Under the pieces are notes generated by a model. It was not told where the DNA came from and searched no databases. It was given only the letters and a program-made list of their open reading frames with translations. A stretch of DNA of 64,000 bases from assembly GCF_009914755.1 (NCBI RefSeq), contig NC_060946.1. The stretch is one strand, 5' to 3'. Each line of letters starts with the position of its first letter. The first letter of the stretch is position 1. This document shows positions 1 through 64,000 of the stretch, piece after piece. The translations under genes were made by a program, and so were the position numbers. This stretch comes from the human T2T-CHM13v2.0 reference genome, Homo sapiens.

Positions 1-1390
1 TCAAGAAAAAGACAACTGGAAAACTTTATGACATTTTTAACTTGCGTTTGCCCCAGCAAATTGGCAGTTTTGAAGTGTCAGAAGCCCACGTTCCCAGTGA
101 GGAACCCTGGTCCTTGGTCTAAAGGAACAAGAGAAGATCTTACCCGCAAATTATTATGTGTCTGTTCTGACTGGTCTGGGGGATACCTAAAGGACTAATG
201 AAAGGCTTTTTTTTTTTTTCTGTGTTGCTAGAATACAGAACAGATAAGGAATGAACATTATTAAGAAACTCTGCAAGGAGACCTAACAAACCACAGACGC
301 TTAGGGCAAAAATTAGAGTTTACACATATAGTAGATCACCTTCAGCACAGGAAGAAAAGTTGGAGAAGAGTATTTGGAAAACTAAGACATTCAAAATCAT
401 TCACGTACATGGGAGAGTCTAGAAAGTCACATGTATGCATAGGTTAAGCCACATGCTGGCAAATGTCATAAGAAGACCCTACACTTTTACCTTGGCCGAT
501 CCCTCCCCTCAGTGCAAGCTCTGTGCAAGAGTGAACTTGAACTTCACTCAGTGCAAGAGTGAACACACACTTTGTGGCGGCTTTAAAGAACCCAGCACAA
601 AGCCAGTCTACATGGCCTAGAGACATATTTTGCTAGATAATGATTACTTGTTTTTCTTTGTTTTTGTTGTATTTGCCTGTTTGCTTAATTCCTGACATAC
701 AAGAAAATCACTGTCAAAACATTAGCTTAACATTCGTTAAGGAAATGAAAAGACTTCGGTGACCACACTTTATAAAGCAAACAGTTTTGTACATCACTTT
801 GGAAAATTTCACTAAAAATAAAAACCTTGAGAATAAGTAAATAAAATTTAAAACCACAAAACATTAGTGTGTTTGTGGGTGGGGGTCTGATTTACAGAGT
901 AACCATATAGTAATTATAATTATTATAACGTCCAGTTTTCAAAAAAAGTTACAAGGCATACAAAGAATGGGAAAGTATGGCTCATTCAAAGGAACAAAAC
1001 AAACTGACAGAAAATATCTCTAAGGAAACCCAGACTTCAAACTTACTAGACAAAGACTTTAAAACAACTCTCTTCATTATACTCAAATGTCAAAAGGAAA
1101 ACATAAACAAAGAAATCAAGGAATCACAAAAAATATTAAAAAGTAGGAATATCAACAAAGAGATAACAGAAATTCTGGAGTGGAAAACTACAATGTTAAT
1201 AATTCAAAAATCACCAGAGGGATTTCAGAGTATATTTGCACACACAGAAGAAGTCATGAACTTGAAGATAAGAAAATGGAAAATACTGACTCTGAGAAAC
1301 AGAAAGAATAACAAATAAAAAATGAGCAGAGACTAAGGAATCTGTGGGACATCATCAAATAGACCATCATTCATATTCTAGAAGGATAAA
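1..1390 (+). mobile_element. Ancient LINE-1 (L1M-type) 5' region and degenerate ORF1 fragment
   Basis: ORF 977-1318 (LLDKDFKTT...EITEILEWKTT...SPEGFQS) resembles the N-terminal/coiled-coil part of old L1 ORF1p. The sense strand is A-rich. Boundaries are approximate. Confidence 0.7.
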
Positions 1391-1409
1391 TTATGTTGTT
1401 AAAAACTTT

Positions 1410-1556
1410 ACCATTCTTTCTTTCCACCTTTCTTTCTTCCTCCCTCCCCCTCCTCCACCTTTTTACTTTTCTTCCTCTTCCTTTCTCTTCTTTCTCTCCT
1501 TCATTATCCCTTTCGCTCTGTTTCTCCTTCTCCCTCTTTTTTCTTTTCTTTCAATT
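1410..1556. repeat. CT-rich low-complexity (polypyrimidine) tract
   Basis: Almost only C and T on the + strand. Confidence 0.85.
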
Positions 1557-1889
1557 TTCTCAATTACTAAGAGATGTTTAAATACCCTTACCATGTTAGT
1601 AGATATGGTTATTTCTCCCTTTAGTTCTCTTTTGAGATTTATAGTCACTCTAAGTAAAGAGATAACCCAAACATAAGCCTCACAAACAGGCTTGCATACC
1701 GTTCTTAATTTGGTCCTGTAATTCTTCATTGCTGTATTAACTTTCTGATGCTTTTAAGGATGTTTTATAACAAATTGTTTAGTTTTCTCCAACGGAATGT
1801 TTATTCTGAGTTATCTAATTCATATTGTAAGTATATAGGGAGTTTAATATAAAATTATTAAACTAATATTTGTGAAAGAATGTATTTGT

Positions 1890-2690
1890 GCATTTAACAA
1901 ATATGTTAATCCTCAAACAGTTATTGGGCAGCTGAACATACAGCAATAAAAATAACATAATTTTTATGTGTACAATATTTATGGAATAAACTACTGGAAC
2001 CAATAAATACTTTAGTTAATAACATGACCAAGAACAGAAATTGTATACACTATACAGCATAGTAATGGAATAATGAGTGATTAAAGTTATTAATACTAGG
2101 TAGAAAATGAAGGTATCTTTGAGAGCAGAACTCAAGGAAGCAAGCAATTCGCCTTATGAGGAAAGAGTCACCTGTGGATAAAGGAGAAAATGAAAAATTT
2201 ACAAGTCAAGACTTTTTGAGCAAAAACAAAAATATGACTATTAGTCACCAATTCAGTACAGTGAAAAGAAAGTTGAAGAGATATCTTGGAAGTAAACCAT
2301 GTTGTGGAAGAGCATGTAGGGTTTTGATAATCTTGGGATGATTCTGAATTAATTTTAAATGCGATAGGAATATATGAGATAATTTCACCAGAGAATAACA
2401 TGATTGTGTTTGCATTTCAAAGGGGTGTATCTCGTGCACTGTGAAGAATAAATAGGTTATGTAAGCAAATAAATTTGGAGGCTATTGTAATCCACAGAAA
2501 ATAGGTAGTGACTTAGGTGAGAATGCTGTGAGTATGAGTGGTATTAGTGGTGAGAAGTCGTCAGGCCATGGATGTATATCAGAGGACTGGCCAAGAGAAC
2601 TGCAGCTAAATTGGAGTGTAGGGAGTGAAATGGAGAACTCAAAGATGACTCTCAGCACTGGAAGGTGACAGCTGTCACTGAAGCAGGCTG
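1890..2690 (-). mobile_element. Degenerate L2 fragments
   Basis: Purine-rich antisense-L2-like motifs (gaggctattgtaatcc, gtggtgagaagt, aaattggagtgtaggg). Boundaries are approximate. Confidence 0.55.
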
Positions 2691-5050
2691 ATCCCTCTTA
2701 TTAAGAGAGTTACTTGGGAATGGTAAGATCAAACCTTCTCACTTTCAAATTTATGAAAAATATTGTTTTCCGAACGAATGACTTTGGGATCAGAAAGCCA
2801 TCATTCTCATTGATGGTTCCACGACTACATGGGCTCACACTCCCAAGAGCAAAAGTAAATCATCACAAAGGTGCTTCCTGATAATTCTAGAGAATGGAGA
2901 ATTACTGTAACATCTTTCTGATTTTAGGAGAGGTAGCAGTTCCCTTTTTAGCCTAAACGCTATTTTTCTTTAAAGCTCAGCCAAGAGACTCCATTATAAT
3001 TTTCAAATGTGTGTAACTCAAATTCTCATATGAAATACCACTATGCTTAGTCAAAACGTTTTCCCCATGTACAACTCTATCTTGTCATTGCAATCATTTT
3101 CACAAAAGTAACTGCAGCTCACAGACCCTAAAAGTGGAAAATCCAGGGTAAGTTATCTGATCTAGTTAGTTTTGAAGACAGGATCTAGAGATTATTTAAT
3201 ATGAAATAGGTCACCTGAAATGAAGTGTTTACTGAAAACAGCTTGGATCAACCCAGTTTTCTACCACTGAACCATGGATTTGGTTTCAAAAACACAACAA
3301 CTCTGGAGAATATCGGCTGCTTCCAACTGTGTTGAAGGTGTTAAAGAAAAGAGCATAAAATTATAAATGATCATCTGAGGCCTTTATAGTCTCTGCTCAA
3401 GAGACTAGCGTCTTCCTTTCTTAAGGAAACATACAAATATCTTAATAATTGGGCAAAATCTAACTATCAGAGAGATAATTTTATCTTGAAGATTGTTAAA
3501 TTATAATGGTGATTCACTACCTTGCCACGTCTCTGACTCAAAAATTAGATCTTTGTTTAGGAATCAATGGTACTCTGCAACTTGGAAATAGGAAGATTTT
3601 AGAAGACTCAAACATTGACTTTCTTGTGTGCAAAAAAAAGACGTATTGAGATAAGACAAGTCTTTCCTTGCAAGGATACCTCTAATGCTCACACACCACC
3701 TCCCCTAACGTTAATATAGCTTCCAGGCCACTAACCGGTGTCAGAGAGCAGCCTATGCAACTACAGATTCAAAAGATGTCAAACACAGGGTCAAGCCTAG
3801 AATAAGAAGTCTTAGCTAATTAAGTATGCTTTTTCCCCCAAATTCATATTAACAAAAACTTGGATATGTCAGAGAATGCATTCTAAGTTCACTCAACCTA
3901 GGAGGGAGAAACATAATTTTAAATTAAGAACTGAAGCATTCTTGTCCTAACAAAAAGCAAGGAAAACGAAATATCACACCACAGGAGGGATTTCACAAAT
4001 TAGTGTCAACATCAAAACCTTAAAATAGGCAAGGAGAATGCAGATTCACAATGAACTCTTGTACTTGTTTTGTTCAGAGAAGAGATGGTTCTGAGAGAAT
4101 GACAGTGAATTAACCCCAGCTGGTTTAGTTGGTGCTTTCATTTGCTGCTTCTGATAAACTCCTTTAGCTAGAATAAATTTATGCAGATTTTGGCATGTGG
4201 TATTAGAGATGGTTATTAATTTTTTCCTCTTATTTGCATTGTTCAATGTAGTAAATACTAGCTGTATATGGCTACTTCAATTCAAATTAATTACAATGAA
4301 ATATACTTAAATATTGAATTTTTTAGTCACTGTTGGTTCATTATTGAATATCTTCAGCTAAGATTTCCCATCTCAATACACTAAGAGGTGGCTTAACTGG
4401 TCGTCCACAAATATTGAAGCTGTTGTTAACTCCTGATATATCCTCTGCAAATAGAATATTCATGAGCCTCCTCCTGAAACCAGCAGCCTACAGATAATTT
4501 TATAAATTGGATACAAGTTGGAAATCTATACTCTAAGTTTTTGAAATATTAGGTTCCCAGGGAAGAAAATCAAATTCATAAGATACTTTAGGACAATTTA
4601 ACTCAAGATGTTCAAAACTGAAATGACATATTCTACAACATGTGATAAAACCACCCCCTAACAACTTAAAGCAAAACAGGGATTGACCTTAAAGACCTGC
4701 CTTTTCCTCATGCCCCAGCCAATCAGTTTTCAAATCTTGCATTTTATTTGAAAGGTCCTTATCCCCCTAGTCTCCTGTTTCTAGACTTGGCACATATTTG
4801 TAACCTCCATCTACTGACTTTCCTCTCTTCAAATAGTATCTATGCCTGCCAAATGTGAACATACAAAAAATCAGAATGTGCCATTCTGATTTAAACTGCT
4901 TATTAGTTAATACCCTCAAGATAACATCTGGGTTCTTAGATGCACTGAGTCAAGCCTACTTACATCTTTTTTTGTCTTCGGCTGCACTTTTCCTATCACA
5001 TCACACTCCAGCAATGCCAAGCTGTGCGGGCCTTCTACCCCATCTCCACT

Positions 5051-6747
<1,697 letters not shown>

Positions 6748-7724
6748 TAAGGATTTCTTCTCTCTATTCTGCATTTGATAGCATTTGCTTTGGGGCTTAT
6801 TTTTTTAAACGTGTCCAGCCTCATTTCTATCTGGTTAGATTAAAACAAACTTCTTTCCTTTAACTTGCAAAAACAGAGATGAACATCTTCATATTGTTAA
6901 TGTGGACTTCCATTCACAGCTTAACAATTTTATGGGCAGAAGAGTACAATGGGCTCAACTATCCAGGCTTTAGGAGTTATTTTAATCTTTAAAGAGCAAT
7001 AGGTACAAGTAAAAGTACATACATAAAGTAGGTATTTAATATTTAATTTTTATTCTCATATGCATGAAAAGGGTGTTCCAAAAAAAGAGAAGTCCATGGC
7101 ATGTCTTTATGGTTAATCTTACTTTATTTTTTGGTTCATCTACCATGCTTCTTACAAGTTACTTGTTTTTTCTTTCATGAAAATTTTTTTTAAATGAATT
7201 GATTTTACTTTTCATCAGCACAACTGTTGACTAATACCAAAGTTAGCTAGAAGGCTATGGTTTTTATATTTATAGAATGGCAGAGGCAGCATTCAGATAA
7301 TACATCATAGTAACTTGGCATTTATGAAATATTAGTTTTCCATAAACATCAACTCAGAGGAAGGTTTTTTTTTTAATTATAATAACATTTTGAAAACCAC
7401 CTGTCCATTAAAATGTTACTAAAATATGTATTGGAACTGGTGTTTTAGATGCCAGTCCTTCCTGAAGAGTGTTTTGAGATTTTTTTCAAATACTGCCTCA
7501 GTTCTATATAAAATAGTAAAAATTCTGCCTTTTAAATTGACTACTGGATGTAGGTAAGAAGTTAAGTAAATATTACATAAAAATAAATTTGCAAAAGTAA
7601 TTTACTCAAGGATTATTTACACTTTGATGAGTGGATCTGGATATTTTGATACTAAGTGAAAGTGGTTCCCCTATAATTATAAGGGAACAAATATCTGCAA
7701 GTAGTAGTTAAAAGAATGTATATA

Positions 7725-7803
7725 GGCCGGGCACGGTGGCTCATGCCTCACCTCAGGTGATCCACCCGCCTCGGCTTCCCAAAGTGCTGGGATTACAGTC
7801 ATG
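7725..7803. mobile_element. Fusion of two oppositely oriented Alu 5'-end fragments
   Basis: ggccgggcacggtggctcatgcct (+, Alu nt 1-24) is joined to the reverse complement of Alu nt ~18-72. Confidence 0.85.
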
Positions 7804-7927
7804 TTAAGTGTTACTCTAATTATATCAGTAATTTAAACCTCAAAAGAGATTCATTATGTATACAAAATTAATCTTGTGTAATTAAATTTAAAAGTAGAAT
7901 TAATGGAAGAAATAAAAAAACACAAGA

Positions 7928-8200
7928 TGGCTCACACCTGTAATCTCATTGCTTTTGGAAGTCTAGGTGTGAGGATCCCTTGACCTAAGGAGTTTGAGAC
8001 CAGTCAAGCAACACAGTGGGACCCCATCTCTATAAAAAAATTAGCTGGGTATGGTGGTGCGTGCCTGTAGTCCTAGCCACTTGAGAGGCCGAGGCAAAAG
8101 TATCGCTTGAGCCTAGGAGTTGGAGTCTGCTGTGAGCTATGATCACACCACTGCACTCCTGCCAGAGCAAAAGAGGGAGACTTTAAAAAATAAATAAATA
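7928..8200 (+). mobile_element. AluJ
   Basis: Diverged dimeric Alu with J-type motifs (ttgagcctaggagtt, gtgagctatgatc) and an A-rich tail. Confidence 0.85.
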
Positions 8201-8594
8201 TATCACAAAATACTTCTGATTCCAAGTCCAGATATATAAACCACAGGAATAATTATATAAACACACGTTATACATACATATAGTATATGTATGATAAAAT
8301 ATACTTGTATGTTCAACTTGGGAAAGGTTGATGATTTTAGAAACAATAATTCTATTGCCTTATGCTCGAATGATTTTCAATTTGAAGATGTATTGAGGCT
8401 CCGTACACAAGACATCTTTTTTTCCCCTCTTCTCAGAATCATTTTTTGGCTGATTATTGGACTACAATTGGGAGATCTAGAACTAAATTCCTGCTTAGTG
8501 TTTACTTGTTCAGAGCATAGGCATTGAAATCGTCCTGTTTTGCCTCAGTCTCCACAAGAGTACCTACTAACCTCATGACTAGGGGATCGTGTAG

Positions 8595-8712
8595 CATTTC
8601 TCTAAGCCTTGTTTTTCTTAGCTGTGAAGTGGTAAATTTTGAAAGTGCTTTGTTCATAGGATTTCTGTGAAAACCAAACTGGGTAAAGAATGTAAGGCAT
8701 TTAGCACAGTAA
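8595..8712 (+). mobile_element. MIR fragment
   Basis: MIR core-like motifs ctctaagccttgtttttcttagctgtgaagtgg ... tgtaaggcatttagcacagt. Confidence 0.6.
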
Positions 8713-10154
8713 AATAACCTGGATTACAGTAACTTTTCATGGAGTGTTTATTAGTACTTAAACTGTCATTGTCATCAAAATTCTGTTTTTACATATGAAC
8801 TTAGAAATGTCATTGTAACCTTCTCAAATCATTTGGTCATTTAAAATGGAGAGGTTGAGTTAGGTGTTTCTTACATTTCTCTTTAGCTCTGATACTATGA
8901 GTCTGAAGTTAAGTAATGCAAAGTTGGTAATTAAATCTTCCCCTTTCGTGATGTAGGAGAAAGGGAGAAAGAAAACTTCTGGGTAACTGGATTCCCTTTC
9001 AAGTTTATTAGAACTGTAATTATGTAGCATTTTGAATAAAGCATTCATTCTGGAAATCATTAAATTTACTTTTCTTAACTCCGTATTTTGTCAACTGTGG
9101 AAAAATTGGGATTTAGGAATAACCTCTGATTTAAAATTCCACCTGTTAATCATTTAAATTGTAGTCTTGTAATTTCCTAACTTTGGTCTTGAAGGTGTTT
9201 ATCATTCTTATGCGCTATTATACTGTATTAAATATTTATGCAACATAAAATGTATAGTTTTAACTATTGTACATGTTTACATATGAAAGGTATAGTTTTG
9301 AACTTATCATTATTCAACTTGCTAGTTTTGCCTCACTATTCATTTTTGACACATCCATATTAGTACATGCAACTCAAGTTTATTCTTTTGAGCTACTGTA
9401 TATCATTCAAATGTATGAATAAATAACCTTGCTTTGGTGGACATTTAAGTATTTTCATGTGTCAGTATGAAAAGCAGTTTCAAAATGAACATTCAAATAT
9501 ACATTGTCATATATAATATTTGTATATATGAAAGTCCTGTGGGTTATATATCTGAAATCAAAATTACAAGTGTTTTGTAACTTCTATAATTAATTTTACT
9601 CTCAATTTTAAGTAAACAAGATTAGTTGTTGCACATGATGAATCTCTTTATTCAGTTAATTACTGCCATAATTAGAATACCACTTAAAACTTGATAATAT
9701 TTTCAAGGGTATTTATGCTAAACTTACATAAGTGTGTTGAAAAGTCCTTTTGTATATATGTAGAGATTACATGGTATGTTAAATTCATCAATTTGCCTAA
9801 ATATCAAGTTATACTTAAGTAGTGTCCATACACAATTTTTTTGCTTGACTGAGCTCCAGTATGTATATTGGGAGTACTTTTTAACATTCATAGGTTAAAT
9901 GGCCTGTTTTGGAAAATGATATTAAAAATGTAATTCAGATGAATGCTTAGAATAAAGATTAAAGATGAATGAGCTTTCATATTAATCATCAATATGACAA
10001 TCCTAAAGGGAAGCATGATTTTCAAATGTACCTCCTTGTAAGCAGGATAATTCAGAAATGCACAGTGCATATTAGATATGGGATTTGAGTCGTAGTATAT
10101 TTCTCTAAGAATGTAATTTATTGTACTTTCACATCCACCCCACTGAATATGCAG

Positions 10155-10276
10155 AGTTTAAGATGCAATGGCCAGAAGACATGAAAGTGTCACTAGAAGG
10201 ATGTGGACGTGGGCTCCAGGACTGTTGATGATGACTGTGGTCTTTTGGGGTCATCAGGGGAATGGACAAGGCCAAG
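10155..10276 (+). pseudogene. ROBO2: Duplicated first coding exon of the ROBO2a isoform (signal-peptide exon); orphan exon with flanking intronic DNA
   Basis: Acceptor cag| at 10154 and donor |gtaagt at 10277. The ATG at 10168 gives MARRHESVTRRMWTWAPGLLMMTVVFWGHQGNGQGQ versus recalled ROBO2a MARRHERVTRRMWTWAPGLLMMTVVFWGHQGNGQGQ. It has 109 coding nt (phase 1). No Ig-domain exons follow, and the block ends in satellite at 22.66 kb. Confidence 0.92.
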
Positions 10277-10354
10277 GTAAGTGCAAGGATGTTCTAATTC
10301 TTTGAGAGTTGGATGCAAATTTCACTTTATGATGAAATTATGTGAGTCTTTGGT

Positions 10355-11793
10355 TTGACGTTTAAGCAATTTGTTGTAATCTTCTGCCAGGTTTTTGTTA
10401 CAGGGTATTGTAATGCCTCTGCACCAGTTAAATTGAAATAGAGTTAGGTGTGAGTAAATGCATCAAAATTGAGGCCATCTTTCCGAAATTGGCTTTTTTC
10501 TGTTGGAATTCATTATATATATATGGAATTCTGTTGGAATTCATATGAATATATATATGAATATATATATGAATATATATATGAATATATATATGAATAT
10601 ATATATGAATATATATATGAATATATATGAATATATATATGAATATATATGAATATATATGAATATATATATGAATATATATATGAATATATATATGAAT
10701 ATATATATGAATATATATGAATATATATATATGAATATATATATGAATATATATGAATATATATATGAATATATATATGAATATATATGAATATATATAT
10801 GAATATATATATGAATATATATATGAATATATATATGAATATATATATGAATATATATGAATATATATATGAATATATATATGAATATATATGAATATAT
10901 ATATGAATATATATATGAATATATATGAATATATATATGAATATATATGAATATATATGAATATATATGAATATATATATGAATATATATATGAATATAT
11001 ATGAATATATATGAATATATATATGAATATATATATGAATATATATGAATATATATGAATATATATATGAATATATATGAATATATATATGAATATATAT
11101 GAATATATATATGAATATACATGAATATATATGAATATATATATGAATATACATGAATATATATGAATATATATATGAATATATATGAATATATATATGA
11201 ATATATATATGAATATATATATGAATATATATATGAATATATATATATGAATATATATATGAATATATATGAATATATATATGAATATATATATGAATAT
11301 ATATGAATATATATATGAATATATATGAATATATATGAATATATATATGAATATATATATATGAATATATATATGAATATATATGAATATATATATGAAT
11401 ATATATATGAATATATATGAATATATATATGAATATATATATGAATATATATATATGAATATATATATTCATATATATATATGAATATATATATATGAAT
11501 ATATATATATGAATATATATATGAATATATATGAATATATATATGAATATATATATGAATATATATGAATATATATATATGAATATATATATATGAATAT
11601 ATATATATATACACCAGATATATATATCACTATTACAGAGAAACAGTTGTCATGCTGCATTTTTCGGAAAGATGGCTTCAATTTTGATGCATTTACTCAC
11701 ACCTAACTATTTCAATTTAACTGGTGTAGAGGCATTACAATACCCTGTAACAAAAACCTGGCGGAAGATTACAACAAATTGCTTAAAAGTCAA
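10355..11793. repeat. Inverted repeat pair (10355-10488 / 11662-11793) enclosing the AT-rich array
   Basis: The right arm is the reverse complement of the left arm with 4 substitutions and one 2-bp indel (aligned by eye). Confidence 0.95.
10545..11611. repeat. AT-rich tandem repeat GA(AT)4-6, ~1.07 kb
   Basis: Continuous gaatatatat(at)(at) units, with one inverted unit at 11467-11472. Confidence 0.97.
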
Positions 11794-11819
11794 TATATAT
11801 ATATGGTATTATGAGGCTA

Positions 11820-11846
11820 CGTGTGTGTGTGTGTGTGTGTGTGTGT
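11820..11846. repeat. (TG)n microsatellite
   Basis: Perfect GT run. Confidence 0.95.
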
Positions 11847-12841
11847 TTTGGGGGGGTGGGTATGCATGTGAGTTTGTGTGTGTGGTATTTTACAAGAACA
11901 CGTAGCATATAAAGTTGTGATTTTGAAGAAAAGTTTTTGGATGTTTGTTTCTTTTCTTTAGGGTTTTTATGTTTTACATTTTAAAATTTCAAGAAGCTAT
12001 TCTTAAAGGATGTGATGTTCTTTAGAAATTAAATGAAAAAACGTGACGTTTCTCATTCTTCTGCCAAGCGTATTTAGGGGAAATTAATGATAGAGTGGAG
12101 CTGCAAGTTTGTGGCATCCTGAAATGTCTGTTGGAGAGTAGAAAAGGGCCATAGATTTTGTAATAAGGCTTTCAATATTGACTTGATCAATAGCTGTATG
12201 GAGTGGTTTGTGCGAAATCTAGTATCTGTGAATGTATTTTGTGATAAGTATTGTATTATTTTTGGAGGTGTGTTGCCTGCTCAGATACAAATTGCAATTC
12301 TGTATTTTATGTGATAAAACATCCTGACACCCCTGAAATTTTTTTTTCCTTTTGGGTCAAGTATATTTGGCATTGATTTTCTGCATTTTCAAGGCTTGAA
12401 ATGAAATCTGTGAGCAGGAAGTTCACAGAGTTTATTTCAAGGGATAGGTATATTTCTAGAGATAAAATTGAAAGCTTGCAGTGTTATTATATAATTGTGA
12501 TGAAGTTGAGCTTTGGTAGTTTGAAGTATCTAATAAAGTTCAACACTTTTTAAAAGATCCTTCAAAAAGGGCAGTTTTCTTGCCATATGTAATATTGTTC
12601 AATGAATTTTTGAAATGAAATAGATATTTTTCAAAACCACAAGTGCATGTGTGCCTTTGTATATGAATAGTTGTATATACATGTAAGCAGATAATACATT
12701 TTGTTAATTAAGATCAGCTTTGATTTTAATTTTTCTTTCATGCCAGAGTTCATATTAGCATTTAATAGAATTCTCATTTTTATTTTTTGTGATAAAACTA
12801 ATGTAAAATATATTTAATACACATAGTATTTTCACCAAAGG

Positions 12842-13160
12842 GCTAAAACAAGAATATGTAGACAGTAGCTATGTTGGATTTCTGTGGCTATAGAGTTGTT
12901 TATTTCTCTGGTAATGTGTAGAGTTATTACAATGCAGCATGACAACTGTTTCTCTGTAATAGTGATCCAACATGACGTGTAGTATTACACATGGTTGCTA
13001 AAACAAGAATATGTAGACAGTAGCTACATTGGGTTTCTGTGGCTACAAGAGTTGTTCATTTCTCTGGTAATGTGTAGAATTACTAAAATGCAGCATGACA
13101 ACTGTTTCTCTGTAATAGTGATCCAACATGACGTGTAGTATTACACAGGGTTGATAAAAC
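12842..13160. repeat. Tandem duplication of ~155 bp (12842-12996 / 12997-13152)
   Basis: Both copies start gctaaaacaagaatatgtagacagtagcta and end gtagtattacaca(t/g)ggtt, followed by a gataaaac microhomology. Confidence 0.95.
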
Positions 13161-14857
13161 CTTCCTCTGACCATCATTTCCAGTAATTGTGGCTTGTTTT
13201 AGATGAGGAATAGGTTATTAGATATTTAAAATATTTGAAAAAAATAGGTATCTTCTCTCTTATTTACCCAAAAAACCCTTTTATTTACTCAGTATTGATT
13301 GCTCAAATATTCTATCCTTCACTGGGGACCATCATTTATTAAAAAATGGCCTGAAATCAATTCCAAGTCTAGCTGCAGTGAAGCTTCTAGTGGGAAATGC
13401 AAGTTATTTGTTTTCTTTCTAAAAGGATAAATTAAAATAGACAATGATTCAAAGAACAAAACAACTTAATAGAAAACATAATGGAATGCTTTGATATTAT
13501 CATTCAGGGAATTTTGCTTCCTTTGTGGTAGCTAGATTAAGTGAAGGAGATTGCTTAGGTGTAATGAGCAAATCTTATAATTGCAAGTATAACCCAAGCT
13601 GCCTATCATCATTTAGATCAATAAGCCTCATTAAATATTAAATATTACGTTTTAACTTTTATGCAATTAAGCAGAATTTAAAAATAAAAGTTTTAAAAAT
13701 TAAAGTTTTTATTACTAAGTATCTTTTAAAATACAAATCTCATAGCTCATTATTATTGTCAAGAAAAGAATACATGAAAATTTATAAATAAGGTTTTCTC
13801 TCTAGTAAGTTTACAGTCTTGCATTAAATATTGGTTATTGGAACCCGCAATGTCCAAGATTATGATTAAGTATCAATGAAGTATGACTTGCAGCAAATAT
13901 GTATGCAAATGTTATAAGATTATTTTCACATTATTTCACATAATTTCTTAAGCGTAATAGTATAAGTAAATTATACTTTCTACACAAGCTCTTCATATAT
14001 ATGAATAGACTATGTTCTAAATGTTTAAGTCATTGGGAAATCCCAATGTTCCTTCCTGAGAAACCGTGTGAGAAATTGTACCTAAGCTAAAAAAATAGAA
14101 GACAAAAATCAATTTAACGAGGAATGTAGATTAATATCATAGTATTGTCTCAACTGTGTGCAACCACTACTTATAAAAAATGATGTAAGAAATGCAGTCT
14201 GAAATCTGAATTCTAAATAACAATGTAGGGCCATTATCCCTCTGGGACCCTTAGGGTCAAAATAAGAGAAAAGGGATGAATGGTGGGTTGGAAGTAAGTC
14301 AATGATCCTTGTCAATTTTTTGTATCTGTCAAGAAAAGCATCTGCTTGAGGACATCCATTTTCCTGCTTCTGAGTTACAGAATAATAGGTGCCTATCCTG
14401 AATGTAACATTCCCTGACACGGACTCTGTGTCTATGCTGCTTAGGTGGTTTGTGCATGACAAAGTGTTTAACATCTGAAAATGGAGACAATCCTTAGAGA
14501 AAGATACATATGAATTTTAAAAGGAAATATACCTACGATAGAAATGAAACAAATAGCATAAATATCTAGCTGTATTTTGTCTTTTTGGTAACTGTTACAA
14601 TATATACATTTTCAAACAACTAAGTTCAGCACTGACTTCGGGAGAATCTAGATAAAACTGAACTGACATATAATAAGCATGGGTATAATTAATAGCACAG
14701 CAGGCAAAACCATGGGGGTGTTTCCTGAGAAAGAGGGACTATAGAGAGGCACCAGAAAACCCAGCTCATTTGCAGGATTCTGGGGAGTGTCAGGAGCAGT
14801 TATTATATTCAGAACTGAGAATTTATTTCTAACTCAGCAACCCGTAGTTCTGACTGA

Positions 14858-15121
14858 GGTGCGGTGGTGCAATCATAGCTCATCACAGCCCCAAACTCCT
14901 AGGTTCATATGGTCCTCTCATCTCAGCCTCCTGATAGCTATGACCACAGGTGTGCACTACTATGCCCAGCTAGTTTATTTTATATTTTGTTTTCATTTCA
15001 TTTGTAAAGACTGGGTCTTGCTATGTTGCCCAGGCAGGTCACGAACTCCTATCTTCAAGCAGTCCTCTAACCTAGGCCTCCCTAAGTACTGAGATTATAG
15101 GCATGAGCCATTGCATCTGGC
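14858..15121 (-). mobile_element. AluJ
   Basis: Antisense diverged Alu (gtggtgcaatcatagctca ... ggcatgagccattgcatctggc). Confidence 0.85.
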
Positions 15122-18100
15122 TCAAAAGTATTTCTGTCTTAGTGGCTTTAGCAAAGAAGTGCCATTTTGGGGACATATACAATGGTGTGCTGTTTGGGAG
15201 TGATACAAAAATAATTATAAGAATGGAATGAATATGTCAGTATGTTTTCAAAAGCAAGTTATCCCAAGTTTTTAAACAAGCATAATTTTAGAGTTTTTGT
15301 AACTAACTTAGGGTTTAAATGTAGCAAAAATTTTAAACATTATCATGAATACACATACAATTTTAATCAATTTGGTTTCGACGATGAATTTACATGCTTA
15401 AATTCCTAATTTCAAGTTGCTGCTAGATATAAGAAAGTTTGAAATTTTGAAGAAGGAAGTGGTGCTTACAAATGTAGCAAACTTAAATTTTGAGGACAAT
15501 TTCATTTAACTTCCATTTTTATGACCAGATTTTGGGTCAGCTATTAAGCATTCAAAAAATAAAATCTGATATTATCTGGCAATTCCAATTTTCAGTTTTA
15601 TTGATCTTCACCATGAAATAATATTTAAGTTAAGGGGCAAAATTTTGGAAAAGCATATCACTTTGTTGTCCTATTTAGCAGGTTCTCAAATTCTGCCATC
15701 TTGGAATCATTGCAAGTAATTATACCAAGACAATATCTTGTATTTTGTATTTCATTGTTACACGTCCAATTTTTCTCTAGAGATATCAGAGAAAACCTAC
15801 TCAAGAAGGAAAGGTTAGATAAACAGCCCTCTCTCTCTCTGTCTTTGCCTCCATTTGGTTCCTTCCAATTGTTTCCCAGTGCATTTCAAAGTTACTTTTA
15901 TTGTTCTCTTCATTTTCTCTTTCATTCCAGAAATTTAAGTGATTATGTAATTCTTTTGACAGCTGAAGGTGGTATCCGACTTTGAATTAAAGGTTTACAG
16001 CTACAGCTTTTCAATTAGAAAATCTCAGATCATGTGATCTATGAGTTTTAATATCTTAGGATCACTACCAGTAAGGAATAATCACTTTGAAAAACCTTAA
16101 TGCTACCTAGAGTTTGTGATTTGTGAGGTTGCTTGGTAAATTATTTTTATTTGATAATTGAATATGGCTTCAAGAGAGGTGAGCTCAGATATTTGGCAAT
16201 GAATATTGAATGTGTATTCCAAGAGACATGACCTTAAAATATCATCAAGCTAAGTAGCAGTGAAATTGAACTCTGCTGTATTACAGAAGTCAGTGTTTCT
16301 TACATCTTTATGATATATAAATATTTTTACATTGTGGTAGATAATAATTTGTATGGAAAAATTTAATTGAATTTAATTTATCCTATGGCAGAATTATGTT
16401 ACATGGGTCATTTTAGTTTTGGATTTAAGCATCTTAAAATTATAAATGCAAATATTCAACACATAAAACCCACATGAATACACATTCCCAAACATTTGAA
16501 ATCCTAACAGTCATTTCTAACAGCTTTTTCCTACAAAAGAAGTCAGCTATTCTTAGAGATTACATGCATTCCCATAGCTTGAGATGTTCACACTATAAGG
16601 TAAACAGAGAAAGTATTACAGCAATTTAAGAATACCAGTGGATTTACTTTAAAGACAATATACTTTTGAATTACTTGTCTTCAAAATTTAGTTTCTTGAG
16701 AAAATTATCTGTGTAGATTACTCATGCATTTCAGATACTTTCCAGACATCTGAATGTTGTTTTCTTAAAAGTAGTCAGCAAGCCTTTTTATGCAGTCTGC
16801 ATGGGAGATAGTAAGAGATGTGTATGCTGTGTATCTACTAGTAGAGATTTGTTTTTGAGTGCTTCCTTAAAAAATTATTTTTTCTGAAGAAGGGGATTTC
16901 TTTTTTATAATTTAGATTAGATGATTTTAAATGTTTTTATGTTTTAACCTCTCTTTCTGATCATCAGGGTCATTGCCATGGAAACAATGCAAGTTATAGC
17001 ATATTTCATTTTTATAAGGAAAGAAGTTGATAATTTAAACTTTTTTCTTTTACTAAATTGAATTACATCACTCAATATTTGGATGGCATTAATTCACAAT
17101 AGTAACAAAAAGTATCTTACTATTCAACATAATAAAGTATGATTTCTTTCACATTTGTTTAACTTAATTTGTCCTTTAAGATACATCTCCTAATGAAGGT
17201 TTTCTCATCCTCTGAAGCTGAATTTATTTAGGAAAAAGTATTTTAAATACCATCCCAAGTGATATAACTGTTTTTATTGAGCTTTGATGTTCTATTTGAA
17301 CATATTTGAAGACTACAAGCACTCAATTTAGAATTAAGATTTCATTTGGAGATTTTGGTTGTATTTGAAATCTGTTGTGGAATTCAACATGAAAATAGGT
17401 AAATTTAGTAGATGTCGTTGTCTATGACTCATTTTAGTCATATCTCTCTGTCTATATGTAAAGAGGAATAGAAATAATTGGCATAAACAGGAAAAAAGAA
17501 GTATATCTACCTCAGCCTAAAGACAAGCTCTAGAATCACTTGTGTTACTTATTACATTTCTTTTAAAAAACTCATGAATTACACATGAATTTCAAAGTTG
17601 CCAACTGAGATTCCAAGGACTTAAAAAAAAAAACCTGGCATCTTTGTATTATAAAGGCTGTACACAGTGTTCATAGTGTTTGTCTTTAAGGGACATGCCT
17701 CATCCATTAGCAACTTTTCTTCCTTAAATCAGCATATCTTGCTTAAAAATGTTTTCTCAAAAGTTAGGAAGCACTAAGATTTACAGATTGTTCTATCACA
17801 TCTTAATCTACTTATCAACTTTAGCATTATCAAAGCATGAACTGTTTTGGGTTTTCATAGTTAATTATGTTTGTCATAATAATTGGGATGCAATTGTTTT
17901 TCTTACGATTATTTTGTACTTGCTTTTCTTATGGTAACTTCTGATGCTTGTTTGTAAGATCTTCCTCTCTTTTCTCCATCTGGTTATCTTCTTACTTTCT
18001 GTCCTTTAACTCAGATATCACCCACACTGTGTGTCTTTCTGAATTGCTTCTTATTTAACTGTTGCTTCTAATAGTTTACATACCTCCTCCTATACCACAA

Positions 18101-18189
18101 TATTGATATTTCTCAAACTGCACTATAATGCTGGTTTGTGTCTTTACTTATTTATAAGCTCCTTGATAATTTGTTTTATATATTTGTAT

Positions 18190-20430
18190 ATTCAAAAAAT
18201 ACTTATGAAGTGTTTACTTTGGGTCAGGAATTATTGAGTGAAGGAAATTGACCAAAACTCTGCCATCATGAAGCTCGCATTCTAACTTAGGGAGACAGAT
18301 AACAGACAATGAGCCACATAAATATGTGAAGTATTGTAAGTTAGATGGTGAAACGTAATCCTGGATGGGGATCAGATAATTTTGATAGGGTAATTTTTAA
18401 CTGGAGAGTCAAGAAATGCCACACAGAGAAGATGGCAATTGGAAGAACAAGGTAGTGAGAACTGCTGAGTCTGGAGCAAAACACACAATTTGGAGTAGTA
18501 GAAGATTCCAGAAGTAACAGAATAGAGGTGAAGAAGTGGGAATTGTGTGGAGTCTTACTTGCTGTTGTAAGGACCTTGGCTATGGTTTGAAGTGAGGTGG
18601 AAAGTTGGTAGGGACCTTAGTTTTCTTTCTAATAAATTATGAATTTTGAATGGTCACTATTAAAGACTCAATAATTTTGCTTTATTACTCTTACAATTGA
18701 CTACAAAATAGTGTATTGAAGAAATGTTAAATTCTAACTTAAACTGATTGAAATAGGTTATCTTTTTATATTTCTCATTACTGAATATCTCATTTTTAAT
18801 TAATTTGAAAGCATTCTAGAATAGTGAGCCAATGCAATTTAGCATAATGCATAACTTATTATTCATCAGATTTAGGTATTTAACTGAAGATGCTAATTAG
18901 AAAAGTAACTTGTTCTGTCGGATGATTTTGATAAAGCTACTTTCAAATGATTATCGCATCCATTGATTTCATATTAAGTTGTGTTTCTGGAACCCAAATT
19001 TAGGCAGTGCTAATGAGTTAACATCTCTAAGTGGATACCTTTTATCTCTACAGTCAAGGATACTTGAAAGTGGAAAAACATATTGGCTTCAAGTCTTGGG
19101 AACTAGGACTTACCAGAAATGTTTTGGTTTGTTTTGTTTCATGGCGGAATTGTCTTCTTGGAAAGATGGTGTTTCCTTCTACCAGGAAAAAATTGATCCT
19201 ATGCTGCTTTACTTTAATGATTTGCTTTTGTCAAAATAGTGTTTTCTTAGGAAAATTAACCTATCACAATATAATGAAAAGAGAAATGCTGAAGACACAA
19301 AATGATGCACATGTTAATATTGAGTAGGAAGCATCAAGGGACATGAGAAGAGAGGGAAGCAAAGAGAGGGAGAAGAGAAATATATAGTACAACACAAATT
19401 AGTAAAAAGGATTAGGATATACATGTAGTCAATAAATGGCTATTTATAGAAAGACTACCAGGCACTAGGGGATATAGCAGTGAAGAAGGCAAAGACACAA
19501 TTGGCTATGCTGTAGTGAGGAGGGAAAGAGGATGAAGACATACAAATACCTAAACAAAGCAATGGTGTGAAGGGCTATAAGGTACACTACTATGAAGACG
19601 ATTACATGTGATAACATGGTTGAGTAAAACTGGCAAGTAGGAAGGCACTGATCAGGCTATAGGTATTTCAGAGAATTTTTCTCTCTGAGGAGGTAATATT
19701 TCATTTGAGAGTTGAGTGGAGACAAATAGGAAGGTACTTTGAAGATCTGGGGTGCTCTGAGTGGAAAGAAGGGCAGATATAAAATTCTGTAATTTAAAAA
19801 GATACCTTGATAGTTTCTTACAAAGAAAAGAAGGTCGGTTTGGCTGGAATGTCCATGAAGGAAGAGCATGGAGAGATATTACATGAGTGCCCTCAGGGAC
19901 CAAATTTAGATCTTATATCAAAGTGTGAATATAAATTAACTACATTGAAAAGTGTATGATGGATATGTGATATGATGAGGTTAGCTCTTAGGAGGGTGTA
20001 CTATTGTGGAAGGGTACAGTAGTGAAGGAAGGGGCTCATTTAGCACCTGTCCAGTTGAAGGATGATGGTGGTTGGGATTATGATTGTAGCAATAAAGTTG
20101 GAGAAAATCAGTTGAGATTGGAAGTTGATTTGAAGATGATTGAATTTACTGAGCAAGAATTATATCAAGGTATTTGGATTTAGGGACATGGGGGATTATG
20201 GTCACTTTTAGCGATATGGCAACATCTTGATGACATGAGGCAGTTTGCAAGTGACAGAGGTGTGGGTAGGTGCATATGTGTGATTGATTTTACATTTTTT
20301 TAATCTTAAATTAAGACGCTAGTTAGAATCCAAGTGGAGACATCAAGTAGGCACTGACAAGTTGACTTGGCTAGAGATGTGAGTTAGATAATCGTACCCT
20401 ATAGATCATGCCTAAAGTCATAAATCTAGG
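18190..20430 (-). mobile_element. Scattered L2 fragments (~18.2-18.6 kb and ~19.4-20.4 kb)
   Basis: Antisense L2 3'-end motifs such as ccaggcactaggggatatagcagtgaa and ttaagacgctagttagaatccaagtggagacatcaagtaggca. Confidence 0.65.
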
Positions 20431-20431
20431 T

Positions 20432-20650
20432 GAGGGGTTGGCAAAATATTATAGCCCATGAGCCAGATCTGGTCTGCTGCCTGTTTTTGTGTAGCTCATG
20501 AGTTATAAGTACGTGTATCATTTATAAGTCTAAAATGTAAAATATAGGGAAATTTTTCAGCAGGGAAAGTTCCATAAATTTGCCTCTTGGCAACACAAAG
20601 CCTGCATTATTTACTGTCTGGCTCTTTGTCAAAAATGTTGCTGACTCCTG
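20432..20650 (+). mobile_element. MER58A-like hAT MITE
   Basis: Termini aggggttggcaaa ... gttgctgactcctg, with an 8-bp TSD atctaggt (20424-20431) / atctagat (20651-20658). Confidence 0.85.
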
Positions 20651-22660
20651 ATCTAGATGAAACCCTGTGGGGAGAGACTGTTGATAGAAAAGAGAGAAGC
20701 ATCATAGTAGAAATTAAAATTATGTCAACTGAAGTGTATAGGGTAGAGAATTTAAGCCTGAGTATAACAGTAAGAGATTAAAATAACAATAAATTCATTA
20801 TCAGCATGATCAATAAAACCTTTGGGGGCAAAAAGGAACTATCTTCATCAGACTTTCACTCACTCATACAAACATCTTAGGCAGGAAATATAACTTGTTT
20901 GAAGATCTGAGATAAGGCTAATGTAGTTTGGACAAAGAAAGCCAATGGGAGGATGACATTGCATCTGGCCAAAGATTTAGGGAAGAGCCAAATACTTCAG
21001 GCTTTTTAAAGTGATCTTTAGATAAAGAGGAAGTCATTAAGGCATTCCAAAGTAGGAACATCAAATCACATCTGATGGGAAAAATCTGGCCATATGTGCG
21101 TCTAGGATGTAAGGAAGCCAACACGGATGTGAAGTTCAAATTGTCCATTGCAAATAATAAAATGAAGGCCCTGGGTAGCCTTGGCAAGGGCAGATTTGGT
21201 ACAAAATCCTTATTGGAATGGACTTAAGCATTAACGGGAATAAGGATCTAGCTGTTGTGTTTGGTGGAATTTTATCAGTCTTTTTGTTGTGTATGATATA
21301 TAGATGGTCAAAATAAAGAACTTCTACATTTTTGGATTTTGTTTTATTTTAATTGAGAGTTGAATTAAAAATAAGAAACTTTTATTTTCAAAATTGGAGA
21401 CTGTGTTTAAAAAGTATAGAGTAGGGCTAGAAAAAAACATAAAACTCTCCTGGTGAGGAGAATGCTAATCATTACTCTAATAATAATAAAATACTTCTCT
21501 CATAACTTAATTTTTTTACTGCTTCATTATTTGTGTATGTATGGGAAGTTGTACCCTAGCCACATGCCAATTCACCTGGTGAACTTGCTCTTCAAAGTGG
21601 CCCAAATATTTCCTTCTATCTTTAGCCTTCCGTGGTTTCTCACATGGACTATTGGCTCTTCCTACTTGAGCCTTCTGGTAGTACCCTGTAAGAGACATGC
21701 TACTCCATGACAACAGGCACCACGCTGTAGGGGAATTGCCATACCTGTCAATCACTATCTCTAGAATGTGGCCTTTCATGAGCCTTGAGATTTCATACTG
21801 TTTCTCTGAGCTGTAACAACATTTATATTGAAAAAATAAACATGTTCTTCTATCTTTAATATTTTATATCTTATAATTTGAATATCTCATTTTCATTATA
21901 CTACTTAGCTGCTAAGTTATGTTATAAAAACAAGTTTTAATTATCTGCAAACACCTTCAAATCTAGTCCTTACCAGTGAAGACTGATGTCTGGTTAGCAT
22001 CTGTTAGGACATTTATTTCCATACAGTATTTATAGCGCACTTTTGTTATTGAAATGATTACTGTTTAGTTGGAAACAATGCACCCTGAGGACTGGAATGA
22101 TAAATGTGTAACTCTTACACAAAGATAATATTTTTAGATTTTTGTATTTAAAATACTGGTTATCAAAAGAAAAAGCCAGATGTTATTTATGTTTCTGCCT
22201 GAGGTACTGAATCTATTTCAAGTCATATTTCTCAGTATTGATATACTTAATTTTGCTGAAATAATAACACACTGTCTTTAGCTACTTTTTTTCTCAGTAT
22301 GTCTCCTTGTCGCTCACCATTTCTGCCTCATCTCACTTCTCATCTTTATTTCTTTTTCTTTGGTCTACTTTTACTTTAGGGATTCTTTCAATTTAGAAGT
22401 TTTCTTGTTTTCTAATAATTACTATTATTCTTGGATATACACAGATATCGTTTTCCATTTCATTTGTGAATCTATCTCAGAGGCATTTTGTGTGTGCCTT
22501 TTACTCATAGCTTCTCAGAAGTCCCTTTTGAGGTTACTGATTTAACATGTCATGTACTATAAGGTTTGCATGGCATGGTGGCAGCTGACCTTCGCCTTTA
22601 CATGGATTGAAATGTTCACTCAACATGGACTGCTAAGATTATTTTTTTCCTTAAATATTT

Positions 22661-25600
22661 GAATCCATTCAATGCCATTCCATTCCATACGAGTCCATTC
22701 CATTCCAATCCATGCTATTCCATTTGAGTCCATTCCATTCCATTCGATTCAAGTCCATTCCATTCAATCCCATTAAATTCTATTCCATTCCATTCCATTC
22801 CATTTGAACCCAATGAATTCTACTGCATTCAATTGAAGTCCATTCCATTCCATTCAGGTGCATTCCCTTCATGTCAATTCCATTCCATTCCATTCGAGTC
22901 CATTCCATTCTATTCCATTCCATTAGAGTCCATTCAATTCCATTCCATCCCATTAGAGTCCATTCCATTCCATTCTATTCCACTCGAGTCGTTTTCGTTC
23001 CTTTCAATTACCTTCGAGACCATTCCATTCCATTGGAGTCCATTCCATTCCCTTCCATTCGATTCCATTCCATTCCATTCCATTCCATTCCTTTCGAGTC
23101 CATTCAGTTCCATTCCATACCATTTGAGTCCATTCCATTCCATTACATTCCATTGCATTAAATTCGAGTCCATTCCATTCCATTCCATTCCATTTCATTC
23201 GAGTCCCTTTCATTCCTTTCCATTCAATTCGAGTCCATTCCTTACCATTACATTCAGTTCGACTTGAGTCCATTCCATTCCATTCCATTCGAATCCATTC
23301 CACTCTATTCCATTCAAGTCAATTCCATTCCATTCCATTCCACTCGAGTCCTTTCCATTCCATTCGAGTCCATTCCATTCCACTCCATTACTTTTTTCCA
23401 TTCCTTTCCTCCATTCCTTTCCATTACAGTCCATTCCTTTGAATTCCATTCCATTCCATTCGTGTCCATTCCATTAGAGTCCATTCCATTTCATGCAATT
23501 ACATTCGTGTCCATTCCATTCCATTCCACTTGAGTCCATTCCATTCCATTCCATTCGAATCCATTCTATTCCATGCCATTCCATTCTATTCCATTTGGGT
23601 CCTTTACAATCCATTCCACTCGAGTCCATTACATACCATTCCATCCAATTCGAGTCCATTCCATTCCATTCCATTCCATTCGAGTCCATTCCATTCCATT
23701 TCACTCGTGTCCATTCCATTCCATTCGAGTCCATTCCATTCCATTCTATTCCATTCAAGTGCATTCCATTCCATTCCAGTCCATTCCATTCCACTCCATT
23801 ACATTCCATTCCTGTCCATTCCATTCCATTCCATTCCATTCGAGCCCATTCCTTTCCATTATATTCCATTCGAATCTAATCCATTCCGTTCCCTTTATTC
23901 CATTCCATTCCATTCCATTCCATTCCATTCCATTCTATTCAAGTGCATTCCATTCCATTCCATTTCATTCCATTCCAATCCATTCCATTTCACTCCATTC
24001 CATTCCGTTCGTGTCCGTTCCATTCCCTTCCATTCGAGCCCATTCCTTTCCATTATATTCCATTCGAGTCTATTCCATTCCATTCCATTCGATACCATTC
24101 CAATCCATTACATTCCATTCGAGTCCATTCCATTGTATTCAAGTCCTTTCCATTCTGTTTCATTCGAGTCCATTCCATTCCACTCCATTCCATTCCACTT
24201 CATTCCATTCCATTCGTGTCCATTCAATTCCATTCCTTTCGAGTACATTCCATTCCATTCCATTCGTGTCCATTCAATTCCATTCCTTTCGAGTACATTC
24301 CATTCCATTCCTTTCTATTCCATTCCAGTCTATTCAATTCCATTCCACTTGAGTCCATTCTGTTCCATTCCATTCGAGTCCATTCCAATCCATTCATTAC
24401 ATTCGAGTCCATTCCATTGCATTCGAGTCCTTTCCATTCCATTTCATTCGTGTCCATTCCATTCCATTCCATTTCATTCGAGTCCCTTTCACTCCATTCC
24501 ATTCCATTCCATTCGAGTCCATTCCTTACCATTACATTCTGTTCGACTCGAGTCCATTCCATTCCATTCCATTCCATTCAAATCCATTCCACTCCATTCC
24601 ATTCGAGTCCATTCCATTCCATTCCATTCCATTCCATTCTAGTCCATTCCATTCCATTCCATTCCATTCCATTCCATTCCATTCCGTTCCATTCCATTCC
24701 ACTCCATTCCATTCCATTCGTGTCCATTCCATTCCATTCCATTCGAGCCCATTCCTTTCCATTATATTCCATTCGAGTGTATTCCATTTCATTCCTCTTT
24801 AGTCCATTCCATTCCATTCCATTCGACTCCATTCCAATCCATTACATTCCATTCGAGTCCATTCCATTTCATTCAAGTCCTTTCCATTCCATTTCATTCG
24901 AGTCCATTCCATTCCACTCCTTTCTATTCAATCCAAGTCCATTCCTTTCCATTCCACTCCAATCCATTCCATTCCATTCCATTCCACTTCCTTCCATTCC
25001 ATTCGTGTCCATTCAATTCCATTCCATTCGAGTACATTTCATTCCATTCCATTCTATTCCATTCGAGTCCATTCTATTCCTTTCCACTTGAGTCCATTCC
25101 GTTCCATTCCATTTGAGTCCATTCCATTCCATTCCATTCCATTCCATTCCATTCCATTCGAATCCATTCCATTGCATTCGAGTCCTTTCCATTCCATTTC
25201 ATTTGAGTCCATTCTATTCCATTCCATTCTATTCCATTCAAGTCCATTCTGTTCCATTCCACTCCATTCCATTCCCTTCTATTCCAGTCCATTCCATTCC
25301 ATCCCATTCCATTCCATACGTTTCATGTCCATTCCATTCCATTCCATTAGCGTCCATTCCATTCCATTCTATTCCAATCGAGTCAATTCCATTCTATTCC
25401 ATTTGAGTCCATTCCATTGCTTTCCATTCAATTACATTCGATGCCATTCCATTCCATTCCATTCCATTCCATTCCATTCCATTCTATTCCATTCCAGTCC
25501 ATATCACTCCACTCCATTCCATTCCATTCCATTCCTTTCGAGTCTATTCAATTCAATTGCTTTCCATTGGAGTCCATTCCATTCCATTCCATTCTTTTCA

Positions 25601-28600
25601 GTTCCATTCTATTTCATTTGTGTCCATTCCATTGCATTCCATTCCATTCGAGGCCATTTCATTCCATTATGTTCTGTTCCATTCTGTTCCATTCCGTTCC
25701 ATTCCATTCCTCTCCATTCCATTCCATTCCATTCCATTCCTCTCCATTCCATTCCATTCCATTCCATTCCTCTCCATTCCATTCCATTCCATTCCATTCC
25801 ATTCCATTCCATTCTTGTCCATTCCATTCCACTTCATTCCATTCGACTCCATTCCATTCTTTTCCATTCGGGTCCATTCCACTCCATTCCATTCGAGTCC
25901 ATTGCATTCTATTTCATTCCATTCGAGTCCATTCCTTTCTATTCCATTCGAGTCAATTCCATTCCATTCCATTCCTGTGAACTCCATTCCATTCCATTCC
26001 ATTTCACTCGAGAGGATTCCTTTCAATTCCATTCCATTGCAGTCCCTTCCATTTCATTCGAGTCCATTCCATTCCATTCCATTCCATTGGAGTCCATTCC
26101 ATTCCATGCCAATCCATACCTTTTGGGTCCATTCCATTCCATTCCATTCCATTCGAGTCCTTTAAATTACATTCCATTCCACTCGATTCCATTACACTCC
26201 ATTCAATTCGAGTCCATTCAATTGCACTCCATTAGATTCTAGTGAATTCCTTTCTATTCCATTTGAATCCGTTCCATTCCATTTGAGACCATACCATTCC
26301 ATTCCATTCCACTGGAGTCCATTTCATTCCATTCGAGTCCATTCTATTCCATTCCATTCCATTTAAGTCCATTCCATTCCATTCCATTTGACACCATCCT
26401 ATCCGAACCCATTCCATTCGAGTCCATTCCATGTCATTCAATTCGAAATCATTCCATTCCATTCCATTCCATTCCATTCGAGTCCATTCCATTTCATATC
26501 ACTCGTGTCCATTCCATTACACTTAATTCCATTCCGGTCCATTCTATTCAATTCCATTCGAGTCAATTCCATTCCATTCCATTTGAGTCCATTAAATTGC
26601 ATTCCATTCCATTCGAGTCCATGCCATTCCATTCCATTCCATTCGAGTCCATTCACTCCCATTCCATTACATTCTATTCCATTCCATTCCATTTCATTCC
26701 ACTCAAGTCTTTTAGATTCCATTCCATTCCTTTCGAATACATTCCATTCCATTCGAGTCCTTTAAATTCCTTTCCATTCGATTCCATTCGATTACTTTCC
26801 ATTCTATTCCATCAGAGTCCATTCCACTAAATTCCAATCTATTCCATTCGAGTCCATTCCTTTCCATTCCATTCAATTCGTGGTTTTTCCATTCCATTGG
26901 AGTCCATTCCATTCCATTCTTTTTAAATTCATTCCATTCCATCCCTTTCTATTCCATTCAAGTCCATCCCAATCCATACCATACCATCCCATTGCATTCC
27001 ATTCCATTCCATTCCATTCCATTCCATTCCATTCCATTCCATTCGTGTCCTTTTCATTCCATTCCATTCGAGTCTGTTGCATTCCAGTCGATTCCAGTCC
27101 ATTTAATTCCTTTCCATTACATTCGAGTCCATTCCACTCCATTGCATTCGACTCCATTCCATTCCATTCCATTCTATTCGACTCCATTCCTTTCTATTCC
27201 ATTCAAGTCAATTCCATTCCATTCGAGTGCATTCCATTCCATTCTATTCCATTCCACTCGAGTCGTTTCTATTCCATTCCATTCCATTCCATTCCATTGC
27301 ATTTCAGTCCTTTACATTCCATTTAATTTGAGTCCTTTCCTTTCCATTCCATTCTATTCCATTCAAGTCCATTCCGTTCCATTCCACTCCATTCCATTCC
27401 CTTCCATTCCATTCCATACCTTTCATGTCCATTCCATTCCATTCGAGTTCATTCCATTCCATTCTATTCCATTCGAGTCCATTCCATTCCATTGCATTAG
27501 AGTCCATACCATTAGATTCCAATCCAGTAAATTCCACTCTATTCCATTCGAGTCCATTCCATTGCATTCCATTCCATTCCATTTGAGTACATTCCATTGC
27601 GTTTGAGTCCATTCCATTCCATTCCAATCCATTCCATTCTATTCCATTCCATTTTATTCCTTTCCATTCCATTCCATTCCATTCGAGTCCATTCCATTTT
27701 ATTCCTTTCCATTCCATTCCATTCCATTCGAGTCCATTCCATTCCATTCGAGTCCATTCCATACCATTACATTCCGTTTGACTCAAATCCATTGAATTCC
27801 ATTCCATTCCATTCGAATCCATTCCACTACATTCCATTTGAGTCCATTCTATTGCATTCCATTCCACTAGAGTCCATTCCATTCCATTCGAGTCCTTTCT
27901 ATTCCATATCATTCGAGTCCATTCCATTCCTTTCCATTCTATTCCATTCAAGTCCATTCCATTCCATTCTATCCCATTCCATTCCATTACAGTCCATTCT
28001 ATTCCATTCCATTCCATTCCTGTCCATTCCATTCCATTCCATTCGAGTCCATTCCGTTCCATTCTATTGCTTTCGAGTCCATTCCATTCCGCTTGAGTCC
28101 ATTGCATTCTATTCCTTTTGAGTTATTCCGTTCCATTCCATTCGACTCCATACATTTCCATTTCATTCGATTCCATTCCCTTCCATTCCATTCCATTCCA
28201 TTCCATTCCATTCCATTCCATTCTATTGCATTCAACTCCATTCCATTCGAGTCCATTCCATTCCATTCGAATCCATTCCATTCCATTCACTTCCATTTGA
28301 GTCCATTCCATTCCATTTCATTAGAGTCAATTCCGTTAGATTCCAATCCAGTAAATTCCATTCTATTCCATTCGAGTCCATTCCATTCCATTCCATTTGC
28401 ATCCACTCCATTCCATTCCATTCTATTCCAATCCATTCTGTTCCATTCTATTCCCTTCCATTCCATTCCATTCCATTCGTGTCCATTCCATTCCCTTCTA
28501 TTAGAGTCCATTCCATTCCATTCGAGTTTATTTCATTCCATTGCATGCCATTCCAGTCCATTCCACTGCATTCCATTTCATTCGAGTCCATTCCATTCCA

Positions 28601-30596
28601 TTCCACTCGAGTTGATTCTATTCCATTGCATTCCTTTCTGGTCCATTCCATTTCATTTGAGTCCGTTCATTCCATTCCATTCCATTCCATTCCATTCCAT
28701 TCCATTCCATTCCATTCCTTTTGGGTACATTCAATTGAACTGCATTACATTCGAGTCCATTCCATCCATTTTATGCCATTCCATTCCATCGAGTCCATTC
28801 CATGCCATTCCATTTGAGTCCATTTCATTCCATTCCATTCCATTCCATTCGAGTTCATTCCATTCAATTCCATTCCATTCCATTCCATTCAAATCCATTC
28901 GGCTCCACTCCATTCGAGTCCTTCCATTCCATTTGAGTCCATTCCATTCCATTCCATTCGAGTCCATTCCCTTCCATTCGAGTTCATTCCATTCCATTCC
29001 ATTCGAATCCATTCGGCTCCACTCCATTCAAGTCCCTTCCATTCCATTCGAGTCCATTCCATTCCATTCCATTCCATTCCAGTCCATTCCATTCCATTCC
29101 CATCCATTCCTTTTGATTCCATTCAATTCCATTCCTTTCCATTCGAGTCCATTAAATTCCATTCCATTCCTTTCGATTCCATTACACTCCATTCCATTCG
29201 AGTCCATTCCATTCCACTCCATTAGATTCGAATCCATTCCATTCTATTCCATTTGAATCCGTTCCTTTCCATTCCATTCCATTTGAGACCATACCATTCC
29301 ATTCCATTCTACTGGAGTCCATTCCATTCCGTTCGAGTCCATTCCACTTCATCGCATTCGAGTCCATTCCATTCCACTCTGTTCCATTTGAGTCCATTCC
29401 TTTCCATTCCATTTGAGTCCATTCCATTCGAGTCCATTCCATTCTATTCCATTCGTGTCCATTCCATTCCACTCGAATCCATTCCATTCCATTCGAGCCA
29501 AATCCATTCCATTATATTCGAGTCCATTCTATTCCATTCCAGTCCATTCGAGTCCATTCCATTCCATTCGAGTCTATTCCATTCCATTGCATGCCATTCG
29601 AGTTCCTTCCCCTGCATTCCATTTCATTCGAGTCCACTCCATTCCATTCAACTTGAGTCCATTCCATTCCATTCCATTCGAGTCCATTCCATTCCATTAC
29701 ATTCTATTCGAATCCATTCCATTGCATTTGAGTCCTTTCCATTCCATTTCATTCGAGTCCATTCCTTTCCATTCCATTCAATTCCATTCAAGTCCATTCT
29801 GTTCCATTCCACTCCATTCCAGTCCATTCCATTCCATCCCCTTCCATTCCATACCTTTCGTGTCCATTCCATTCCATTCCATTTGTGTCCATTCCGTTCC
29901 ATTCTATTCCATTCGAGTCCATTCCATTCCATTAGAGTCCATACCATTAGATTCCAATCCAATAAATTCCACTCTATTCCATTCGAGTCCATTCCATTGC
30001 ATTCCATTCCATTGCATTCGAGTCCATTGCATTCCATTCCAATCCATTCCATTCCATTTTATTCCTTTCCATTCCATTCCATTCATGTCCATTCCATTCC
30101 ATTCGAGTCCATTCCATACCATTACATTCCGTTTGACTCAAATCCATTGAATTCCGTTCAATTCCATTCGAATCCATTCCACTCCATTCCATTCGACTCC
30201 ATTCTATTCCATTCCATTCCACTAGAGTCCATTCCATTCCATTCGAGTCCTTTCTATTCCATGTCATTCGAGTCCATTCCATTCCTTTCCATTCTATTCC
30301 ACTCAAGTCCATTCCTTTCCATTCCATTCCATTCCTTTCCATTCCATTCCTGTCCATTCCATTCCATTCCATTCGAGTCCATTTCATTCCATTCTATTGC
30401 ATTCAAGTCCATTCCATTCCACTTGAGTCCATTCCACTCCATTCGAGTCCATTCCATTCCATTCCATTCGAGTCCATTCCATTCCATTCGACTCCGTTCC
30501 ATTCCATTCCATTGCACTCCACTCCACTCCACTCCACTCCACTCCACTCCACTCCACTCCATTCCATTCCATTCCATTCCATTCCATTCCATTCCA
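22661..30596. repeat. Human satellite 3 (CATTC)n / (GGAAT)n array, ~7.9 kb
   Basis: ATTCC pentamers with frequent ATTCGAGTCC variants. It lacks the GATGAT-containing motifs typical of HSat2. The C-rich strand is + throughout. Confidence 0.95.
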
Positions 30597-30935
30597 GAGG
30601 AGGTTAGGAGTCTGACCAAAGTTTCACCAAGCAAAGAATCTTTCTCAATTTTGATCATTTAAGACCAGTCAAACAAAAGTTACAAAATATATGAAGAAAT
30701 AATCCGTCATGAGGAAGAGTCAATAAAAAAAGAGGGCAAGTTGGATTTCAGGCACTTGAATGATTATATAGCATGCAAAATAATATTACTTAAAGTGCTT
30801 ACACAAATAAAATATGGAACAGTAAGAACAAAAAATAAAAGCATAAAAAAGAATAACATACAGTATCAAGACAAGACAACCTACAGAATGTAAGAAAATA
30901 CTTGCAAATGATATATCTGGTAAGGGACTAATAGC

Positions 30936-31230
30936 TTTTTTTTTTTTTTTAGATGGAGTTTCCATCTTGTCCAAGGCTGGAGTTCAGTGACATGATCTTG
31001 GCTCACTGCAACCTCTGCCTCCCAAATTCAAGCAATTCTCCCTGCCTCAGCCTCCCAAGTTGCTGGGATCACAGGCATGCACCACCACATCCGGCTAATT
31101 TTGTATTTTCAGTAGAGACGGGGTTTCACCAGGTTGTCCAGGCTGGTCTTGAACTTCTGTCCTCTGGTGATTCATTCACCTCAGCCTCCCAAAATGCTGG
31201 GATTACAGGCATGAGCCACTGCACTTGGCC
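30936..31230 (-). mobile_element. AluS
   Basis: Poly-T followed by a full antisense Alu dimer. Confidence 0.9.
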
Positions 31231-31327
31231 ATATCAGTTTTTTTTTTTTTTTTTAAGAGACATGGTCTTGCTTAATATCGAGTATATAAAGAACACTTAC
31301 ACCTCAGAAACTTGACAAAAACAAAGA

Positions 31328-31795
31328 GGCCAGGCACAGTGGCTCATGCCTGTAATCCCAGCACTTTGGGAGACTGAGATGGGAAGATCACTTTAGGCCA
31401 GGAGTTCAAGGCCAGCTTGGTCAACATAGTGAGATCTCCATCTCTAAAAAAGAAAAAAAATAAAAAAAAAAATGGTCAGGAGACGTGGCTCATGCCTGTA
31501 ATCCTAGAACTTTGGAAGGTCAAGTCGGGAGGATCACTGGAGACCAGGAGTTTGGGACCAGCCTGGGCAACATAGCAAGACCTGCCCCCATCTCTATAAA
31601 AATGTACAAAATTATCCAGGCATGCTGATACTCACCTGTAATCCAAGCTACTTGGGAAGCTGAGGCAGGAGAATCTCTTGAACAGAGGAGGCGTTGGTTG
31701 CAGTGGGCTGAGATTGGGCCACTGCACTCCAGCCCGGGGAACAGAGCTGGAGTTCCCCGAGACTCTGTATCAAAAAATAAAAAACAAAAAAAAGA
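31328..31795 (+). mobile_element. Alu monomer followed by a full Alu (J/S), in tandem
   Basis: Two Alu 5' starts (31328, ~31474), each with an A-rich tail. Confidence 0.85.
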
Positions 31796-31844
31796 GAAAA
31801 ACATTTGTTTTTACAGTCAGGTCTCAAGCCTGCAGTCAGAGTCA

Positions 31845-32375
31845 TCCTATTAAAGTCAGCTCATGTCTCCTCTGCTCAATAGTCTCCAATACTTTCCATC
31901 TCATCTCACTCTGAGGAAAAACCAAAATCCTTAAGAGGACCAACAATCACTTTATGATCTGGACCCATCGCCTCTCCGCCCTCATTTGCAACAGCTCCTA
32001 CTTCAGTCTTCCCTAGCCTGTTGGCTCCCCTGCTATTCCTCAAACACCATGGCAGATGCCTGCCTCTGGGACTTGGTGTTCACACTTCTGTATGTCTGAA
32101 ATGTTCCTCCCTCAGATATCCAAATGGCTAGCTTCCTCGCTGCATAAAAGTTGTTACCAAATGGCAGCTCAGTAAAGGCTTCCCTGGCCACCCTATCTAA
32201 ACTTTTACCACTCTCCCACACTCCCAAAAACCACTTCCTAACCTCTTTAACTGCTTCATTTTTTCTCCTTAAGACCACCACCTAACATAATGTATATATT
32301 TTCCCTCTTTGTTTTCTGTTGGTGCCCTTCACCGGAATGTGAGCTCTATGAAGCAGGGGTTAGTGTCTCCACTGC
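31845..32375 (+). mobile_element. L2 3' fragment
   Basis: ctgctattcctcaaacac...cctgcctctgggac...ctccctcagatatccaaatggct...gaatgtgagctctatgaagcaggg. Confidence 0.75.
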
Positions 32376-32891
32376 AGTCTATCTTGCATAGTTACATCCT
32401 TCATTATTTCACTCTTAGCTAAGTTCAAGCTAGTTTACTACTGCTGCATAGAGTTTAAACACTTCCATCAGGAATTCACTATGTTTCTGGATTTATGTGA
32501 CTTTTTTGTTCCCTTCTGTTTATGATATATGATAGACTCTTGCTATTCTTAGAATTCTTTAAGACTCACAAACCCACAAACTGGAATATTTGTAGAGGCT
32601 CCTGGTCATCCCTTGAATCATACATCCAAACCCCAAATTAACTCCTTTCAACATTTATTAAAGCTGCTTTCTTCTTGATCAATTCAGAAGAGTTATTATG
32701 TTGAAAAGTACAAAGCTGCACTGAGATTCAGACAATGGCATGTATCACGCTTGCTCTAGCAGATCATTGATCTTTGTAGGACCGCTTGTAAATTGCAGAT
32801 GCTGAGGAGGCAACATCAAGTATGAGGGGACTCTTGAACCTTTTGTACTAGTGATTATCTTTTCCCCATGTCTTTCTGTCTCTTTACTTAC

Positions 32892-32934
32892 ACTGTTATT
32901 GGAGCTATACCTTCTTCACTGGTAATTTCCACTC
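32892..32934 (-). other. Candidate 43-bp non-coding exon in DHX32 orientation
   Basis: Minus strand reads ggatttag|GAGTGG...AACAGT|gtaagt. The donor is perfect but the polypyrimidine tract is weak. Confidence 0.35.
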
Positions 32935-33550
32935 CTAAATCCAAATATAGTGAGTGACTAATTAATAATTAAGGGCTGAGTAGATAATAAATGAGTCATT
33001 TTCTATCCTTTAGGGATCATATGCTTCTAAGAGCAACATCTGAGAGTATTTTATCATCGACATCATTCATAATCTAATAGGTATTCTGTGTCCTCAAGTT
33101 TTCTCATCCTTCATGCCTCCATTTTTGGGTTTCCCATTTACCTATTCAACCAATACTTGAGGTCCTACTATGTGTGGTAGGGACACAGTTTGTACAGGCA
33201 GGTCTGGTTACGTGAGGCTGAGGGTGGGGTGTGGAAATATAAATTCTTTGACTATGATATGTAGACTCAACCTTACAGACAATTACCTAAAAGAAGGCAA
33301 GGGTGGCTGGTACCTAATTTGAGAGAGACTTTGGTACAAGATGAGTTCAAAGATGAGATAGGGGACAGATCGCAAAATACCTGATCTGCTATGGTAAAAA
33401 AGTTGTGATTACAGTGCCAAGGGTCTAACTTACCTAGTCATTTCTTGATCCAAATTTCATTTTTTACTCTGTTTTTCCTTATAATATTCCTCTTAAATTT
33501 CGGGTTACTCTCTTTTCTTTATTTTACATTGTATGTGTTTGTGTGTGTAT

Positions 33551-34968
<1,418 letters not shown>

Positions 34969-36537
34969 GATAATTAATTCTGTCCTATTCTGGTAGCAGC
35001 TCAGCAAAAGGAAACATCCGTCTATGTTGAAATCTTTGGAACCAAGCTATAACACTATTGCAAACACTCACTGCATATATTCAACACATTTATTTAGATT
35101 TTCACTTATTTCCTCTTGCGGGTTTATGGTAGACTTCCTAAAGGCAAGATTAATTTCTGAGCCAGCTTTGCAACTCCTGCAAAATAAGATACAGGGCTGT
35201 GCACAAACTATGTGATCAATAAATATCTGCTGAACTCATAAACAATATACTTATAATCTATTATTACAATGTTTAGAAAAAAAGAAAGTTAATGAGGTAT
35301 TATGAGTGAATAATAACGTCTTCAGAATAAAGGACTATTATTTTTTGGAGAGTGGGATCATTGGTCCAATACTCCATGTCAACTCTGCTGCTGGTTTGTG
35401 GCAAGGTAAAGAGTTTGCACCAGAATGTAAATCAACTAACTGCTTCCTACACTGAAGAGGTCTTGCTATTTTTAAAAAGTCAGCTGAACAGTAATCAGTA
35501 TGTTTAGTGACATCGCCTATTTACATTCTGGCACAAGCTCCGGATCTCACTGCAAATCAGTAAGTCTGCACTGGCCCTGATCTGCAGGCCACACTTTTCA
35601 GAATCCTGGTTCCATGCTACTACTATAGTTGGACTAACAATAACAATGATGATAATTTTACCAATTAGCATTTATAGAGTGATTATTGCATACCAGATGC
35701 TATGTTCAGCACTTAAGCACTTTATATGGATTATTTCATTTAAACTCTTAAGGACCTCATGAGGGTTTACTTTATTATTTCCATTTTTCAAATGAGGAAA
35801 TGTAAACCTTCAGAGGTTTAATTTATACAGCTTCTAGAAGATCATCTGTGGTAGAGCAGGTGCTTCAAGTCAGGCAGTATGATCTCTTCTTAACCTCAGT
35901 TAAGTGTATAGTGTATATGCTTAACCATATATCCATACTGCTTCCTGACTATATTACATATTGCTTCCAGACTACATTTTAAAAAATAGACTCACGTTGC
36001 ATCACTGGGGGTTGAAGAAATACTTGACACTAATGGAGATGTCAGGAAGAGAGGTCTGGAAGAAATACCATAAAACTGAAAAACATGGTATAGATAGATT
36101 TGTAAATCTTTTTTATAGATTTTAAAAACATTTCTAATACAAAGTTACAGTCAAATATTTAATACACTTTATCTCTCAAGCACGGCATGGTTTAATTGAA
36201 ACAATGGACCTAATCATTACTAGGACTTTTAGAAGGTCACTTCTTTGTTTGCCTTTGTTTTAATAGCCTCAAATCTCCCAAAAATATATCCTATTTGGTT
36301 TCCAGTATCAATTTAAAGCCTTTCTGGGAAAAGATAAGGTCAAAATTCAAAATTTATTTTAAAATCCTTATTTCTAGACTTGTAACGAGTTGATTGCTTT
36401 GATTTTAAGTAAGCAAATCTAGTTAATTAGCTTTTTTTTTTTAAAAAAGGTCCATTTTTAACTCAATGTTTGTTCATATCAGATACAACCAGCCTTGTAT
36501 TGACAATTGGTTGAATATACAATATTATATTAATAAC

Positions 36538-36581
36538 AACAGATACTACAGTTGATCTTAGCCAAAAGGCCGAGAAGTGAT
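36538..36581 (-). pseudogene. 3'-truncated U2 snRNA retropseudogene (U2 nt 1-44)
   Basis: The reverse complement ATCACTTCTCGGCCTTTTGGCTAAGATCAACTGTAGTATCTGTT matches the U2 5' end with 2 mismatches. It is flanked by direct repeats gaatatacaatatt (36513-36526) / gaatatacagtatt (36582-36595). Confidence 0.93.
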
Positions 36582-36697
36582 GAATATACAGTATTGAATA
36601 TTGTATTGCATATTGGTTGAATAACCAACCCTGCACAGTCAAATTTTTTTAAAAGAATCCTTACATTCTAATGGTACTTAAAAAAATTTTAGCCTTT

Positions 36698-37441
36698 GGG
36701 CAGTGGCTCATGCCTGTAATCCAATCCTTTTGGGAGGCCAAGTGGGGAGGATAATTTGAGCCCAGGAGTTTGAGACTAGCCTGGGCAACACAGTGAGACC
36801 CTGTCTCTATTAAAAAAACATATTTTTAAATGTATATACAGAAAGTTCCCCTGAGCTCAATCAATGTTTATGTATAGTATTAATATACCACTCCCCACAA
36901 ATAAGTTTCTAAGTCAAAGGTATTGTCAGAAGTTCAAATGACTGGACCACTCAGTGCTTTGTGATATTATTTTGATGATTTTTTTGACTGCATTCCATTC
37001 CAAAAACTAATTTACTCTGAGTAGATGCAGAGTTAATAAAGTATGCAAAAATACTAATCTGGCTTATTTAAGTAGTCTAGTGACATATCTGAGAAAAATT
37101 TTGTGTGAGATTCAATAAAAGCTGAGATTTAAAGAACAGGTTACTGCTGGTCTCCCCAAGTTAACATACTTTACCTGAGACATACACAAAATTAACTTTT
37201 ATCCATCTCTCTCTCTCTCTCTCTTTTTTTTAAAGTATTTGCTTGAGGCATAATCATAATCAACTTCTAAAGTTACATTTTACTTGATTTGTTGTCCCAA
37301 ATGTAGACAAGAAAAACCATAAATAGCCACAGGCACAGTGGCTCATGCCTGGAATCCCAGCACTTTGGAAGGCTGAGGCTGGAGGAGCCCAGGAGTTCCA
37401 GACCAGCCTAGGCAACATAGCAAGACTCTGTATCTAAAAAA
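36698..37441 (+). mobile_element. Two free Alu left monomers (36698-36818, 37325-37441)
   Basis: gtggctcatgcct...gagcccaggagtt...gaccctgtctc followed by an A tail; no right arm. Confidence 0.8.
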
Positions 37442-38980
37442 TCTGTTTAAAAATGTTTTAAAAATATTTTTAAACATAAATATCAAGATTTCTGTTGTTA
37501 ACAAAGTAATGGGTAGTCATTTTACATGAACTTTAATAAAACAATAATAGATGAACTGTGTTGTGCGTTCTACGGTGGCTAGAGGAAAATATAACCATTT
37601 TGGGGAATGCCAATGCATGAACTCCTCAGGAGTAGGCACTCTTCCATTAATCCTCCCAGATTTTCAGCTCCCTTTTCTGACCATTGGTCCTTAGTCTCCG
37701 CAGGTTCTTCCACCAACAGATCCTCCCCACAATATAAAATGTGCATACTTCAGGGCTCTATCCTTTACCCTCTTATTCCACATAATATCCCTGGAGAAAA
37801 TCATCACGTTTTAACTTCAATCACTAAATGCTTAATCCAAATTTGTATCTTCATCTCAGACTTTTTCCCTTTAGTTCCAGCCCCACATGTCCAACTACTA
37901 CTAATTATGGGACCTCCCAACATATATGACAGGCTTCTCAAACTGAACACATCTACCCCACTTCTTAAACTCCTCAACATTTTTTTTTCTTCTTTAGACT
38001 TCAATGAATAACAGAATGATCCACTCTATCACCCCACTGTCATCCCTGGCGTCTCCTTCCTCATCTCTTGTATCACCAAGATCTGCTAATTCTACCTTTT
38101 TTAGTGGCCCCTCCTTCTTATTCCCACCGTCGCTCTCCTAGTTCTCTTCATTTCTTCACTGAGCTTCAGCAACATCTCCAATTTTTTTGTCTCTCATTTA
38201 GGCTCTCTACCAATCTGTCATTTGAGTGTTGCCAGTGATCCTTTCCAAATGCAAAACTGCTCCAGTCACTGACCCAAATCCTCCTTATTACCTTTAAGGA
38301 AAATAAACTCATGGTCCTTAGGTTCCTTCTGATTTGGCCACATTTGCCTTTCTGGCCTTACTTCCTCCCATTTTCTGCTAATACACATGAAGAAGTATTC
38401 TCCAGTTCAGCCAGAATAAACCACGGCTTAGTTGTTCTCCCGGCCTTCGTGCCTCAGCCCAGGCTGTTCTGCTTCAGAAGCACCTGGTCATTTCCTGTTC
38501 ACCCTTTATGACATGCAATTCCAGAGCCCAGGAAGTACCTAAGACATTGTGAATGTGGTATCAATATCTGCTCTATGCCTAAGTCAATAACAGCCCTTTA
38601 TATTAAAAAAGTTCATTACGACATACAAGATATTTTCATTCATAATCTATAATCACATGTATCTTGATTCTCACAACTAGACTATCAGACAACGATTGCA
38701 GGTTTTATTATCCCAAGTTATCAATGACAAAATAATAGTTTCTGTTTTTCCAAAGGGTCAAAGCTAGAAATTAATGCAATGAACCCAAACTAAAGGTTTG
38801 ACCTCTCTATTATTACCCTACTTAAATTATCAGGTACACAATGAAGCCCACCGTGTGCTAAAAGCAACACAGAAGAAGCGTAAGTCATGCACTTAGCTCC
38901 AAACATATTTAATCTAGTCAGAGGTACAAGACCCATCCATATGAGATAAAATTCTATACGAAAGCATCCTACAGGGCTAA

Positions 38981-39411
<431 letters not shown>

Positions 39412-42081
39412 AGTCTCCTTTAGACTGTGGACGAGTAAAGGGCTGAGAGATAGACATTCCGTGTGAGTGCAACAAATTGAATGTAGACCATGACAAGTTT
39501 GGAGAACAAAGAGGAAAACAACAAAAATAGAAATTTGATTGTTTTCCACTTTTGACCGAACTCCTTAAGAGTCTCAGAAAGTATCAGATAGAGAAAAAAG
39601 TACCCTCACTCTGGTAAAGAAAACAAAAACCAAGAAAAACCCTAAAACCAACAAAAACAAAAATGAAAACTTCCTTCAACTTACCACAGTAAGGCTAGAA
39701 GACAGAACTATTAATAACATGTTCATTTGCTACATTTTTTATCAACCTATTTGCATTAAATAATGTTAACCTCCCACTAAAGTTATTTCTACGTTGAATT
39801 CTAGGTAGTCAAGAGATTTAAATAAGAAAAAGACAACATCTGTTTCTTCATTGTTACTTTGTTATTCCCGATCCGTAATGCTTCAGTTTGCTACATTTAG
39901 CTAAACATCAGCAAAGTAAACAATAATGTAACTATTCTATCTAGTAATGAGCTTGGAGACTTAAAAAAATATATAGAACTTTATTCCTTTTCATTTGACC
40001 ACTAATAACATACTGAACATGCCGGTGAAAAGAAATAAAACACAATGGTAGAAAACTCCAAAAAGGTACAATCAGTGTCTTTACCATTCATCCCCCCCCC
40101 CCCATCTCATTAGCAACTTTCTGATCTCGGGTGTTTTCTCCAATAGTAAAGTGTATCCCTATATCCAAAGCAATTTCTCTGAAGCCCTTCTCACTCGTTC
40201 AACAAACGTTTAACAAGTACATTGCACTAGGTGATAGAGGAAGAGAAACTGAATATTGTCCCTGCCTCAGACATTTCAGTGCCTTTACACCTCGCTTCCA
40301 CTCCTAACCAGTCTTCTTCCACAGGTACCCTGTCCGCTAAAATCAAATGTTGCTTTTCACAGTTGCCTTTACTTGTCACCTAAAGTATTTCAATTCAAAA
40401 TTTCCTCAAAGTCAACTTCACAGCTGCTGATAAAATAATCATTCTATATGATTACAAAGTGTTTCACCAATACATATCCCCATTTTTTCCAAACTTAAAA
40501 CTTCTTCAGTCCTTACTACTTTAGCATAGAGACCTGAACTGTTGTTTCTTCTTTTTAAAAAAATACTAATGTAATCCTTTACTGTTTGAGCAGACTTAAT
40601 CCTACCTTTTCTTTTGTCAATAAATGCCAGGTGTTTTTTAAATCACTATCTTGTCACTTTTGATTATGATATACTGATCACTCTATTTGTATCTTGAATG
40701 AAAAGATCTCTTTGTGATTTTGCTAATGATATGTAAACTAGAACTTGAGAACCACTGGATACAGAAGTACTGCTGATCTTTAGATACTTTCTGTCTAAAA
40801 ATGAAGCCCCTGTCTCCAAATTTCAGGAACAGGGAGTTAAGATTCCATGAAGTGTTTACTTTCCACCCTTAATTTATTACCTTAATACTTCAGCTTGAGA
40901 ATTATGTGTTCTGTATATATCACGCTGCTTGTCAATATCCACACGTAAACCTTCTTGTTTTGACAATTAATCTGAAAAAGTCCCCATATAGTCTAAGAGG
41001 GGGAAAACCTAATTTGGAAGAATATAATAAATGTCAGTTTCCATCACAGAATATATGCTTCTCAAGTTCAATTAACCTCTCAATGATTCCCTTTCTAAGA
41101 GGAAAGTAATTCTCCTTAGTGTCCTTGTCATCCATGGAGTGGAAATCTTTATACTGGCCAGATTAGTAATCACTTGCATGACCCCCAAAACGGCTCTTCC
41201 TTCCATTTCCCTCAAGTACTGTCTGGAGCAGCGGTTGGAATTAATAGAGGGGCCATAATCTCCAGACCTGAGTACCAAATGAATCCTGCAGCCCCCACAC
41301 CCTTAATGCCCCTGCACTTTCTTGCTTATCCTTTTTCTCTCCTCTCCATTTTTCTTTCCTCCTTCCGGTGTTCCGGAACCTATGATACTCTCCCGGTTGT
41401 TTGAATTTTTACAACCTACCAGATAATAATCCCTTGTGATCCTCAAAGCTTCCTTAAAGCAAACCCTGCATCACTGTGTTTTAAAACCAGTATGAAAGAC
41501 TATTTTGTGAGATAATGTTACATTGTTTCACAGCCCTACAAAGTTTGGCCACAAAACGTGTGGGCAGATTCCGTAACTCAACCGGAAATGCGAAGGACTG
41601 AAACAAATCAACACACACAAAACGAAGCCAGTGACAAAGATCCAACCCGGGCCCCCTGCCTGAAATGGGACACGGGGATGACGGCAAAGCCGTGCTCTTG
41701 GCTCTCGCGATTCAGGAGGCGCTCCTGGCTCACTGGGGACGACAGCGACGACGGCAGCGGCTCGCATTGCTCCACGCTTCCCGTCAGGGGGGTTCGAGGG
41801 ACCACCCCAGGCCCGGCCCATGCCCGGGCTCTGAGGGAGCCCCTGGTGCGAGGGCTGCCCGCAGGGCTCCGTCCTCCCGCTGAGGCGTGGCTCCCGGAGC
41901 AGGAGGCGCGGAGGCCGCCCTCGGCGTTTCGGAGTCGGGGCGGGGAACGTCCACGGCCAACTGCGGGCAGGGGACCCCCAGCAGGCTACAACAGGTGCGC
42001 CAGGGCGGCCCACCCGGCTCGGGGCGCGCCCGCCCCTGCGCCGACCCCCGACCCCTTCCGCCGCCGGGGCCCAGCTGTTAC

Positions 42082-42340
42082 CTGCAGCGGCGCCTCCCGA
42101 GTCCCGGGAGGGCGGCCCAGGGCCGGCGCCTTACCCGCGGGCAGGCCCACTCGCCCGACGGACGCCGTGGGTCGGCGACGTCGGGGCACAGGTCCTGCCA
42201 GGCCGCGGGGGCCGCCAGGGAGGGCGCGACCGCCTGACCGGGCTTCAGGGGCAGCGTCCTCAGCCGGTGACCTGGCCGCTACCCTCACTCAGTGTCCCCG
42301 GCGACGCGCGGATCCTCACGCGCTCCCTCACTTCCTGCGG
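42082..42340 (-). pseudogene. DHX32: Probable non-coding upstream exon of DHX32 (duplicated copy)
   Basis: Two minus-strand donors (cgg|gtaagg ending at 42135; cag|gtaaca ending at 42082) diverge from FANK1 exon 1. DHX32 is head-to-head with FANK1 at 10q26 (recall). No DHX32 coding exon is found before the satellite. Confidence 0.6.
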
Positions 42341-42409
42341 CTTTTGGTCCCTCCCGCTCGCAGTCCCTCTGGTTCTGACCACTCCGCCTCCCTGTTGTCA
42401 GGGCAACCG

Positions 42410-42496
42410 TAGCGACGCCGGACCTGGCTGAGAGGCGTTAGGAGCCCGGGCGTTCGCCCGCGGAGGCCGGGGAGCAGCCGACCATGGAGCCCCAGA
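42410..42496 (+). pseudogene. FANK1: FANK1 exon 1 copy (5' UTR plus 13 coding nt); the rest of the window appears to be intron-1-derived
   Basis: ccgaccATGGAGCCCCAGA|gtaagg gives a strong Kozak context, MEPQ(K) matching the recalled FANK1 N-terminus, and a phase-1 donor at 42497. The upstream X-box fits a ciliary gene. The exon start is approximate and exon 2 is not seen. Confidence 0.8.
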
Positions 42497-43709
42497 GTAA
42501 GGGAGGCCCGGACTGGAGCTGGGACCGGGGCAGGTGACCGGGCTAGGGCTCCCCGGGAACGAGTGTGGGCGCCCCACGCGCGACTCCGCAGGTTTCAACG
42601 CTCGGACACGGAAATACGGTTTGCGTCTCCTAGCACTTTTCTCTCTTGGAGAGGGGAGAAAGGGGCTACATCCTGCCAAGTCTGTATGGTTGGGCCGCCG
42701 GCACCCGAAAGTCCGCGCTGGGGGCCGGGAGCGACTGCAGAGCCCCGAGCTATGGGTGGGGGAGGGCTCAGCGACCCTAGCTTTCACCTTCCTGAAACTT
42801 CGCGCAGACAGTTCCATTTACTCCTCCTCCTACTCATGATTTTAGTTTGGTAGTTTGGTTCATTAATTGTAAGTAGCCCATTTTTCTTCTAAAATGTCAG
42901 CAATTAAACACGTCCGAGCCTGGGTCTTGTATTTATTAGAGACCCCGTCTTACTCCACGTCCCCCGCCCCACACCCCTAGTCTGCGACTTGAAGGAGAGA
43001 GAGAAAAAAAGAGCTTTGTCCAAGTGTATTTGATTCATTCTTAGGGGTTCTACAAGTTAGGACACTCAAAAAAATGTTTGTGATCTCTTTTTCTGTTTTC
43101 CCATGTTGCTTTCGATGTATGGCAAACGTTGTGCAGTTTTGAGTTATCAGATCTAACACGAGCTCTAACTTAACATTTTTGTTGTTGTTTTTACCTTTCC
43201 AGGGACTTTGTTTCAAGGCCTTTCTTTCTCTGCCACGCCTAAGCTGTCTTATTGTTCCTTTTGTTCTCAAAATAAGGGGAGTGTTTTGTATGGAGACTTA
43301 AAATATCTAAAACCTTCATAGAAGGATGCAGTTTGACTCTCAAACCAAGAGGTCTTATCTTGTACAATTTCAGAAATGAAGAACTCAGACCAAATCTATT
43401 CTCTGGGGAAAATGCTGGCATTTTTAAAGGTCATTCTTTTTCCACCAAGAAAGTTTCAAATACTTTTCCTTTTAACTCATTTGCTGAGGAGAAAGCTTGC
43501 AAGTTGTGACTTATAGTTGCTTGATAGATTTTGTACAGTATTTGTCATTTGCATTTACAGCTCTTTGGATTCTACATTTTTTTAACCTAGTAAAAGAAAT
43601 TTAGCATGCGACAAGGGTAAAATTTTTGTTTTATGTCAAACTGATGGCAGGCTGTGTGTATTCCCACCTTAGAGAAGTGAGTTGAAATGTATCTTTTAAA
43701 AACAACAAC

Positions 43710-46950
<3,241 letters not shown>

Positions 46951-46952
46951 TT

Positions 46953-47293
<341 letters not shown>

Positions 47294-47958
47294 TTACTGT
47301 TTACATGTGTAAACTATAATTTCAAGTTCTTCAGTGCTGTCTTTATCCATTCATTCATTTATAGTGCCTGTTATGTTGCAGCTCTGTTCTAGGGATTGGG
47401 GATTGAACAACGGATCAGACAGTGCTAGTTTTGGTCATCCCAGGAAAACTAAGCAGAGGCTTGCTCAAGAACTACTGACGTCTTGGTGGGGTTCGGAGAT
47501 TGGGGGAAGAGGAGATGGACAAAGTCTCCCAAGAGGAAGTAGTACTGGGTCTGCAGAATGACCCAACAAAGAATGAGGGCAAGGGATTCCAGGCAGTGGG
47601 AATTACTTGTACATAGGCCCTGAGACCTGAGAGCAGCGTGGGTTTGAGGCTCACAGTAGGAAGATTAGTAAGGCTGTAGCTAAGGAGAGGAGGAGGAAAA
47701 AACAGGGTTGGAAGGAGGGAGGAGAAATTAGATAAGGCTGGAAAAGTCAACCGGAGCCAGATCAGAAAGGTTCTGTAACCATGTGAGAAATGTATTACAT
47801 ATGTGAACTATACATTTATATCTCATGTCATTGGATTTTTGAGGTAGAAAATATTTAATTTATACCTGAGGAATGACTGTAAATTTCTTTCTTTCCACAT
47901 ATTCTTAAATGATCTCATCAATTTAATTTTAAATAATTCAATCACCATTTAGCTCAAG

Positions 47959-48590
<632 letters not shown>

Positions 48591-49664
48591 ATTCTTTTAC
48601 CGTCTAAGAAACATAATTTGGATAAATATTTACTGCCAAATGAGTTACTAAATATTTAAAAGGACAAGATTAAATGGTCTTTGAGGTTTCTTTTAACTTG
48701 GAGATTTGTATCCAACCAGATTTCACCTGAGACTGAAGTTATTTCCTACTGTCAGCGATAATGGAAGCACTACAGTTGTGGCATTCAAGTATTACAGTGA
48801 ATTACAATTATACTGTCAGCAATATTATGTTAACAGTACATTGTTTATGGCAATATTATCTAACATATTTTAAGCCCTGTTCCTTTTGTTACTGAGAGGT
48901 CCAAAATAACATTTTACAAGTATAGTTGAATATAGCATCAGTAAATTCGTTATGAGGAAGACTCCTTCATAATTGCTTTTAAGGATTAAACATGTATCTA
49001 AGGACAACACCAAGGAACTACTAGAAATAACCCTCGAGTCAGTCTTTTCCGTTCTGTTTCCACAGCCTTAGTTTTCTATTACTTTTAGGAATGACCTTTG
49101 TTAACTAAGTCATTAAAATCCAATAAACATAAACTCTTCAGACCCCACTGCTGGATCATACTCTTGGCAGCAAGCAGAGGAAGGCAGGGGCTACCACTGT
49201 TTTACAGAATAATAGTAAGTCAATGATCCAAGAAATGACTTCCCAGGGAAAGGGCAAATTAAATACGTTCACAACCTTGGGCTGTTGAGAGTGGTTTTGG
49301 CTCTTGGCTTGCACTTTGACGTCTTTAATTCTTTTCTTGCTAAACCAACTTCAGTATTGGAAAGATAGCTCATGTATAAAATAACATGGAAATGTACATC
49401 ACATCCCATTTGTTTTGGGTTTTTGTCTTTTTTTTTCTTTTTTTGGAAAATAGTTCAATAGTACTATCTCTTCCTTAATTTCTTAATGAGTGTCAATACC
49501 AAGGGGCAGCTTTGGGGATCTTTAGCCCAAATCTAAGCAAAAATATAATCTGAGTAAAAACTGTGTATATTTATCAAATGCAACATCAAGACAAGCCCCC
49601 CAGCTCCCACTTGGTGCTGCCTGTTCTGTAAGCTCTTGCTATATATATATATATATTATATTAA

Positions 49665-50170
<506 letters not shown>

Positions 50171-50916
50171 GGCTTATGCATGTTTTTAAAGAAATGGTAG
50201 ATAAGAGATCTAAGGTATTCCAGTGACTATGAAACTGAGGTGAATGACTAAGGGACTGAGACTTCTCTCTCCAAACCTGTTTCTCCACTAGTATTCCAAG
50301 CCTTCCCAGTTACTCCAACCTGAAAATGAGTCATCCTTGGCTCCTCATTACCAACCCTCACCCCACCCTTCTCCATCCACCAGCAGATCTGTTTATTCCA
50401 CTTCCAAAATATACCCCAAATGTTCTTCCTCTTCCTCCGTACTCCAAGCTACCATGCCGTGTAAGTTATGATTGTGATTTTTGCATGTCTTCTTCCACTG
50501 CTACCTGGAAGCTGGAGTGACCTTTCAAAATATACAACAGATCAGATCATGTCACTCTCCTGCCAAAAGCCCTCCAAAGTTCTTATGGTGATCTAGCTGC
50601 CTCTTCAAACTCATCACACATCTGATCTTAGATGTATTATGCTTCAAGCACATTGGTCTTCTTGTAGTCCCTCAAACAAGCTTCTTTCAGGACTGTGGCT
50701 CTGAACAAGCTTTCCTCTCTGCCACGGATGCTATTCCCTCCTGCTATGGCAGGTCTGACTCCTAATGTCCTTTAATCTTTGCCTAAATTTCACCTCCAGC
50801 CCTTACCTGGCTTCCTAAAGTGGTGGTGCCCCCTCTCTGATGTTATTTTATCTCTGTGCTTTTCTCTTAATAGTAATAATTAGAACTTGTAATTATTTTG
50901 TTAATATTTAAAATCT

Positions 50917-51345
50917 AGCTGGACATGGTGGCTCACGCCTGTAATCCCAGCATTTTGGGAGGCCAAGGCAGGAGGATCACCTGAGGTCAGGGGTTCGAGA
51001 CCAGTCTGGCCAACTGGCAAAACCCCATCTCTACTAAAAATACAAAATTAGCCAGGTGTCATGTTGCACACCTGTAATCCTAGCTACTCACGTGGCTGAG
51101 GCAGGAGAATTTCTTGAACCCAGGAGGCGGAGGTTGCAGTGAGCCAAGATAGCACCATGTTCTCCAGCCTGAGAGACAAGAGCAATGTGGGGTAGGGGGA
51201 GGGGGGAGGGATAGCATTAGGAGATATACCTAATGCTAAATGACGAGTTAATAGGTGCAGCACACCAGCATGGCGCATGTATACATATGTAAGTAATCTG
51301 CACATTGTGCACATGTACCCTAAAACTTAAAGTATAATAATAATT
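50917..51345 (+). mobile_element. Tail-less AluS (50917-51185) fused to the 3' end of an L1PA (51186-51345)
   Basis: The Alu stops at gacaagagcaa and runs straight into tgtggggtagggggag...cttaaagtataataa. One flanking direct repeat (aaaatcta) brackets the whole unit. Confidence 0.9.
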
Positions 51346-52649
51346 TTTAAAAAATCTACTTTCTTCACTCGACTGTAGGGTGGTGGAAGAGGTCAGGGGA
51401 CCTGTCTGTCCTGTTTGCCATCCTGTTCCTAGTGCCTAACATGGAGTAAACCCTAAACATTCATGGAATGGATAGCACTGCTGTTCACAGATATATGTCT
51501 TACCTACTTTCATTTCCTTGAGTGTTGTGGTGGTGTTAAAAAAGAAAGCCATTTTATTCTACATTATTCTACAACACAAAGGGCTGTGCTCCAGTGAAAT
51601 TTGAAGTGCCTTTTGTGGAGTGTGCTTTGAGTAAAGTTCATTTAAATCAGGTACTTATAAATGTTAGGTCAATTACAAATATGGTGTCCCATTTTCTTTT
51701 CTAACCTAAACGAGATATTTTAAAAGAGTCTCATTCTATCCGGTAAGAATAAGGAAAGAGGCAAGTAATCTTATTTTTTGGACCAAGCGGCCATGAGGTC
51801 ATAAGACCTAAAAATCTTTACACTCCCAGGCAACACCTGCTCATTAATTATCTGGGAGACTGGTAAGGATTTAAAAGTAATTTTTTCCTTAAGCCCAGGA
51901 ATCATTTAAAAAATCTGTATAACATTTTTTTCTCATGTAGTCTTAGCCCCGAAGAATATTAAGTCTATCAATTAGGTTATAATTCAAATCTTATCAAGAA
52001 ATAAATGCTTATATAAATCAAGATTAAAAAAATTTTCAAAGCAGCGTTTTTTAAACAGTCACTTTTTAAAATCCCCATCAAAATGGTAAAATTCATTGTG
52101 ATCCTGACCTCTGATGCTGTCAGCCACAGGAAGGGACAAAACGACTTGAGGTTGAAGCCGTGTCTTTCCCAAAGCTCAGGTTCACCAAACATGGTCTCCA
52201 GATGGAGTCTGCTCCTCAGAACCTGGGCTTTACTTCTCGATGGGAGAAGGAAGCAGTGTTAAAACTTGTCTATTCTGAACTAGCCAACCAGATTAAAGGA
52301 GGGGTTTGTGCATACCAACATCATCCCAGAATGACCTGAATGACTCACTACCTGCAGACAGTGGTGCAAACTCATTAACAAGTAAACAACTCACACCAGT
52401 GCTCTGTGCTCACAGGGCTGGGGACATTCCTGGGTATTTTTCTTAAGGGAGGCTGGAAGAAGGGAGGAGGCATTCCTTTCTCCCAGAGGCAAAGGCCAGT
52501 TCCTTTTGCTGTGCCCCAGGCCTTTCCTGGTTGGTATAAACTCTTCCAGGCCTTTTCTTGGGAAGGTGCTCTCATCCCCACACTCCTGCCTCCTCCCTCC
52601 ACCTGTTGTGCACTCCCTGAGAGAAACAAAACAAGTTAATTAGCTTATT

Positions 52650-54835
<2,186 letters not shown>

Positions 54836-55544
54836 TTAAACACTTCCCCAGGCCAGTGCATTAGCAGTTAGCTCCTTACTGAATATTATCTGCAGCAAAC
54901 AGTAGCTGACTCCTAGCTCTCTTCAGTGAACTTGAATTGAAATTTATAGAATTCTCATGACTTCTATTTCATCTTGAAACCCAGAGATTTCTTCCTTTTC
55001 CTAGTGATTTATCTTTCAATTATATGTAGACTGAACCAGTCCCAGCTGTCTTTAGTTGGTCTCTATTCAAACACTGTACTTTTGTTTCTTGATTACATCT
55101 TCAATTATTTTAGTTATTTCTGAGATTCTCCCCTGTAATTTCTCCAACTATCTAGGGCATAAAGAGTGCATGAATAACATTATGAAGGCTGTGAGACTTC
55201 AAATAAATGAGTAGCCTTTCTGAGTCTCAGTTTTCTCCTCTGTAAACCAGGAATAATTTTTACTGAACAAAGTTGTTCTAAGGATTAGTGAAATGTATGT
55301 ACAGCCTTTAGCATTTAATAGGTGATCAAATGGTAAGTGATGCTTATAAAATGTTTTTATCATGGTAAAATATACGAAGCATAAAACTTACCAGCCTTTT
55401 AATCTAAATTGTCTTATTGTGATAGGCTTGCTTATAGTAAAACAAACTCTTATCTTTTTAGTATCTGTAGGATCTATAGTGATAACTCTTCACTCCTTAT
55501 ATTCTAACTTGTGCCTAATTAGTTAGGCACAACTCTTACTAATT

Positions 55545-57548
<2,004 letters not shown>

Positions 57549-57739
57549 GAGATTAGCAACTGGAATACTGTTTTCAAAGAAACAGCTTTGGCTTTTTATA
57601 TTTTCTCTATTATGTCTTTGGTTTTTTTTTTCATTGATTTCAGCTTTTATCCTTATTATTTCCATCATTTTAATTTCATTCAGCTTAATTTGCTGGGATT
57701 TTTGAGATGGATGCATAGATCATTGGAGTTTTTTCTTTT

Positions 57740-57897
57740 TCTTTTTTTTGAGATAGGGTCTTACTGTGTCACTCAGGCTATAGTGCAGTGATGAATCATA
57801 GCTCATAGCAGCCTTAAATTACTGAGCTCAAGTGATCCAATCCTCCCTCCTCAGCCTTCCAAGTAGCTGGGACCACAGGTGTGTGTCACCATGCCCA

Positions 57898-57936
<39 letters not shown>

Positions 57937-58046
57937 GACAGGTCTCACTATGTTGCCTGGGCTGGTATTGAAGTTCTGGCCTCAAGCAAACCTCCTGTCT
58001 TGGCCTTCCAAAATGTTGGGATTATACATGTGAGCCACCACACCTA
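57740..58046 (-). mobile_element. AluJ with an expanded central T run
   Basis: Antisense diverged Alu. Confidence 0.85.
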
Positions 58047-58940
58047 TCATATCAGTTTTTCAGTACTTTTTTTGTTTTGTTTTCAAATACATGTGTTTAC
58101 GATTATAGATTCCCCCCACCCCAGATTTAGTCACATCCCACAAGTTTTCTACTTTTGTAAAATATTATTGAAGTATAATATACCTGAGAGAAAGTGTGCC
58201 ATCTTAAAGGTACAAGTGGGTGAATTATCACAATGTAAATAAACCTCTGTAAGTAGCACCAAGATAAAAAAAAAACTACTAGTTATTTAAACCTAGGTTT
58301 GATAATATTACCAATGACTTTAAAGTTCATGTCTGATAATTCTAATACCTGAAGCACTTGTGGGTTTGTTTCTTTTTTCTGTTTTTTATTTTGCTCAGTT
58401 TTCAGTCACTTGATCATATATCCTGGCATTCCTGGTAACATATACATACTTCTCATTTTTAAAAATTGTACAGCTCTAGCATAAAGAGTCTTACAATGGG
58501 AACTTATCCCCCATCTATAACTTTTTTTACACTTTGTTTTTACTCTTTCTAGACTTTATTATTTTACTTTTTGGATAAGTAATATAGTTACAAGTTTCTA
58601 AGATAAAAATTACGAAAGAGTGTTAGTGAAAAGTCTCATTCTTGCAATGCCAGCACCCTCTTCCTGTCCTACAGGTAACCACCATGATTAATTTCTGGTA
58701 TATCATTCCAGAGATAGTTTAATCCTCATATATACAAGCAAATTATGTATACTGCATTCCTGTGTCTGTTCTGTACTTTGCTTTTTTCACCTAACATTAT
58801 ATTTTGGTGAGTTTTCTGTTTAGTACATAATACATTTTCTCATATTTTAAACAACTGTATTCTGTTGTATGAATTTATCATAATTTATTGAATCATTCCA
58901 CTGCTGATGGACATCCAGTTTGTTTCCAGACGTTTGCTAT

Positions 58941-59697
<757 letters not shown>

Positions 59698-60652
59698 GAA
59701 GAGCTATTTTTACAATTATAAGCAAAGCTGCAAGAAACAATGTGTATCTGACATTTTGCATTTGGGCAAGTATATCTGCAAAATGAATGTCTAGATGTGG
59801 ACTAGGTAGTTAGTTTTGATAATTGTTAAATCACTCTCCTCTAGACGGGTTATACCAGTTTATACTTCTAGCAGCAATGTGAGTGAATACCTCTTTCCCA
59901 CAGCCTTCTCAACTCAGTGTGTTATCAAACTTAGAATTTTTACTGTTCTGCTAGTAAAAAGCCCTAATTTCTTTGGATAACTTACTAATTATTGAGTCTT
60001 CCTCATCTGCACAACGTGGTTAGAAGCTCCTTCAGAGTTACGCCTGGGTCCTTATTTCTATTTTTTTCTACACTGCATACCTTTGTGTCCTTCCTGTTAA
60101 CCTTACATAGGGCGGGCTCCCTGCACAGAAGGAGGAGACGATATACTCAACGGCATCTGTGCGTGATAGAGGGGAAAAAAATGCGATGTAGAATCCATTC
60201 TATCCATCTATCAAGTTCCGTTTAGGAAAACAAAATATCCTAATCACAATAATTGACTAGTGAAGACTGAAGAAGCGGTTGCCAGCAATGCCCTGATCGT
60301 TTTTGATGTTGACTGGTTGACATAAGGCGGGATCAACAAACACACAGCACGTGTGTGGCCCTGGCAGCTGATTCAGATCCTTCCCACTAAGGTCAACATT
60401 ACCCAGGCTCTTGGAGTCAACCACTCCTCATTGATTATTTGCACATGAGATAAACCTGTTTGTTTTACCATACTGAAGGACTAACAGAATCACAAACTGT
60501 AACTCAAGTGCTTTTCCAGTGAAGAGTGAAATAGGAAAGAACGAAAATAACATATATCTACCCCCTCCTCCTCTTCCTTTAGCTTGGGTTCATCATTACC
60601 TCCATTTCTCCATTTTATTTTTGTTTCCTTTTTATTGGCACCACCCAAGTAT

Positions 60653-60654
<2 letters not shown>

Positions 60655-60694
<40 letters not shown>
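60655..60694. repeat. (GT)20 microsatellite
   Basis: Perfect GT run. Confidence 0.95.
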
Positions 60695-60697
<3 letters not shown>

Positions 60698-60820
60698 ATA
60701 TTAAAACTTTAGGGAAAGAAACAGCTCTCTTAAAAATGTCAGCAACTTCAATTCATTGCTTTTTAAATATCCTGGTTAATTATTTACACCCTTGGTTAAA
60801 ATATTCAATCATCTACTTAA

Positions 60821-61144
<324 letters not shown>

Positions 61145-61794
61145 TAGCTTTAATGTGAATCAGTGTTAGCATACACATTCAGAATTCTTTCAACCTCAAA
61201 CCACAAAACTTAATTATGTATCATGGAAATACAAATCAGAACAAAAATCTATTGACTGTGAGCCCACATAACATAATTTTTGTTTCCTGAAAACAGAAGT
61301 ATGCAAGTGGATGAGGCCTTTTAAGGGAATCTTGTGGCTTCTCAGTCCTTGCTGTTCTGAATTGGTGATTATCCACAGAAATGCCCAACAGGTGATTGTA
61401 AAGATACTGGTAATTCTCCACTCTTATCTGATTGCACCTACATTTTGCTTGTTGCTCATTCTGCATAACATCTAAATGCTGCCTGACACCTAAACCCTTT
61501 AGTAGTCGGCCAAAAGGAGGAACGAGGGCATGTTTATGAAACAGACAGCTGTCGTGAGTCCTGGCGCTCAGCTTCATTCACTAATCAGTTGTCAGTTGGC
61601 AACTTGATTACAGATAACTTCAGTGTGAGTCAGGCTCGTTTGCCACAGCTGTTTCCCTTAAAAGTTCTCTGATAAGTCATTGCCACCACTACTTCCAAAT
61701 AGCATATGTTAACTTTGAGTTAATTTTAGATAATCTCGGGTTAATTTAAACAATTTTGGCACCAACAACATGTTTAGGCTAGGCAGCATGGATG

Positions 61795-61972
61795 GGTATA
61801 GGAATCCGTCAATCTGGGTTGCTGTGTACCAGCTCTGGGACTGGGGGCAAGTTGTAGCAGCCCTGAGCCTGCTGCTTCACCTGTATCAGGGGAGGCTGAG
61901 ACCCACCTTGCAGGGGTCTTGTGAAGATTAAATGCAATGCTGTGTGAATGGTGCCTACCTTCGTGCCTGGTC
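61795..61972 (+). mobile_element. MIR
   Basis: ccctgagcctgctgcttcacctgtatcagggga...gtgaagattaaatgcaatgc...gtgcctgg. Confidence 0.7.
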
Positions 61973-62402
61973 TGTCAAGACCAGGCAGTTTACACAAAAA
62001 CACTTGATATTGACTATGAAACAAGATCCGGAAGAGAACAAATATAAATACAGATGGATCAGCTAAATGAAGGACTGCCGAGTAAAAACACAAAGAGGAT
62101 GTTTGTGAGTGGAGGGGGATGGATCTCCTTCCCCACCCAGCAGTGAATATCATGGGAATCTCTCTCTACCTGAATCTACCTCTTATAATTCTTAAATTAA
62201 GAACCATTAGAACTCTTCTAAGCTTTCTAAATACTCATTACAGTATGAAACCCTGCCCACCTCCCAGACAACTTCCTATGGACATTCGATTTTTTAAACA
62301 TAGGATATGTTAAGTGATGGTCTTCATTCCTCGATGTCACATTTTAAATTTGTATTACTTTTTCTTCATTTTCCAAAGCTCCAGCTCAGCATTTTTGTAT
62401 GC

Positions 62403-62443
<41 letters not shown>

Positions 62444-63189
62444 TTTTAAAGTCTCAGTAGCCTTTTTAATGTGTCGATTTCTACACCCCAGCCTCAGGTA
62501 GTATAAGCTTCATGAGGACAGGAACCAGCCCTGCCTGCTCACACTGTCACCAGCATGTTCACAGGGCCGACACATGCCAGGCACTCAGGTATTAGTTGAA
62601 TAGGTAAATGGAAGACTGGAAAATGTAGGCTGAACTGAGAACTTGTGGATAGACACACCTCAGTGATTTGTGAAAAGGAAGATTGGTCCAAAGCAATGTT
62701 TGTTAACCAAATTTTCATTATCAAAGAGGAAAAACTAAACATTCCCTAAGAGAAATGAAAAAGGAATAAAATTTTTGTTAGATGATGTTGAGCTTTGAAA
62801 TGCCACCAAGGACACTTTCAATATCAAATCTTCCTCATCCCCCCAACTCCAGAAAACTAGTTTTTGCTCAGGTACTGGCTCAGTGGAAAATGTGTGGTCT
62901 GAAGCTGTAGTCTCCTAGTTTGTGAGTCTCCTTATTTTCACTGCCTGAAGGTTTGAGTCACCGTGGAAGGGGAGGAGGGGTGGTGGAGATCAGAAGTGAG
63001 GTCTGTGAACTCTGGAGTTGACTTAGGTGCAGAGAGGATGAGGTAGAACTGCTGGCAGGGAGGCCCCATCTGATCCAAGAGTGAGCTCGGCAGGCAGAAA
63101 GCACTTGGCAAAGCCCAGGGAATGGTTGGGAGAGACTGATAGACCCAGCACTCCTATTCCTTGAGGCCGGTCAGTGATGTGTATTAACC

Positions 63190-63340
63190 TAGGGTGGCTC
63201 TAACTTTAATGTGTCAGTGAAAGGGATCCGGCTACAACTCCACACTCCTGAGGTGGGGCCCAGTGGTCTGCATTTCTGTCAAAAATACTGCGAGGGAGCA
63301 CCAGGCTGCTCCTTCCACAGGCCATACTTTGAGAAGCATG
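63190..63340. mobile_element. MER5-like DNA transposon fragment
   Basis: ctgaggtggggcccag...tctgcattt...ccatactttgagaagc. Confidence 0.6.
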
Positions 63341-63688
63341 ACATTAACTCACCTGTGCATGTTATATTTGTTAAAGGGTAACTTTTCAAAAACAGGAAAA
63401 ACTATCACTCATATAGATATAAATGTTAAATATTTTATTAATGAAGTGAGCAGTGAGATGTTACAACCAGTTCAAAAGGGAACCCAAAGGGACGGACACA
63501 TCTATCACTCAGAATATTGAAATAAACTGGAAATTGATGCATAAGTGGCTTTGCCACATGGAGAAGGATTGGCTTTCCAAGGCAGGTTGATTTGCATGTT
63601 TATAAACAAGAATCATTTGCATTATCAGTTCTTTTCAACTTCACATACCATAAAACAGGTGAAAGGCTAGACTAGAAAACCTTAAAGG

Positions 63689-63975
63689 GGCTGGGTGCAG
63701 TGGCTCACTCCTGTTATCCCAGCACTTTGGGAGGTTGAGGTAGACAGATCTCTTGACCCCAGGAGTTTGAGACCAGCCTGAGCAACATAGACCCTCTCTC
63801 TACAAAAAAAGTTTTCAAAAATTAGCTGAGCATGATGGCATGAGCCTGTAGTCCCAGCTACTCAGGAGGCTGAGGTGGGAGAATCCCTTGAGCCAGGGAA
63901 GTGGAGGTTGCTGTGAGCCAGGATCATACCCTTGCATTCCAGTCTGGGTGATGGAGGGAGATCCTATCTCAAAAG
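63689..63975 (+). mobile_element. AluJ
   Basis: Diverged full dimer. Confidence 0.88.
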
Positions 63976-64000
63976 TCTGAAGGAGTGTGATCTAAACAAT

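What the first reader, a model, noticed from the sequence alone, without database searches (positions are those of the whole stretch)
10355..11806. 1.28-kb composite insertion assembled entirely from locally templated pieces, just downstream of the ROBO2a exon copy
Seen in the sequence: tatatatatatgg occurs at 10514-10526 and again at 11794-11806, and removing one copy plus the DNA between them restores a simple (AT)n site. The insert consists, in order, of: a re-copy of the junction (ttctgttggaattcat 10529-10544 = 10498-10513); a fold-back palindrome attcatatgaat (10539-10550) that could seed the GA(AT)n unit; ~1.07 kb of that unit; a 38-bp inverted copy (11626-11663) of sequence ~1.4 kb downstream (13085-13122); and a 132-bp inverted copy (11662-11793) of upstream 10355-10488. 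The last two pieces join with 0-2 nt of microhomology. Inference: this is a multi-step template-switching scar (Pol theta end joining or MMBIR-like) at a broken (AT)n tract. It created a new VNTR inside an element that looks like TIRs plus TSD but is not a transposon.
Basis: partly seen in the sequence, partly recalled or inferred. Interest (0 to 1): 0.8.

Follow-up and report, generated by a model that had tools for sequence, protein, structure and literature searches.

The report
Template-switch repair scar with new VNTR
A 1.28-kb insertion next to a copied ROBO2 exon on the chromosome 22 short arm is a real, lineage-specific DNA-repair scar built partly from inverted copies of nearby sequence, and an AT-rich tandem repeat has grown inside it; it is a clean example of a known kind of mutation.

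Summary
The segment has six paralogues. Four acrocentric copies (chr22 twice, chr21, chr13) carry the composite with identical junctions. VNTR length varies among them: 510, 1066, 1416 and 1518 bp. The chr3 copy (ROBO2 region) and a chr20 copy have an uninterrupted (TA)n at the same point, so they are empty sites. The inverted arm and the re-copied junction carry 3 of 4 substitutions specific to the acrocentric lineage. The insertion is therefore derived, arose once, and is neither a transposon nor an assembly artefact. The best reading is serial template switching during replicative repair (MMBIR/FoSTeS class) at a (TA)n tract, followed by VNTR growth. Three corrections apply. Only about 190 of 1280 bp are demonstrably templated. 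A 15-nt piece (11611-11625) has no local template. The 13-nt "TSD" may be a (TA)n tract split in two, not a duplication. This is a known kind of event, of moderate to low interest.

The parts
10168..10278 (+). Context: copy of a ROBO2-type first coding exon (MARRHESVTRRMWTWAPGLLMMTVVFWGHQGNGQGQ, then a GT splice donor)
   Evidence: Translation. The ROBO2 isoform assignment is recalled, not tested here.
10355..10488 (+). Segment A: the original upstream sequence that served as template for the inverted arm. It is present in all six paralogues, including the empty ones.
10489..10513 (+). Segment B: 25 nt between A and the (TA)n tract that were not copied in inverted orientation. 10498-10513 is the template of the direct re-copy.
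10514..10526 (+). Left T(AT)5GG: either one copy of a 13-nt duplication, or the left half of a split (TA)n followed by the GG of a templated GGAATTC
10527..10544 (+). Direct re-copy of the junction. It reads either as AA plus 16 nt (10498-10513), or as AATTC (copy of 10507-10511, primed on GG) followed by TGTTGGAATTCAT (copy of 10501-10513, primed on TTC).
   Evidence: Identical in all 4 filled paralogues.
10545..11610 (+). AT-rich VNTR of 1066 bp and 92 units, mostly GA(AT)5 (50 units) and GA(AT)4 (29 units). One unit is in inverted orientation (ATTCAT at 11467-11472).
11611..11625 (+). Orphan 15 nt (ACACCAGATATATAT here; ACACCAGATATGTAT in the other 3 filled copies) with no identifiable local template
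11626..11663 (+). C': inverted copy of sequence that lies about 1.28 kb downstream of the site in the empty allele
   Evidence: 38/38 match
11662..11793 (+). A': inverted copy of segment A
11794..11806 (+). Right T(AT)5GG, continuous with the right flank shared with the chr3 and chr20 copies
13085..13122 (+). Template of C' (distal unit of the 156-bp tandem duplication). The alternative 36-nt template is at 12931-12966.

Best explanation
This is a derived, non-functional mutational scar. A (TA)n microsatellite lies about 235 bp into the intron after the copied ROBO2-type exon. It stalled or broke on the lineage that led to the acrocentric copies of this segmental duplication, after that lineage had split from the chr3 and chr20 copies. 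Repair proceeded by serial template switching of a copying 3' end (MMBIR/FoSTeS class). The inferred order is as follows. First came a short backward slip on the same template, which re-copied 16-20 nt of the junction using GG and TTC microhomology. Next came AT-rich synthesis and 15 nt of unknown origin. Then the 3' end switched to the opposite strand 1.28 kb ahead and copied 38 nt, and switched again on 0-2 nt (TT) to the opposite strand 26-160 bp behind the site and copied 134 nt. Finally it returned into the (TA)n tract. The AT-rich middle then grew by slippage or unequal exchange into a G[A/C/T](AT)n VNTR, which has since diverged in length and unit type among the four copies. Shown here: the insertion is derived, it arose once, the copied pieces and their junctions are as described, and the VNTR is confined to filled alleles. 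Inferred: the pathway, the order of steps, and whether the left re-copy and the VNTR belong to the same event.
For: Whole-genome searches with the left flank (10 matches) and the right flank (21 matches) hit only six loci. In chr3 and chr20 the left flank (to window 10524) and the right flank (from window 11793) abut across a plain TA run of 27 nt and 19 nt. The four filled copies have letter-identical left junctions, and identical C'/A' and A'/(TA)n junction architecture, with point differences only inside the pieces. In the arm alignment, columns 89 and 130 are derived in all acrocentric left arms relative to chr3 and chr20, and all four right arms share them. Column 119 changed only in the left arms and column 67 only in the right arms. 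The re-copied junction carries the acrocentric-specific C (GAATTC, against GAATTG in chr3 and chr20). Flank divergence is 0-1.0% among acrocentric copies, 2.9-3.3% to chr20 and 3.6-4.5% to chr3. Literature (passages read): inverted insertions near their template, flanked by microhomology, are the MMBIR templated-insertion signature (PMC8421209). [quoted passage not shown] This makes the 132-134-nt and 38-nt tracts, one with its template 1.28 kb away, a poor fit to plain TMEJ.
Against: Microhomologies are short (0-3 nt) and are not individually significant. A 15-nt piece and the whole VNTR have no demonstrable template. No intermediate allele exists in this genome, so a single event cannot be told apart from several. 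The small left-junction pieces (7 and 13 nt, templates within 8-29 nt) look as much like Pol theta products as like MMBIR. The 38-mer is uninformative for timing: its single differences from chr3 and from chr20 are at different sites, each private to that copy. No ape or other human assembly could be examined.
Confidence: 0.62

Rival explanations
1. Polymerase-theta-mediated end joining of a two-ended double-strand break in the (TA)n tract. Repeated cycles of annealing, short synthesis in cis (snap-back) and in trans, and dissociation would have been followed by ligation to the other end.
For: A mix of direct and inverted flank-derived pieces, 0-3-nt microhomologies and an untemplated stretch is what TMEJ scars look like. 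The left-junction pieces are 7 and 13 nt with templates 8-29 nt away. A' could arise by snap-back of the left end on its own strand. The fixed A/G difference in A' (column 67) could be a copying error by an error-prone polymerase.
Against: POLQ inserts are reported as mostly <25 bp (mean about 10 bp) and templated within about 20 bp of the break (PMC5068794 passages). Here the tracts are 132-134 and 38 nt. The 38-nt template lies 1.28 kb from the break, on the strand that resection removes, so copying it needs strand invasion.
Confidence: 0.15
2. Stepwise history. The (TA)n first evolved into an AT-rich minisatellite. The inverted C'+A' block near its right end and the 20-nt re-copy near its left end were then inserted by separate small repair events.
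For: The two T(AT)5 remnants total 22 nt, within the range of the intact tracts in chr20 (19 nt) and chr3 (27 nt), so no target-site duplication is required. The left and right novelties are more than 0.5 kb apart in every filled copy. AT-rich arrays are recurrently unstable, and VNTR length differs in all four copies.
Against: All sub-parts co-occur in all 4 filled copies and none occurs in the 2 empty ones. C' and A' are joined directly to each other and must be one event. A single complex event is more economical.
Confidence: 0.2
3. The filled state is ancestral, and chr3 and chr20 lost the insert by precise deletion between the two TATATATATATGG repeats.
For: 13-nt direct repeats flank the insert and could mediate deletion.
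Against: The right arm and the re-copied junction carry 3 acrocentric-specific derived bases that chr3 and chr20 lack. The arms differ at only 2 fixed sites of 134, whereas the flanks differ by 3-4.5% from chr3 and chr20. Two independent precise deletions, or a deletion at the source locus before duplication, would be needed.
Confidence: 0.02
4. A non-autonomous DNA transposon (TIRs plus TSD), or an assembly artefact.
For: 134-bp inverted arms and flanking 13-nt direct repeats resemble a MITE.
Against: The left arm is present in both empty alleles. The direct repeats do not abut the outer ends of the arms: the left repeat lies 25 nt inside the left arm's inner edge. The arm sequence occurs only at the six paralogous loci. 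Four independently assembled loci share the junctions with different VNTR lengths.
Confidence: 0.01

Closest known systems
MMBIR / FoSTeS templated insertions (MMB-TI signature of Osia et al. 2021, PMC8421209; complex insertions at CNV junctions)
   Same: Inverted copies of nearby sequence are inserted at a break or stall site. Consecutive switches occur at 0-3-nt microhomology, and both inverted pieces are copied from the same strand.
   Different: It is larger and more composite than the signature that paper searches for (templates within 100 bp). One template is 1.28 kb away, a direct re-copy and an untemplated stretch are included, and a kilobase-scale VNTR now sits inside.
Short-range template switches in great-ape genomes (four-point model; Walker et al. 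2021, PMC7954356)
   Same: It creates a new inverted repeat from local sequence, in an AT-rich context. Return behind the departure point makes it look like one large insertion.
   Different: That model describes one excursion (2->3). This needs at least three to four switches, and the fragments are longer.
Polymerase theta templated insertions (van Schendel et al. 2016, PMC5068794)
   Same: Flank-derived inserts in either orientation, minimal microhomology, reiterated priming.
   Different: Tracts of 38 and 132-134 nt compare with a typical size of <25 bp. One template is far beyond the roughly 20 bp next to the break.
Fold-back inverted duplications (Hermetz et al. 2014, PMC3907307)
   Same: Direct and inverted copies are separated by an unduplicated spacer, with 2-nt inverted microhomology at the spacer/inversion junction.
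   Different: The scale is 134 bp rather than Mb. There is no terminal deletion, dicentric chromosome or breakage-fusion-bridge outcome, and synthesis stopped and rejoined locally.
Palindromic AT-rich repeats (PATRR11/22/17/8) and the AT-rich minisatellites of rare fragile sites FRA10B/FRA16B (recalled, not read here)
   Same: An AT-rich core is flanked by less AT-rich inverted ends. As single-stranded DNA it has strong predicted hairpin potential (chr22b copy: -321.6 kcal/mol against -110 for shuffles). Array length varies.
   Different: It is not a near-perfect palindrome. The VNTR halves are only 70-74% complementary, nearly all units point the same way, and about 55 nt on each inner side are unmatched. 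No evidence of breakage or translocation is available.

Membership tests
DNA transposon / MITE | Both terminal inverted repeats arrive with the element, so the empty site lacks them | tested here: not met
   The left arm (10355-10488) is present in the empty chr3 and chr20 alleles.
DNA transposon / MITE | The target-site duplication directly abuts the outer ends of both TIRs | tested here: not met
   The right repeat abuts A'. The left repeat lies 25 nt to the inner side of arm A. The sequence outside arm A (..GTCTTTGGT) is unrelated.
DNA transposon / MITE | Dispersed copies at non-homologous sites | tested here: not met
   All 10 matches and all 21 matches fall in six paralogous loci. The tool warns that repeat counts are lower bounds.
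MMBIR-type templated insertion | The inserted tract is a reverse-complement copy of a nearby template | tested here: met
   A' has its template 26-160 bp from the site, and C' has its template about 1.28 kb from the site in the empty allele.
MMBIR-type templated insertion | Microhomology at the switch junctions | tested here: inconclusive
   Microhomology is GG and TTC at the left re-copy, 0 or 2 nt (TT) at C'/A', and 0-1 nt at A'/(TA)n. These are too short to differ from chance one by one.
MMBIR-type templated insertion | Dependence on break-induced replication factors | not testable with these tools
   This needs genetics in cells.
Pol theta (TMEJ) templated insertion | Short inserts (mostly <25 bp) copied from within about 20 bp of the break | tested here: not met
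   This fails for A' (132-134 nt) and C' (38 nt, template 1.28 kb away). It is met only by the 7- and 13-nt left-junction pieces (criterion from PMC5068794).
PATRR | Near-perfect palindrome of several hundred bp with little or no central spacer (criterion recalled) | tested here: not met
   The best VNTR self-complementarity is 70-74%. Inner flanks of 56 nt (left) and 51 nt (right) are unmatched.
PATRR | AT-rich centre with non-AT-rich ends (criterion recalled) | tested here: met
   The VNTR is 8.5-12.7% G+C and lies between ordinary-composition 134-bp arms.
Fold-back inverted duplication | An unduplicated spacer between the direct and inverted copies | tested here: met
   The spacer is 10489-11661. 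The scale and chromosomal outcome differ from the clinical class.

The most novel reading that the evidence does not exclude
The repair scar did more than leave a footprint: it gave birth to an AT-rich minisatellite. Together with the 134-bp inverted arms, this forms a young PATRR- or fragile-site-like hairpin element. It now sits on three acrocentric short arms (chr13, chr21, chr22 twice), changes length quickly (510-1518 bp among copies that are 1% or less diverged), and could be a recurrent breakage or exchange point between heterologous acrocentric arms.
Probability: 0.1. Interest if true: 0.55.

Novelty: new member of a known kind. Interest (0 to 1): 0.3.

Why it matters
One genome holds both the empty state (chr3, chr20) and four descendants of a single complex templated insertion. 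The scar can therefore be read junction by junction, placed on a lineage, and used to see how fast an AT-rich VNTR diverges among acrocentric short-arm paralogues. It is also a caution for annotation. The structure looks like TIRs plus a TSD but is not a mobile element, and its apparent TSD may only be a split microsatellite. It does not open a new mechanism, and no function is implied.

Tried and rejected
Five lines of work led nowhere or were dropped.

(1) A local template for the 15-nt orphan. All substrings of 9 nt or more with non-AT content were searched on both strands of the six 6.5-7-kb loci and the whole window. Only VNTR-like ATATGTATAT matches and scattered 9-mers elsewhere turned up, so no template was found.

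(2) The 38-mer as a timing marker. It was rejected because its single differences from chr3 and chr20 lie at different, private sites.

(3) The palindrome-seed idea. ATTCATATGAAT is specific to this copy. This does not disprove hairpin priming but removes the specific support.

(4) Literature on this locus. A search for ROBO2 + acrocentric + segmental duplication listed 1 paper, a colorectal cancer survey judged irrelevant from its listing and not read. I therefore found no description of this insertion in that library. Subscription journals and supplements were not covered.

(5) Tool problems. A 20-kb whole-genome query gave no answer and was replaced by two 5-kb queries.

Full report
**Observation**

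I read 10200-12000 and checked each stated repeat by script and by in-window BLAST.
- The 13-mer TATATATATATGG occurs exactly twice in the window, at 10514-10526 and 11794-11806. The 16-mer TTCTGTTGGAATTCAT also occurs exactly twice, at 10498-10513 and 10529-10544. Neither occurred even once in any of 100 dinucleotide shuffles.
- 11626-11663 is a perfect reverse complement of 13085-13122 (38/38, E 1.5e-13).
- 11662-11793 is the reverse complement of 10355-10488 with 4 mismatches and one 2-nt indel (95.5%, E 1e-56).
- Tandem Repeats Finder reports the AT-rich array at 10543-11606 and a 156-bp tandem duplication at 12842-13160. That duplication is why the 38-mer has a second, 36/36 match at 12931-12966.

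Its list omits the 15 nt at 11611-11625.

**Paralogues and empty sites**

The window's own assembly (T2T-CHM13) could be searched. I assume contig numbers equal chromosome numbers; the tool and the hub agree on this for chr22.

The 531-nt left flank gave 10 matches and the 801-nt right-side probe gave 21 matches. All lie in six loci:
- C22:6.458 Mb (this window)
- C22:11.224 Mb
- C21:8.009 Mb
- C13:10.984 Mb
- C20:26.234 Mb
- C3:75.991 Mb

The four acrocentric loci each have a second, inverted match to the arm. C20 and C3 do not.

In C3, window 9000-10524 aligns to locus positions 493-2025 and window 11793-13246 aligns to 2032-3525. In C20 the two alignments meet within the TA tract. Read directly, chr3 has ..GGAATTGATTT(TA)n.. 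with a 27-nt TA run, and chr20 has a 19-nt run, each followed by the shared right flank. These are empty sites.

It was not tested against an annotation.

**One event, derived, on the acrocentric stem**

All four filled copies have the same left junction (..CATTATATATATATGGAATTCTGTTGGAATTCAT..). They also share the same orphan/C', C'/A' and A'/(TA)n junctions.

Ten arms were aligned in 134 columns, 16 of them variable.
- At columns 89 and 130, every acrocentric left arm and every right arm carries a base that differs from both chr3 and chr20.
- At column 119, the right arms keep the chr3/chr20 base and only the left arms have changed.
- At column 67, only the right arms have changed.
- The re-copied junction carries the acrocentric C of GAATTC, where chr3 and chr20 have GAATTG.

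So 3 of the 4 acrocentric-stem substitutions that fall in template segments were already present when the copies were made.

Flank substitution divergence over about 2.5 kb on each side is 0-1.0% among the acrocentric copies, 2.9-3.3% to chr20 and 3.6-4.5% to chr3. The event therefore lies between those nodes. On a recalled human-chimpanzee divergence of about 1.2%, that is very roughly 5-15 million years ago. Sequence exchange among acrocentric arms makes the younger bound soft.

The 38-mer does not help with timing. Its single differences from chr3 and from chr20 are at different, private sites.

**Anatomy, and what is and is not templated**

In window coordinates the pieces run in this order:
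- A: 10355-10488
- B: 10489-10513
- T(AT)5GG: 10514-10526
- re-copy: 10527-10544
- VNTR: 10545-11610
- orphan: 11611-11625
- C': 11626-11663
- A': 11662-11793
- T(AT)5GG: 11794-11806
- right flank

The demonstrably templated DNA is 16-20 + 38 + 132 nt, about 190 of 1280 bp.

The left junction can be read without any filler. GG (10525-10526) matches GG at 10505-10506, and AATTC then copies 10507-10511. Its TTC matches 10498-10500, and TGTTGGAATTCAT then copies 10501-10513.

That reading removes the need for a target-site duplication. The left GG would belong to a templated GGAATTC. The two 11-nt TA runs (22 nt together) are no longer than one intact tract (19 nt in chr20, 27 nt in chr3). A real 13-nt duplication, arising because the copying end had already passed GG before it slipped back, remains equally possible.

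C' and A' overlap by TT if the distal 156-bp unit was the template, or join bluntly if the proximal unit was. A' meets the TA run with 0-1 nt of overlap.

The orphan has no local template.

**The VNTR**

| Copy | VNTR length (bp) | Insert plus one 13-mer (bp) | GA(AT)n units |
|---|---|---|---|
| chr22, this window | 1066 | 1280 | 88 of 92 |
| chr22, second copy | 510 | 726 | 17 of 46 |
| chr21 | 1416 | 1632 | 98 of 121 |
| chr13 | 1518 | 1734 | 104 of 128 |

The rest of the second chr22 array is mostly GC(AT)n and GT(AT)n units.

GA(AT)n units occur in all four copies, so such an array existed in their common ancestor and has diverged since. It is absent from both empty sites. Whether it arose during the repair event or grew afterwards cannot be decided.

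**Mechanism**

Both inverted pieces are complementary to the same strand and are joined directly to each other. They record two consecutive switches of one copying end: first to a site 1.28 kb ahead of the (TA)n tract, then to a site 26-160 bp behind it.

In the four-point framework, a template ahead of the departure point cannot be nascent DNA of the same strand, so an inter-strand switch is needed. A return at or behind the departure point produces what looks like one large insertion. Such events are enriched in AT-rich DNA (passages of PMC7954356).

Inverted insertion near the template, with microhomology at the borders, is the MMBIR templated-insertion signature (passages of PMC8421209).

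Pol theta inserts in the one dataset I read are mostly <25 bp and are templated within about 20 bp of the break (passages of PMC5068794). That fits the tiny left-junction pieces but not the 38- and 132-134-nt tracts.

I therefore favour replicative template switching (0.62) over TMEJ (0.15). A stepwise history remains a serious alternative for the left re-copy and the VNTR (0.2). An abstract seen only in a search listing (PMC11161834) reports replication-dependent mutagenesis at non-B microsatellites, including AT-rich ones. This is consistent with the favoured reading, but I did not read that paper.

**Rejected readings**

- Transposon: the left arm is in the empty alleles, the direct repeats do not flank the arms' outer ends, and the arm sequence is not dispersed.
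- Ancestral insert with deletions at chr3 and chr20: the copies carry acrocentric-derived bases, and the arms differ at only 2 fixed sites.
- Assembly artefact: four loci share the junctions with different array lengths.

**Consequence**

There is no sign of function. As single-stranded DNA, the 885-nt chr22b version folds with the two arms fully paired and the AT core self-paired. Its energy is -321.6 kcal/mol, against -110.2 +/- 3.9 for 20 shuffles. That follows from its construction.

It does mean the scar created a long interrupted hairpin with an AT-rich core. This is reminiscent of PATRRs and of AT-rich fragile-site minisatellites, both recalled rather than read here. However, it fails the near-perfect-palindrome criterion, since the VNTR halves are only 70-74% complementary.

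**Limits**

No ape or other human assemblies, read data or repeat-family library were available. Paper supplements were not consulted. Dating is relative only.

Noticed in passing
window 12842-13160: The copy number of a 156-bp tandem duplication (93% between units) varies among the paralogues. There are two units in chr3, this copy and the second chr22 copy, and one unit in chr20, chr21 and chr13. The unit has therefore been gained or lost more than once.
   Followed up: partly
window ~17503: This chr22 copy lacks about 750-760 bp that the five other paralogues (chr3, chr20, chr21, chr13, second chr22 copy) all have between the two aligned blocks. This is a private deletion in this copy.
   Followed up: no
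window ~6930-7180: This is the left edge of the ROBO2-derived duplicon. chr3 homology starts near 6928 and chr20 homology near 7179. The DNA to the left belongs to a different duplicon with 75-89% matches near the centromeres of many chromosomes (chr2, 7, 9, 10, 14, 15, 16, 17, 21, 22).
   Followed up: no
window 10168-10278: The copied first coding exon is still an open frame ending at a GT donor in all four acrocentric copies, with one or two point differences between them. My anchor string did not match chr3 or chr20, so those copies were not compared.
   Followed up: partly
window 11821-11846: A (GT)13 run lies 15 nt to the right of the insertion site and is also present in the empty chr3 and chr20 alleles. 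The ancestral site was therefore a compound (TA)n...(GT)n microsatellite, a context prone to non-B DNA.
   Followed up: no
window 11467-11472: A single VNTR unit is in inverted orientation (ATTCAT) among 92 same-direction units. The second chr22 copy also has one, but near the opposite end of its array. Its origin is unexplained.
   Followed up: no

What the first reader, a model, noticed from the sequence alone, without database searches (positions are those of the whole stretch)
22661..42340. Captured DHX32-direction promoter aims at HSat3 and would transcribe the G-rich (GGAAU)n strand
The duplicated CpG island keeps its CpGs, an ETS site and two minus-strand donors, but its gene body is cut after ~11.5 kb and replaced by HSat3. 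The minus strand of the array is (GGAAT)n, the polarity of the SatIII RNAs of nuclear stress bodies. A borrowed housekeeping-type promoter could provide a stress-independent source of satellite RNA, and read-through would be antisense to the ROBO2 copy. Activity cannot be shown from sequence alone.
Basis: partly seen in the sequence, partly recalled or inferred. Interest (0 to 1): 0.7.

Follow-up and report, generated by a model that had tools for sequence, protein, structure and literature searches.

The report
Copied promoter facing a satellite array
A copy of the human DHX32/FANK1 promoter sits 11.7 kb from a small satellite array and faces its GGAAU strand, but the same layout occurs ten times on the acrocentric short arms and this copy is losing CpGs, so it is likely a partly methylated passenger of an old duplication rather than a working source of satellite RNA.

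Summary
The geometry is real, with corrections. A pure HSat3 array (22664-30596; 677 GGAAT on minus, 0 on plus) lies downstream of the DHX32 side of a copied DHX32/FANK1 CpG island; the ETS site and both minus donors are intact. But chr10 homology ends at 31811, not 30596: a 1.2-kb chr13q piece intervenes, and no DHX32 coding exon was copied. All 10 acrocentric copies share this one junction, so the polarity is one old event, a coin flip. 'Keeps its CpGs' is weak: CpG transitions 11/280 versus 1/280 on chr10 (p=0.006), not different from methylated flank (8/152, p=0.62). Against full silencing: this copy's clade decays less than the other clade, and published collapsed RRBS values (37-46%) imply only about half methylation across copies. 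The array lacks heat-shock elements and the 9q12 SatIII terminator; the ROBO2 piece has no promoter. Verdict: likely a dampened passenger (0.6); satellite read-through about 0.15. Side finding: an L1 found only in this autosomal copy shares its 3' junction with the L1 at the Y-chromosome PAR2 boundary, so this window likely preserves the pre-PAR2 layout.

The parts
6928..22659 (+). 3p12 duplicon: ROBO2 5' fragment (exon 2 plus intron), without exon 1 or promoter
   Evidence: matches chr3:75,987,477 onward to chr3:76,002,795; the middle part was not aligned to chr3
10168..10276 (+). copy of ROBO2 long-isoform exon 2 (ATG to donor)
   Evidence: ORF, donor GTAAGT; gene name from recall of the peptide plus the chr3 match
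22664..30596 (-). HSat3 array, 7933 bp, (GGAAT)n on minus; 140 GGACT, 0 CAAC(C/A)CGAGT, 0 inverted HSE pairs, 5 minus-strand AATAAA (first at 30058)
30597..31810 (+). 1.2-kb Alu-rich piece from chr13:18.99 Mb between the satellite and the chr10 duplicon
   Evidence: 93% over 1227 columns
31811..42129 (-). copied DHX32 5' intron; cut 5.06 kb short of the DHX32 ATG
   Evidence: breakpoint chr10:126,768,362; ATG chr10:126,763,299
36445..36581 (-). U2 snRNA pseudogene inside the copied intron
   Evidence: Rfam RF00004, 66.5 bits
41650..42780 (.). copied bidirectional DHX32/FANK1 CpG island; 12- and 23-bp deletions relative to chr10
42077..42084 (-). minus-strand donor CAG|GTAAC
   Evidence: kept in 11 of 11
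42129..42137 (-). minus-strand donor CGG|GTAAGG
42330..42337 (-). ETS core CAGGAAGT
   Evidence: identical in 11 of 11
42484..42496 (+). coding part of FANK1 exon 1 copy
   Evidence: name from recall and from the chr10 match
43703..46939 (+). 5'-truncated L1 with an inserted Alu (45668-45964), present in this copy only among the 10 autosomal copies; 3' junction shared with the Y PAR2 boundary
46940..64000 (+). copied FANK1 intron 1; closest relative is the chrY copy next to PAR2
   Evidence: 46940-49600 and 54600-64000 searched

Best explanation
This is one of ten acrocentric copies of a mosaic duplication (HSat3 + 1.2 kb of 13q + 10q26 DHX32/FANK1 island), and its promoter copy is likely a partly methylated, dampened passenger that makes little or no satellite RNA. 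Shown: one satellite junction shared by all ten copies, no DHX32 coding exon, one-sided CpG loss in the copies but not on chr10. Inferred: the 10q26 block joined the 13q piece and HSat3 once, the module then spread by exchange between short arms in two clades, and the island, now among satellites, has been methylated in the germ line for part of its history. Any polymerase that does start would face an 11.7-kb intron-like stretch with 18 AATAAA and no native downstream exon.
For: Same junction base and polarity in 10 of 10 copies. Two clades, 4 and 6 copies, about 3.3% from chr10. Island CpG transitions: window 11/280, chr10 1/280 (p=0.006); window island vs own flank 8/152 p=0.62; chr10 island vs flank 10/152 p=0.0002. 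Pairwise, without any inferred state: 11 of 138 vs 2 of 122. Human tissue reads piled on chr10 show 37-46% methylation against 1-5% in chimpanzee (PMC6132288 Table 1, passage) and 6-50% across adjacent fragments in neutrophils (PMC4661471, passages), which needs methylated copies. No RefSeq transcript model at the island (hub table). HSat3 is H3K9me3-rich (10.1101/2021.05.26.443420, passages) and satellite PRO-seq is low (10.1101/2021.07.12.451456, passages).
Against: The window's clade decays less: CpG/non-CpG ratio 2.6-3.2 against 5.4-8.7 in the other clade; clade union 17/280 vs flank 20/152, p=0.018. The core 42341-42500 has 0 CpG transitions of 16 in the 3 of 4 clade members tabulated. 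Strictly private changes give 2/195 CpG vs 5/525 non-CpG, no excess. My RRBS simulation says the published 37-46% needs only 43-58% mean methylation over ten copies, and is also met if the other clade is 76-105% methylated and this clade open. CpG decay reports the germ line, not somatic cells. No expression or methylation data for this copy were available.
Confidence: 0.6

Rival explanations
1. The island is open in this clade and fires, but the RNA is cut at intronic poly(A) sites or degraded before 30.6 kb, so no satellite RNA results.
For: Lower CpG decay in the clade and an intact core; RRBS mixture allows an open clade; 18 minus-strand AATAAA before the array; the acceptor candidates ahead of the DHX32 coding exon lie in the lost part.
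Against: The same hexamers exist on chr10 in similar number, where the long DHX32 form would have to pass them; CpG loss is significant against chr10.
Confidence: 0.2
2. One reading: the island is open in at least some cells and polymerase reads into the array, giving low-level GGAAU RNA without HSF1.
For: Motifs intact, polarity right, no AATAAA in the last 1.2 kb before the array; array has no HSE of its own, so any RNA would need an outside promoter; low G-rich SatIII RNA exists in unstressed HeLa cells (PMC2241877, passages); RRBS mixture does not exclude it.
Against: No direct data; CpG decay; no annotated transcript; first AATAAA 540 bp into the array; the basal HeLa RNA was amplified with primers designed on terminator-bearing SatIII sequences, and this array has no such terminator.
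Confidence: 0.15
3. The arrangement is kept for a function, such as antisense control of ROBO2 or seeding of nucleolus-side RNA bodies.
For: ETS site and donors are unchanged in 11 of 11 sequences; module sits on all five short arms.
Against: At about 3.5% divergence an 8-base motif is expected to survive by chance in most copies, and the copies are not independent; the ROBO2 piece is promoterless and flanks only 4 of 10 copies; FANK1 ATG is lost in 1 of 10.
Confidence: 0.05

Closest known systems
FANK1-promoter segmental duplication of 10q26 (42.4 kb, GRCh38 chr10:125,885,884-125,928,375; PMC5668427, passages)
   Same: This is one of those copies; that paper already placed promoter variants on chr22 and counted at least 4 other locations.
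   Different: Here 10 island-bearing copies are resolved, each joined through a 13q piece to HSat3; that layout is not in the passages I read.
Proximal-junction and pericentromeric duplications of acrocentric short arms (PMC12767296, passages)
   Same: Patchwork of satellites and duplicated, mostly non-coding or pseudogene sequence, variable in copy number.
   Different: The paper does not mention FANK1 or ROBO2 (0 hits).
Stress-induced SatIII/HSat3 lncRNA of nuclear stress bodies (PMC2241877, PMC10505914, passages)
   Same: GGAAU polarity, pentamer repeat.
   Different: Known source is megabase arrays driven by HSF1 or TonEBP from within; this array is 7.9 kb, with 0 HSE pairs, 0 CAAC(C/A)CGAGT terminators, and GGACTCGAAT variants instead.
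TERRA and SCA31 RNA: repeat RNA made by read-through from unique flanking DNA or a host intron (PMC9032817, PMC10505914, passages)
   Different: Those RNAs are observed; here the start site is a truncated gene copy 11.7 kb away and no RNA is shown.

Membership tests
HSat3 | tandem CATTC/GGAAT pentamer, single polarity | tested here: met
   784 CATTC, 0 GAATG in 7933 bp
HSat3 | poor in the HSat2 words CATTCGATTC and GATGATTC (criterion recalled) | tested here: met
   4 and 0
SatIII template of nuclear stress bodies | (GGAAT)n CAAC(C/A)CGAGT terminator formula (PMC2241877) | tested here: not met
   0 terminators on the minus strand
SatIII template of nuclear stress bodies | HSE-like inverted nGAAn units in the array | tested here: not met
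   0 TTCnnGAA, 0 GAAnnTTC; imperfect sites not scored
SatIII template of nuclear stress bodies | G-rich strand transcribed | not testable with these tools
   polarity fits; no RNA data
10q26 FANK1/DHX32 segmental duplication | collinear high identity to chr10 from the DHX32 5' intron into FANK1 intron 1 | tested here: met
   95-97% over 31811-43712, 93-95% beyond the L1
Active CpG-island promoter | GC > 0.55 and CpG o/e > 0.65 over 500 bp or more (criterion recalled) | tested here: met
   GC 0.725, o/e 0.82, 1130 bp
Active CpG-island promoter | no excess CpG transition (unmethylated in germ line) | tested here: not met
   11/280 vs 7/573 non-CpG, p=0.012; chr10 1/280; excess is smaller than in the other clade
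Active CpG-island promoter | unmethylated, accessible and initiating in cells | not testable with these tools
   collapsed RRBS data are ambiguous for this copy
Coding DHX32 paralogue | contains the ATG exon | tested here: not met
   ATG lies 5.06 kb beyond the breakpoint

The most novel reading that the evidence does not exclude
The four copies of this clade (chr22:6.49, chr22:11.19, chr21:7.97, chr13:10.95 Mb) keep open DHX32-side promoters and read through into 8-9.5-kb HSat3 arrays, giving an HSF1-independent GGAAU RNA with about 140 perfect GGACU m6A sites per pass, made next to the nucleolus: a defined, mappable start site for basal human satellite RNA.
Probability: 0.15. Interest if true: 0.7.

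Novelty: new member of a known kind. Interest (0 to 1): 0.38.

Why it matters
If active, it would give basal HSat3 RNA a named promoter and a unique junction to assay, which the field lacks. If silent, as is more likely, it still matters in two ways: the ten copies probably explain reports that this promoter is human-specifically hypermethylated or highly variable between people, and the L1 in this copy ties a chr22 short-arm duplication to the breakpoint that created the human-specific PAR2.

Tried and rejected
Unique or selected polarity: rejected, one junction in 10 of 10 copies. Direct DHX32-HSat3 fusion: rejected, 13q piece between. Truncated DHX32 protein: rejected, no ATG exon. HSF1 drive from the array: no perfect HSE pairs. 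GpC as a control for CpG loss is confounded by overlap with CpG and was not used; non-CpG C/G sites were used instead. Branch-by-branch counts are too small to date the methylation: 4-5 CpG changes per branch, and the shared-branch count moved from 4 to 0 with the choice of references. The bacterial promoter scan does not apply. Splice-acceptor search was a crude pyrimidine rule: 3 candidates in the copy (40227, 36324, 31444), untested. Length of HSat3 in the six other-clade copies was not measured beyond about 6 kb, and chr3 was matched by coordinates only. Searches for the layout in print and for a chr22 link to PAR2 (term look-ups) found neither; most subscription papers and all supplements were unseen, and PMC420362 was not held.
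Full report
Observation. The array runs 22664-30596 and is pure in polarity: 784 CATTC and 0 GAATG on plus, 677 GGAAT on minus. The island at about 41650-42780 has GC 0.725 and CpG o/e 0.82. A search of the whole assembly scored 11 of 11 candidates as matches: chr10:126.778 Mb at 93% and ten copies on chr13, 14, 15, 21 and 22 short arms. The ETS core at 42330 and both minus-strand donors are present in all 11. The neutrophil paper treats this island as the annotated DHX32 promoter and first intron (PMC4661471, figure legend). The G-rich strand is the one found in SatIII RNA (PMC2241877 and PMC10505914, passages).

Anatomy. Homology to chr10 stops at 31811 (chr10:126,768,362), just after an Alu tail; 30597-31810 matches chr13:18,992,527-18,993,733 at 93%. 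The DHX32 ATG is at chr10:126,763,299 (peptide recognised from recall), 5.06 kb past the break, so no coding exon was copied. On the far side of the array is a 3p12 piece from about 6928 to 22659 with a ROBO2 exon-2 copy at 10168-10276 on plus (name from recall). It starts about 3.2 kb ahead of that exon, so exon 1 and the ROBO2 promoter, which by recall lie about 30 kb upstream, are missing. This 3p12 piece adjoins the array in 4 of the 10 copies. All 9 other copies were fetched across the junction, and 9 of 9 meet HSat3 at the same base and polarity as the window; five copies point toward the telomere and five toward the centromere. The polarity is therefore one event with even odds. The tree has two well supported clades: A (window, chr21:7.97, chr13:10.95, chr22:11.19) and B (six copies), each 3.2-3.9% from chr10 over 9.1 kb.

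Is the island protected? CpG transitions per CpG position on the window lineage are 11/280 in the island, against 7/573 at other C/G sites (p=0.012) and 8/152 at flank CpGs (p=0.62); on chr10 they are 1/280 in the island and 10/152 in the flank (p=0.0002); window versus chr10 island p=0.006. A plain pairwise count agrees: 11 of 138 chr10 CpGs read TG or CA here, 2 of 122 the other way. At the flank rate 125 of 140 CpGs would still remain, so retention is no sign of protection. Against full silencing: clade A ratios are 2.6-3.2, clade B 5.4-8.7; the clade A union is below its flank rate (17/280 vs 20/152, p=0.018); strictly private changes show no excess (2/195 vs 5/525); the core 42341-42500 has no CpG transition in the three clade A copies tabulated, and 4 of 5 window-only CpG transitions in one comparison lie on the L1 side, 42532-42703 (post hoc, small numbers). 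Published RRBS mapped to hg19 gives 37-46% at this island in human cortex and 1-5% in chimpanzee (PMC6132288, table and methods passages). My simulation of MspI reads with at most two mismatches assigns 16-22% of CpG calls to chr10, 36-38% to clade A and 42-46% to clade B, so the copies need 43-58% mean methylation; clade B alone at 76-105% would also do (assumes CHM13 copy number, 3% on chr10, no PCR bias, no unplaced contigs, guessed read lengths). The copies as a group are methylated; this copy's somatic state is open to test.

If it fired. Between 42300 and the array there are 18 minus-strand AATAAA, about as many as in the matching chr10 intron, so they do not by themselves block read-through; the 13q piece has none; the array has 5, the first at 30058. 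Reaching the ROBO2 piece means 19.7 kb and 23 such hexamers. The array has no inverted HSE pair and no CAAC(C/A)CGAGT terminator, but 140 GGACT; the review notes GGACU is the better m6A motif (PMC10505914, passage). It would be an HSat3 RNA of a different make from the 9q12 type. RefSeq shows no transcript here (hub table), a weak negative since unspliced or multi-mapped RNA would not be modelled. Satellite PRO-seq is the lowest among repeats (10.1101/2021.07.12.451456, passages); low basal G-rich RNA exists in HeLa (PMC2241877).

Mechanism, committed. Shown: mosaic module, one junction, ten copies, no coding exon, one-sided CpG loss. Inferred: spread by short-arm exchange, partial germ-line methylation, dampened promoter, little or no satellite RNA (0.6). 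Rivals: open but terminating early (0.2), read-through into the array (0.15), selected function (0.05).

Known versus new. The duplication of the FANK1 promoter, including a chr22 copy, is in print (PMC5668427, passages; its supplementary figure on the copies was not seen). Short-arm patchworks of satellite and duplications are described (PMC12767296, passages). I did not find the promoter-to-HSat3 layout; the library lacks most subscription papers.

Side finding. A 5'-truncated L1 at about 43703-46939 with a target-site duplication is absent from chr10 and from 9 of 9 other autosomal copies. ChrY holds an islandless copy of the FANK1 intron that is this window's closest relative (98% over 9.4 kb; 98.75% over 801 bp against 94-97% for six others). 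Y shares the L1's (AAC)n tail and 3' junction with the window, then inside the L1 switches to near identity with X between about Y:62,123,346 and 62,123,570, and continues in the longer Xq28 L1. PAR2 is given as starting at Y:62,122,809 (PMC13252187, passage) and is human-specific (PMC11168930, PMC7488140, passages). That PAR2 arose by recombination between L1 elements is recalled from older work that I could not read. The likely reading is that this window keeps the unrecombined form of the Y-side L1 and of what lay distal to it, island included, before Xq28 replaced it. Direction of transfer between chr22p and Yq is unknown, and Y has 16 private differences in the last 500 bp of the L1, more than the flank predicts. 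I found no mention of this link or the term look-ups; supplements of the Y papers were not seen.

Papers seen as passages only: PMC6132288, PMC12144706 (nothing bearing on the copies), PMC4661471, PMC10505914, PMC5668427, PMC12767296, 10.1101/2021.05.26.443420, PMC2241877, PMC4222609, 10.1101/2022.12.01.518724, PMC11168930, PMC7488140, 10.1101/2021.07.12.451456, PMC9032817, PMC13252187.

Noticed in passing
window 43703-46939; L030 (C24:62,119,001-62,128,000); L031 (C23:153,922,001-153,930,000): The L1 found only in this autosomal copy shares tail and 3' junction with the L1 at the Y PAR2 boundary; Y switches to X sequence inside it. The window likely preserves the pre-PAR2 layout of distal Yq.
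   Followed up: yes
window 41650-42780 and nine other copies: The reported human-specific hypermethylation of the FANK1/DHX32 promoter (PMC6132288) and its top rank for variability between people (PMC4661471) are probably due to reads from the ten copies piling on chr10; simulation gives chr10 only 16-22% of the calls.
   Followed up: partly
L011/L013 and L020/L022/L024: chr21:7.97 and chr13:10.95 Mb copies are 100.0% identical over 9.1 kb; chr13:9.90, chr14:3.38 and chr15:5.26 Mb copies 99.9-100%: recent exchange between short arms. The window copy is 98.2% from its nearest autosomal kin.
   Followed up: partly
window 5000-6600: GC-rich repeat of GGCTTTTTGCCCCCGCC-like units (166 CpG, 40 CAAAAAG on minus), at a duplication junction 3.6 kb ahead of the ROBO2 exon-2 copy; window 1-6300 recurs at many pericentromeres. 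Could be a stand-in promoter for the ROBO2 piece; untested. A 330-bp piece matching chr19:35.47 Mb follows it.
   Followed up: no
window 22664-30596, minus: 140 GGACT words: an RNA from this array would carry many perfect m6A motifs, unlike plain GGAAU repeats. Internal duplication spacings of about 2.4 and 3.0 kb.
   Followed up: partly
window 46400-46860 against C24: Y has 16 private differences in about 500 bp of the L1 3' end, more than its flank divergence predicts; possible conversion from a third L1.
   Followed up: no
window 10543-11627: 1.1-kb AT-rich (ATATGAATAT-type) tandem array just after the ROBO2 exon-2 copy.
   Followed up: no
window 54605-55375: A 770-bp stretch has an inverted second copy about 12 kb further on, in every duplicate and on chr10.
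   Followed up: no
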